Positions 1-64,000 of a stretch of DNA of 64,000 bases are shown here, one piece after another. Within the stretch, counting starts at the first letter, position 1; each line of letters starts with the position of its first letter. The translations under genes were made by a program, and so were the position numbers. The notes beneath the pieces were generated by a model. It saw only the letters and a list, made by a program, of their open reading frames with translations, did no database searches and was not told the DNA's origin. This DNA is from Nemertoderma westbladi (taxonomy: Eukaryota > Animalia > Xenacoelomorpha): NCBI GenBank assembly GCA_032718475.1, contig JAUCBJ010008272.1:33280-97279 (forward strand), given 5' to 3'.

Positions 1-419
1 TGAATTTGTAGGTAGGCCTACGCCTGCCCCAATCTGCCAATCAGCCAATCGTGACATTCCTGCATTCCCCAGTTCTGGGTACAGGACTGGAGGACTCTGG
101 ACTCTGACATTATTACCATCATTCTGTCATTGTCTTACTGTCAGACTGTCCCAGTCAGCCAGTGCTGTGTGCTGTGCTCGAGCTGCAGCCTGCAGTGCAC
201 AATCTGACAGTACACTACCGCTGTACCGACTACCACTGACCACCAGGATGATCTGATCACGAGTAGTCTGTTAGTCAGTTAGTACCGGTAGTCTGTAGTC
301 AGTCAGTACAGTCTGACAGTCACAGTGACAGTCGTAAGTCTGCATGTAGGCAGGCACCACACCACTTCTGCACGGTACAGTAAGTCCCCTTGTAAAACGG
401 GTACGTACTAAAAGGTAGA

Positions 420-520
420 ACGATCTATAACGGGCTATAACGATCTATAACGGGCTATAACGATCTATAACGGGCTATAAATTCCTATAAACAAGCTATA
501 ACCACCTATAACGAGCTATA
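420..520. repeat. Short 10/20-bp tandem repeat (ctataacggg/ctataacgat)
   Basis: Directly visible. Confidence 0.8.
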
Positions 521-1260
521 ATATGAAAATTTACATTAAAAAAACGCCCATAGGGTGTGTTTAACTTTTGGATTAGCACTGCGGTGTGAAAAATACCGCA
601 GGTTAAAAATTTGGGTAGGCCTATGCCTAATTGATAGGCCTACTGCAGTTAGCAGTTAGTACTGGTTCGTTTTTTTATTGGCCTATATTGCTCGCGTATT
701 CTATATCGACTACAACACAATGCCTATATCAGCATATCGACGTACTACACTACTACTTAGGACTACTGCTTACCGCTTCCGTCGTTCCATGTCAGGCTAA
801 TACTCTCACAGTAACAGTAACAATAACATAATATATCATATCTTATTGCAGATTTTCCCGGCATCCCGGAGCCGGAACCACGCCGTCACATCTCCACCGG
901 CTGACCGGTAAAATTTCAACATTTGTTGGTTATATTCGAGATGTTCTTATAGTGCGGTGACGAGTCGCGAGAAACCCGGATCGGAGGAGAACGACAAGCA
1001 AACCAGTTATCAGCCTTACGTTGATGCGCGAATAAACCATGGCTGCATGGGACGGGGACTAGACTATGAATTACTACTATCCCAAAGAATGCTACAGCGC
1101 TGGGGGGGGGGGGGGGGGGGGGGGGGTACCTGACTAATGAATCAATATGCTGACTAATGAAGTAATGACTGATTTCATGATACCAAAAAGATGAAAAGCA
1201 GTATGGAATAAAAAAACCAAATTGCTTAATTAAATTACTGACTAGGAAAATAAATCCATG

Positions 1261-4200
1261 CTAAAATATAGCAGGGCTGTAACTCCTGGGTGAAGGGTGC
1301 AATACAATTGCATCAGAAGGTTTAGGATTACGATCGGTGTATCCGCCGGTCGAGGTACCTGGTTGATCGATATCAACTTCAGTGGATCGAGGTCTAACGG
1401 CCTTTAGGGCGCGTCTTAGGACAGCAGCTCCTACTGGTCCCTGACGAGTCGTCTGGACAATAGCGGTAGGTGGACCGTGAGTGGTGAGAAACTTCCTCGG
1501 TTTAATGGTTCTTTCCAGCTCGCATTCTCGGGCTTGATATTCGTAGGGCCGTCGAGATACTTCCTGTAACTCAGGGTGCGAGTTGATAAATAAATCTCCA
1601 TACTCAGGGTCTTGACGGATGAAATTGATCAAATGGTATGAATTAATATCGTTAGGATTGACGTTCCTGAGATATTTTCGAACAAATTTGGTGGAAATAC
1701 ACTCACCAACACGCTTCATTAGTTCGTAACTCGGTGTGCGTGTTTTTTGTTCAACAGACGCGAATAGATAAGGATGGAACGCGTAAACTCCCTCGTAGGC
1801 GCGTCCAGGGTAATAGCGATGGCGTGACTCACAATGCAAATCCGCGTTCGCTTCCCAAGCTCGGATGTAGCGCAGGGTAATCATCTCATCTACGCTTTCC
1901 AGATCGCGGTTAAAAGGGCAATTAAAACTGGCATGTCCTTTAAGTTGACAGTGGTGGCATTGAGTCATAAATTGGGGGCAGACTGCAAAAATGTGCGAGT
2001 TATTGAGTCTGCAATACGCACAATAGATCTCCATCATCGGTTGTTCGTGGAAATAGGAGCAGGGTACGTCTGAGTCCATAGGGGTGAAATGATCTCTCGA
2101 TGCGCATAATCGGCAACGTTTTCGAGAAACATAGTTGGCGTGCCGATAATCGAATGCGGTGAGACATTGTGGACCTTGATACCATTCCAAGACGTAGTCG
2201 TTATCGCTGCTCCGGGGCGCTGTAGGCTGAATCTCCTCAGATTCCAAGCATATTGGTTCGTCTTCCAATTGCATAGCTGAGATAGGTGCGGCTGTCTCCG
2301 CAAGCGAACCCACTGTCTGAACTTCCACGACAGAATAACCCGTGGGTATTCGAGGTCTTTGTATAACAGATGAATGTAAGTTCTGTATACAAACGTCCTT
2401 GAAAAGGGCGAATCCCGCGCTGTCTAACTTCTCTGCAGCTGAGTCTCTTAGGCTGAGTTTGGTCAGAGCGCGGTCCTTGAACTGACTATCAACGTTACGG
2501 AATGGAGTCAGAAAGCGCCTGAAACATTCGAAGCGGATGAATTTATTGTGTTCATCTAGCTTGGCGAGTTTAGTTCCAAGTATTAAGGGATGGGCGCGTA
2601 TGGTACGACTGCACACATCGGCTAGCCAACCGGCAAGTGCGGCGTTTTCAAAGATCGTGTAGATAGCTAAGGAGGGACGGAGTGGAACACTCATGAAGCT
2701 ATACACGGCGTCAGGTGCGGTCAATGGTCCATCAAAGTATAATCGAGAATAATGGTCTCCGTATACTTGTTGATAGTTGATGGGATTTCCGACTTTGAAA
2801 TTCCATCCGTATTCTTGAAAGGCAAGATGTCCGATGGAGGTTCGTTGTACTTTAGTAATGCCGCTGGGTGTATTTGCATACATAGCGCGGAAGAAACCTC
2901 GGCCTTCTGCCCAGGGAGCAATCAGCTGAGTATCGACGAAAGGGTATGGAATGTTCTCCATGTTCCGAAAGTCGTTTTGTAGATCTCCATAAACAGCTGA
3001 GCCGATTTTAAGGATTCTTTCGTTAAACAACATCTCGAGCACGGGCTGGGGTAACATCGATCCATCGATACCCATGGCCGGTTTGCGCTCGGTGTCGGTG
3101 ACGTAACGCTGCGCGAGTTCGAATTGTCCATGTCGGAGTTTCTTTTGTATCTCGGTAAGGGTCTCAAAAGAATAATCAATCACATCGGAACACGCTCGAG
3201 TAAATACGTGGGTAGAACCAGCTAGTCCTCGTATATGTATCATTCGCGTAGTTCCCAGTTCTCCAACCGGAACGCTACCTTCGTTATCGTAAGTGACAAC
3301 TCCATACATCTCGATAACGTTAAGAGTCTCATTCCACTCTTTAGTGGCGTTTTCTAGAGTCATTCCCACTGGATGCCACAAGGTGGCGCATTCGCTAGCA
3401 TTAGGTAGATCTCTATACTTCAAATACTGTGTAGTATATGTTTCTACATCTCCATATCATTGTATTCTTTCCTCCTCGAATAACACGTCGATATTCCAGT
3501 GGACTAATCGAGTTTTGATAAATCCATCAAGATTATACGGAGGTATTGTATCTTTCTCTATTCTTGAAACATTATAGGGTTTTCGGAATGAGTTTACTTT
3601 CACTAACTGATCCAGATGTTTCTGCAGTTGTTCGAGTTCGACAAGATCGAGAGGATTTATTAGTGGTAGAAACCTCAGACTATGTGTAGGATCTTCCAGT
3701 TTTACCATGTAATATTGCGTTAGATTGACGTAATAAGGGTGATCTTTGATCCCATAAAACGAGTTCGGTAAAGGTCTAGCGCGTATGTTAACATTGTGTA
3801 CCATACGACGGACAAGATCCGCTCTATTGTCCGGAGGTTCAACAAGTAAACCATCGACACGAGCGGCCTCGATTGGCGGACGTTGCAACATGGGAGCGTC
3901 AGCGATGAGATCTCGAGATCTTAGGTTGATATCAACCGGTTGAGGTTGTGCCGTGGCGAAGAGTTTGTCTCCAAAATGGGGAACCATCGAAGGATGGATG
4001 ATGGTTTTAGAATAGAGATCCGTCAAAAGAATTTGAGCTTCTGGCTGGGCCAAAGCTGCTTCTTCTCTCTCATCCATTTCTATGTGTTTCTCCTCGAGCT
4101 GATTTTCCTCCGCTTGTTGTTGTAAACGCTCGTCTAGGAACTCTTGTAAAGAGTAGGTTCGTCCACGTTCGATGTCTTCCTCGAGATTCTGGATTTCTCT

Positions 4201-5439
4201 ATCGAACTGGGGTAAGGCTAATTCTTTCACCGCTTGGACTTGTTGCTGCAATTTGCGTTTCTCTAAACAATCGTAAGTTCCTTTTCCGATTTTCTGCCGA
4301 ATAGCGTCTAACGCGTTTCGTACAACGCTCTCTTCGACTTCGGTAACGGGTTGTATCGGTGTTAAGCCTGGACGGTTGTACGGGTTAAACGGCGATATTA
4401 GATGACCGCGTCCTAATCCGGCTAGGTAGGGTTGTCGAATATCTAGTGCGCCCACTACCGTAGTGCCACCGATTAATTGTTCGGGTAACACAAGATCTTT
4501 AAATAGTGAGTACAGTTCAGGGGGATCCGTTATACTATTAGGATCAAGCGTTTGAGGTCTCACTGAGGAATGAGGAGGTCTGACCGAGTATTCCGGAACT
4601 CTGATCATTGGTTTATTTAAGGATCGTTTGAGTCGAGCGAGCGTAGGTGATACGTAGAACAGGTTTCGCTCGAAACTCCCATAAGTATATCGTGTAAAAC
4701 AGTGTTTAGCGCAATGTCTCCGCGGATGTTTATGTCTTTTCGTTTGCTGATTGGGTCTAGAGCATTCGTCGCAGTAATACCAAAGACGCACGTCCTGCAG
4801 GGGAAACGCGGGTGATCGTTCTCCAGTTTTACAATATTCCTCCATCTGTTCGAAGCTATCTGGGATGACAGGTAGCGGTCGATCGGCGGTAAGATACATC
4901 ATAGTGAAATAGAGTCGTTTGAGTTCTATCATAGGGTCATGATGTATACCTTGAGGATATCGAGTTTCTAGATTTTGTTGACTGTCAATATTGAGATATG
5001 TTTCTCTCAGGAATTCCAGATAATCGTTGAAGTTGCTGCATTTATCCGGCTCTTCAACGTCTTCCCTTTCGAGTCTGTTTCGAATAGAATTCTCATGTTC
5101 TATTCTCGGTTTATCGTTCCGACTCCGCTGGGTATGATATTTAAATAAAACCATTTCCCTTTCGGTGTCTACATCGTCCGTATCGTGTAAATCGATAGGA
5201 TGGCCAGTAGTTAAGAAGTCCATATACGTACCATTACGATGCGTATAGCGAGCGGTGAATTTTCTATAGTCCAATTCACGCGTAAGTTGCTCCTGGGACA
5301 TTGGCGGTTCGATATAACGACCATCGTCCTCCGTAGTAGTTGGACCAGCGTCGCCGCGTATCAAGCTATCAACAAACGCTTGTAAAGGTAGAGTATATCG
5401 CTCCCTGATACCAAGATCATCTTCTATCAACTCAGTCAT
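1261..5439 (-). CDS. Accessory ORF of the BEL element (~1392 aa reconstructed; one in-frame TGA at 3457-3459): Zn motif, helical region, DEDDy-like 3'-5' exonuclease, three CCHC fingers
   Basis: ORFs 3457-5439 and 1261-3423 are in the same frame, and copy 2 reads through the junction (EERIQ-R-YGDE). Exonuclease-like motifs: VVTYDNEG, LPQPVLEMLFNERILKIGSAVYGD, FVDTQ, SIGHLAFQEYG, PLRPSLAIYTIFE. Knuckles: CRLC-x4-H-x9-C, CAYC-x5-H-x4-C, CHHC-x4-H-x4-C. Confidence 0.8.
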
Positions 5440-7076
5440 ATCTGCTATATGAGTTTATCAATATTATAATGAGTTTATATTTAGGCTAGCGGGCGTCGCT
5501 GCCTACCCCTCTCTGCCACCGGACAGTGCAAGATCCTCAGCGCCAATGTACCGTCGTCGCTGTGTTTTCGCCAATGTAGTAGCTACACAACGACAACGAT
5601 AACCGGCACAAGTCACTCCACTGTCCGTCCCAAAGGCTTAGATTTACTTCAGGTTCTTGCTGCAGAGTTAGGGCTACTTTCACAATTGCGACTCGCTACT
5701 GTAAACACACTTTAGTAGTAACATTCACCTATAAACGCACAAATTCCACACAACTGTCACAAATTGTACACATTCGGGCCATTTGTCCGTTAGTCAAGTG
5801 CCTTCCAGAATGCCACGTTATTATTATGTATCCTTGGATACTAGCAGTGTGCTATTTCTTCCCTATGCTATTCAATGGGGTAAGCTTTCTATTGTTCTTT
5901 TAACTCACTTCTAATTCTAGCGTGGTTGTTGCTATGGTGACATTATGGAAAGCTAGCGGTAGAATTAGGGTAATTCTCATGCATACAGATCTGGGATGCT
6001 ATTTAATAGTAATTCTTTAATTGTCAATATCCCCTTTATACATGATTTTATGAATTTTATCGGCTATTGACTATATATTGGAGATTCTCGCACACTAATA
6101 CACTTAATAGGGTGAATCTCCGCTCCCATGATCTATTAATTAATGGAATTTTGGGAATGTTATAAATTGTATAAAAATTACAATTTATCAAATTCATTAA
6201 AATATGAATTTAAATTTATTCCCGTAAATTTTATTATTTAATATTAAATAGACACAATTTTATTCCAGAACATGTTTGGGGACTAGGATCCTGAATTCTA
6301 AGAAATATGTCCTTTTAAGAGTATCGGTAAGTGCTACGATATCTTAATAGACTAGAATTTTAAAGGATCTAAATTTTGACAGATTTTGTAAATATTAATA
6401 ATTAATATTTAGGTTGGGCACCAGTTTATTCCAGAAGTTATCTGGGGACGTTAACCACTGATTCTAGAATTTTGTCTTTCAAGTATATCGGTGGGTGCCG
6501 CGATATCTTAATCGACTAGAATTACAGATGGTCAAAAGGTTTAACAGATTTATTTTGCGTTTTACGCTACTGTTAAAGGGACATCACGCTACTATATGTA
6601 TTATTTAATATACGGTATGAGAGCAATATCGCACGAAGCAATGTCAGTGAGAAGAGGCAAGTCGTTTCCAAGGTCTACCCAGAGCTTGGTTTAGCCGAGA
6701 CACGGGGATCTGAATTTTGCATTCCTAATACTCTACTTACCAATAATACTTGAATATAGTAGGAGCTTTATTGTACTTTAATAAGTACGGATATTTCATC
6801 TTACTGTAGTCACGTATTTATAATGTAATACGGACAGTAAGGAAAGAGAAAAATAATTATCTCTCGCCGTCGCACTAAATATATAATATATAAGTAATTA
6901 AGTAATAAACACTAATATATATTGCACTAATCTACTAAATAATCGCTAAAATAACATTCTACTAAATAAAATTAAAGAAAACGATTATAATAAAATTACA
7001 TAATAATACATACATAAATATAAAATAATAAAAACAAATATAAAATAATATAGTCACACACCCACTCCAGACGCTG

Positions 7077-8507
7077 TTACGTTGGGGAGTCCCTAGATGT
7101 TTGTTGGATTAGGGAGGTGGTCTTGGGAAGAGTATCTTGCCTTCCATAGTTTCCGGAGAGTTCTCTGTCTCTTTCCAGTAAACATAAACGACCAACTGGG
7201 CGATTGAGCTGCTGTGTCTCGAAGACAATTCCCGGTTTCTTAAAGTTACGTCGCATGACGACGAGTTCTACCGATTGCACTAAACCATCATCCGAGATGT
7301 GAGTCTCGATGATACGACCACAATAAGGACCATGTCTCCAACGCTGACGTTTTCTTGTTGCGCAAACCACTTAGTTCGAAGTTGTAGCGTGGGCAGATAA
7401 TGTTTTTCGAAATGGTCAGCGAAACGATGGGATAACAACTGCATAAGTTGCCAAGTTTGCTGGCAGTATCCGTCTCCGTCTGTGATTTCCGATCGTGGGA
7501 GCATGGCTACAGGTTTCTTCAGTAGGAAGTGCGCGGGTGTTAGCGCTTCCAGGGAATCGGGACTCGATGAGACTGGCATAAGCGGTCTCTCGTTGAGATA
7601 GGCGGCGATTTCCTCCATTAACGTCCGCAAAAGTTCATCGGTGAGATACGCGCGGCACGGCACTATAAAGTGAAATGCGGTCTTCACGCTCCTGATTAAT
7701 CTCTCCCAACTTCCTCCCCACCAAGGGGCGTCGGCAGCGTTGAAGGTCCAGCTAGACGCTGTTACCCTTAGCTGATCGTCCACCTGTCTTTGGTTCCAAT
7801 CTTTGACGTAAGCCTTGATTTCATTGTTGGCACCAATGAAGTTTGTTCCCTTATCAGATCTCATCGTGTTACTAGTTCCAAAGCGAGCGATCTGTCGTCG
7901 TAAGCTCAATAGGAAGCTGTTGGTAGATAAATCGTTCACCATATCGAGATGGATAGCTCTACAAGTCATACAAACAAAGATGACACACCATCTCTTGACT
8001 ATAGTCCTAGCACGATATACTTCAATAGGGCCAAATAAATCTACACCGGTATTAGTAAAGGGTGGTTCATAGAAGCTTACTCGTTCCCTAGGTAATTCTG
8101 CCTCTCGCTGTGTTAAAGGCCTACTGAATGCTTTCCTACAGGGTATGCAGTTCCTAAGAACTTGGTTCAGAGCTCTACGGGGTTTATAAAAATAATAGCG
8201 AGTTCGAATTTCGCTAAGAACTCGTTCTCTGCCAGCATGATAAAGTTTGCTGTGAACATCTACAATCATCTTGATTTATATTTCAAGATTTCTAATGAGT
8301 ATGGGAAACTTAGTGTCAAAGGATAATGGAGCATTAGTTAACCTTCCCCCAACACGTATTAACCCATCTATCATTGTGCTAGAGAAACGATCCCTTAAGC
8401 GCATCCTGTGGATTTCTCAACAACAGGAAATACTTATCGGAATCCTCATAGCATTGCAGGAGTCTCAGCATCTGCTTATTGGTTTCTTCATGCTCCTGAT
8501 AACTGAT
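7077..8507 (-). pseudogene. Integrase and C-terminal part of Pol, disrupted
   Basis: HHCC (H..H..CIPC), GVDLFGP, SDKGTNF, GGSWERLIRSVK. Relative to copy 2 there is a 1-bp insertion near 8405 (ccacaGgatgcgc) and a ~34-bp deletion near 7318. Confidence 0.9.
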
Positions 8508-11500
8508 CTACTCCTTCAGAAACCTGTCGGATATCTTATATTTGAGAAGATCTTTAACAACATGGACCTGCACAGATGTCAGTAGAGCGGTATCACTATT
8601 GGTCATCGTCCTGGAGTAGTGATGATGAAAACATCGCTTTAAATATGTAACGGCCTTACAGAGCCGATTCCAGGAACTGTAGTGATATATCGCTCTCTGC
8701 AGGAGAGGTGAGAGTCCTTGCGAGACGTCTGGTATTCCAGATTTCCAATCCTTCTCTCTGATTTCCACAACAGACTTATTTGTGGCTGTGGGTTTCGGAT
8801 CCAAAGCGTCGTCTCCGGAAGTGTGTAGTACAGACAGATCTACCACGGGTTTAAATAACTTCGATTTACTCGCCCGAGTTTTAGGTTTGACTTTCTCCGC
8901 TCCCTTGGCCTGTCTAATCTCCGCTGTAGTAAGATGAGGAGGCCATTCTTCCTCTTCTTTGCTTAGGAAGTCGGGTCCACCTAACCAGTCTGGAGTATCT
9001 ATCAGTTCTTGTGGAGTTGCTCCCCTGGAGGCGATGTCTGCTGGATTAATCGTTCCGGGGCAATGTCTCCATTGATCCATCTTCGTACGACTAAGTATAA
9101 TGGCTACTCTTTTGGTAACGAAGACGCTGAACTGACAGACTTCATTGGTTATATACTCCAACACGAGTAGAGCATCGGTCCAATAGACAGTTTTCTCCAG
9201 TGGATATTCGATCTGTTCTGTTACATTTCGGCCGATGGTTGTAGCGTATAAAGCTGCCTTTAACTCCGCTCGAGGGACTTTCAACTTGTTGTTTATCAAT
9301 GCCTTAGAGGTAACCAAAGCGACTTTGATTCCATCCGGAGTTTCAACTCTCAGGTAGGCTACTATACCTATTCCGATATCGCTGGCGTCTCCAAACACAT
9401 GGAGTTGATAGGAATACGTAGGGAGAACATGACCAAAATATGAACGGGAAATTATAAAGTTCTCGATGGCTGGTAGAGAATCTTCCCATTTCATCCACTT
9501 CTTTAATAGTTCTCCCTTAAGTGGATCGTCCCATGAGTGGTTTTCAAGCCACATTTGTTGTACTAAACTCCGAGCAATCAATATAACTGGGCTAATAAAT
9601 CCCAATGGATCGAAATAAGTGCTCAGGATACTTAAACAAATCCGTTTAGTCCGAACTGGATTATCTCGCTGTTTGAGCTGAAATAACAGGATATCTCTCT
9701 CTGTGTCCCATTTCAAACCAAGTGTTTTGGTTTCTGGAAGATCGTCTTTCATTAGGTCTAGATCTTTCGCTCCTCGATCTTCTACCGGGATCGATTCCAG
9801 AAACTCACGGGAGTTGCTGGTGAATTTAGTTAATCGAAATCCACCTCTTTTTAAGCACTCTACCGTTCCTTTGGCGACATCAATGGCTTCTTCCACCGAT
9901 GGAAGGGACTTTAAATTGTCGTCCATGTATATATCCCGTTTGATGTTGTCGATCACCTCTTTTGAGAAGGCGTCCCGGTTGTCATCAGCAGTGGTGCGCA
10001 CCACTGAGCAGGCGTTTGAAGGGCTTGAGATGATCCCAAAGGCCTGGATGGTCATCCAATACTCCACCAGTTTCTGGTTGAGGTCTCCTTCCGGCCACCA
10101 CAGAAATCGTAGGCTATCTCGATCCCTATCCAGCGCCTTGACTTGTAAGAACATGCCATCTATATCGGAGGCGAAAGCGATCGAATATTGTCGTAATCTT
10201 AAGAGTATTCCCAACAAGGATTGGAGTAAGTTGGGTCCTGGTAACAACTCGGAATTAAGGGATTGGCCCATGTAGAGGGCGGAGCCGTCAAATACTACCC
10301 TTACTTCATGGGGTTTACCGGGTTTGGGAACGTAATGATGTGTTAAATAGTACGTTCTCTCAGTTATAGGTGTTTCTTCCGGTACTCGCTCCGCATATCC
10401 CTTGTTAATAAATTTCTTCAACTGAGTCTGATACATTTCTTTAGCTGAAGCATTTGCCGTGAGGCGTCGATGTAGTTGAGCAATTCTTTTCTCCGCCAAG
10501 GGTCGGTTGTTTATGAATTTTGGTTCTCGCTTTCGGAATGTTAGACCGATTTCATATCTACCTTGATCTTTAAGAAAACATGTAGTTGTCTCCTGGATCT
10601 GCTTGGCTCTTTCTTCTTCTACCGATAGGGTCTTATCGTAGGAATTGGGCTCTACAGCCTCTTGAGTAAAGAATCGTACGGCGTGTTCATCCCGAGTCTT
10701 CGCGTTATAGCGCTCGATTACGTCATTCAGTTCGTCGTTATAGTCGACTTGTCCTGATGGACGAATGAGTTGACATAGGTTCACTTGGTTTTGCCAAGTC
10801 TCGTTTTCCGTAAGGAGATCGATGGTATTCTCCTCGTCGAAGAGTTGGTGGATATCGTCATTATCTGAGGAGTATGGTGTTCCCTCAGTTGGGTCATCTA
10901 CCTCACTGCTCTCCACTTCCCATTCACTTACTTGATATACCTGTTCTTTTGGTAACCTTTCCATGAGAGTTCTACGGGAAGGGCCAGTAAAGTACCAACC
11001 CACTCTAGTTCTTCCCGCATAGGCTTGTAGTGGTTGCGGTTGAGCAGGCCGTTTCTCCAATGTCTCAAGCGCCTCATGCGCATTTTGGCCGATGAGTATT
11101 TGTACTCCAGGGTAATCTGTGTTGAATCTAGGTATATTAAGCCGCTGGGTGAAATCGTCCTCATCCCAGTTATAAGGTTCTACTTGGCTGGTAGCGAAGT
11201 TCTTTATCGCCACCATTTTTACTGACCTTATGCTGTATTCTCCTAGTTCATCCTGGGGGGTGGACAACGCACCTACATAATAATCCGCTATTACTGTAGA
11301 TTTCCAAACCTGCATAATTCCTGACATGTTTAACTTAGTTCGGAATTTGGGTTGTCCAGCAAAGATGTCTTCAGCTAGTTCTTTGTCGATGAATGTTCCT
11401 GTGCTACCGGAGTCAAGGAGGGCGTTCACTATATAACTCCTTTCAGGTCTGTGGACCCTCAACTGCACTACGGGAAATTCTCGGATTCCTACATTGGAAG

Positions 11501-14500
11501 TTGTTGCTTTCCAAGATGGTTGTCGGTCAGAAGCAGTTAGGGGGAGCTCGCTGTCGGTGTCCTTTTCATACGTAAGTGCTCGATACACTGCGGTATTTAT
11601 CTGGTAACAGGATTCGTTTTCGTCGGAGAATTCGTCTGTATAGAATCCTTCCATCTCAGAACTTTGGTCAGTGTCATTCACACCACTGAATTGGACATGT
11701 AGTTCGGACTCACTTACCTGACTCGGGCTGTTTCGCTCGAATTCAGTGTGCAACAAGATATGATGTTTCGCACCGCACTTTGCACACCTTGCGTCGGAGT
11801 AACAGGTTCGCCGTTGGTGTCCTTGTCTGAGGCAATTATAACACAACCGCTTATCCCACATGACTTCACGTCTATCCTTTAATGATTTCTTTAGGAATTC
11901 ATCACACACATTCAAACGGTGGGGCCCGTCACACAGCGCACATTTCGGTTTGATGTTACTTACCTTATTTTGAGTAACGTTGTGTACACTCGTTCTTTCT
12001 TCGGGCTTTCTTACATGAATTCTCTTAGGAGACGTAGGAGGAGTTTTTCTTACCTGTTCTCTCCTGTCATTGGTTCGAGACTTGAATTTACTTACGTCTT
12101 TAGGCGTTTTGTTGACATAATAAGATCTTTCAGTGTCTTTCCCGCTGTCTTCTTCTTGAGAAGCCTGGCTTTCGCCGTCGTCGGTATAACACACTGGTGT
12201 TACCTTTCTCCTAGAAACGGGTTTCTCACTTACCTTGTTTTCCGGTGTCTTCTCTCTGGACTGCTTTAGGAGCTGTAATTTCACTTCTCCATCTAAGAAT
12301 GACATGAGATCAGCCATGGTAGGGTCTCGTCGTTGTTGTTCCATCATATATAACACTTTCTTATCCCAGCGTGTACCTACTCCACCCTTCGGTAAAGTAG
12401 AGGCCACGGCTCCAATAACCATAGAACTCTGATATTCATGAGACTTACCTAGCCAATCTAATTGTCTACAGATCTCCTGAATCTCATCGGAAAACTCTAT
12501 AATCCCGCTGCTAATGAACTTTCGGGGGGCTACCAATTTTGCATACAAATACCTAGCTATGTTATTCCTATTACCATACCTGATGTTTAGGTTATCCCAA
12601 ACTTGTCTTAGTCCATCTGGATGTCCAATAAACTTTAACGCCATTAACTTGGGAGATCCTTCCAAGCACTCGATGAGGAATCTAAGTTTCTCTCCGTTAG
12701 ATAACACAGAGTTCTGTATGTTATCCTTGTAATATTCATTAAAAGGTAACCATTTCATCTCATCTCCATTAAACTTGACGATCTCTCCCACCTTTACCGC
12801 TTGACGGGCTTCGGTTCTAGCCATTTGACGCGTAAAACTTTCTTGGGCCATCGTATTATTTAATATCGAGTTATCAGTATATAAATTTCTCGGATTATGA
12901 TCAGGTCTATATGGAATATCATTGTCAACAGGTTTATAATTACCCTTAATAGGGTTTACTATAGGAGTTTCTACTTCACTAGCAGTATAGATGCGTGTAG
13001 GCTCCACACCTTGCGCATGAAATACTTCAGACCTAACAGGTTGACACATTGTTACCGGGGTTGGTGGTATACCCTTTTGTATATTTACTAATTTATCACG
13101 TTCTAACGCGATATTCTGCTGCACTTCTTGCAACTCTAACCTACTTTCCCTTGCTGTTCCCTTGAACTGCTGAACAGTTCCTTCCATCTCCCGGACCTGC
13201 TGAGAGGAGCACTGGCGGTGTTCCCTCAGCTGCCCGAGCAGGAGACCCATCTCCCGTCGTCCCTCAGCTACCCACTCGACCGCTGAAGCGGGAGTCACCA
13301 ACGTAGTAGCGGGCGAGCGAGAGACGACGGGCGATAAATTCTTGATCTCTCGCTCGGCGTCCAGGACGGGTTCGGACTCGGGAACAGTCCTACAGGGCAC
13401 AGGTAGTTTAGTACTGTGCAAAGGGAATTTAGAGGTAGGTTCTGGGAGTACAGGTGTCTCTATCACCGAAGGGGTGGCTTCGAGAACAGGCCTAATTATT
13501 TCAGGCTCATCTACTATAGTAGGGAGTCTTTCTATTTTAATTATTTGGTCTGTGGGTTCTGTACTACCTAAGTCTGTGTTAGTTAGTTGCCTTCTAACAG
13601 CTGGGGGTAAATTAGGCAATTTCTGACGGTGGGACATTCTTCTACGTCTGCTTAGATGAGATCTATTTCCTCCGCCTTCAGGATCGGTGGTATCGCCTTC
13701 ATCAGATGATGTATATCCCTGTCTTTTGGGAGTAGATCGACTCATCATCTGCATTTGACTAGCTGTTAACTGTTTATTTATGCGGTCTTGATTCTCTTGA
13801 ATATTTTCCAACTCTAGTTGGGTGGTCTCTTCAGATGCTCTTCGTTCTGCTTCTGCCACGGCTCGCTTTCTTTCCGCTTCTGCCTCTGCTGCTGCCGCTG
13901 CTGCTATCTTTCTGTCTTCTATACGTTTTTTCTTTACTTGTTCTTCTTGGACTCTAGCGATGCGGAGGTGTTCATCAAATTTAGCTTGGTTCGCAGCTAT
14001 CATATCCGCATCGATTGCGTCCAACACAAGCATGGCTCCTTCACTATTAGGGCGAAGTCCAGACAGCCGTCTCCTCAACTCTTCGTCACCTACAAATCGT
14101 TGATAGTCTGACAGATAGATGTCAATAGCATCCCTCTTATGAGGTTTTTCTGCTGTCACTTCACTTTCCACTTGGGAAAAGGTAGCATCTGTTGATTCTC
14201 CATGGGTTGAGCGCTCAGCCAACTGAGATTTCCACGGGGCAGTTCTTTGAACTTTGAGACTCACCCGCTGAAACCAAGTCTTTACGGCAACTTGCAACGA
14301 CGTGTCTTGTCTTCTTTTCGAAGCCTCCTCAAAGGCCGATAAGATTAGTCTGATTCTTAGAATTCTTTCTCTAACTTGATAAAGCAGCTCTCCCTGCTCT
14401 TGAGGTCCTTGGGGTTGTCGAAACAGTTGTTCCTCTAATCGCTCCATAGAGCTGAAGAATCCCTGTACGTATCCTGCTGCCAACCTCTTCCACACAGCTG

Positions 14501-15083
14501 GATCGCTGGTTTCTTTTGCCACTCCCATCCTGTGTATGTCCTCCCAGGCAGCTTCCGATAAGTCAAACGGGAGTCCGGGTCCGGGGAAGTTCCATTGCGA
14601 CTCGACAATAGACTTCAGTTCTTCCCTTGTGTATCCCGCATAACTATCCTTGGTCGATCGCTTACTTCTCGCCCAATCAATCTGGTGTTCCTCCACCGCA
14701 ATCAATACCCTAGTGAGAATGTCTGCAGGAAGTATGAGAAGGGGATCCGAATAAACCGCATCTGCCATCTTTGCTCCGCGCTCGGGTGTCAGCTCTACAG
14801 TATCCGCACTACTGGAGCTGTCGGGCCTTTGAGAAATAAGTTCTCGGCTCGAGTGTTGCTGCTGTTCCGCTGCTTCTTGGTCTCGCTTGACTTGAGCTCG
14901 AGTGCCTATGATAGACCTACGGTGTTGGACTAGCCTAGGGTCTGATACTACTACTGGAGGGATGATCTTTCTTACAGTAGGAGGTGAGTTGAACTTCGGT
15001 CTCACACGTTCCACACTCCTGTCTGGGTCACAGATGGTTGTATCTAGGAGACTGTCTGACAGGTTTTGCTTCGTTTCAGACAT
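8508..15083 (-). CDS. BEL/Pao Gag-Pol polyprotein (Gag, protease, RT, RNase H), ended by a premature TAG
   Basis: DUF1759-like KFNGDEMKWLPF; triple Cys/His knuckle CALCDGPH..C / CYNCLRQGHQRRTC / CAKCGAKHHILLH; protease LLDSGS; RT YMDD; RNase H LHVFGDAS. The TAG at 8508-8510 aligns with AAG in copy 2. Confidence 0.95.
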   Translation of the reverse strand: MSETKQNLSDSLLDTTICDPDRSVERVRPKFNSPPTVRKIIPPVVVSDPRLVQHRRSIIGTRAQVKRDQEAAEQQQHSSRELISQRPDSSSSADTVELTPERGAKMADAVYSDPLLILPADILTRVLIAVEEHQIDWARSKRSTKDSYAGYTREELKSIVESQWNFPGPGLPFDLSEAAWEDIHRMGVAKETSDPAVWKRLAAGYVQGFFSSMERLEEQLFRQPQGPQEQGELLYQVRERILRIRLILSAFEEASKRRQDTSLQVAVKTWFQRVSLKVQRTAPWKSQLAERSTHGESTDATFSQVESEVTAEKPHKRDAIDIYLSDYQRFVGDEELRRRLSGLRPNSEGAMLVLDAIDADMIAANQAKFDEHLRIARVQEEQVKKKRIEDRKIAAAAAAEAEAERKRAVAEAERRASEETTQLELENIQENQDRINKQLTASQMQMMSRSTPKRQGYTSSDEGDTTDPEGGGNRSHLSRRRRMSHRQKLPNLPPAVRRQLTNTDLGSTEPTDQIIKIERLPTIVDEPEIIRPVLEATPSVIETPVLPEPTSKFPLHSTKLPVPCRTVPESEPVLDAEREIKNLSPVVSRSPATTLVTPASAVEWVAEGRREMGLLLGQLREHRQCSSQQVREMEGTVQQFKGTARESRLELQEVQQNIALERDKLVNIQKGIPPTPVTMCQPVRSEVFHAQGVEPTRIYTASEVETPIVNPIKGNYKPVDNDIPYRPDHNPRNLYTDNSILNNTMAQESFTRQMARTEARQAVKVGEIVKFNGDEMKWLPFNEYYKDNIQNSVLSNGEKLRFLIECLEGSPKLMALKFIGHPDGLRQVWDNLNIRYGNRNNIARYLYAKLVAPRKFISSGIIEFSDEIQEICRQLDWLGKSHEYQSSMVIGAVASTLPKGGVGTRWDKKVLYMMEQQRRDPTMADLMSFLDGEVKLQLLKQSREKTPENKVSEKPVSRRKVTPVCYTDDGESQASQEEDSGKDTERSYYVNKTPKDVSKFKSRTNDRREQVRKTPPTSPKRIHVRKPEERTSVHNVTQNKVSNIKPKCALCDGPHRLNVCDEFLKKSLKDRREVMWDKRLCYNCLRQGHQRRTCYSDARCAKCGAKHHILLHTEFERNSPSQVSESELHVQFSGVNDTDQSSEMEGFYTDEFSDENESCYQINTAVYRALTYEKDTDSELPLTASDRQPSWKATTSNVGIREFPVVQLRVHRPERSYIVNALLDSGSTGTFIDKELAEDIFAGQPKFRTKLNMSGIMQVWKSTVIADYYVGALSTPQDELGEYSIRSVKMVAIKNFATSQVEPYNWDEDDFTQRLNIPRFNTDYPGVQILIGQNAHEALETLEKRPAQPQPLQAYAGRTRVGWYFTGPSRRTLMERLPKEQVYQVSEWEVESSEVDDPTEGTPYSSDNDDIHQLFDEENTIDLLTENETWQNQVNLCQLIRPSGQVDYNDELNDVIERYNAKTRDEHAVRFFTQEAVEPNSYDKTLSVEEERAKQIQETTTCFLKDQGRYEIGLTFRKREPKFINNRPLAEKRIAQLHRRLTANASAKEMYQTQLKKFINKGYAERVPEETPITERTYYLTHHYVPKPGKPHEVRVVFDGSALYMGQSLNSELLPGPNLLQSLLGILLRLRQYSIAFASDIDGMFLQVKALDRDRDSLRFLWWPEGDLNQKLVEYWMTIQAFGIISSPSNACSVVRTTADDNRDAFSKEVIDNIKRDIYMDDNLKSLPSVEEAIDVAKGTVECLKRGGFRLTKFTSNSREFLESIPVEDRGAKDLDLMKDDLPETKTLGLKWDTERDILLFQLKQRDNPVRTKRICLSILSTYFDPLGFISPVILIARSLVQQMWLENHSWDDPLKGELLKKWMKWEDSLPAIENFIISRSYFGHVLPTYSYQLHVFGDASDIGIGIVAYLRVETPDGIKVALVTSKALINNKLKVPRAELKAALYATTIGRNVTEQIEYPLEKTVYWTDALLVLEYITNEVCQFSVFVTKRVAIILSRTKMDQWRHCPGTINPADIASRGATPQELIDTPDWLGGPDFLSKEEEEWPPHLTTAEIRQAKGAEKVKPKTRASKSKLFKPVVDLSVLHTSGDDALDPKPTATNKSVVEIREKDWKSGIPDVSQGLSPLLQRAIYHYSSWNRLCKAVTYLKRCFHHHYSRTMTNSDTALLTSVQVHVVKDLLKYKISDRFLKE

Positions 15084-15219
15084 GTTTGTTTGTACAGTTG
15101 AATGCCTACTGCTATATTACAGTTAAAGCAAGTCTAGTAATTCAGTATCAACTGTTAGCCTAGTAATTAATTACCGATACTGTTACTCAGTGTAACGTGA
15201 TATATATATATAATATATT

Positions 15220-15595
15220 AGAATACCGGTATGCTTATAGTATATATATAAGTATTATTACAGACTAGGTTTGTCACAGAATACCGGTATATAATTTCAG
15301 CGCAAATATATATAAATATATAATAGGCCTATCGTGAATACTGGTATACAGCTTACACTTATAGTATATATAAGTATAATTATTACAGACTAGGTTTGTC
15401 ACAGAATACCGGTATAATTTCAGCCTAAATTTATAAATATAGAATAGGCCTATCGTGAATACCGGTATGCAGCTTACACTTATAGTATATATAAGTATAA
15501 TTATGGACTAGAATTAATTACAGAATACCGGTATAATATCAGCCTAAATTTATAGAAATAAATATAATGAGCCTATCGTAAATACCGGTATGTCA
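15220..15595. repeat. ~3 diverged ~120-bp tandem units in the BEL 5' leader
   Basis: Recurring tattacagactaggtttgtcacagaataccggtat / ggcctatcgtgaatac(c/t)ggtat blocks. Confidence 0.7.
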
Positions 15596-17117
15596 ATTAT
15601 TTTAGAATAATTGAATTTCTGAATTTTAGGAGTTACTTGGTTACTTTACTTTACTTGATTGCCGTTATTTAAGCAGTAGTCCAACTGACATTAAGACCTA
15701 ATTGTTGTAAGACAGGCCTACTATTTTATAAATCAGTTTGAGTTGATTTATAATATATATATACCCGTATAATGGGTTTTGTCAATATTTGAAATAAATG
15801 TTATTATTTCTGGGAAGGAGTCACTGCACAGAAGCTGTACGCTCTCAGTGAAGTGCTACTTGTTGGACACTAAAACAAATAATTCTAATTTGCCTAAGTT
15901 ACTTAATACTACAAATTACGTACAATTCGGGGTGAGATTACAATCTCTAAATAAACACAAAAATTACACGTACGAATTTTTAGGGTAATTTCACAAGAAG
16001 TCTACAAACCAGCCTAACAAAGGGTTAGAATATCTGGTTATTACAAACAGGCAGGATTCTACGGTATTTGAAAATAACAAAGCAGTAGTAAATATACTGC
16101 GTTGTCCAGATAGGAAAAATACCACCGTCTGACGACTTATAGCCGTATCGCTATAAGTACTACGTTATGTATCATGGAGTGTTCCTACCTAGAAGTTAAT
16201 TACCGCGGCCTACCAGAGCCAACGTGCCTATTAACCACTTTACAACACAAATATACTGCCTACACACTAATTACCTTCGGAAAGCACTGTACACTAAACC
16301 CTAAATTAGGTACAAGTACTTATACAACAAATAATCAGCAGTTAAAAATACTTATACAGCTAAAAGAACCACGGTATCTGCTGGAGTGATCAAAGCATAT
16401 AATCTCCAGTCTTTACCTACGCCAAACAGCCCTGATGTAGTACCGGGGTTAATTTAACTATAACGGTATGTATAACAAGCACAATTACTGTAGGAATAAA
16501 CTTGGGGGTATGAATGTTGCGAATAATCGCATAAACTCTGAATAATAAATATTACGCTACCCTTACAGACTATACAAAACAAAATACAGACCAAACGCTG
16601 GCAGACCACTATCAAGCCTAAATAAACCACAGTATATGCAGACTCAGAAATGGTTAGTTAGTATGCGTTCTAACCGAGTAGTACGACTTATTCTTTCAGG
16701 GGGATTTACCTTACAGCACTGGATGTCACCCACTTTCCTAACTAGTACTTTAGCGGAGATACACTCTACACACACTGTAATCTCCTCAGACTTAACTACA
16801 GTCAGACAACAGTCCAGCCTACAAATTACCTGTACAATCTGAGCAGGCTTACACGTCTTCTGCTCAACATCAACTTACAGATAAATAAAACTGACAGAAA
16901 TAAGTAAAATCTCAATAAAAAACCAGGGCGGCCGTCCCTGATTAAATATCAAGACCTACCGGTATATAATTATCAAAATCGAATAATACTGCTGTACCTG
17001 TACTGCTGTAAGTACCGGTCCGGGTGGTTAGGAAGTCAGGCCTACCAGTTACCGGTCGACCGGTACTTTAGACTGTATTTATTGCCTACACTGCAATCAG
17101 AACTCAATAACTGTTAT

Positions 17118-18292
17118 TGTTCGCGCTTTCAGACCTTTAGCAGTTTAACCTGCCAAATTTAGATGTCTTCTAGATTATAAATCGACTTTAGCCTATGACG
17201 AGTATTTGATACACTACATTAGCCGAAGCCAGTCTATGCGCGACCATTCACCCGCTGGATATACCCGGGAGACTGGATTCGGAAGCTTTGACCTTATTGC
17301 GGTGTAGGCCTACTGTATTATTCGACTGATTGTTAATATATAATTTCTGACAAATATTATTCACTTTCGGGAAATATCAACAGTTCCTTTAGGACGTGGC
17401 ACTCTAAATATGTAAACAGAGTTATGACTTACACTAAACACAATGGGATGGCTATTGATTCACGTATAAAGCGCATTCTTTAGGAGATGCTTTGTTATCA
17501 GTCACAATCATGCACACTACCGCACAATGCTACACACCGATCTGCCGACCTTCACTAATTTTAGTCACATATAAAGAGAACAGCAACCGACACATGTAGT
17601 GCCTATGAAATAGCATTAGATTCACTCCAAAACCACTTTAATGTAAGTCGCAATTGTTATATGTAACCGGTCTCTTAACTTCAGTATATCAAGAAGATTG
17701 GGGTTTTATGATTATTTATCGATATTATCCAAATATAACAATATTCCATCCACTGATATAATTAATAACAGACAGTAAATAGCAGTAAAAATGTGGTGTG
17801 GTATATGAACACACTGACTTGCGTGAGTTGATATGATTAGGTGAGATAGGATAACAGTTATACGTTTCTATGATCAAGCCTACTAATGTTTGGCTAAAGC
17901 CTGAAACACAGAAATTCCAAAGCCGGTCTTCTGGCATCAGGAAAAATACACACACTGACTGAATTGCATGAGTTTCTGTATACAATCTCCAACACAGAGT
18001 GAAAACCGCTCTGATTGGTCGACCGAACAAAGAACGAACAAAGAACAAAGAAAAAGTTACATGTGGACACAGCTGATAGATGTCGTCATCTGAGTTCCGA
18101 TGTTTAGAGTATTTGGCTTATTGCGACATAAAATCGCTAGTTATGTCCGCTAAAGTACACATACAGAAGAAATGGCTTTTTATGTCCACTAAAACACCGG
18201 TACAGTAAGGAAACGGCTTTTTATGTCCGTTAAAACAACTACAGAGTACTTTGCGGGGAAAATAATCAGCTAATTCCGCAAAAGCCTTTACA
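17118..18292 (-). repeat. 5' LTR of BEL copy 1 (~1175 bp)
   Basis: Minus strand begins TGTAAAGGCTTTTGCGGA and ends GCGCGAACA, matching the termini of the other two LTRs; CCAATCAGAGC box shared by all three. Confidence 0.85.
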
Positions 18293-18377
18293 TATTTCTT
18301 CAAACTGTCAGACTGATGATTTCTGGACTGTCAGACAGTTGATTTCAACATGCCTATGCCAATACATTCAACATTTG

Positions 18378-19879
18378 TTGATTTCTGGTCTGTCGGACAG
18401 TTGGTTTCACTATGCCTGTGCCAAAACAACATTCAAAATTCCATGATTTATAGACTATGAGATAGATTTTCATATGCGCCTGTCAGCCTGTGGTAAAAGA
18501 CTCTAAATTTAATAGTTTGTGGTTGTTGTCGATAATCGATTACCACACTCATTTAGCAATAAAACAGAGGCGGGCCTTTCTAACAAAACAATAAACGGCC
18601 ACTTTACCAAATCAGGGAAAGGAGCAGGTTTACAGAGGCGGGCCTTTCTAACCAAAACAATAAACGGTCACTTTACCAATTCAGGGAAAGGTGCAGGTTT
18701 ACAGAGGTGGACAGACCAATTGCTACAAACTGCTTTGCATAATACGTTTCTGATTGGTCTGTCCGTTGTCCATTTTCTGTGTCCAGTCCACCTTTTTCAA
18801 ACACCCGTTTCTCTCTACTGCTGTTCTCTCAGGACTCAGGCTATCAGTACCGGTATTAGTATAGGCCTATAGAGCACTATTTTGTAGTATTGCTATTGTA
18901 TGTACAGATGTAGGTATAAAGCAGGTATTTTAGCACCGGTTCCGCCACCGGTACTGCTGTAGGCCTATTGTGTAGCCTACCATTTAAATACGGTAATGCA
19001 AGGCCTACCGGCTGACCGGTTGTTTTGGTCAGAAAATCCCGCCTCTGTAACCTGCTCCTTTATTTCAATTGGTAATGTTATCGTTTATTGTTTTGGCTAG
19101 AAAAGACCATCTATGTAACCTGCTCCTTTCCTTCATTTGGTAAATTGATTGTTTATTGTTTTGGTTAGAAAATCCGGCCTTAACCTGCTCCTTTCCCTGA
19201 TTTGGTGAAGTGACCGTTTATTATTTTGGTTAGAAAGGCTAACCTCTGTAACCTGCTCCTTTCCTTCATTTTGTGAAGTGACTGTTTATTGTTTTGGTTA
19301 GAAATTCCCGCCTCTGTAACCTGCCGCCTTTCCCTCAATTAGTTAAGTGATCGTTTATTGTTTTGGTTAGGAAATCCCGCCTCTGTAACCTGCTCCTTTC
19401 CCTGATTTGGTAAAGTGACTGTTTATTGTTTTGGTTAGAAAATCTCGTCTCTGTAACCTGCTCCTTTCCCTGATTTGGTAAAGTGACTGTTTATTGTTTT
19501 GGTTAGAAAATCCCGCCTCTGTAACCCGCTCCTTTCCCTCAATTAGTTAAATGATCGTTTATTGTTTTGGTTAGAAAGGCCCGCCTCTATAACCGGCTCC
19601 TTTCCTTCATTTGGTAAAGTGACTGTTTATTGTTTTGGTTAGAACATCCGGCCTTAACCTGCTCCTTTCCATCAATTGGTAATTGTTTTTGGCTATAAAA
19701 TGAGTGTTTTGCTACGTCATGTGGTAATCGATTATCGACAACAACCACAAACTATTAAATTTAGAGTCTTTTACAACAGGCGCATATGGAAATCTATCTC
19801 ATAGTCTATAAATCATGGAATCATGGAATGTTTTGGCACATGCATAGTGAAATCAACTGTCCGACAGACCAGAAATCAA
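18378..19879. mobile_element. Foldback-type non-autonomous element: ~170-bp TIRs plus internal 68-bp tandem repeats in opposite orientation in each arm
   Basis: ttgatttctggtctgtcggacag...gataatcgattaccaca (left) is the reverse complement of tgtggtaatcgattatc...ctgtccgacagaccagaaatcaa (right); ~2 units at 18565-18710 and ~10 inverted units at 19020-19690. Confidence 0.8.
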
Positions 19880-20049
19880 ACCTGGGAAACCTGGAAATCT
19901 GGGCAACAATGCATTACATCTTTAATCATACTATTAAGTAGCTATTCATAAATTTAAAAAATGTTCCAGAATATGGTTTATTTATTAATAGAATAAAATA
20001 GCCTCGCGTCGTTGCATAACCATGCAACATTTGAACGCTCATATATCAG

Positions 20050-20375
20050 CTATTTTTCAACGAAATTCAAATTGTGTTACATATTTGGAATCCTTGCATG
20101 GCCAGCTTTCCATTGGTACAATAAGGTAGAGGAATATAAGGTAGAAGAATAACTGCGGTGTAACTGGTGTAATATCGCTGAAGACATTTTTTTAAACGCT
20201 TGTAGCTAAAGATTGAAAGCAAAAATAAAAATTCTGGCTCACCCAGTCAGTGTTCGGGAGGTGAAACTATCTCTGTTTCACATTTCATGCAATCTCATTA
20301 CGATTTGTAGAAAAATTAGGGGGGGGGGGGGCGTGTCACTGAATTACGACACTATATTCTGGAACATGGTGTATA
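20050..20375 (+). repeat. Dispersed repeat, second copy at 45735-46052
   Basis: Shared tcaacgaaattca..gttacatatttggaatccttgca and gatttgtagaaaaatt(g)n..cactatatt..catggtgta. Confidence 0.7.
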
Positions 20376-20574
20376 GAGGTAGGTGCATTACAATATATAC
20401 CAGCATTACAAATAGAACCATACAAAAATGTAACAGGCTAGACGTAGAGTAAAACTCTATTTAGAAAAAACCTACAGTATAAACCTACAATACAGGAATT
20501 ATTATAAAACAAATAAAGTAGAAAAGATGTGTCCTGTATGTTAAGTTTCTCTGTTGTTTCTCTGTTTCTCTGTT

Positions 20575-20880
20575 TCACTGTATGTTTCTCTGTTCGGACC
20601 GACTTGGCCAAGTGCTCATACACTCTCACCTTAAAGTGGCGTTTTGACTTGCCAATGTAGGTAGCGGAACAGCTACCGCACGTGAATTTATAAAGGGTGA
20701 GTGAGCGTAATGAGACTGGCAGTCGGTCTTTAAAAGAAAACATGTCAGACAACCTACAATCAGGCTTAAAAATGAATTTAAAATCGCACTGTGGAAAGGC
20801 ACTTGTTAAAATTCTTAATCGCTTTTGAAGTAAAGTAGAAGTGGCTCCTAAGAAGGGTAGGACTACGTAACGTATACTGG
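20575..20880 (-). pseudogene. Penelope-like element fragment (RT C-terminal linker and GIY-YIG endonuclease start)
   Basis: VVLPFLG...FSFKDRLP...LYKFTCGSCSATYIGKSKRHFKVRVYEH, typical of PLE GIY-YIG; truncated. Confidence 0.8.
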
Positions 20881-21027
20881 TTTTTTACTTACTGTATGTA
20901 CTACGGTCGGTTCGGGACCAACAAGTTTATGTTTAACAATTAGTTTATCTGTCAGCTCTATATGTAGACGTAAAGTTTACGTTGGGGTTTTCACTTTCTA
21001 TGTCTTGAATTAAGAAATGAGAAGTTG

Positions 21028-21780
21028 TTAAATGATTTGTAGATTATTGGTTGTGGTTTGTGTTTGGCTGGTTTTGATGCAATACATCGATATTCCCCGG
21101 CATATCAAAGAAACTCCGACAATAAAACCTCCAATCCAAACGGCAGTAACACCACCGGAAGCAGACTTGACGTTTGCTATGGTAAATGCAGTGGCGACGA
21201 GTAGAAACAGAAATCCCACAGTAACGTAAATAGCGCCTCTGTTGCGCGCAAAGTCACCCACAGACGAGACGCGACCGCACTTGGGACACTTGGACAGACT
21301 GCTCTTCTTATAACACACAAACGTGTCGCCGCAATGCCCACATATCGCGGTAACTCGGTTGGGACAGGCTTCCGTGCTTGAGATTGTTCCTCCAGCGAGC
21401 GTGATTATCCGCTTACATCGCGGGCGCGGACACGACACTTGGTTGCTCTGTAGCCTACAGATTAGCAGATTGTTGCACAGACACCGAATATACCTCCTAC
21501 CACTAGGGGGCGCTTTCACCGCTGACGACTCACCACAATGACCGCATTTAACCACCGTATGTTTGGACTTCCCCTTCAGACTGACTGGAGACATGCATAC
21601 ATTGCACTCTATGTTGGGAGTGGCTGTCTGGTCCAGACTGTAGGCGGGGGGTTTGACTTCTTCGAAGGACAACGGTACGGAGGACTCGGGGGCTGTAGGT
21701 GTGGTAAAATCATCTTGGATATTGGAGTAGTAGGATGGCAAGTCCGGTTCAACCAAACGGTCGCTGTCTTTAGTTGTCAT
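21028..21780 (-). CDS. TMEM55: TMEM55/PIP4P-family protein, 250 aa, single exon
   Basis: PPAY motif; CxxC pairs CNVC, CGHC; APPSGRRYIRCLCNNLLIC...CPRPRCKRII; two C-terminal TM helices; ATG at 21780 (MTTKDSD). Confidence 0.9.
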   Translation of the reverse strand: MTTKDSDRLVEPDLPSYYSNIQDDFTTPTAPESSVPLSFEEVKPPAYSLDQTATPNIECNVCMSPVSLKGKSKHTVVKCGHCGESSAVKAPPSGRRYIRCLCNNLLICRLQSNQVSCPRPRCKRIITLAGGTISSTEACPNRVTAICGHCGDTFVCYKKSSLSKCPKCGRVSSVGDFARNRGAIYVTVGFLFLLVATAFTIANVKSASGGVTAVWIGGFIVGVSLICRGISMYCIKTSQTQTTTNNLQII

Positions 21781-21792
21781 GACGATATATGT

Positions 21793-21865
21793 AATAATAA
21801 TAATAATAATGCATTTGTATAGCGCCAAATTTACAACAACAGAAGTACGCTAAGGCGCTTACGTC
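21793..21865 (-). mobile_element. 3' tail of an L2-type LINE or L2-dependent SINE
   Basis: Minus strand gtaagcgccttagcg...ggcgctatacaaatgcatt(att)n, a stem-loop followed by an (ATT)n tail. Confidence 0.55.
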
Positions 21866-22043
21866 ACAAGCAATATAACATTAAAACTAGCAGTGCAAGT
21901 AGTACAGAAATTAAAAATTATAGTCGTCACTAACGATAAAACGTGCAGATCAAAATGACTAAAGGTTATTACAATCGTTAAAAAGTGGAACATACAGTAC
22001 AAATTGATATATACACTCTACTACAGTATATACTATATATATG

Positions 22044-23855
22044 TACTATACTATACTATACTATACTATACTATACTATACTATACTATACTATACTATA
22101 CTATACTATACTATACTATACTATACTATACTATACTATACTATACTATACTATACTATACTATACTATACTATACTATACTATACTATACTATACTATA
22201 CTATACTATACTATACTATACTATACTATACTATACTATACTATACTATACTATACTATACTATACTATACTATACTATACTATACTATACTATACTATA
22301 CTATACTATACTATACTATACTATATACTATACTATACTATACTATACTATACTATACTATACTATACTATACTATACTATACTAACTATACTATACTAT
22401 ACTATACTATACTATACTATACTATACTATACTATACTATACTATACTATACTATACTATACTATACTATACTATACTATACTATACTATACTATACTAT
22501 ACTATACTATACTATACTATACTATACTATACTATACTATACTATACTATACTATACTATACTATACTATACTATACTATACTATACTATACTATACTAT
22601 ACTACTACTATACTATACTATACTATACTATACTATACTATACTATACTATACTATACTATACTATACTATACTATACTATACTATACTATACTATACTA
22701 TACTATACTATACTATACTATACTATACTATACTATACTATACTATACTATACTATACTATACTATACTATACTATACTATACTATACTATACTATACTA
22801 TACTATACTATACTATACTATACTATACTATACTATACTATACTATACTATACTATACTATACTATACTATACTATACTATACTATACTATACTATACTA
22901 TACTATACTATACTATACTATACTATACTATACTATACTATACTATACTATACTATACTATACTATACTATACTATACTATACTATACTATACTATACTA
23001 TACTATACTATACTATACTATACTATACTATACTATACTATACTATACTATACTATACTATACTATACTATACTATACTATACTATACTATACTATACTA
23101 TACTATACTATACTATACTATACTATACTATACTATACTATACTATACTATACTATACTATACTATACTATACTATACTATACTATACTATACTATACTA
23201 TACTATACTATACTATACTATACTATACTATACTATACTATACTATACTATACTATACTATACTATACTATACTATACTATACTATACTATACTATACTA
23301 TACTATACTATACTATACTATACTATACTATACTATACTATACTATACTATACTATACTATACTATACTATACTATACTATACTATACTATACTATACTA
23401 TACTATACTATACTATACTATACTATACTATACTATACTATACTATACTATACTATACTATACTATACTATACTATACTATACTATACTATACTATACTA
23501 TACTATACTATACTATACTATACTATACTATACTATACTATACTATACTATACTATACTATACTATACTATACTATACTATACTATACTATACTATACTA
23601 TACTATACTATACTATACTATACTATACTATACTATACTATACTATACTATACTATACTATACTATACTATACTATACTATACTATACTATACTATACTA
23701 TACTATACTATACTATACTATACTATACTATACTATACTATACTATACTATACTATACTATACTATACTATACTATACTATACTATACTATACTATACTA
23801 TACTATACTATACTATACTATACTATACTATACTATACTATACTATACTATACTA
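22044..23855. repeat. (ATACT)n pentanucleotide microsatellite, ~1.8 kb
   Basis: Directly visible; only about three interruptions. Confidence 0.99.
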
Positions 23856-24705
23856 GAAACTAATAATTAAAGTGGAAACGGACAAATTTGTTATGGAAAA
23901 TTGGTTATTACTGTATATATTCTGGATAATAATTCATAAAGAGAATGTACTGTGGGGCGAGCCACGCAGTCAGGGCGAGCCTTAGCGCACAATTACAGTA
24001 TAAATAGTCTGCCTGTCTGTCTGTCTGAATTTTGTATGGGCGTACTAGAGAAAAAGTTTCAATATTTTGAAAGTTATGGGCAAATATACCTCTTGAACCT
24101 TTATCTCCAGATCAAATCGAACTTGTTTCGAACTTACTCAAGTTCGAGTGCTGCGCAACGCCCCACGAACGTGTATTTTATATTTACTTACGATAGCATA
24201 TAGATGTAATTTTCTTATTGTCACCTTTCCACATCTCGTTTAGTGGTTCACTAAACGAAATAAACTTCATTTAAACAATAATTGTGATTTATAATTATAA
24301 CTGCGCAATATATAGTTTATGTTTTACATATTTAAATAAGTAAGATAATAAGTAAGATAATAAGTAAGATACGTAGGGATCTATAGAACTGTAGATTCTA
24401 AAAAATACCCTAAATAACTCTATTTAATAATGCACCGATAATAACACTATTATTTTTCTAATACTAACATTATTTTATGTGTACAAATTTAAGACAACTC
24501 TGTCCTTTCAAATAACAACAGGTCATGACTACAACTGAAAAGTACGAAAACGTAAAGTACAGTATATACAGTGTATATCTTTATCTCTCGGCGGGATATA
24601 AATATCGTACTACTACTGTACAGTACATTAACATTACGGCTTACATGATTAGGCTACATTCGGTACGACTTGTGTTAATCCATTTAAATTGTTACACAAT
24701 TAACA

Positions 24706-27377
24706 ATAAACGGAACAGATGAAGTGGTAGGCATTCACTAGCGGTAACATAGTGAATGGATGATAGAAATAAACGAACGGATGAAGTGGTAGGCATTCAC
24801 CAGTGGTAACATAGTGAATGGATGATAGAAATAAACGAACGGATGAAGTGGTAGGCATTCACCAGCGGTAACATAGTGAATGGATGATAGAAATAAACGA
24901 ACGGATGAAGTGGTAGGCATTCACCAGCGGTAACATAGTGAATGGATGATAGAAATAAACGAACGGATGAAGTGGTAGGCATTCACCAGCGGTAACATAG
25001 TGTATGGATGATAGAAATAAACGAACGGATGAAGTGGTAGGCATTCACCAGTGGTAACATAGTGTATAGATGATAGAAATAAACGAACGGATGAAGTGGT
25101 AGGCATTCACCAGTGGTAACATAGTGTATGGATGATAGAAATAAACGAACGGATGAAGTGGTAGGCATTCACCAGTGGTAACATAGTGTATAGATGATAG
25201 AAATAAACGAACGGATGAAGTGGTAGGCATTCACCAGTGGTAACATAGTGTATAGATGATAGAAATAAACGAACGGATGAAGTGGTAGGCATTCACCAGT
25301 GGTAACATAGTGTATAGATGATAGAAATAAACGAACGGATGAAGTGGTAGGCATTCACCAGCGGTAACATAGTGTATAGATGATAGAAATAAACGAACGG
25401 ATGAAGTGGTAGGCATTCACCAGTGGTAACATAGTGTATAGATGATAGAAATAAACGAACGGATGAAGTGGTAGGCATTCACCAGTGGTAACATAGTGTA
25501 TAGATGATAGAAATAAACGAACGGATGAAGTGGTAGGCATTCACCAGTGGTAACATAGTGTATAGATGATAGAAATAAAAGAAAGGATGAAGTGGTAGAC
25601 ATTTACCAGCGGTAACATAGTGTATAGATGATAGAAATAAAAGAAAGGATGAAGTGGTAGACATTTACCAGTGGTAACATAGTGTATGGGTGATAGTAAT
25701 AAACGAACGGATGAAGTGGTAGGCATTCACCAGTGGTAACATAGTGTATAGATGATAGTAATAAACGAACGGATGAAGTGGTAGGCATTCACCAGTGGTA
25801 ACATAGTGTATAGATGATAGAAATAAACGAACGGATGAAGTGGTAGGCATTCACCAGTGGTAACATAGTGTATAGATGATAGAAATAAACGAACGGATGA
25901 AGTGGTAGGCATTCACCAGTGGTAACATAGTGTATAGATGATAGAAATAAACGAACGGATGAAGTGGTAGGCATTCACCAGTGGTAACATAGTGTATAGA
26001 TGATAGAAATAAACGAACGGATGAAGTGGTAGGCATTCACCAGTGGTAACATAGTGTATAGATGATAGAAATAAAAGAAAGGATGAAGTGGTAGACATTT
26101 ACCAGCGGTAACATAGTGTATAGATGATAGAAATAAAAGAAAGGATGAAGTGGTAGACATTTACCAGTGGTAACATAGTGTATGGGTGATAGTAATAAAC
26201 GAACGGATGAAGTGGTAGGCATTCACCAGCGGTAACATAGTGTATAGATGATAGAAATAAAAGAAAGGATGAAGTGGTAGGCATTTACCAGTGGTAACAT
26301 AGTGTATGGATGATAGAAATAAAAGAAAGGATGAAGTGGTAGACATTTACCAGTGGTAACATAGTGTATGGGTGATAGTAATAAACGAACGGATGAAGTG
26401 GTAGGCATTCACCAGCGGTAACATAGTGTATAGATGATAGAAATAAAAGAAAGGATGAAGTTGTAGGCATTTACCAGTGGTAACATAGTGTATGGGTGAT
26501 AGTAATAAACGAACGGATGAAGTGGTAGGCATTCACCAGCGGTAACATAGTGTATAGATGATAGAAATAAAAGAAAGGATGAAGTGGTAGGCATTTACCA
26601 GTGGTAACATAGTGTATGGATGATAGAAATAAACGAACGGATGAAGTGGCAGGCATTCACCAGCGGTAACATAGTGTATGGGTGATAGTAATAAACGAAC
26701 GGATGAAGTGGTAGGCATTCACCAACGGTAACATAGTGTATAGATGATAGAAATAAAAGAAAGGATGAAGTGGTAGGCATTTACCATTGGTAACATAGTG
26801 TATGGGTGATAGAAATAAACGAACGGATGAAGTGGTAGGCATTCACCAGTGGTAACATAGTGTACAGATGATAGAAATAAACGAACGGATGAAGTGGTAG
26901 GCATTCACCAGTGGTAACATAGTGTATGGATGATAGAAATAAACGAACGGATGAAGTGGTAGGCATTCACCAGTGGTAACATAGTGTATAGATGATATAA
27001 ATAAACGAACGGATGAAGTGGTAGGCATTCACCAGCGGTAACATAGTGTATGGATGATAGAAATAAACGAACGGATGAAGTGGTAGGCATTCACCAGTGG
27101 TAACATAGTGTATAGATGATAGAAATAAACGAACGGATGAAGTGGTAGGCATTCACCAGTGGTAACATAGTGTATAGATGATATAAATAAACGAACGGAT
27201 GAAGTGGTAGGCATTCACCAGTGGTAACATAGTGTATAGATGATAGAAATAAACGAACGGATGAAGTGGTAGGCATTCACCAGTGGTAACATAGTGAATG
27301 GATGATAGAAATAAACGAACGGATGAAGTGGTAGGCATTCACCAGTGGTAACATAGTGTATGGATGATAGAAATAAA
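24706..27377. repeat. 62-bp minisatellite, ~43 copies
   Basis: Unit ggatgaagtggtaggcattcaccagtggtaacatagtgtatagatgatagaaataaacgaac; ORF track recurs every 62 bp. Confidence 0.98.
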
Positions 27378-27796
27378 ATAGAGTAGGCCCTATTGAGGGT
27401 CTTTTGCTGGTTATAATAAATTAATTAAAGATACAATAAGTAAACGTTTTCGACCTACCGGTCTGCATCAGACTACTACAGTACTATAGCAACTAACAGG
27501 AGAAGTAGAGGGTCTATATAGATATATCATGTTTAAGGGGGGATACCTGATAAGTAAATCCAAGAAAAAGTAACGTGTTTATACATAGAAATGTATTGTA
27601 CAGTAGGCCTATAATTATGTTAGGTAAATTCCACAGGGTTATAATATGTATATATCTAAAGTACAAATACAGTATAAGGTTGAATTGGCAATACCTGATA
27701 AGGTAAATCCCATTTAAGGTAACGTGTTTATATAATGTACTGTATGGTATAATTATGTTAGAGACGGCGCCAAGACGCCGTTAAGCAAGTCGTAAG

Positions 27797-28741
27797 TGTT
27801 CGCGCTTTTAGACCTTTAACAGTTTAACCTGCTAATTTAAGTGTCTCCTTAAATCGACTATTGCCCTTGCTAATTGACATCAGTTGAAACCAGTCTATGC
27901 GCGGCGTATGACCCACAGTGTGGGAGACTTGATTCGGTTCTAGAGAAAGTTATTGCAGTAGGCTACTTTGTATTATTCGATTGCTAATCACAACTAGAGT
28001 CGATAAGGTATCGCAAATAGCGCATTCTTTAGGAATGCTTTATTAACCTTCACACTACTTCACACTAATTCACACTAATGCACACTGATTTGCCGACTGT
28101 CACTGATTTTGATCATACATAAGGAGGATTGCAACTGATATACGTAGGGATTATGAAATAGCATCTATTTCACACAAAAACCACTATAAATTGAGTCGCA
28201 ATTGCTACTGGTACACCCTTCTGCTTACCTCAGTAATTAAGAAAGTTGAGGGGTTTACGATTATTTATCAGTATTCTCCGAATATAACATCCATCAATAT
28301 AAGCAGCAATTAACAACAATATAAAACAGTATTAAAGCAGTGCGGTGAAAAGAGTCAGTAAGCAGTGTAGGTTTGTGCAGTGTTATGATGTGAAATAAGT
28401 TCATAGATTTGCGTTCTTATGACTCTAGCCTCTGATGTTTAGGGCAAAGTCTGAAACGTCAGAACTTCCGAATGAATCCTGAATGAAGTGGGATTCTAGG
28501 AAAAACTGCCGCATTACGCCATTCTCCGTAGGCCGCTATCAACAGGGCAGGGGAGATTGCTCTGATTGGCTGAAATATGTCAACAAGGGAACATTTCTCA
28601 CACAAAGAAACAGCTGGTAGATTTCGTCATTCCAACTCTCTGTCTTTCTTGACAGACACGTAGTTGCACAATTCTAAGCCCTTTTTAGAGTATTTAGCGC
28701 ATTGCGTAAAATGACTAGTTATGTCCGCAAAAGCTTTTACA
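27797..28741 (-). mobile_element. Solo LTR of the same BEL family with 5-bp TSD GTAAG
   Basis: TG...CA termini; GTAAG at 27792-27796 and 28742-28746; near-identical reverse complement of 32660-33704 apart from a ~95-bp deletion. Confidence 0.93.
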
Positions 28742-31244
28742 GTAAGTCATCGAATCTAATTTATTAAACAGTCATCTCATCATTAGCCGAGTTATACTTA
28801 ATGGTCAGTCATTTGTTATTAACTTGAAAGATTACCGCCTGACAATACTGTACATGTTAGCTGAATCCAGATGATTTACCCAGACTATACTAACGTACAG
28901 TATTAGGGCGAATAGGCCCTTCTTGATGTTAAGGTACATTGTCGCGCATCACGTGACATTAACTTAGTTAGTGTCAACTCGAAAGCAAAATGTAAGCACT
29001 AAGCAGATATCCCCTCTAATCGCTTTACCAACCTACTGTAGAGGTAGCCTGGGTAACTGCAGTCTATTTAAGACCTCACAAAAACTCAGTCTGAGGTCTA
29101 GAAAATACTGTATGTGCCCGGTATCAATCAGGAAGAAATAATTTTAAACAATAATACGAAATGCGCTGAGAGTTTTCATTTCAGACATTTCTAAAATGTT
29201 TTCATTTAAGCCCACTAGCGGTAGTCATAAGGAGTAGACAGACTCAGACACGTTGGGGCTATCTGATAACATACAGTATGTTCTCATACATTCCAATTGA
29301 TTGTGAACCGAGACTGCTAATTTGAAGCCCAAAGTTTACCTTGTTAAATATGAATATGAACTAGTTCGAAGTTATGCGGTATTAATATATAATTAAGTAA
29401 ACTAATTACCAATTGAGGAAAAAGTCAATTAAGGTAAATGTTCGGGGTCTAACCTGGCAGAAACAATAAATGTTGATGTTAGTGAACGTTTTTGCCCTTA
29501 CCGGGCTACTTCAGACTTTATTAAGATAAAAGTTAAAATATTGTAATAATAATTGCATCCCGCCACCAATTCAAAAATCCCTCTCTATTATATTACGAGG
29601 GTTCTATGTGATAATGTCCTATTAAAATGTTATTAAGGGGGGGGGGGGGGGGGGGGGGTCACATAATTTTGGTCCAAAATATGTCAAAATATTTCTATGA
29701 TCTATTATAATGCATGATTAAATGGTGTTTCCAAATCTGAAAACCGCTATTTAATAGCTCTTTTAGTTTTCTAGTTATAACAATTTCAATTTAGGGATTC
29801 CTATTGAAATTACTATTACTATGTTTAAGGAAAGGTCGATTATCTCCAAATATTTTTTTTATGAGATTGTCAACTTCAAAACCCCACTACTTCTACAATT
29901 TTTGAGCAATTAATTAGTCTGAAACTTTCTGTGGGTGTCTACATATCCACCCTGCATAAAAGTATCAGACAACTTTTCGAAATTTTTTGTTAATAAATTT
30001 AATACTATTTATAACAAACCTAAAAACTAGCTTAAATTTGCAGCGCCACCTAGCGGTGCAGAATTATTATCACAAAATGTCGCCTGATACAGTAGTTATG
30101 TTGCCCCATCTTTGATCCATCATATAAAAAAAACTTTCATGTGATTATATTCAAAACTGTAAAAGCCTTAGGGTTTTAAGCGCAACCAAGTTTTTTTATT
30201 CTTAACTAGTATTAACTAATATTAAATAGCGGAAAAAATAATTTCTGACCTATCGTGTAGAATAGCATCGTAGGCACCTATATTCCAAATTATAGCCAAA
30301 ACCAAACAATTTTGAAACGCTGAGAGTGATAAATCAAAGAGTTGTCCAAAAATGGTGTACCCCCACAAAACACAGGTTAGTAAAATACACATAGTTTATT
30401 TAAAGCTACCATTAGATATGAGTAAAATGTATTTTATTAAATTGGGTTGTTGTGACAAAAAGCGATAACGAAATCGTACTCTGGTTCATGTATACGTGTT
30501 TAGGGCAGGTACAGTATGATGTACAGTACACGAAGTGTTAAAAAAGGGGGTTTAAAATTGAAAAGATGATTGTTATGTTGTGTAACGAAGTGTTAAATAA
30601 TGGTTTAGAAATGACCAAGAAGTTACCATCCTGGGACTGGGTTATTGTACGACTTTGTTATTGCCTTTTGTCATAACACATTAACCCCAATATTATTCCA
30701 TTTTGTGTAGGCCTAATTAGCCAATTTTAATTAAAAATATGATACTGTAATTAATTAAAATAAAATTGGCTAATTAAAAATTCTATAAGATGACATTTTT
30801 GTAGAATCCGCTGAGCTGTAGAATCCGTAGAATCGATGAGTCCAAAAAAAGTTGGTTTCAAGAAATTTGGACCACGATTTAATTCCGCCGTCATCCGCTA
30901 GGGGGAGGCTATAAATTTTCCTATCGAGGCTATTTGGCCTTTCATACAGTCAGACAGTAGTTGACCATGACAAAACAGCAATATTATCATTTAACACTGA
31001 TTGACAGCCACAGTACAAGGGGGGTTATGGAATACCCTCCCCTTCATCCAAGGGCCACATGGAATAACCTCCCCTTCAGCCAAGGGTCACATACTCTATT
31101 ATATTTATAGGCCTAATGTTGGCCTACAGTAGGCCTATGATGTGAAATTCCGTGATTCAACGGCTGTGAAATTTCGCAATTTAAATTATATCGAGTGATA
31201 TCGATATCGCTATTTTTCCTCATTTTTCCATTTTATTTTTATAG

Positions 31245-31584
31245 ATTGTATCCCAAATGTACATAAGTTATTAAATGTAAGGGAAGCGAATTTGTTTCCG
31301 CTGCATTGCATTTGGCGCATCGCTACACTCCCACACCACCGTTTCCGCAGTCGCCACTGATACCGAATCAATCCGTCGACGAAACTTCAATAGTAAAGGC
31401 AAACAATGTCATAACTACTGTGGTTTCTATGGGGTTCCCCGAGGAGGTAGTTTCATCGCTATTCGCGAGAATGTGGCAGGGACCAGGGGACTCGTTACCA
31501 AGTGTTACAGAACTACTGGACATGGTGCTAGCAGTAAAGGCAGTCCTTCAGCCTTCAGACATCACAAGCACTGATCCCACGTCG
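31245..31584 (+). pseudogene. Pseudo-exon paralogous to IAP exon 2 (end of BIR3 and UBA), RING missing
   Basis: Aligns to 55195 onward (cccaaatgt..gttattaaatg; NVITTVVSMGFPEEVVS); keeps the polypyrimidine/AG acceptor; in-frame TAA; cut by a LINE at ~31585. Confidence 0.88.
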
Positions 31585-32645
31585 CATATCAGTATATGAT
31601 GGTTCGACACATTTGTGTCTACTGTTGACGGTGACACAGAACCATTTGAAGTGTTATGGGGCGTCCTCCAAGGAGACACACTTGCACCATTCTTGTTCAT
31701 TATTGTGGTTGACTATGTTCTACGCATGTCCTTAGATCATTATAATGATGATGGGGTGATGATAACTCCACCTACTGGCTCCAGAAGTCGAGGAAATCCT
31801 GCCAAGTACCTAACTGATCTAGACTTTGCTGATGACTTAGGAGTACTCTCAGAATCATTAGAGGGAGCCCAACGGCTCCTCAGCTCATTAGAACATGCTG
31901 CTTCTAGTGTTGGTCTTTTTATTAACTCCAGAAAGACCAAAATTCTGACAGTTAACTTTGAAAGTCCTCAGCAAGTCTGTGATCGGATGAGCATAAGCTC
32001 AAAGGATGGTATGCTTGAGCATGTGGACGACTTCTGTTACCTGGGATCATGGATCCGGAAGTCAGGTGAGGACCTTCGAATACGTAAGGGAAAGGCATTG
32101 GCAGCCTTGAATAGGCTTTCCAGGATTTGGAAGTCACCGAGAATTAATCGGAAACTTAAGGTCCGATTATTTAGAGCAGCAGTAGTTCCAGTACTCCTCT
32201 ACGGGAGTCCATGCTGGGCTCTAACTGCAGAGGACACCAAATCTCTGGATGGCACATTCACAAGAATGCTACGCCGGGTTCATTGTGTCAAGTACAATGC
32301 ACACATCTCCAACCAGACACTATATAACATTGGAGGTGTCTCATTGGTTCCCCCAAGCTTGACACTAGAACAAAATCGCCTCCGCTTTGCAGGACATTGC
32401 TTTCGCCGTGAGGACCAGCCAGTGCATAATCTTGTACTTTGGCAGCCTCATGGAGTGAATAAGCATGGTGGACAGCCCATGACTTTCTTGAGACGCATCT
32501 TAAAGGACACTGGCCTTAAAGATGCGGATGATCTAGCAAATGTCATGGGTGATAGGGAGTTGTGGCGGTGCAATTTTGTTGACAAGCCGGCACAGCATTC
32601 TTAAAAATGCAGCTGCAATGCAGCATGCCGATCCTAGTAGTAGTT
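31585..32645 (+). mobile_element. 5'-truncated RTE-like non-LTR retrotransposon (RT C-terminal half, ORF 31615-32604) with (TAG)n tail
   Basis: GVLQGDTLAPFLF, LDFADDL, FCYLGS; ends cctagtagtagtt. Confidence 0.88.
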
Positions 32646-32659
32646 ATACCCTGTGGTCA

Positions 32660-33704
32660 TGTAAAAGCTTTTGCGGACATAACTAGTCATTTTACGCAAT
32701 GCGCTAATTACTCTAAAAAGGGCTTAGAATTGTGCAACTACGTGTCTGTCAAGAAACACAGAGAGTTGGAATGACGAAATCTACCAACTGTTTCTTTGTG
32801 TGAGAAATGTTCCCTTGTTGACATATTTCAGCCAATCAGAGCGATCTCCCCTGCCCTGTTGATAGCGTCCTACGGAGAATGGCGTAATGCAGCAGTTTTT
32901 CCTAGAATCCTACTTCATTCAGGATTCATTCGGAAGTTCTGACGTTTCAGACTTTGCCCAAAACATCAGAGGCTAGAGTCATAAGAACGCAAATCTATTA
33001 ACATTACGTAACACTGCACGCCACTTCTTTCAACATACTGACTCTTTTCACCGCACTGCTTTAATACTGTTTTATATTGTTGTTAATTGCTGTTTATATT
33101 GATGGATGTTATATTCGGAGAATACTGATAAATAATCGTAAACCCCTCAACTTTCTTAATTACTGAGGTAAGCAGAAGGGTGTACCAGTAGCAATTGCGA
33201 CTCAAATTTATAGTGGTTTTTGTGTGAAATAAATGCTATTTCATAATCCCTACGTATGTCAGTTGCAATCCTCCTTATATATGATCAAATTCAGTGACAG
33301 TCGGCAAATCAGTGTGCATTAGTGTGAATTAGTGTGAATTCGTGTGAAGGTTAATAAAGCATTCCTAAAGAATGCGCCATTTGCGATACATTATAGCCTC
33401 TAGTTGTGATTAGTGTATGTCATAACTCTGTTTGATACTTAAAGCGCCACGTCCCAAAGGAACTGTTAATATTTCCCCGAAAGTAAATATAGTTGTTGGA
33501 GATTATATAGTAGCGATCAATCGAATAATACAAAGTAGCCTACTGCAATAACTTTCTCTAGAACCGAATCAAGTCTCCCACACTGTGGGTCATACACCGC
33601 GCATAGACTGGTTTCAACTGATGTCAATTAGCAAGGGCAATAGTCGATTCAAGGAGACACTTAAATTAGCAGGTTAAACTGTTAACTGTCTAAAAGCGCA
33701 AACA
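32660..33704 (+). repeat. 5' LTR of BEL copy 2
   Basis: TGTAAAAGCTTTTGCGGA...GCGCAAACA; CCAAT box near 32832; AATAAA near 33353. Confidence 0.9.
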
Positions 33705-36700
33705 TTAATATATTTTTTCTTTTATTGCTCAGTAGGCAATAAACCGTAACGTACCGGTCGGACGGTAAACTGTAGGCTTAGTTGACCCGAACCAGTACTT
33801 TACAGCAGTATTACTTCGATTGTGATAATTATATACCAATAGGTCTTAGTATTTAATCGGGGACTGCAGCCCTGGTTTTTTATTGAGATTTTACTTATTT
33901 CTGTTGGCTTATTTATCTGTAAGTGTAATATTGAGCAGAAGGCGTGTAAACCTGCTCAGATTGTAAAAGTAACTTATGGGGTGGATTGTTGTCTGATTGT
34001 TGTTAGGTCTGAAGTGGATTACAGTATAGGTAGGTTATTTGTCCGATAAAGTGCTAGTTAGGCAGTGGAGGCATCCAGCGCTGTAAGGTAAATCCTCCGC
34101 GAAAGAATAAGTCGTACTACGTAGTCTAGAGCGCTTACTAACTAATCATTTCGGAGACTGCATATACTGTGGTTTATTTAGGCTTGACGGTGGTCTGTCA
34201 GCATTTTAGTCTGTGTTTTATTTGAATAGTCTGTACGGGTAGGGTAATATTTATTATTCAGAGCGTATGCAAGTAATTTACAACATTCATGTCTCCAAGT
34301 TTATTCCTTACAGTAATTCTGCTTGTTATGCATAGTGTTATAGTTAAATTAACCCCGGTACTACTTCAGGGCTGCTTGGCGTAGGACAGACTGGTGATTT
34401 AGTACTCCGGTTACTCCAGCAGATACCGTTGTTCTTTTGGCTGTTCATATATATTAGACTGAAAGTTATATGTTGTATAAGTGCTAGTACGTAATCTATG
34501 GTTTAGATGTACAGTGCTTTCCTGAAAGTTAATTTAGTGCGTAGGCAGTATATTTGTGTTGTAACGTGGTTAATAGGTCCGTTAGCTTTAGGCTTCGATA
34601 ATTAATCTCTAGGTATAGGACACTCCAGGTTCGTAGTGTTTATAGTGTAGACTATAAGCCGTCAGACGGTGGCATTTCCTTATCTGGACAACACAACGTA
34701 TTGAATACTACTTTATTGGTTTCAAAATTCCGTAATTCCCTGTCAGTCTGTAAGAACCAGAAATTCTAAATTCTTGTTAGTCTGGTTTGTAAAATTCCTG
34801 TCAAATTACCCTAAAAAATTGTACGTATAACTTTGTTTATTGTTTACTTAGAGATTGTGTAATCTTAACTTGATACGTAAGTAATTTGTAGTGATAAGTA
34901 ACTTAGTTAAGTAGAAATATCAGATTTAGTGTCTAACAAGTAGCACTCCACTGAGAGCGTCCAACCTCTGTGTAGTGACTTCTTACTCAGAAATAATAAC
35001 ATTTATTTCAATAATTGACAAAACCCATTACGGGTATATATATTTATAAATTTAACTCAATCAGATTTATAAATTAGTAGGCCTGTTATACATCAATTAG
35101 GTCTTAATATCAGTTGACTCTATTGCTTAATATCAGTCATAAAGTAACGGGAAATAATTCATAAAATCAGATATACTCAGTTATTAGTAAATTATTGATA
35201 ATATTGGTGTTTACAGTAAGCTTATTAAGCTTATTAAGCTAAGATATATTTATATAACTTAGGCTAAAACTTGTATACCGGTATTCAGTGATTGATCCTA
35301 GTCTGTAGTAATATGGTTATATATACTATACACCCTAGGTGTATACCGGTATACTAACACTCCATATATACATACGTTACATTGAGTAACAATATATATA
35401 CGAGATAACTGGGAGACTGACAGTTGATACTGATTTACCCTAGACTTACTTTAACTGTTATTATAGTGATAGGCATCCAACTGTAAATAAATTATCTCTG
35501 ACCCAAAACAAACAATATCAGATAGTCTCTTGGAACAGACGATCTGTGACCCAGATCAAAGTATAGAAAGGCCCCAACCGAGGTCTAAGTTCCCCCCTAC
35601 TGTAAGATAAATCCCAAGTCTTCTATTTATCTCTTCTATTTAGGAGCTGAAAAGAGAGCAGATGAAGCAAGGGCCCAATTAGAGTTAGAGAGCATTCAGG
35701 TGAGACGAGATTCCTTAAGTAAACAAAGGGCGGTGATTCAGATACAACTCCTAAGTCTATCTACTCCCAGAAGACATGGATTTACTTCCTCGGCCGAAGG
35801 CACTACCACTGATTCCGAGTTTAAAAGTAACAAATCTCATTCAAACGGACATAGAAGAGCGCCCAAAAGACATAAGTTGCCGAACTTACCCCCCCCCCCC
35901 CCCCCCCCCCCCACTGAGAAGGGAATTAGCTAATGTAGACTCAAGAGATAGAGAGTCAATAACTCAAGTTGTAAGAGTAGAAAGGCTCCCTACTATAGTA
36001 GATGAGCCAGAAATAATTAGGCCTGTTAACAAAGCTACTCCTTTAATGGAGACCCTTTTGCTCCCTGAACCCAACTCTGAATTCCCTTTACATAGTACCA
36101 AACTTCCCTTGTCCAGTAGACAAATGCCAGAATCTCAGACTGGTATTGACACTGAGCAGAATCTAATAAAGGGACTATCCCCTGTCGCCCCGATGTGCCA
36201 TCCAGCTACCATGTTGGCAGCTCCCGCACGTGCGGTTGAGTGGATGGAGGAGGGGCAGCAAGAGATGGAGGAGCTGCTCGGGCAATTGGCTAAAACCAAG
36301 GCTCGCTCCACAGAACAAGTCCGAGACTTGGAAGGGACTGTTCAATTGTTAAAGGGAGCAGTACGAGATAGTAAAATAGAGTTGCAAGAAGTACAGCAAC
36401 ACATCACTCTCGAACGCAATAAATTAGTCAATATACAAATGGGTATACCACCACCCCCTGTAACCGTGTGTCAGCCCTTTAGGCCTGAAGTATCTCATGC
36501 GCAAGGTGTGGAGCCTACACGCATCTATACTGCTAGTGAAGTAGAAATTCCTATAGTAAACCCTATTAATAGTATTAATAAACCTGTCGATAATGATATC
36601 CCATACCGCTCTGATAATAATCCAAGAAATTTATATGCCGATAATTCGATATTAAATAGTACGATGGCTCAAGAAAGTTTCATACGTCAGATGGCTAGGA

Positions 36701-36955
36701 CAGAAGCCCGTCAAGCTATAAAAGTGGGAGTGGTCGTCAAGTTTAATGGAGATGAGATGAAATGGTTACCTTTTAATGAATATTACAAAGATAACATACA
36801 AAACTCTGTACTATCCAACAGAGAGAAACTACAATTCCTCATCGAGTGCTTGGAAGGTCCTCCCAAGTTAATGGCATTAAAATTTATTGGACATCCTGAC
36901 GGATTAAGACAAATTGTTTAAGGTAGTGGCAAGCCGACTTAAGGGCGTCACAATG

Positions 36956-37310
36956 ATCCATTACAAGGGGTTGGTGGAACAGGAGTTTTTATAGCCCTGA
37001 AAGACAATTAAAAGATAATTTAAACAACGGCCTATATATTTCTCCCCGTTGGGGTATCGTCAGGGCCTGATTACTTAAACAAACTGGTAAAACTGCAAAA
37101 CACAAAAGTATGAAACACCGGTACCGGTATGTAAAAAAAAAGATGTATGAAAAAAAAATGTTGTCTTTTGCAGTTTTACCAGTTTGTTTAAGTAATCAGG
37201 CCCTGACGATACCCCAACGGGGAGAAATATATAGGCCGTTGTATAAATTATCTTTTAATTGTCTTTCGGGGCTATAAAAACTCCTGTTCCACCAACCCCT
37301 TGTAATGGAT
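36956..37310. mobile_element. Palindromic MITE/foldback insertion (~145-bp arms) in gag of copy 2
   Basis: atccattacaaggggttggtggaacagg...actgcaaaa is inverted as ttttgcagt...cctgttccaccaaccccttgtaatggat. Confidence 0.85.
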
Positions 37311-40300
37311 TAAGACAAGTCTGGGATACACTTAACATCAGGTATGGTAATAGGACGAACATAGCTAGATATTTGTATGCGAAATTAGTAGCGCCCAGGA
37401 AGTTTCCTAGCAATGGGATTATAGAGTTTTCCGATGAGATTCAGGAGATCTGTAGACATTTAGATTGGTTAGATAAATCTGAGGTGTACCAAAGTTCAAT
37501 GGTAGTCGGAGCTGTAGCTGCATCCTTGCGCAAGGGTGACATAGGCACCCATTGGGACCAAAAGGTTTTGTACTTTGAGGACCAACATCAGAGAGATCCA
37601 ACCATGGCGGACCTTATGTCGTAAGATTACAGCTAATAAAACAGTCTAGAGAAAAGACTCTGGAAACCAAGGTAAGTGAAAAACCCGTTGCTAGGAGAAA
37701 TATAACACCAGTGTGTTATACCGATTATGAGAGTCAAACGTCTTATGACAAAGATAGTGGCAAAGACACCGAAAGAACTTATTACATGAGTAAAGGTAAG
37801 GACATAAGTAAACCCAAGGTTCGAACTAGTGGCAAGGGAGAACAGCTAAAAACTCCCCCTACATCTCCCAAGAGAATTCCTGGTAGGAAGCCCAAAGAAA
37901 GAGCTAGAGTACAAACTACCATGCAAGCTAAGGTAAGTAACATCAAACCTAAGTGTGTATTGTGCGAAGGGCCAAATCGCTTGAGTGGGTTGTGAGGAAT
38001 TCTTAAAGAAAGAATTGAAAGACAGACGCAGTGTCACTTGGGATAAAAGGTTATGTTACAATTGCCTCAGGAGAGGACATCAAAGGAAAACCTGTTACTC
38101 AGACGTGAGGTATGCTAAGTGTCGAGCGAAACATCATATCCTACTGCACACCGAGTTTGATAATGTAAGTGAACCCGAACTGCACGTACAGTTCAGTGAT
38201 GTGAACGACACGGACCATAGTTCGGAGATGGAAGGATTCTATATGGATGAGTTTTCTGATGAAAATGAGTCCTGTTATATGATCAACATAGCCGTATATC
38301 GAGCCCTTACGTATGAGGCAGCGACGGATGGAGAGGAATCCCAACTACCCATTCCGGATCGACAGCTCTCAGGGAAGGTTTCACAACCATCTGTCGGCCT
38401 CAGAGAGTTCCCAGTGGTGCAGCTTAGAGTACATGGACAAGGTAAGAGCCTTATAGTAAATGCCCCCCTTTATTCAGGTAGTACAGGCACCTTTATAGAT
38501 AAAGATCTGGCCGAAGATATATTCGCTGGTCAACAAAGATTCCAAACCAAGCTGAACCTTTCCGGGATTATGCAGGTATGGAAATCTACTGTATCCACAG
38601 AATTCTACATAGGATCGTTGTCGACTCCCCAAGACGAATCAGGAGAGAACAGTATGGAGAACCGGTGGAGTACTGGATGACCATCCAGGTTTTCGGGATC
38701 ATATCTAGCTCCTCGAATGCTTGTTCGGTAGTACGCACCACTGCCGACGATAATAGAGACGCCTTCTCTAAAACGGTTATTGACAACATCAAACGGGATA
38801 TTTATATGGATGACAACCTAAAGTCCCTACCATCGGTGGAAGAAGCAATCGATGTTGCCAAGGGAACGGTAGAGTGTTTACAAAGAGGTGGATTTCGTCT
38901 AACCAAATTCACTAGTAACTCCCGTGAGTTCCTGGAATCGATCCCAGTGGAAGACAGATGTGTTAAAGATCTTGAGCTCATTAATGACGATCTCCCCGAA
39001 ACTAAAACCGTTGGACTGAAATGGAACACGGAGAGAGACATTTTATTTTTCCAACTGAAACAATGCGAAAACCCCGTTCGAACTAAACGGATTTGCCTGA
39101 GTATTCTGAGCACTTATTTCGACCCATTGGGATTCATTACTCCTGTAATTCTAGTTGCTCGGAGCCTGGCGCAACAAATGTGGCTTGAAATCCACTCTTG
39201 GGATTATCCACTCCAGGGAGAACTGCTAAAGAAGTGGATGAAGTGGGAAGATTCTTTACCATCTATCGAGAATTTTAAGATTTCCCGCTCGTATTTCGGT
39301 CACGTTCTCCCCACGTATTCCTATCAACTCCATGTTTTTGGAGACGCCAGCAATATCGGAATAGGTATAGTAGCCTACCTTAGGGTTGAAACTCCCGATG
39401 GAATTAAAGTTTCATTAGCCGCCTCCAAAGCCCTAATAAACAACAAACTGCGAGTTCCCAGAGCAGAGTTAAAGGCGGCACTATACGCTACAACCATCGG
39501 TCGGAATGTAAAGGAACAGATCGAATATCCACTAGAGAAAACTGTTTATTGGACTGATGCATTACTCGTTCTGGAATATATCACTAATGAAGCCTGTCAG
39601 TTCAGTGTCTTTGTTACCAACCGAGTAGCGATTATACTCAGTCGCACTAGCATAGATCAATGGAGACATTGCCCCAGGACGATTAACCCAGCCGACATCA
39701 CCTCCTTAGGAGCAACTCCTCAAGAACTGACGGATACCCCAGATTGGTAAGGTGGCCCCGACTTCCTAAGTAAAGAAGAAGAGGAATCATCTCACCACAG
39801 CGGAGATCAGACAAGCCAAGGGAGCGGAAAAGGTCAAACCAAAAACCCAGATGAGTAAATCCAAGCTGTTTAAGCCAGCGATTGATCTGTCTGTGCTACA
39901 CACCGACAGAGACGCCACTGTGGATCCTAATCAACCAAAATCCATAGACGTTACTCGAACCCCAAATAAATCAGTTATTGAAATAAGGGAAAGAGATTGG
40001 AAATCTGGAACACCAGACGTCTCAAGGGGACTCTCTCCTCTCATCCAGAGAGTGATGGCTCATTATAGCTCCTGAAATCGGCTTTGCAAAGCTATTGTGT
40101 ATTTAAAGCGATGTTTCCATCATCACTATTCCAGGATGAAGATCGCTAATGACGCCACTTCGGAAGTAGCTGAAAGGGTCCATGCTACCAAAGACCTTCC
40201 CACTTATCGGCTACCTAATAAGTTTCTAACTGATAAGATCAGTTACCAAGAACATGATGATACCAACAAGCAGATACTGAGACTCCTGCAATGTTATGAG

Positions 40301-42773
40301 AATTCCGAAAAGTATTTCCTGTTATTGAGAAATCCACAGATGCGCTTAAGGGATTCTTTTTCTAGCACAATGATAGATGGGCTAATACGTGTCGGAGGGA
40401 GATTAACCAATGCTCCATTGTCCTTTGATACTAAGTTTCCCATACTGATTAGAAATCTTGAAATACAAATCAAGATGATTGTAGATGTTCACAGTAAGCT
40501 TTACCATGTTGGTAGAGAATGAGTTCTTAGCGAAATTCGAACTTGCTATTATTTCCATAAGCCCCGTAGAGCGCTAAACCAGGTTCTTAGGAACTGTATA
40601 CCATGTAGGAAAGCATTTAGTAGGCCTTTAACACAGCGAGAGGCAGAATTACCTAGGGAAAGAGTAAGCTGTTATGAACCACCCTTTACCAATACCGGTG
40701 TGGATTTATTTGGCCCTATTGAAGTGTATCGCGCTAGGACTATAGTCAAGCGATGGTGCGTCATTTTCGTTTGTATGAGTTGTAGAGCGATCCATCTTGG
40801 TATGGTGAACGATCTATCTACCAACAGCTTCATACTGAGTTTATGCCGACAAATCGCTCGTTTTGGGACTAGCAACACTATGAGATCTGATAAAGGTACT
40901 AATTTCATTGGAGCCAACAACGAGATTAAAGCTTACGTAAACAATTGGAACCAACGACAGATGGACGATCAGCTGAGAGTAACAGCATCTAGCTGGACCT
41001 TCAACGCCGCCGACGCCCCTTGGTGGGGAGGAAGTTGGGAGAGACTCATACATAGCGTGAAGACCACATTTCACTTTGTAGTTCCGTGCCGCGTGTATCT
41101 CACCGACGAACTTTTGCGGACGTTAATGGAGGAAATAGCCGCTTATCTCAACGAGAGACCGCTTATGCCAGTCTCATCGAGTCCAGACTCCCTAGAAGCG
41201 CTAACACCCATGCATTTCCTACTAAAGAAACCTGTAGCCATGCTCCCGCAGTCGGAAATAATGGACGGAGACGAGTACTGCCGACAAACTTGGCAACTTA
41301 TGCAGTTATTATCCTGTCGTTTCGCTGACCATTTCGAAAAATATTATTTTCCTACACTGCAGCTTCGAACAAAGTGGTTTGTGAAGCAAGAAAATGTCAG
41401 CGTCGGAGACATGGTCCTCACTGTGGAATCTGATCTTCCCCATAAGAGGTGGCAGACACGTCGTATCATCGAGACTCATATATCCGATGATGGTTTAGTG
41501 AGATCGGTGGAACTCGTAGTCATGTGACGTAACTATAAGAAACCCGGAATTGTTTTTGAAACTCAGCAACTAAATCGCCTGGTTGGTCGTTTATGTTTAT
41601 TGGAAAGAGACCGAGAGTTGTCCGGCAACTACGGAAAACAAGAGACTCTTCCTATGACCACCTCCCTAATCCAACAAACATCTAGGGACTCCACAACGTA
41701 ACAGCATTTCGAGTGGGTGTGTGACTACATTATTTTATTTGTTTATTTTTATATTTATGTATGCATTATTATGTAATTTATATTAGTATGATCGTTTTCT
41801 TTAATTTTATTTAGTAGAATGATATTTTAACGATTATTTAGTAGATTAGTGCAATATATTTCCTATTTTATTACTTAATTACTTAGTATAATATATTTCG
41901 TTAACAATAATTTAATTTTCTCTTTCCTTACTGTCCGTATTCTATTATAAATACGTGACTACAGTAAGATGAAATGTCGGTACTTATTACCGTACTATCT
42001 ATACCACTCCTACTATACTTAGGTATTATTGGTAAAGTAGAGTATTAGGAATGCAAAGTTTAGATCCTCGTGTCTCGGCCAAACCAAGCTCTGGGTAGAC
42101 CTTATATTACTAACTATAGAGTCACTATTAAATAGCTGTTAAATTTGGTAGTAATAATCTGTACAGTATGTTTTATGGGCTCTGCCCGATGAATAAACTT
42201 GAAATTGAAAAAAATAGCATCCCAGATCTGTATGCATGAGAAATACCCTAATTCTACCGCTAGCTTTGCATGTCACCATAGTAACAACCACTCTAGAATT
42301 AGAAGTGAGTTAAAAGAACAATAGAAAGCTTACCCCATTGAATAGCATGCATAATAAATAGCATCTTAATAGTATCTAAGGATACATAATAATAACGTGG
42401 CATTCTGGAAGGCATCTGACTAACGGACAAATGGCCCTAATTTGTACAAATTGTGGCAGGAATGTTGAATTTGTGTATTTATAGGTGAATGTTACTGCTA
42501 ATATGTGTTTACAGTAGCGAGCCGCAATTGTGAAAGTTATCCTAAATCTGTAACAAGTACCTCCAGTATATTCGAGCCCTTGGGACGGACAGTAGAGTGA
42601 CTCGCGCTAATTATTGTTGTCGTTGTGTGGCTACTATGTTGGCGAGAGGCACAGCGACAGCAGTACATCAGCGCTGAGGATCTCAGGGCTGTCCGGGGGG
42701 CAGAGGGGGATTAAAAGGCGGCGACGCCCGATAGCCTTATTCATTGTAATCTCGATAAACTCATATAGCAACT

Positions 42774-45729
42774 ATGACTGAGTTGATAGAAGACAATCTT
42801 GGTATCAGGGAGCGATATACTCGTTTGATAAGCGGCGACGCGAGTCAACACACGGCGGAAGACAATGGCCATTATATCGAGCCGCCAATGTCCGAGGAAC
42901 AGCTAAGTGTCAATTAGACTATAGAAAATTCACCGCTCGCTATATGCATCATAATGGTACGTATATGGACTTCTTAACTAGTGGTCATCCTATCGATTTC
43001 CCCGGATACTGACGATGTAGATACCGAAAGAGAGATTATTTTATTTAAATATCATGCCCAGCGGAGTCGGAACAATAAACTGAGAATTGTACATGAAAAT
43101 TATATTCGAAACCGACTCGAAAGAGAAGATGTTGAAGAACCGGACAAGCGCAGTCACTTTTACAAATACTTAGAGTTCCTGAGAGAAACTTATCTCAATG
43201 TAGCTAGTCAACAAAATCTAGAAATTCGATATCCGCAAGGTATACAATACATCCTAATCCAATGATGGAACTTAAACGACTGTATTTTACTATGATGTAT
43301 CTTACCGCCGATCGACCACTACTTGTTATACCAGATAGCTTCGAACAGATGGAGGAATATTGTAAAACTGGAGAAAGATCGCCAGCGTTCCCCTTACAAG
43401 ATGTGCGTCTTTGGTACTACTGCGATGAATGCCCTAGACCCAATCAACAAACGGAAAGACATAAACACCCGCGTAGACGTTGCGCTAAACACAGTTTTAC
43501 TCGCAATACTTACGGGAGTTTTGAGCAAAACTTGTTCGACGTACCACCTATACTCGCTCGACTCAAACAATCCTTAAGTAAACCTATGATCAGAGTTCCG
43601 GAATACTCGGTCAGACCTCCTCATTCCCCGGTGCGACCGCAGACTCTCGACCCTAACAGTATGACAGATCCTCCTGAGTTGTACTCATTGTTCAAAGATA
43701 TGGTGTTACCCAAACAATTAGTCGGTGGCACTCCGGTTGTGGGCTCTTTAGATATTTGCCCATCCTACCTAGCCGGATTGGGACGCGGACATCTAATATC
43801 TCCTTTACAACCCTTATAATCATCCCGGTTTGACTCCGATACAACCTCTCACTGAGGTGGAGGAAAGTGTTATACGTAACACACTGGACGTGATTCTGCA
43901 AAAGATCGGAAAGGGAACCTACGATTGTTTAGACAAACGTAAATTGCAACAGCAAGTCCAAGTGGTAAAAGAATTAGCTTTACCCCAGTTCGATCGTGAA
44001 ATCAAGAATCTGGAGGAAGATATTGAACTTGGACGTACATATTCACTACAAGAGTTCTTAGATGAACGCTTTCAAAGACAAGCGGAGGAGAATCAGCTCG
44101 AGGAGAAACATTGAAATGGACGAGAGAAAAGAAGCAGGTTTAGCCCAACCTGAAGCTCAAATACTTATGACTGATCTCTATTCCAAAACCATCATTCATC
44201 CTTCGATGGTTCCTCATTTCGGAGATAAACTCTTCGCGACAGCACAACCTCAACCGGTTGATATCAACTTAAGATCTCAAGATCTTATCGTTGACACTCC
44301 TATGTTACAATGTCCACCGATCGAAGCTGCTCGTGTCAACGGTATACTCATTGAACCTCCGGACAATCGAGCGGATCTTGTCCGTCGTATGGTACACGAG
44401 GTTAAATACGCGCTAGACCTTTACAGAACTCATTTTACGGGATCAAAGATCACCCCTATTATGTCCATTTAACTCACTATTATATGGTGAAACCTGAAGA
44501 TCCTACACATAGTTTAAAGTTTCTACCATTGATAAATCCCCTCGATCTTGTTGAACTCGAACAACTACAATAACATTTAGATCAATTAGTTAAAGCAAAC
44601 TCGTTTAGAAAACCTTATAATGTTTCAAGAATAGAAAATGATGTATTACCTCTATATAATCTCGATGGATTTATTAAAACTCGATTAGTCCATTGGAATC
44701 TAGATGTATTGTTTGAAGAAGAAAGAATACAAAGATATGGAGATGAAGCTACACATACTACGCATTATTTGAAATATCGCGATTTACCTAATGCCAACGA
44801 CCGCGCGACATTATGGCATCCGGACCATAGCATGTTGACCATAGAAAAAACCACAGAAGAGTGTAACGAAACTCATAACATTATCGAAATGTACGGAGTT
44901 GTTACATACAATAACGAAGGTAGTGTTCCTGTTGGAGAACTAGGAACTACGAGAATGATACATATACGAGGATTAGCTGGTTCTACCCATGTTTTTACTT
45001 GGGCTTGTTCCGACGCGATCGACTACTCTTTTGAGACTCTCACAGAGATACAAAGGAGACTTAGACATGGACAATTCGAACTCGCGCGACGTTATGTAAC
45101 CAATACCGAACGCAAACCGGCAATGGGTATAGATGGATCTATGCTACCCCAACCAGTCCTCGAAATGCTCTCTGACGAGAGAATAGTTAAGATCGGTTCA
45201 GCCATTTATGGAGATCTCCAAAACGACTTTAGAAATATGGAAAATATCCCATACCCTTTCGTAGACACTCAATTGATTGCACCATATGGGCAGAAGGCCG
45301 AGGTTTCTTCCGGACTATGTATGCCAATACACCGAGCGGAATTAACAAAGTACAAAGGACCTCCATGGGACATCTGGCCTTCCAGGATTACAGATGGAAT
45401 TTTAAAGTTGGGGATCCCGTCAGTTATCAACAAATATATGGCGACCATTATTCGCGATTATATTTTGACGGACCGTTAACAGCACCTGGAGTCGTTTATA
45501 GCTTTCTAATTAGCTATATATACCATCTTTGAGAAAGCCGCACTTGCCGGTTTGGCTAGCCGATGTGTGCAGTCGAACTATACGCGCTCACCCCTTATTG
45601 CTTGGAACTAAACTTGATAAACTAGATGAACACAATAAATTCATCCGATTCGAATGCTTTAGGCGCTTTCTGACTCCGTTCCGTAACGTTGACAGTCAGT
45701 TTAAAGACCGCGCTTTGACCAAACTCACC
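42774..45729 (+). pseudogene. Degenerate accessory ORF (exonuclease-like) of copy 2, truncated before the CCHC fingers
   Basis: ATGACTGAGTTGATAGAAGAC = MTELIED; ORF fragments 42981-45801 are colinear with 5439 to ~2455. Confidence 0.9.
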
Positions 45730-45734
45730 TTGTT

Positions 45735-46052
45735 TCTCAACGAAATTCAGACATTGTTACATATTTGGAATCCTTGCAACGCAAGCTTTTTAATGATATG
45801 AAAAAATTACGACTAATGTGAAGAATGGCCACGATACGGAGGATATATTTCGCAAAAGACACTTTTTTAAAACGCTTATAAATAAAATTTAAAGGCGAAA
45901 TCGAAAATTCCGGCTTCATGATAACAACCACGGTGAGTTGAACTAGTTGTGTTTCAAATTTCAAGCAATATGATAAAGATTTGTAGAAAAATTTGGGGGG
46001 GGGGGGGGTCCATGTCATCAGAAAATGTCACTATATTACGGGTCATGGTGTA
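45735..46052 (+). repeat. Dispersed repeat at the truncation point of BEL copy 2
   Basis: Homologous to 20050-20375. Confidence 0.7.
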
Positions 46053-46115
46053 CTACTGTACTATACATATTTACATACTGACATGCTACAGTACTGACTG
46101 ACATTACTACTGCAG

Positions 46116-46286
46116 TACTACTACTAGGATCGGCATGCTGCATTGCAGCTGCATTTTTTAGAATGCTGTGCCGGTTTGTCAACAAAATTGCGCCGCCACA
46201 ACTCCATATCACCCATGACATTTGGTAGATCATCCGCCGTCCGCATCTTCAAGGCCAGTGACTTTTAAGATGCGTCTCAAGAAAGT
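46116..46286 (-). mobile_element. 3'-end fragment of the RTE-like LINE
   Basis: Reverse complement of ~32480-32645 including the (TAG)n tail. Confidence 0.8.
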
Positions 46287-46620
46287 GACATACAGCATAG
46301 GCCTACCAACTATGCACTATACTGCAGTACTGTCTACTGCTGTACTGTCAGTCTGTCAGTATTTTGTTATTGTCTGATTGTTACTGTGTTATACTGTAGC
46401 TAGGCCTAGGGCATAGGGCAGTAGGGAGTAGGGCCTACCGATATCTGGATATAGGCATTTACGCTGCTTTACCTGTATAGGCTACTGCCAGCCAGACTGC
46501 AGTACTGGTCCGCTGGTAGGCCTACTTCAACGTAATTCTGTAATTTAATTACCGGTATCCTGTTATTGTTGTAACCCGATGTTCTGCAGTTCTGATGTTT
46601 AGGTGTTATTTCATATTTCA

Positions 46621-47672
46621 ATGAATTACGAAACAGCTCGACTCTCTAGTTTTATTAACTGGCCGGAAAACGCCCCGCTTAGCAGCCGTAAGCTTGCCCG
46701 TGCTGGATTCTATTACCTCGGGCGAGAGACAGCGGTTGCATGTTTCTCTTGCGAATGTCGATTGGAACGCTGGAACTATGGCGATTCCGCCGTCGCTAGA
46801 CACAGACAAACATCCCCACAATGTGCCTTTATCACAGGCAAAGCAACTAACAACGTTCCTTTCCACGGACAATCTATAGATTATAAGAAATTCTCAGAGC
46901 CGATTGAATCGAAATTATCCGATAATAATAATGAAAAATTAACTCCCGATGAAATAAACGAAGTCGCTAGTAAACTTAAAATTACTCCCAACCCCATGAA
47001 GACGGAGTTGGTTCGATTGTCGACTTTCTCGCATCCGCATTGGCCTGTGGATGCCCCGGTATCTCCCCGTAGCTTGGCATCCGCTGGGTTCTTCTACTTG
47101 GGCGTCGCGGACCAGACGCATTGCTTTGCGTGCGGTGCCGTGCTCGGTAACTGGGCGACCGGTGACCGACCCCATCTCGAACATCAGGCGTTCTCGCCCC
47201 AATGCCCCTTTGTGCTCGGGGTGGACTGCGGGAATGTGGTGGCGCCGGGGGGTGGGAGGAGGGAGGGGGAGGGGCAGGAAAGTTACCCGGGATCGAGTGG
47301 AGAGGAGTTCCTTCCTCTTGTAGGAACATCGCAAGAGGCGGGAAGTTCGTCACGCGGAACGCCCCAAGTCCAACCCAGTAGTAGAACATTCTTCCCGAGT
47401 ATTCCGGGGAGCAACCAGAAATCCCCGACAGTGGAACCCAACCATTCCACTCGCTTCCTGTGGCCCAAGGCTAAGTACATGGGCTACGACACGAAAGAGT
47501 CCCGATTGGCTACCTTCAGAGGTTGGCCATCCAGCTGTCCAGTGAGCTCAGACAGTCTGGCAGAAGCAGGGTTCTTCTACACTGGGCTAGACGACCATGT
47601 AACGTGTTTCCATTGTGACGGTGGGCTACGAAGTTGGACAGATTCCGACGACCCATGGGCAGAACACGCGAG
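46621..47672 (+). CDS. Inhibitor of apoptosis protein (IAP/BIRC), exon with BIR1, BIR2 and most of BIR3
   Basis: Three BIR repeats (RLSSF..LARAGFYY..CFSC..H..C; LASAGFFY..CFAC..H..C; LAEAGFFY..CFHC..WAEH); donor AG|GTGAGT at 47672/47673. Confidence 0.92.
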
Positions 47673-47859
47673 GTGAGTTGTTTGGAGTTGTGGACTAGGC
47701 CGACCCAGAATCCTTGTTACCTCGAATAATTCGATTGTTTAAAAAAGTAGATCTAAATATTAAAAATAGCCTAGCAATTATTGAATTTTGTTTAATTTGA
47801 TGTACACCCCGCAAACACTGATACTACTTTACAGTTACACAGTTGTAGTAACTTCCCTA

Positions 47860-48850
47860 CTACAACTACTATTTTCGGTCTGCTGCATTGAAACTGCACA
47901 TTGAGATGTTACGCTGGATTAAAAAAAAATGCACCGCCACAACTCCCTATCCTCCATGACTTTCTTTCGCGATATTATCTTCAAGGTCAGTGTTCTCCAA
48001 GAGGCGTCTCAAGAAAGTCATGGGCTGTTCACCATGCTTATTCACTCCATGGGGCTGCCAAAGTACAAGATTATGCACTGGCTGGTCCTCACAGCGAAAG
48101 CAATGTCCTGTATAGCGGAGGCGGCTTTGTGCAGGTGTTAAGCTTGGGGGGAACCAATAATGAGACACCTCCAATGTTATATAGTGTCTGATTGGAGATG
48201 TGTGCATTGTACTTGACATAATCGCCACAATGAACCCGGCGTAGCATTCTTGTGAATGTGCCATCCAGATATTTGGTGTCCTCAGCAGTTAGAGCCCAGC
48301 ATGGACTCCCATAGAGGAGTACTGGAACTACTGCTGCTCTAAATAATCGGACCTTAAGTTTCCGATTAATTCTCGGTGACTTCCAAATCCTGAAATGCAC
48401 GTTCAAGGCTGACCATGCCTTTCGCTTACGTATTCGATGATCCCAGGTAACAGAATTCGTCCCCATATAATGAAAGTATGCTGAACCTACGTGAGCGAGA
48501 GACTGAATCAAAGGCCTTGAAGAAGTCAACAAAGATAACAGCCAGATGCCTGTCTTTCTTTTTTGATAACTCTTCAATTATCCTTCTAAGTGCCAAAATG
48601 GGCTCCATGGTCCCACGACCTTTATGGAACCCATTCTGATTTCCACGGAGCAGTCTCTCAATGGGATCCCTGATGCGATTTAATAGAATTCTATTGTATA
48701 GCTTTGCAGCAATCGAGATCAATGAGATTCTCCGAAAAGAACCATAGAGTGTTAGGTTGCCCTTCTTGGGAACTGGCACCAACTTATTTGTTTCCATTTC
48801 TTGTGGGACTCTTGTTGTTCGGTACATGTCTACTATGGCTTGGGCCATAT
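47860..48850 (-). mobile_element. RTE-like LINE fragment, internally deleted, in IAP intron
   Basis: PVPKKG..RISLISIAAKLYN..QNGF..FVDFFKAFDSV joined directly to FCYLGS; 3' part near-identical to 32030-32580. Confidence 0.85.
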
Positions 48851-48961
48851 TCTAAATATTGGAAAGCCCTTTATTGTTGAATAATTGTATTATCCAGTTA
48901 ACAAAACTCAAAAATGTGAAAATTTTTGTTACACTTATTTTTTCACAAAATTAAATTGAAT

Positions 48962-49209
48962 CAAAGCAAAGCAAAAAAGCAAACAGTTGGCCGAAGCCGG
49001 AGGCGACCCAAAGGCTCCTCTTTCGATAGCTGCTACCCGAGGGTAGGGGTGGGCGGTGGGCGCTACTCCTATCCCAAGATTTGCGCCCAGTTATTTAACT
49101 GGTACTCATTTTATCGACCCCAGTGGATGAAAGGCTGAGTGGACCCTGGCAGGGCTGAACCGACAACCACTAGATTGCAGGCCCGGTGCTCAACCAAATG
49201 AGCTACCCC
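48962..49209 (-). mobile_element. tRNA-derived SINE with a conserved central domain (resembles MetaSINE/Sauria-type core)
   Basis: Minus strand: ggggtagctcatttggttgagc (A box), ggttcagccc (B-box-like), actcagcctttcatcc..gggtcgataaaatgagtacc core, (tttgc)n tail. Confidence 0.75.
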
Positions 49210-49445
49210 GTCTTTTATTTATTACTTATTTATCTATATTTAATTTTCCTGTAACTTTTTCATGGGTTGTTTCATGATTTATTTGTGTCTTTGTTTGCCA
49301 TTGTAATATACATTTTGCTTTGCTACATACTTAGACTCACATACATTACTAAGTAGAGCTGTACTATAAGGATGCACAGACTCATACAAACATAGGCTTA
49401 CCATCTTACAGGCCTGTATCCACCATTCACCTTATACAACTAAAA

Positions 49446-49715
49446 TAATAATAACAATAATGAGCTGATAATTTTAGAGCGCCCTAACTCCATGAAGTCA
49501 AATTCGAAGGCGCTGGGAGAGTATAGAGGAAGAATTTAATTGAGTGTTACTGAAAGGCCCTGTTGAATAGTTCAGTTTTTAGACCACGCTGGAAAGTATT
49601 GAGAGTGGTTGCAGTTCGGAGGGATAATGGTAAGCTATTATAAACGACAGGTGCTGAGTAAGAGAAGGAGTGAGCGCCAAAGGATACTACTAGGTTGTAA
49701 TGGGGTATCTTTAGT
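49446..49715 (-). mobile_element. 3' end of an L2/CR1-group LINE
   Basis: ORF2 C-terminus FGAHSFSYSAPVVYNSLPLSLRTATTLNTFQRGLKTELF*, followed by a stem-loop and (ATT)n tail. Confidence 0.8.
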
Positions 49716-51540
49716 AAGAGAAGGAGCGAGCGCCAAAGGATACTAGGTTGTAACGGGGTATCTTTAGTAAGAGAAGGAGCGAGCGCCAAACAATACTAGG
49801 TTGTAATGGGGTATCTTTACTAAGAGAAGGAGCGGGCGCCAAAGGATACTAGGTTGTAACGGGGTATCTTTAGTAAGAGAAAGAGCGAGCGCCAAAGGAT
49901 ACTAGGTTGTAACAGGGTACAGTATCTTTAGTAAGAGAAGGAGTGAGCGCCTAAGGATACTAGGTTGTAACAGGGTATCTTTAGTAAGAGAAGGAGCGAG
50001 CGCCAAAGGATACTAGGTTGTAACGGGGTATCTTTATTAAGAGAAGGAGCGAGCGCCAAACAATACTAGGTTGTAATGGGGTATCTTTACTAAGAGAAGG
50101 AGCGAGCGCCAAAGGATACTAGGTTGTAACGGGGTATCTTTAGTAAGAGAAAGAGCGAGCGCCAAAGGATACTAGGTTGTAACGGGGTATCTTTAGTAAG
50201 AGAAGGAGCAGCGCCAAAGGATACTAGGTTGTAACGGGATATCTTTAGTAAGAGAAGGAGCGAGCGCCAAAGGATACTAGGTTGTAACGGGGTATCTTTA
50301 GTAAGAGAAGGAGCAGCGCCAAAGGATACTAGGTTGTAACGGGGTATCTTTAGTAAGAAAAGGAGCAGCGCCAAAGGATACTAGGTTGTAACGGGATATC
50401 TTTAGTAAGAGAAGGAGCGAGCGCCAAAGGATACTAGGTTGTAACGGGGTATCTTTAGTAAGAGAAGGAGCGAGCGCCAAAGGATACTAGGTTGTAATGG
50501 GGTATCTTTAGTAAGAGAAGGAGTGAGCGCCTGAAGGATACTAGGTTGTAACGGGGTATCTTTAGTAAGAGAATGAGCGAGCGCCAAAGGATACTAGGTT
50601 GTAACGGGGTATCTTTAGTAAGAGAAGGAGCGAGCACCAAAGGATACTAGGTTGTAACGGGGTATCTTTAGTAAGAGAAGGAGCGAGCGCCAAAGGATAC
50701 TAGGTTGTAATGGGGTATCTTTAGTAAGAGAAGGAGCGAGCGCCAAAGGATACTAGGTTGTAACGGGGTATCTTTAGTAAGAGAAGGAGCGAGCGCCAAA
50801 GGATACTAGGTTGTAGTAATGGGGTATCTTTAGTAAGAGAAGGAGCGAGCGCCAAAGGATACTAGGTTGTAACGGGGTATCTTTAGTAAGAGAATGAGCA
50901 AGCGCCAAAGGATACTAGGTTGTAACAGGGTATCTTTAGTAAGAGAAGGAGCGAGCGCCAAATGATACTAGGTTGTAACGGGGTATCTTTAGTAAGAGAA
51001 GGAGCGAGCGCCAAAGGATACTAGGTTGTAACGGGGTATCTTTAGTAAGAGAAGGAGCGAGCGCCAAAGGATACTAGGTTGTAACGGGGTATCTTTAGTA
51101 AGAGAAGGAGCGAGCGCCAAAGGATACTAGGTTGTAATGGGGTATCTTTAGTAAGAGAAGGAGCAAGCGCCAAAGGATACTAGGTTGTAACGGGGTATCT
51201 TTAGTAAGAGAATGAGCGAGCGCCAAAGGATACTAGGTTGTAACTGGGTATCTTTAGTAAGAGAAGGAGCGAGCGCCAAAGGATACTAGGTTGTAACGGG
51301 GTATCTTTAGTAAGAGAAGGAGCGAGCGCCAAAGGATACTAGGTTGTAACGGGGTATCTTTAGTAAGAGAAGGAGCGAGCACCAAAGGATACTAGGTTGT
51401 AACGGGGTATCTTTAGTAAGAGAAGGAGCGAGCGCCAAAGGATACTAGGTTGTAACGGGGTATCTTTAGTAAGAGAAGGAGCGAGCACCAAAGGATACTA
51501 GGTTGTAACGGGGTATCTTTAGTAAGAGAAGGAGCGAGCG
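49658..51540. repeat. 53-bp minisatellite, ~35 copies, derived from LINE ORF2
   Basis: Unit agtaagagaaggagcgagcgccaaaggatactaggttgtaacggggtatcttt. Confidence 0.97.
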
Positions 51541-51683
51541 TCACACTTTTATTAAATGATTTTAGTAATATCGAAAAATAAATAAATTTGGAACTAAAGA
51601 CGATGAGGTAAGGCACATTATTTCATTTTAAACTACAAACATAATGTATTAACATGGCAGACCTACACAACGTGTGTATAGTA

Positions 51684-54600
51684 CAAGGTGTACTAAATAA
51701 CAGGTCATGCAGCGAGAATTGGCCTCCAATTATTGGAGGCTGAACATTTTTATTAAAGTGGGAGTGTGTATACCTAAGATTTTAAATCACACAAGATTAC
51801 TAAAATTACGCATCAGCTAGTGCAGCACTCAGGCAGTGCTCTCTCTGTACCAGTTTGCGCTGTTGTGTATAACAGTACCGGTACTCAGGCAGTCAGGCAC
51901 CTGTTGCTGATATAACAGTATAATGAATTTCAGCTTTCTGGCTTTTACTGTTTCATTACAGCAATAGGCCTAGCCTAACAGTTCTGCGGCTAATTAGCTA
52001 ATTAATAAAGTCATAAAGTAGACAGGTTAGCGGGTACGGGGTGGGTAGGCCGAAAGTAGGCATGGCTTATTGAATAGCTAGCTGCCTTAAAGTAAATTCT
52101 GATATTGCTGTATTCCTGTATTCTGGTTGTCGCAATTTGTATAATTGTATAAGGCCGAGTTGATATTGAATATGCCGAGGAAATGTAGTGTTGGAGGTTG
52201 CCGAACTGGATACGATAAACTCAAGGATGGAACTCTAGGAGCAGGGGAGACAAAAATTCCAATATATCGCTTTCCAACTGATCCACTTGCATTGCAAGCC
52301 TGGTTGCAACGCCTACCGAATATCGTTAAGCCAGAAGATGTTACAAAAAATATGGGAATCTGTTCAGTGCATTGGCCGCCTGGTGTAGAAACTAAAGGCG
52401 TGCAGGGGGGATCCAGAGTGCCGATACATCCTCCCAGCATATTTCCGAACGTTCCGCCAACCTGCATACCCACGCCACCACCGCCTCCCCGACCAAGTTC
52501 TACAAAGACTACAGTCGAAGTGCGGTCTCCTGGGGTAGATGAAATGCTTGAGTTTAAACAACGCGATTCAATTACATTCCCCACATTCTTGGGTGAGTTT
52601 TCCAAGCGCTACTCTGACGTTGCCGATATTACATTACATGACGACGTATTTTATATATCTAGTATAGAAAGAAACCTTGATACCCCCTATGCCTTATGGT
52701 CTCTCCACTTGAATGCTTTACCTACAGCTACAAATATAGAATCTGCCAATCTCAGATGTTTCTATGGATTAAGGAAGGTTATACATCCATTTATTCGAAA
52801 TATCCTTATGTGGAGTGAGCTTGAGGAACTCATACGATTTATTAAACATGACCAGGAAGAGAAAGAAGATGATGAAACTAATCGTTCCAAATGGAACTTT
52901 ATCCTTCATCAAATAGAATTACTTAATATTCCGAAAAATCGTCGAATTTATTCGAGGTATGATTTAATTACCGCGTTTCACTTGTATTCTAAATCTCGTC
53001 GATTATACATTGAATTGAGAGACTTGCTACAACTGCCGTCAATACGCACCCTGCAAGCGCTAACTTCTATGGTGAGCAATGTCCCTCAAAACGATTACAT
53101 TAAATCAATGTTAGCGAAACTTCAACCTCAATCAAAGTACTCAATTATATTAATCGATGAAGTGCCTGCGTGTATTCAACGAGAAGACAGTAGCTGCGCT
53201 GCGTATTCTCAGTCTATCTTCTACCACCGCGGATACTGCTTTATTTATAGAAATTGTTCTAAAGTGGTGGAAGGTTGTTAATGTTAAAACAACTTTCGAG
53301 GCAATTCGCTTCAACGATTTAGATCGTAAAGTTATTGATAGGGTAGACCATCCAAGTCTTTTATTTTTATCGAAAATGTCTGTATTATTTGGATTTATGG
53401 GTAGCAAACCGCGGGTTATTACTCATAAAGTTGTTAAACCCAGAGTCTGTAAACCTCCAGCCAAGCGGCGATTAGTGGGAAGGTGTTCATTGCAAAATGT
53501 TATTCCTGGCAGAACAACCCGAATATCCAAGCAACAAAAACGCATTTCTAACAAGCGGTTTAAATGCCTTACCAGGCAAACATCCCTCGGGTTAGTTGAA
53601 ACTTGTAAAGGAATGATAGAACTCGCAGAATTCCTACTCACCACTGATCTCCCAGTAAGGCACAAATATGTCTGTCTTAATTTCTTCCAAGACGATGATT
53701 TGGAAGGATATTTTGGTCATATACGGCAATCGCATGGGGGAAATTATTATCTAGCTGTTCAACAATTTGTAGAGACGCACCGTATTGACTCAGCTAGCTT
53801 ATACCTGAGATTGGATTTGAATATTGATCTTGGTGAACAGGGCCATAATTGCGGTTCATGCAATATTGAATTGACAGATGCCGACGATACCATTATTGCT
53901 TGTTTGAGCGATGTTACTCCAGCTCATCTACATAGCTCAGTCGAGAGTTTATCCATTGTTTATATGGCTGGGTATATTGCAAAATCTTTTCCGCAATACA
54001 AGATAGGATTCGACTCCATACCACAGGAATACACCCAGCAATATTTATTTATTACCGAGCTAAATAGAGGAGGTCTTTCTTACCCATCAGATGAACTATT
54101 TTTTTATTGTTATTTATGCACGAAATTTTATCGCAGTTCCATTACTAAATTTTGCCGAAAGAGTCTGATTGGTGCTTTAACAAAAATTTCAAATACATAT
54201 TCAAGAGATTCCCTGATTCCCTGTTGCGAAAAATTTCTAACATATTGTTTAGTAATTTTTGCAAATTCTCCACCCCCTTACGAAAAATATCGAATGTGAA
54301 AGTGCCTTCAAAAATAAAAAAGCTGCAGTAATTGTTTTCTACTTAAACTGAATATAACTTGTGCTTTAAATTTATATGTATTATTTTATTATAGTTTTAG
54401 TATTAATAGTAGTAAATTCAATCGATTTTTTGAAGCAGTTATAATAACTCTAATGATATTACATATTGACAGACACATACAGACAAACAAACAGACATAC
54501 AGACAGTCCAGATTCCGTCAAACATGAAAACTGATATTGGAAATGTACTCACCGACCAGGAAAACCCCTATAAAAATATTTTAGCATTTTTTAGCTATGT

Positions 54601-54842
54601 GGTGATCTTCCTTATTTTTTCTCACTCATACAGACAGACAAACAGACATTCTAAATTCCGTCAAAAATAAATACTGACATCGGAAATGGAATCACCGACT
54701 ACGAAAACCCCAATATGGGTAATTTTATTAATCTTGTGTGATTTAAAATCGTAGGTACACCCTCCCACTTTAATAAAAATGTTCAGCCTCCAATAATTGG
54801 AGGCCAATTCTCGCTGCATGACCTGTTATTTAGTACACCTTG
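51684..54842 (+). mobile_element. P-superfamily DNA transposon, internally deleted; ~116-bp TIRs and 8-bp TSD GTATAGTA
   Basis: CAAGGTGTACTAAATAACAGG... / ...CCTGTTATTTAGTACACCTTG; GTATAGTA at 51676-51683 and 54843-54850. Confidence 0.93.
52172..54299 (+). pseudogene. THAP/P-element transposase in two frames (52172-53281 and ~53165-54299)
   Basis: THAP MPRKCSVGGC..YRFP..W..ICSVHW..PSIF; LPSIRTL; IILIDE (first catalytic D); QDDDLEGYFGHIRQ (catalytic E); RGGLSYPS. The middle of the catalytic domain is missing. Confidence 0.85.
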
Positions 54843-55194
54843 GTATAGTAGTATATTTCGAGTTTTTTAATGAACAAATAACCAGAACATTGGCTTATAA
54901 TGACAAACCGATAGTATTTGGAATCAGTGTAAGTAGAGTAGATTGACCAGAAAAGTTAAAATTATATTTTATGCTGTAATGTTTAGAAAAATTAAAATTA
55001 GAGGCCCCGTGCCAGGGCGGGCCGAAACCCAACGGGCCGGGCCGTGAAAAACCGGCCCGTGTCCATCTCCGACTAACTGACATCTTTTACTGAGTAAAGC
55101 TTTGGGCACGTGTCCAAAGCCAAGGCCACACATTTATATAATGCCGTTCTTAACGGAAATTGTATTGACTATTATCCTAATTTTTCATGCATAG

Positions 55195-55873
55195 GTGGTT
55201 CCCCAAATGTTCCTACGTTATTAAATGCAAGGGAAACGAGTTTGTATCTGCGTCACATATGGCGCGTCCAGTCACTCCCAAGGTTATAATGCACTCAACC
55301 TCGCCACCGTTTCCGCAGTCGCCACAATCGCCACAACCGCCCCTGATACCAAATCAATCCATCGATGAAACGGCCAAAGTAAAGGCAGACAATGTCATAA
55401 CTACTGTGGTTTCTATGGGGTTCCCTGAGGAGGTAGTCTCATTGGTATTCGCGAGAATGATGCGGAGACCAGGGGACTCGTTTCCAAGGGTTACGGACCT
55501 ACTGAACGCGGTGATGGGGGTCGACAATCCCAAACCCGCTGGGACCACTCAATCCATGGTTGAGCCGTCGTCTATGGAACCCAGAGAATCGCTGTTCCAT
55601 TCGCTACCCGGGAGGGGTTTATCCCAGCCGACACACCCCTCGAGCACTGATCCCACGTCGTCCCAGACCCAGACCTCAAAGAGCTCGGTCGCCATGGAGA
55701 TAGAGAGGTTGAGAGACGAGCGACTCTGTAAGATATGTATGGACGCTGATGTTAAGGTGGTTTTTATACCCTGTGGTCATCTTGTTTGCTGCGTGGAGTG
55801 CGCTACCACTGTTAATAAGTGCCCGATATGCAGAAAGTCTATAAAGGGAACTGTGAATACTTATATGACTTAA
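55195..55873 (+). CDS. IAP last exon: end of BIR3, UBA, C-terminal RING (spliced product 576 aa, no CARD; XIAP/DIAP2-like architecture)
   Basis: Acceptor catag|G restores EHAR-WFPKC; UBA VVSMGF; RING CKICMD...PCGHLVCCVEC...CPICR. Confidence 0.92.
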
Positions 55874-57887
55874 CGGTCAGTTAGTTCCCCATAAGCAGCT
55901 GACCATCTAAATGTAACCGCGAGCAACTAAATGTGTTAGCGGTTAATAAGTGCCCAGTATATTATAATTAGTAATAAGTTGAGAAGATCTGAGGACCGTT
56001 TAAGTTTTATATTAGCATGACTGGAGACACTCCCCCCATCCCCAATATTCAGAACTTTGGTATTTTTGTAATATGTTTAATTAATGAAAACAATCTATCT
56101 TGTGTAACCAATAATGAGCTATTTTGGGGAATAAACCATTTGTGAGGAACATCCACTAGTTGTAGTGATTAAATGATTATCAGTGTAGTAGGTATCGGGG
56201 AGGGGGGGGGGGGGGAGGGGTGTAGCGCGCTGCTGAAGAGGGGCTGTACCCCGAAACGGTACCGAAAAACGAACGCATTGTACCACCAGGTGTACCACCA
56301 GGTGTACCACCAGGACGAAACGTAATTTATTGGATGTTGTTCTACTGGTTATTCTACAATATCCCTACCACTCGCTTATTGTTTTGGTTGCCCCGCCGTC
56401 TCTGTATCCCTTCCTCTCGCTTATTGTTTTGGTTGCCCCGTCGTCTCAGTAACCTACAAACGCTCTTACTGGCATGCATTTCGTCGCGAATAGTAGATTT
56501 CGTCGCGTCGTCGGTAATAACCCTTTCCCGCGTGAATTATTTTCCGTGGAAACCTATTTATTTCTTCTTATTCATTACCTCAGAAATTATACGACTCCCA
56601 CTGATTTTAAAGTTTATCTATCAGGTTACTCCATTGACTTGGTATTTAATAGTTTAATAATGATACACACCCCTATCAGCTACATTGATCGCCATCGAGT
56701 AACATTTTTATCAGTTAGACATCTATATTGCCAATGTGTAGCTGTTTTTATAAAAAAAATCCCCAATTCTGAAATGGTTTCTATAAAGTGGGTGACTAAA
56801 TTGGCATCGTGATTAAATCAAATAAAATATGATACCTTATGCGGGAAAGAGTTAATATCCGGTACCGTACAGCGCTGGTTCGATCCTTAGCGATATTCTT
56901 ACACCACCACCGTACTATTCAAAATGTAATATTTTATTCCAAAAATTCCATATTTTATTCAATAATCATAAACTGATTATAGACCTGAGAAATACCTTTT
57001 GGGCTAAAAATGGAAAGTCGGAGACACAAACCCGAATAACTGAGGCTGTATAAAGTTAATGTAATGTGTCAATGAATGATAAAGCTATGTAATAATTACA
57101 TAAACCGTATTTACCATCTTATTTAATGTTCCGCCCCAAACCCCCATCACTACACCTCGTGCTCATATAACACTTAACGGTCTTTCTTTTCCTTATATTA
57201 AATTTCTCCTTACCTTTCGTAGTGAATAGGTTACCATCTTAATTATTGGCTTAGTGAATAAACTGTTTAATATTTTATATTTATATTTTTTTTAAGTTGC
57301 AACTTTAATTGCTTACTCAGAAAGAAGTAATACTTATTTACTTCATAACGTGCGTAAATTATAACCTGAATGATTTTTAATAAATAATATAACGTAATTC
57401 GTTAAGATGATGATGATAAAATAATATTGTGTTGTTAAGTTGGGTTTGTTAATGAAACTTGATAATTTTAATATTATTCTGTATATTAAACAAATAAACA
57501 CACCGAAACATAAGTTATTTAAGCACTGTGTTATATATAACACTGATTGGTTTTCAGGACAACACCACTTTTTCGAATTAATTGTTATGTTGGATAAATA
57601 TTAGTATGAAACAAGGCTGAATTGCATTATATTATATTTCATTAATTATTAATTTATTGACAAATTACGTCTATTTATTGAATAATAACAATAAATATTT
57701 AAACTGTGACTTCTAACTTACGCTGATTATTAAGAGTTCTAACTTGTGAGTTCTAATTTACATTGTCTAGTCTAATTGAATATTTTATTGTAACTCGCAT
57801 TTGTTATACTGATTCGTATCAATTAGTTACATTTATGCGTTATTCGTAGTATAAATCCGGATAATAATTAGCCGTCAATTGGGCGCC

Positions 57888-60800
57888 GGTACCGGTACCC
57901 CACTAGCCACTAAACCAAATAGAGTACCGGCACCCCACTAGCCACTAAACCAAATAGAGTACCGGTACCCCACTAGCCACTAAACCAAATAGAGTACCGG
58001 TACCCCACTAGCCACTAAACCAAATAGAGTACCGGTACCCCACTAGCCACTAAACCAAATAGAGTACCGGTACCCCACTAGCCACTAAACCAAATAGAGT
58101 ACCGGTACCCCACTAGCCACTAAACCAAATAGAGTACCGGTACCCCACTAGCCACTAAACCAAATAGAGTACCGGTACCCCACTAGCCACTAAACCAAAT
58201 AGAGTACCGGTACCCCACTAGCCACTAAACCAAATAGAGTACCGGTACCCCACTAGCCACTAAACCAAATAGAGTACCGGTACCCCACTAGCCACTAAAC
58301 CAAATAGAGTACCGGTACCCCACTAGCCACTAAACCAAATAGAGTACCGGTACCCCACTAGCCACTAAACCAAATAGAGTACCGGTACCCCACTAGCCAC
58401 TAAACCAAATAGAGTACCGGTACCCCACTAGCCACTAAACCAAATAGAGTACCGGTACCCCACTAGCCACTAAACCAAATAGAGTACCGGTACCCCACTA
58501 GCCACTAAACCAAATAGAGTACCGGTACCCCACTAGCCACTAAACCAAATAGAGTACCGGTACCCCACTAGCCACTAAACCAAATAGAGTACCGGTACCC
58601 CACTAGCCACTAAACCAAATAGAGTACCGGTACCCCACTAGCCACTAAACCAAATAGAGTACCGGTACCCCACTAGCCACTAAACCAAATAGAGTACCGG
58701 TACCCCACTAGCCACTAAACCAAATAGAGTACCGGTACCCCACTAGCCACTAAACCAAATAGAGTACCGGTACCCCACTAGCCACTAAACCAAATAGAGT
58801 ACCGGTACCCCACTAGCCACTAAACCAAATAGAGTACCGGTACCCCACTAGCCACTAAACCAAATAGAGTACCGGTACCCCACTAGCCACTAAACCAAAT
58901 AGAGTACCGGTACCCCACTAGCCACTAAACCAAATAGAGTACCGGTAACCACTAAACCAAATAAAGTACCGGTACCCCACTAGCCACTAAACCAAATAGA
59001 GTACCGGTACCCCACTGGCCACTAAACCAAATAGAGTACCGGTACCCCACTAGCCACTAAACCAAATAGAGTACCGGCACCCCACTAGCCACTAAACCAA
59101 ATAGAGTACCGGTACCCCACTAGCCACTAAACCAAATAGAGTACCGGTACCCCACTAGCCACTAAACCAAATAGAGTACCGGTACCCCACTAGCCACTAA
59201 ACCAAATAGAGTACCGGTACCCCACTAGCCACTAAACCAAATAGAGTACCGGCACCCCGCTAGCCACTAAACCAAATAGAGTACCGGTACCCCACTAGCC
59301 ACTAAACCAAATAGAGTACCGGTACCCCACTAGCCACTAAACCAAATAGAGTACCGGTACCCCACTAGCCACTAAACCAAATAGAGTACCGGTACCCCAC
59401 TAGCCACTAAACCAAATAGAGTACCGGTACCCCACTAGCCACTAAACCAAATAGAGTACCGGTACCCCACTAGCCACTAAACCAAATAGAGTACCGGTAC
59501 CCCACTAGCCACTAAACCAAATAGAGTACCGGTACCCCACTAGCCACTAAACGAAATAGAGTACCGGTACCCCACTAGCCACTAAACCAAATAGAGTACC
59601 GGTACCCCACTAGCCACTAAACCAAATAGAGTACCGGTACCCCACTAGCCACTAAACCAAATAGAGTACCGGTACCCCACTAGCCACTAAACCAAATAGA
59701 GTACCGGTACCCCACTAGCCACTAAACCAAATAGAGTACCGGTACCCCACTAGCCACTAAACCAAATAGAGTACCGGTACCCCACTAGCCACTAAACCAA
59801 ATAGAGTACCGGCACCCCACTAGCCACTAAACCAAATAGAGTACCGGTACCCCACTAGCCACTAAACCAAATAGAGTACCGGTACCCCACTAGCCACTAA
59901 ACCAAATAGAGTACCGGTACCCCACTAGCCACTAAACCAAATAGAGTACCGGTACCCCACTAGCCACTAAACCAAATAGAGTACCGGTACCCCACTAGCC
60001 ACTAAACCAAATAGAGTACCGGTACCCCACTAGCCACTAAACCAAATAGAGTACCGGTACCCCACTAGCCACTAAACCAAATAGAGTACCGGTACCCCAC
60101 TAGCCACTAAACCAAATAGAGTACCGGTACCCCACTAGCCACTAAACCAAATAGAGTACCGGTACCCCACTAGCCACTAAACCAAATAGAGTACCGGTAC
60201 CCCACTAGCCACTAAACCAAATAGAGTACCGGTACCCCACTAGCCACTAAACCAAATAGAGTACCGGTACCCCACTAGCCACTAAACCAAATAGAGTACC
60301 GGTACCCCACTAGCCACTAAACCAAATAGAGTACCGGTACCCCACTAGCCACTAAACCAAATAGAGTACCGGTACCCCACTAGCCACTAAACCAAATAGA
60401 GTACCGGTACCCCACTAGCCACTAAACCAAATAGAGTACCGGTACCCCACTAGCCACTAAACCAAATAGAGTACCGGTACCCCACTAGCCACTAAACCAA
60501 ATAGAGTACCGGTACCCCACTAGCCACTAAACCAAATAGAGTACCGGTACCCCACTAGCCACTAAACCAAATAGAGTACCGGTACCCCACTAGCCACTAA
60601 ACCAAATAGAGTACCGGTACCCCACTAGCCACTAAACCAAATAGAGTACCGGTACCCCACTAGCCACTAAACCAAATAGAGTACCGGTACCCCACTAGCC
60701 ACTAAACCAAATAGAGTACCGGTACCCCACTAGCCACTAAACCAAATAGAGTACCGGTACCCCACTAGCCACTAAACCAAATAGAGTACCGGTACCCCAC

Positions 60801-63800
60801 TAGCCACTAAACCAAATAGAGTACCGGTACCCCACTAGCCACTAAACCAAATAGAGTACCGGTACCCCACTAGCCACTAAACCAAATAGAGTACCGGTAC
60901 CCCACTAGCCACTAAACCAAATAGAGTACCGGTACCCCACTAGCCACTAAACCAAATAGAGTACCGGTACCCCACTAGCCACTAAACCAAATAGAGTACC
61001 GGTACCCCACTAGCCACTAAACCAAATAGAGTACCGGTACCCCACTAGCCACTAAACCAAATAGAGTACCGGTACCCCACTAGCCACTAAACCAAATAGA
61101 GTACCGGTACCCCACTAGCCACTAAACCAAATAGAGTACCGGTACCCCACTAGCCACTAAACCAAATAGAGTACCGGTACCCCACTAGCCACTAAACCAA
61201 ATAGAGTACCGGTACCCCACTAGCCACTAAACCAAATAGAGTACCGGTACCCCACTAGCCACTAAACCAAATAGAGTACCGGTACCCCACTAGCCACTAA
61301 ACCAAATAGAGTACCGGTACCCCACTAGCCACTAAACCAAATAGAGTACCGGTACCCCACTAGCCACTAAACCAAATAGAGTACCGGTACCCCACTAGCC
61401 ACTAAACCAAATAGAGTACCGGTACCCCACTAGCCACTAAACCAAATAGAGTACCGGTACCCCACTAGCCACTAAACCAAATAGAGTACCGGTACCCCAC
61501 TAGCCACTAAACCAAATAGAGTACCGGTACCCCACTAGCCACTAAACCAAATAGAGTACCGGTACCCCACTAGCCACTAAACCAAATAGAGTACCGGTAC
61601 CCCACTAGCCACTAAACCAAATAGAGTACCGGTACCCCACTAGCCACTAAACCAAATAGAGTACCGGTACCCCACTAGCCACTAAACCAAATAGAGTACC
61701 GGTACCCCACTAGCCACTAAACCAAATAGAGTACCGGTACCCCACTAGCCACTAAACCAAATAGAGTACCGGTACCCCACTAGCCACTAAACCAAATAGA
61801 GTACCGGTACCCCACTAGCCACTAAACCAAATAGAGTACCGGTACCCCACTAGCCACTAAACCAAATAGAGTACCGGTACCCCACTAGCCACTAAACCAA
61901 ATAGAGTACCGGTACCCCACTAGCCACTAAACCAAATAGAGTACCGGTACCCCACTAGCCACTAAACCAAATAGAGTACCGGTACCCCACTAGCCACTAA
62001 ACCAAATAGAGTACCGGTACCCCACTAGCCACTAAACCAAATAGAGTACCGGTACCCCACTAGCCACTAAACCAAATAGAGTACCGGTACCCCACTAGCC
62101 ACTAAACCAAATAGAGTACCGGTACCCCACTAGCCACTAAACCAAATAGAGTACCGGTACCCCACTAGCCACTAAACCAAATAGAGTACCGGTACCCCAC
62201 TAGCCACTAAACGCAAATCGAGTACCGGTACCCACTAGCCGGAGGCGAAACCCGATAGAGCTACCGGTACCCTCGATAGCTGCTACCCGAGGGTAGGGGT
62301 GCGGCGCTACTCACTAGCCCTAAGATTTGCTCCCAGTTGAGTTACCTGGTACCCACTTGCCACTCGACCCCAGTGGAGTGACCGGCTGAGTGCCCCACTG
62401 GCGGGGCTGAACCTACAACCAATAGAGTGCCGGTACCCCACGAGCCGCTCAACCAACTAGAGCTACCGAGCTACCCCACTAGCCACTAAACCAAATAGAG
62501 TACCGGTACCCCACTAGCCACTAAACCAAATAGAGTACCGGTACCCCACTAGCCACTAAACCAAATAGAGTACCGGTACCCCACTAGCCACTAAACCAAA
62601 TAGAGTACCGGTACCCCACTAGCCACTAAACCAAATAGAGTACCGGTACCCCACTAGCCACTAAACCAAATAGAGTACCGGTACCCCACTAGCCACTAAA
62701 CCAAATAGAGTACCGGTACCCCACTAGCCACTAAACCAAATAGAGTACCGGTACCCCACTAGCCACTAAACCAAATAGAGTACCGGTACCCCACTAGCCA
62801 CTAAACCAAATAGAGTACCGGTACCCCACTAGCCACTAAACCAAATAGAGTACCGGTACCCCACTAGCCACTAAACCAAATAGAGTACCGGTACCCCACT
62901 AGCCACTAAACCAAATAGAGTACCGGTACCCCACTAGCCACTAAACCAAATAGAGTACCGGTACCCCACTAGCCACTAAACCAAATAGAGTACCGGTACC
63001 CCACTAGCCACTAAACCAAATAGAGTACCGGTACCCCACTAGCCACTAAACCAAATAGAGTACCGGTACCCCACTAGCCACTAAACCAAATAGAGTACCG
63101 GTACCCCACTAGCCACTAAACCAAATAGAGTACCGGTACCCCACTAGCCACTAAACCAAATAGAGTACCGGTACCCCACTAGCCACTAAACCAAATAGAG
63201 TACCGGTACCCCACTAGCCACTAAACCAAATAGAGTACCGGTACCCCACTAGCCACTAAACCAAATAGAGTACCGGTACCCCACTAGCCACTAAACCAAA
63301 TAGAGTACCGGTACCCCACTAGCCACTAAACCAAATAGAGTACCGGTACCCCACTAGCCACTAAACCAAATAGAGTACCGGTACCCCACTAGCCACTAAA
63401 CCAAATAGAGTACCGGTACCCCACTAGCCACTAAACCAAATAGAGTACCGGTACCCCACTAGCCACTAAACCAAATAGAGTACCGGTACCCCACTAGCCA
63501 CTAAACCAAATAGAGTACCGGTACCCCACTAGCCACTAAACCAAATAGAGTACCGGTACCCCACTAGCCACTAAACCAAATAGAGTACCGGTACCCCACT
63601 AGCCACTAAACCAAATAGAGTACCGGTACCCCACTAGCCACTAAACCAAATAGAGTACCGGTACCCCACTAGCCACTAAACCAAATAGAGTACCGGTACC
63701 CCACTAGCCACTAAACCAAATAGAGTACCGGTACCCCACTAGCCACTAAACCAAATAGAGTACCGGTACCCCACTAGCCACTAAACCAAATAGAGTACCG

Positions 63801-64000
63801 GTACCCCACTAGCCACTAAACCAAATAGAGTACCGGTACCCCACTAGCCACTAAACCAAATAGAGTACCGGTACCCCACTAGCCACTAAACCAAATAGAG
63901 TACCGGTACCCCACTAGCCACTAAACCAAATAGAGTACCGGTACCCCACTAGCCACTAAACCAAATAGAGTACCGGTACCCCACTAGCCACTAAACCAAA
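57888..64000. repeat. 35-bp satellite array, >170 near-identical copies, runs off the window
   Basis: Unit accggtaccccactagccactaaaccaaatagagt. Confidence 0.99.

Follow-up and report, generated by a model that had tools for sequence, protein, structure and literature searches.

The window analyzed here is a stretch of 64,000 nucleotides from contig JAUCBJ010008272.1 of Nemertoderma westbladi, and it contains two decayed copies of a BEL/Pao element, each with a large third gene behind gag-pol. The bounds of the long terminal repeat (LTR), which is ~1 kb long, are set by a solo LTR (27797–28741, minus strand; TG...CA) that is flanked on either side by the target site duplication CTTAC; TG...CA ends and a duplication within the range of 4–6 bp, here 5 bp, are thus both present. 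Alignment with this solo LTR and with the LTR of copy 2 identified the 5′ LTR of copy 1 (17115–18292, minus), which starts with TG, ends with CA, and has a tandemly duplicated start region. It is followed by a 2-kb leader (15117–17114, minus; 80% identity with copy 2). Directly after the 5′ LTR no tRNA-type primer-binding site was seen by eye in either copy, a scan for tRNA genes found no such genes, and a promoter scan with a bacterial model gave chance-level matches only.

The gag-pol region of copy 1 (15116–7280, minus) lies on the same strand as the extra open reading frame (ORF) and carries the BEL/Pao Pfam signature. It consists of a frame of 2202 aa from stop to stop (8508–15116, minus) with a long N-terminus, DUF1759, three knuckles, protease, reverse transcriptase (RT; YMDD), and Peptidase_A17, and, after a break, of an integrase piece (7280–8275, minus; Integrase_H2C2 and DUF5641). 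The BEL-type domains DUF1759 (E 8.5e-11), Peptidase_A17 (E 4.2e-36), and DUF5641 (E 5.2e-8) matched in Pfam, and the motifs read in the sequence follow the protease-RT-RNase H-integrase order of BEL/Pao elements (Belpaoviridae). Immediately behind pol lie a purine run, a TG, and an AT-rich block (6670–7062, minus; 86.6% identity between copies). The possibility that this TG is the start of a 3′ LTR was considered and rejected, the block having no match to the real LTR or to anything upstream of gag. A second conserved non-coding stretch (5440–6004, minus; 86.1% identity between copies) directly precedes the extra ORF, with an AG immediately ahead of the ATG in copy 1, and is a candidate internal promoter or splice acceptor. 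Copy 2 (32660–45727, plus) comprises an LTR (32660–33706), a decayed gag-pol, a spacer, and an extra ORF (42775–45727) that is 83% identical to that of copy 1 and stops ahead of the knuckle region; another repeat cuts the copy at 45733. Over the compared part, copy 2 is much more decayed than copy 1, with one stop and 9 non-triplet indels against it. A reading of this DNA made from sequence only (hereafter the sequence-only reading) placed the extra ORF 1.6 kb past pol in the same orientation in both long copies; the orientation and the gap in copy 1 are as described, but copy 2 has no counterpart of 6004–6670 and its gap is therefore ~1.1 kb.

The extra ORF of copy 1 is a single minus-strand frame of 1392 codons from an ATG at 5439 to 1261, with one in-frame TGA at codon 661 (3457–3459). 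The length of ~1390 aa given earlier agrees with this frame but is a minimum, as the true end is missing from the window. At the 3′ break of copy 1 (1261–1273, minus), which is marked by loose contig ends and a drop in depth, other copies run on differently. Because contigs of three runs (32 in X1, 14 in X3, and 2 in X5) leave the window sequence at 1269–1273 for another common sequence, the stop at 1261 is probably part of the flank and not of the ORF. The N-terminal 660 codons (3460–5439, minus) contain a Cys/His cluster at residues 223–247 and match no Pfam or NCBIfam family. The next part (2605–3342, minus) holds the exonuclease-like motifs, and those quoted in the sequence-only reading are indeed present in the order and at the places given there, with VVTYDNEG starting at 3300, LPQPVLEML at 3054, KIGSAVYGD at 3009, VDTQ at 2937, SIGHLA at 2838, and AIYTIFE at 2667. 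Farther downstream (1723–2115, minus) are three CCHC-type knuckles (residues 1109–1174; starts at 2115, 2022, and 1959) and a conserved helix/aromatic motif that is common to the homologs P0002 and P0003 described below. All three fingers that had been claimed are thus found and two are near canonical, but the first is a non-canonical C-x2-C-x4-H-x9-C. Also in line with the earlier reading, no signal-like or membrane segment was detected in the 1392 residues (best 19-residue Kyte-Doolittle mean 1.26), the true C-terminus lying outside the window.

Comparison of the two copies over 922 codons of the extra ORF gave a dN/dS of 0.09 (bootstrap 0.07–0.12) at a dS of 0.69, and the corresponding values for pol are 0.09 and 0.05 at dS 0.5–1.1. 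The five other reading frames of the ORF region gave 0.21–3.59 and 59–90 stop-bearing codons. The extra ORF is held by purifying selection as strong as that on pol and, because pol diverged under selection, we infer that both lineages went on transposing with the ORF aboard. Read depth in the public runs X1 and X3 is high over the ORF and pol alike and drops below position 1300; single X3 contigs have depths of 7,329 and 5,718 in the ORF, 6,736 in pol, and 14 in the flank, values that do not represent a copy number. The ORF is intronless, and its GC3 is 0.425 versus 0.435 in pol.

Evidence for a predicted exonuclease in the middle of the ORF product is weak but concordant, and consists of matches to RNase D in the ExoII region and of a single distant homolog. 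A Pfam search of the product gave no exonuclease match, and the match to TIGR01388 (rnd; E 0.0043) is far under the family cut-off. A profile built from 30 PF01612 domains of bacteria gave 9.6 bits, which was reached by 0 of 500 shuffles, HHalign returned 71% (E 3.6e-5) over 47 columns, and the top three clusters in the Atlas feature search are all PF01612. The highest-ranking profile window in the 1392 aa is the ExoII region, which includes its aspartate and the DTQ behind it; neither ExoI nor ExoIII is within the first four windows obtained with the bacterial profile. A search of PDB sequences yielded 0 matches for the product and 2 weak, unrelated ones for alignment A3. A near-single-sequence AlphaFold2 model had a pLDDT of 28.9 and no usable fold. 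A second model (pLDDT 56.4) was made from an RNase D alignment, and its matches to RNase D (Foldseek/VIA, E 3.4e-5; Z 10.1, rmsd 3.6, 169 aligned) are therefore circular. We expect with good confidence that the middle domain adopts the DEDD fold.

The distant homolog, P0002 (648 aa), was found with an E value of 1.9e-7 among 1.84 billion proteins. It has an exonuclease-like part and a knuckle module in the same order as the ORF product, and its ExoI, ExoII, and ExoIII are all top-ranked profile windows. In Pfam it reaches PF01612 only at E 0.2, its matches in the PDB sequence search are to the knuckles only, and its best Atlas cluster is euglenozoan PF01612 + zf-CCHC (0.86). A second protein, P0003 (633 aa), was found via the knuckle module and has two such modules and a degenerate nuclease part that lacks the ExoI glutamate; its exonuclease profile score is not significant (112 of 500 shuffles). 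Both proteins resemble the ORF product in the exonuclease-like N-part, the triple knuckle, and the motif downstream of it, but they have ~30% identity to it, lack the long N-half, and form single-member clusters. Word-seeded searches among proteins of near length found nothing for residues 670–1250 (5,564 candidates), for the exonuclease stretch (1,866), or for alignment A2 (7,429), locus scans of metagenome and viral contigs found no relative, and tblastn gave nothing in phages and one chance match in plasmids.

It is P0002 alone that positions ExoI and ExoIII in the ORF product. For ExoI, D718/E720 aligned with the DxE of P0002, but shuffles did as well (232 of 500), a MAFFT alternative puts ExoI on D755, and fragment alignments aimed at ExoI did not place it. 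The ExoIII proposed in the sequence-only reading can be aligned on Y927/E931 through the ExoIII of P0002; however, it is YxxxE, not YxxxD, in copy 1, copy 2, and P0002. The RNase D-like DEDDy assignment agrees with the profile matches, but no particular tie to Mut-7/Nibbler, EXD1, or Egalitarian was seen. The protein might be a pseudo-nuclease, in which the exonuclease-like domain and the knuckles only bind RNA and the N-half brings in host factors that move or shield the ribonucleoprotein (RNP). EXD1, Exuperantia, and, functionally, Egalitarian behave in this way, and a precedent is given in 10.1101/2025.08.03.668247. This explanation is consistent with the YxxxE, with the asparagine that copy 2 has at 718, the position of the proposed ExoI aspartate, with the ~30-residue insertions of the domain relative to P0002, with the missing ExoI glutamate of P0003, and with a constraint on the N-half that matches that on the exonuclease region (dN/dS 0.11 vs. 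0.08). On the other hand, copy 1 and P0002, although only ~30% identical, both have the tyrosine and an acidic residue at each of the four proposed positions, and because copy 2 is decayed its N718 may be a change after insertion. We regard a pseudo-nuclease as unlikely on balance. The residues in themselves do not prove activity, because Egalitarian keeps all five catalytic residues, which are dispensable for its known role according to the same source.

Whether the ORF belongs to the element depends on where the LTRs lie. An LTR directly behind pol is absent from both window copies: a comparison of the interval between pol and the extra ORF with the LTR defined by the solo copy (word size 7, E up to 1) gave no match. 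From the LTR start through pol into the extra ORF the two copies are co-linear, and their 5′ flanks are unrelated. Because the real LTR is not directly behind pol, the extra ORF very likely sits within the element's LTRs, and its description as element cargo is borne out by co-linearity in two long-diverged copies, the LTR-free interval between pol and the ORF, and the dN/dS of 0.09. Alternatively, the ORF could be a gene of the host or a separate, non-autonomous element beside a BEL insertion, the pair having been duplicated and the purine run and TG behind pol being the remnant of a 3′ LTR. Such a remnant would suit the run, TG, and AT-rich block, and the sequence behind the ORF shows no 3′ LTR, both window copies being cut at the 3′ end. 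However, that block matches nothing upstream of gag, the copies have no common flank past the LTR start, a passive duplicate would not give the low dN/dS of pol at the dS observed, and the ORF is intronless with GC3 and depth like those of pol, all of which make an ORF outside the element very improbable. That the ORF is an envelope-like or entry gene with its membrane anchor in the missing C-terminus and exonuclease motifs by chance is barely credible, for although the ORF is in the env position and BEL/Pao elements can carry env (PMC9094657, seen in part), the residues read lack any signal- or membrane-like segment, the knuckles and nuclease-like domain are cytosolic features, and P0002 has both modules in the same order.

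On the basis of position, co-linearity in two copies, LTR identity, dN/dS, and homologs with both modules, we favor the explanation that a third, non-envelope gene under purifying selection lies behind BEL/Pao gag-pol and encodes a predicted RNase D-like exonuclease with CCHC knuckles, likely an RNA 3′-end factor for the element. The protein would be translated from a subgenomic RNA that uses the conserved spacer. Its knuckles would grip single-stranded RNA and, by analogy with the RNase D TbRND, pass the 3′ end to a putative two-metal site (D718, E720, D819, and E931). Trimming may be directed at the tails or ends of the element's own RNA or at small RNAs aimed at the element, and the outcome would be more replication-competent RNA. 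Catalytic activity of the predicted domain in a TbRND-like trimming manner is a plausible but tentative proposal. A bolder version, that an unusually large BEL/Pao lineage (>17 kb) encodes an active exonuclease-plus-knuckle protein that de-tails or destroys silencing small RNAs or tailed transcripts, and hence a counter-defence nuclease of an animal transposon, seems doubtful to us; P0002 and P0003 would then belong to an unnamed family marked by the YxxxE and the conserved post-knuckle motif.

Published cases of animal transposons that bring factors of their own against RNA-based control by the host are, to our knowledge, few. A DEDDy-like third gene is now found in another superfamily than in the rotifer cases discussed below, for which neither selection nor a function had been apparent, and is constrained as tightly as pol; nuclease cargo may thus have been gained in the env slot repeatedly across LTR superfamilies. 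Its two-module layout is that of a characterised RNA-tail trimmer, so that a direct assay is possible. The find also suggests that BEL/Pao elements >15 kb, the limit cited for complete elements known so far (PMC3118150, in the part available), are under-described.

By motif order, EXD1, Egalitarian, Mut-7/Nibbler, and WRN/EXD2 belong to the same superfamily as the ORF product; none of them matched it by sequence in the PDB, and an EXD1-like cluster is second in its Atlas list (0.80). The env-bearing belpaoviruses Atlas virus and Cer13 similarly have a coding region added after integrase on a BEL/Pao backbone, but the available part of PMC9094657 describes it as a glycoprotein of phlebovirus type that forms one product with the polyprotein, whereas here it is separate, apparently soluble, and 1.1–1.6 kb downstream. 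Juno and Vesta, LTR retrotransposons of bdelloid rotifers, carry a DEDDy ORF3 that is shared with Athena/Terminon elements (PMC5408684; PMC6431247), a precedent that the sequence-only reading had correctly named, and our literature search found no earlier BEL/Pao case of a DEDDy third ORF. Both are RNase D-like third ORFs with no membrane segment and a putative function. They differ in host element (Juno/Vesta and Penelope-like in rotifers, BEL/Pao here), in motif (DEED in the rotifer ORF3s, D-E-D-E proposed here), and in size, the ORF described here running to no fewer than ~1390 codons, with an N-half of 660 residues. The term CCHC is absent from the main text of the rotifer paper, which notes a Cys-His-Cys motif for Vesta2/5, and its authors report no clear departure from neutrality for the extra ORFs (PMC5408684), in contrast to the dN/dS of 0.09 here.

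The nearest known architecture is that of TbRND, the mitochondrial RNase D of Trypanosoma brucei, in which C-terminal CCHC fingers bind RNA (PMC7797062, available in part). According to that source, TbRND also combines an RNase D-type exonuclease with CCHC fingers arranged in tandem on its C-terminal side, of which there are four after a short linker, whereas the ORF product has three, one of them non-canonical, after ~160 residues. The ORF product further differs from TbRND, which is a cellular enzyme, in its long N-half and in the distinct motif behind its knuckles. Its nearest Atlas feature match, which serves as a lead only, is the euglenozoan PF01612 + zf-CCHC cluster (score 0.89), which would correspond to the family of TbRND.

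The extra ORF, a third, non-env gene downstream of gag-pol, is genuine and under selection, and it very probably belongs to a large BEL/Pao family as cargo. In copy 1 (minus strand) it runs from an ATG at 5439 to 1261 as a single frame of 1,392 codons with a sole in-frame TGA at codon 661. Farther upstream, this strand also encodes a 2,202-aa gag-pol frame and an integrase piece, which carry the Pfam signature of BEL/Pao elements (DUF1759, Peptidase_A17, and DUF5641). Copy 2 (32660–45727, plus strand) is co-linear with copy 1 from the LTR into the extra ORF, and the two are 83% identical across 2454–6004. An earlier sequence-only reading had assigned the element to BEL/Pao and described a large ORF downstream of pol, in the same orientation, in two long copies; both points hold, and a check of residues and positions located all the motifs it quoted at the positions given. 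Neither of the two copies in the window is intact: the compared part of the copy 2 extra ORF carries one stop and nine non-triplet indels, and another repeat truncates this copy at 45733. The ~780 Gag residues upstream of DUF1759 (15083–12800) have no Pfam match, and in copy 2 this stretch is replaced or much shortened.

The segment at 28741–27797 is a solo LTR: it starts with TG, ends with CA, and is flanked on both sides by CTTAC, which marks a target duplication of 5 bp. The LTR that it defines (0.95–1.2 kb) heads both long copies, whose outer LTR flanks are unrelated. The sequence-only reading had held that a 3′ LTR directly after pol in other family members would place the ORF outside the element; no LTR sequence was found between pol and the extra ORF in either window copy. 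A purine run and TG behind pol resemble an LTR start, yet have no match upstream of gag, and were rejected as such. Contigs from three public sequencing runs depart from the window sequence at 1269–1273 (32, 14, and 2 contigs); copy 1 is therefore cut there, and the window contains neither the true end of the ORF nor the 3′ LTR. The leader behind the LTR is ~2 kb, and inspection by eye right after the LTRs (17114 and 33707) showed no TGG-type tRNA primer site in either copy. A non-LTR reverse transcriptase fragment (RVT_1, DUF6451; 31600–32604, plus strand) immediately precedes the copy 2 LTR.

When the two natural copies were compared pairwise, with codons 6 bases or less from a gap excluded, dN/dS was 0.09 (0.07–0.12; dN 0.065, dS 0.688) for the 922 codons retained among the first 995 of the extra ORF, with even constraint along it (N-terminal half 0.11, exonuclease region 0.08). 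Values for pol were 0.09 in the integrase (319 codons) and 0.05 in RT/RNase H (375 codons), and the remaining five frames gave 0.21–3.59 with 59–90 stop-bearing codons. Because pol diverged under selection, we infer that both lineages went on transposing, each retaining the pol-to-ORF junction; the simplest reading of these two features is that the extra ORF belongs to the copied unit, and it is very probably a cargo gene of the element.

The non-coding stretches behind pol and before the ATG are 86–87% identical between copies, above the LTR (74%) and leader (80%), which hints at a cis-acting element. An AG lies just 5′ of the ATG in both copies. The purine run, TG, and AT-rich block behind pol (7062–6670 and 41712–42103) is better conserved than the real LTR; it resembles a relic LTR or an internal promoter and might record acquisition of the extra ORF.

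Against Pfam, the copy 1 extra ORF protein gave a sub-threshold CCHC knuckle only. Four weak lines suggest an RNase D-like domain at residues ~700–945. NCBIfam rnd matched with an E value of 0.0043; a PF01612 profile built from 30 bacterial domains scored the region above 500 of 500 shuffles, gave no score to the N-terminal half and C-terminal part, and yielded 71% over 47 columns in HHalign; and the top Atlas clusters were PF01612 (0.89, 0.80, and 0.80, a lead only), all of these leaning mainly on the ExoII region. Among 1.84 billion representative proteins there were two matches, the unnamed distant homologs P0002 (648 aa) and P0003 (633 aa). P0002 is 31% identical to the query over 150 residues, from ExoII through ExoIII, and when it is scored with the bacterial profile ExoI, II, and III rank as the top windows. 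A triple knuckle with a downstream motif, common to all three proteins, scores 21 bits, whereas the Gag knuckles of the element itself reach 2.7.

The proposed site would comprise D718, E720, D819, Y927, and E931. ExoI and ExoIII are placed in the query solely via alignment to P0002, which for ExoI is not above shuffles (232 of 500 as good); MAFFT offers D755 instead, and residue 718 is N in copy 2. ExoIII has E in place of D in copy 1, copy 2, and P0002, which is why the extra ORF is not classed as a canonical DEDDy enzyme. Predicted structures reached a pLDDT of 28.9 from a 5-row alignment and 56.4 from 41 mostly bacterial rows; the latter model matches RNase D, NrnC, WRN, and EXD1, which is circular given its alignment input. 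It is quite likely that residues ~700–945 adopt an RNase D-like (DEDD) fold, and the protein probably combines this domain with zinc knuckles. As had been claimed, no membrane-like segment was found in the stretch seen, from which the C-terminus is missing. The 660-residue N-terminal half matched no Pfam or NCBIfam family; its Cys/His cluster (residues 223–247; 4773–4700) is a possible further zinc site.

Contigs of four of seven public runs were compared with window 1–19500. Summed depth in run X1 was 128,000–454,000 over the extra ORF and 308,000–904,000 over 7151–12350 versus 8,100 over 1–650, and single X3 contigs reached depths of 7,329 and 5,718 in the extra ORF and 6,736 in pol, compared with 14 for the flank; because neither kind of depth is copy number, the pattern is taken to indicate no more than a repeated family. 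Contigs from several runs join across 2266–5072 and 7206–8890, representing internally deleted family members, one form of which has lost the bulk of the extra ORF together with its exonuclease region. Pieces of the extra ORF and pol (1273–10891, roughly 83–94% identity) also occur in X5, which is labelled with a second organism and could stem from a related species or from mixed material.

Elsewhere the window holds an intronless TMEM55A-like ORF, possibly a retrocopy (21028–21849, minus strand; Pfam E value 5.8e-52), inhibitor-of-apoptosis gene pieces with three BIR matches and a RING finger (46603–47676 and 55181–55873, plus strand), a THAP-domain frame between them (52145–53281), and tandem arrays at 22008–23862, 24705–27378, 49657–51546, and from 57756 onward, with units of ~50, 62, 53, and 35 bases.

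The extra ORF product would probably be made from a subgenomic RNA using the conserved spacer. By analogy with TbRND, the Trypanosoma brucei mitochondrial RNase D, its knuckles would bind RNA and 3′ ends would be trimmed, whether on RNA from the element itself or on small RNAs directed against it. Catalytic trimming by the predicted nuclease is a tentative proposal, about which we are somewhat doubtful; a binding-only adaptor in its place has precedents in Egalitarian and EXD1 (available part of 10.1101/2025.08.03.668247) and seems unlikely.

The available text of PMC3118150 cites 15 kb as the upper bound for known full-length elements, which copy 1, already spanning 17.0 kb, exceeds. In the available parts of PMC9094657 and PMC3118150, the extra gene that BEL/Pao elements are described as carrying is env; "exonuclease" does not occur in either main text, and the BEL sequence supplements of PMC3118150 could hold elements with a nuclease gene. 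Literature searches, with Repbase, Dfam, and subscription journals outside their scope, listed no exonuclease ORF in a BEL/Pao element; the available parts of PMC12440569 and PMC7968707 give general background only. RNase D-like DEDDy third ORFs, which the sequence-only reading had mentioned for rotifers, are indeed described in excerpts on the rotifer elements Juno and Vesta and on Athena/Terminons (PMC5408684, PMC6431247, PMC6338049). The extra ORF protein may work like this rotifer ORF3 or like TbRND, whose RNase D domain trims the U-tails of small guide RNAs while CCHC fingers hold single-stranded RNA and which, on the available text of PMC7797062, is the nearest characterized layout.

Follow-up and report, generated by a model that had tools for sequence, protein, structure and literature searches.

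A third gene under pol-like purifying selection, with a likely DEDDy exonuclease domain, in an abundant BEL/Pao retrotransposon family

The BEL/Pao retrotransposon family described here carries a third gene downstream of pol, designated ORF3, which is selected like pol and probably encodes an RNA-binding DEDDy exonuclease that serves the element, most likely against silencing RNAs; we assign this reading a probability of about 0.6. The initial annotation had recognized the gene as a cargo and had not identified its protein. The likely DEDDy exonuclease domain and the zinc knuckles in a BEL/Pao ORF3 are likely to be the new elements of this analysis.

Architecture of the element and extent of ORF3

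The window, which is the whole stretch of Nemertoderma westbladi DNA that was analysed (64 kb), comprises two inverted BEL/Pao LTR retrotransposon copies and one solo LTR. The copies belong to a high-copy, very abundant BEL/Pao family. The features are the following:

17118..18292, minus strand: 5' LTR of copy 1, 1,175 bp, TGT...ACA; ends set by homology to the LTR of copy 2 and to the solo LTR, which is flanked by a target-site duplication
15117..17117, minus strand: untranslated leader of copy 1, about 2 kb; 82% identity to copy 2 over 15461-17116
8508..15116, minus strand: gag-pol frame of 2,202 aa with DUF1759, CCHC knuckles, protease (DSGS), RT (YMDD) and Peptidase_A17 region
7080..8507, minus strand: remainder of pol, with integrase and DUF5641 (PF17921, E 1.5e-7; PF18701, E 5e-8)
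5440..7079, minus strand: non-coding spacer of 1.64 kb between pol and ORF3
1269..5439, minus strand: ORF3 cargo, at least about 1,390 codons, starting at an ATG at 5439 common to both copies and truncated at about 1269
3460..5439, minus strand: N-terminal part of ORF3, 660 aa, omega 0.13
3457..3459, minus strand: in-frame stop, confined or almost confined to copy 1 (0-0.5% of the depth of contigs, four of four runs)
2600..3330, minus strand: likely DEDDy exonuclease domain, from motif alignment and profile comparison
1780..2115, minus strand: Cys/His module of one atypical and two CCHC-type knuckles, with a conserved motif downstream (alignments A1 and A5)
27797..28741, minus strand: solo LTR of the copy 2 subfamily, 96% identical, with TG...CA ends and a 5-bp target-site duplication
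32660..45727, plus strand: copy 2, with its LTR at 32660-33704, a decayed gag-pol with an internal deletion, and a decayed ORF3 from 42775

The pol region displays the PR-RT-RH-IN order, the DSGS and YMDD motifs and the domains PF03564 (E 8.5e-11), PF05380 (E 4e-36), PF17921 and PF18701 of BEL/Pao elements, and the TG...CA ends and the 5-bp duplication at the solo LTR are those of BEL/Pao LTRs. The 5' LTR of copy 1 is about 70% identical to both the copy 2 LTR and the solo LTR. Gag knuckles, LTRs of about 1-1.2 kb and a 5-bp duplication are shared with the Belpaoviridae (PMC8742986; available text of PMC3118150). Members of that family span 4.2-10 kb (PMC8742986), whereas copy 1 measures 17.0 kb without its 3' end, and hence at least 17 kb without a 3' LTR. 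By further contrast, the third gene is not env-like, and for the tRNA-Arg/Gly primer-binding site expected of BEL/Pao elements no TGG-type candidate is seen directly after the LTR in either of the two decayed copies.

Both window copies are dead and truncated at the 3' end. The remainder of pol in copy 1 is disrupted by two indels and one stop, and the ORF3 of copy 2 by nine frameshifting indels and two stops; copy 2 ends at 45727, where it is cut by another repeat. Loose ends at 1269-1273 are common to 32 contigs in run X1, 14 in X3 and 2 in X5, and in these three of the four runs the contigs depart from copy 1 into a shared, different sequence, which identifies the end of ORF3 at 1261 as a truncation artefact. 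Both truncated copies end before a 3' LTR and polypurine tract that would enclose ORF3, which is linked to the element through colinearity in these two copies only. The spacer, considered as a candidate 3' LTR, was rejected since the genuine LTR sequence does not match it. The spacer contains a diverged tandem duplication of about 165 bp and no ATG ORF of at least 50 aa; such an ORF was likewise not found on the coding strand of the leader. In summed contig depth, the spacer exceeds the cargo. Elsewhere in the window, Pfam matches correspond to a BIR/RING IAP, TMEM55 and THAP, which points to animal DNA.

In copy 1, the stop at 3459-3457 (minus strand) separates two stop-to-stop frames of 665 aa (5439-3460) and 731 aa (3456-1264). 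The initial annotation had proposed that the two frames are one gene broken by a TGA lesion, with a sense codon opposite in copy 2, and had asked whether other copies share the TGA. This proposal holds. The equivalent position of copy 2, near 44733, is a sense codon, and in the four runs analysed, of seven listed for comparison, sense codons account for 99.8% of the contig depth at 3459 in X1 (26 contigs), 99.5% in X3 (13 contigs) and 100% in both X4 (4 contigs) and X5 (2 contigs), so that the TGA is not shared. X1 may come from the same sample as the window, X3 and X4 derive from different samples and studies, and X5, possibly RNA data, is labelled as another organism. Contig depth is not copy number; the stop is nonetheless clearly rare in the family. 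The stop is a lesion of copy 1, and the two ORFs are one gene of at least about 1,390 codons, colinear and intronless in both copies. The extent first given for it, 3424-4560, lies inside the gene; its limits do not stand: the gene continues well past them, and the end it seems to have at 1261 marks a truncation junction.

Two separate proteins, or a programmed readthrough of the stop, would accord with the two remote relatives of the C-terminal half, P0002 and P0003 (see below), which start about where that half starts and thus indicate that it exists as a stand-alone protein elsewhere. Both readings fail on the sense codon, which makes up 99.5-100% of the depth in all four runs; in addition, copy 2 is open at the stop site and the pol of copy 1 has three further breaks. 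We regard them as barely credible for this family, in which the C-terminal half of the single product may possibly be released by proteolysis or splicing.

Purifying selection on ORF3

Selection was evaluated from the two window copies and from variant tables of the family. The counts first reported for a 20-codon block (4501-4560 versus 43634-43693) were reproduced exactly, with 13 synonymous and 1 non-synonymous differences and 6 identical codons; this block is a local peak, the gene-wide mean pS being 0.45. Over 977 codons, the Nei-Gojobori method gives dS 0.69 and dN 0.069 for copy 1 against copy 2, and a dN/dS of 0.100 (bootstrap 0.078-0.129). Differences at codon positions 1, 2 and 3 number 104, 56 and 294, and all seven sub-windows have dN/dS values of 0.05-0.24. 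In the remaining five frames, dN/dS is 0.23-3.2 and 42-64 stops occur. The pairwise comparison covers the aligned ~970 codons of the gene, the last ~390 having no partner in copy 2.

The cargo is under the same purifying selection as pol, in both of its halves. Nei-Gojobori values for the controls are 0.091 for RT-RNaseH (514 codons), 0.102 for integrase (330), 0.100 for gagB-PR (444) and 0.272 for gagA (413). A GY94 fit, from which blocks shorter than 30 bases were dropped, yields an omega of 0.110 for the cargo (968 codons; 2dlnL 404 versus omega = 1), 0.128 for its N-terminal and 0.080 for its C-terminal half, to be compared with 0.111 for RT-RNaseH, 0.112 for integrase, 0.113 for gagB-PR and 0.271 for gagA. 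The purifying selection suspected from the short block thus extends over the gene, at dN/dS 0.10-0.11, equal to RT and integrase and not near 1. These values likely overstate omega, since neutral changes have accumulated as the copies decayed after insertion.

From a pair of sequences, selection cannot be apportioned between the branches. A dN/dS of about 0.10 nevertheless limits the neutral share of the path between the copies to about a tenth at most, part of which is used by the decay of copy 2, so the earlier suggestion that the cargo was functional in both sublineages is reasonable. Among the 40 of 1,597 variant rows that were listed, as picked by the tool, 33 fall in the cargo. Third codon positions hold 15 of the 20 family-segregating cargo sites in this list and 1 of the 13 differences private to copy 1 (Fisher p 2e-4), a pattern in keeping with active lineages under selection and a later decay of copy 1.

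These results bear on whether ORF3 is a host gene picked up passively or encodes an envelope protein. ORF3 occupies the slot of env (PMC8742986). Animal genes may be too sparsely covered by the protein libraries searched, so a host paralogue is a possible source. A passenger would, however, hardly show an omega equal to that of pol over a dS of about 0.7, in a gene that is intronless and colinear in both copies. As to an envelope protein, none of the 1,397 residues lies in a strongly hydrophobic stretch, the highest 19-residue hydropathy being 1.26 in this product, which lacks its true C-terminus. No membrane anchor and no signal or fusion peptide was found, nor any viral fusogen match in Pfam or PDB, and the product is therefore not Env. 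Both origins are very improbable.

Domains of the ORF3 protein

The C-terminal half likely holds a divergent 3'-5' exonuclease fold of the DEDDy (RNase D/WRN) type. The ExoI D and E lie at 3288 and 3282, followed by an insertion of about 29 aa, and the ExoII D lies at 2985. ExoIII is a YxxxE motif at 2661-2647 in which E replaces the usual D; it is present in both copies and in P0002, and its register was set by eye via P0002. A three-member profile, A4, was compared with 28 bacterial RNase D/PolA-type domains, retained by a motif and length filter from 39 PF01612 domains of 30 bacterial genomes. HHalign scores this pair at 74% (E 2.8e-5), a score reached by none of 100 column shuffles (best 1.4%), and puts the ExoI D-x-E and the ExoII D in register; ExoIII is not placed by HHalign. 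Alignments A2, A3 and A5 set ExoI in a different register; A1 and A4 are preferred because MAFFT also gives them and they match the strand after ExoI.

Other searches gave fainter signals. Only two of 18,950 NCBIfam models match, both RNase D (E 0.004 and 0.024) and far below the cut-off, and 25 of 30 ESM Atlas matches fall in one PF01612 set (0.92), with 160 shared features, fewer than the 170 typical of true family members. Taken alone, the window protein scores 7.5% with HHalign and 3.0 bits with hmmsearch; the latter score is attained by 5 of 831 scored shuffles (2,000 made). There is no exonuclease match in Pfam and no match in PDB. Two AlphaFold models are of low confidence (pLDDT 32 and 35), and Foldseek returned no match at E <= 0.001. 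Identity to the bacterial DEDDy references, the members aligned here, is ~13-15%. The spacing and residues of ExoI and ExoII are like those of cellular DEDDy exonucleases (RNase D, WRN exo, MUT-7/Nibbler, EXD1/EXD2 and RRP6), from which the ORF3 domain differs by its insertion and by the E in ExoIII.

Downstream of this domain, the profile of the Cys/His module matches retroviral nucleocapsid knuckles (E 1.8e-4), and Pfam matches zf-CCHC_3 to the knuckle region (E 0.06). Judged from these motifs, the zinc knuckles would likely bind nucleic acid. The N-terminal part contains a charged segment that looks helical and, at 4773-4699, a Cys/His cluster; its 660 aa gave no usable match in Pfam, NCBIfam, PDB or ESM Atlas.

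Two remote relatives of the C-terminal half were found among 1.84 billion representatives, P0002 (648 aa, E 1.9e-7) and P0003 (633 aa, E 1.3e-4). All three proteins share the order exonuclease-like domain, linker, Cys/His module and conserved tail. Both relatives are singletons that lack the ORF3 N-terminal half, and P0003 has two knuckle modules. The 3.7-kb contig of P0003 (L001) has no visible pol gene and was the only contig returned by a metagenome scan. Further homologous-protein searches with the C-terminal half and with alignment A1, and one for P0002 relatives of shorter length, found nothing, and searches of viral contigs and plasmids gave no homologues.

On the basis of its motifs, the exonuclease domain has about an even chance of being catalytically active, a lower grade than that of the fold because the fourth acid is E and not D. 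A catalytically dead fold that works as an RNA-binding adaptor, in transport or in nuage localisation, must thus be weighed. Egalitarian is one such dead exonuclease-fold RNA-binding adaptor; EXD1 and Maelstrom are further precedents (available text of PMC5408684). The glutamate, the 29-aa insertion, the non-acidic residue at the first ExoI position of copy 2 (the acid is present in copy 1) and the degenerate look of P0003 all accord with a dead adaptor. On the other hand, copy 1 and P0002, which are only about 28% identical, both retain D, E, D and Y...E, and the rotifer ORF3s likewise swap D for E in this motif (PMC5408684). We consider the adaptor unlikely, at a level similar to that of the replication role discussed below.

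Proposed function and comparison with known elements

Because ORF3 is kept as strictly as pol, we infer that its protein must raise the element's own transposition. In the favoured model, the knuckles and the exonuclease domain would together trim or sequester the small RNAs of the host, or the marked transcripts, by which the element is silenced, and the N-terminal 660 residues may serve in oligomerisation or localisation. Parts of the spacer common with copy 2 differ at 11-14% of sites, versus 45% at synonymous sites; this low divergence suggests that the spacer likely carries promoter or splice signals of ORF3, which may have its own subgenomic message under the control of this conserved region. 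According to PMC5408684, an ORF3 typically forms a unit of its own and is spliced.

Counter-silencing is favoured for two reasons: typical BEL/Pao elements need no gene of this kind to replicate, and host proteins of the DEDD fold act in small-RNA pathways. These include EXD1, MUT-7 and Maelstrom (available portions of PMC5408684 and PMC11347159) as well as the DEDD protein Nibbler, as judged from reference titles. The specific target, a small-RNA silencing pathway, is put forward tentatively.

The same gene and fold may instead act inside the replication cycle, packaged through its knuckles and trimming the 3' end of the primer, genomic RNA or cDNA. The knuckles resemble those of retroviral nucleocapsid, and the nearest profile is that of RNase D, a tRNA 3'-processing enzyme. 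Neither copy has a canonical primer-binding site after the LTR, and the text available for PMC5408684 proposes such a role. Against this stand the replication of typical BEL/Pao elements without such a gene (PMC8742986) and the fact that the primer site was found missing from just two copies, both decayed. We hold a replication role to be rather improbable; primer or genome processing and the dead adaptor are close rivals of counter-silencing, which is our best guess and which we retain as the preferred reading.

According to the accessible text of PMC5408684, no exonuclease domain had been reported in retrotransposons before 2017, and the bdelloid rotifer LTR elements Juno and Vesta carry a DEDDy ORF3 common to Athena/Terminon elements; the available parts of PMC6431247, PMC6338049 and PMC5718144 repeat this account. 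The same text raises possible roles of these ORF3s in 3'-end processing and silencing, and gives no clear link between the DEDDy ORF and copy number. The present family is like Juno and Vesta in its non-env ORF3 downstream of pol, its RNase D/WRN-type domain and its altered acidic motif (DEED there), a likeness of descriptions and not of aligned sequences. It differs in its BEL/Pao carrier, its D-E-D-E motif, its very high abundance and the setting of the domain, which is embedded in a product of at least 1,390 aa together with CCHC knuckles and an N-terminal half free of family matches. Purifying selection was measured here, whereas the accessible text of PMC5408684 reports neutrality in env and GDSL ORFs of near-identical clones.

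Extra genes of BEL/Pao elements are described as env-like or left unspecified in the available texts of PMC3118150, PMC9094657, PMC13524379, PMC2774666, PMC8220671, PMC11662393 and PMC11599104. A BEL/Pao element with an exonuclease ORF3 was not found in our literature search, outside which lay many subscription papers, Repbase, GyDB and supplements. An exonuclease-like domain may be present in nematode BEL-clade Cer elements, which the search did not confirm.

A broader proposal is that of a BEL/Pao lineage of more than 18 kb with an active, knuckle-aimed suppressor of piRNAs or siRNAs, drawn from an undescribed, mobile exonuclease-knuckle family common to retroelements of distant hosts (P0002, P0003), which would explain the abundance of the element; this is doubtful. 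Whether enzymatic third genes serve LTR retrotransposons is an open question in the available text of PMC5408684. ORF3 adds a putatively enzymatic third gene that is constrained as RT wherever it could be aligned. It does so for an abundant family that belongs to a second LTR superfamily, and its exonuclease-like domain is unbroken in the window and therefore assayable. If it acts on small RNAs, ORF3 would be a counter-defence gene of an animal retrotransposon itself.

Divergence between the two copies

The LTRs of copy 1 (17118-18292) and copy 2 (32660-33704), the two inverted BEL/Pao copies, differ at 30% of sites. Divergence is far lower in both the leader (18% of sites differing) and the spacer between pol and the cargo gene ORF3 (11-14%). 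Copy 2 lacks approximately 1.1 kb between the protease and the RT (copy 1 10072-11230, versus about 38655 in copy 2), as well as the spacer segment that corresponds to 6004-6670 of copy 1. The Gag protein (15116-12200, minus) has an unusually long N-terminal region, with approximately 780 amino acids ahead of DUF1759, which evolves faster (omega 0.27, for the tested part only).

Surroundings of the copies

The window also holds other repeats, including five tandem arrays, and neighbouring genes.

Other repeats and genes in the window
19020-19682, tandem array, unit about 67 bases
21028-21849, minus, unbroken TMEM55 (PF09788) frame, 273 aa
22008-23855, tandem array, unit about 5 bases
24705-27378, tandem array, unit about 62 bases
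31600-32644 and 47862-48577, LINE RT fragments
46603-47676 and 55181-55873, plus, IAP-like gene with three BIR stretches and a RING exon
49657-51543, tandem array, unit about 53 bases
52145-54299, plus, P-element-like transposase with THAP domain, split over two frames
57889-64000, tandem array, unit about 35/70 bases

The TMEM55 frame could be a retrocopy, or else a gene without introns. The IAP-like gene starts approximately 0.9 kb beyond the truncated end of copy 2, and a fragment of its RING-side exon, 74% identical, lies at 31241-31527.

P0003 and the priming of the element

P0003, a remote relative of the C-terminal half of ORF3 (L001:124-2025), comprises a degenerate exonuclease-like domain followed by two knuckle modules in tandem. 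Downstream, approximately 1.35 kb of non-coding sequence precedes the beginning of a further frame (3384-3685); these two might represent an LTR and gag.

No TGG-type primer-binding site was found directly after the 5' LTR of copy 1 (17117-17040, minus) or copy 2 (33705-33790); the LTR end used in this check is fixed by the solo LTR with its target-site duplication. Priming of this BEL/Pao element may be atypical.
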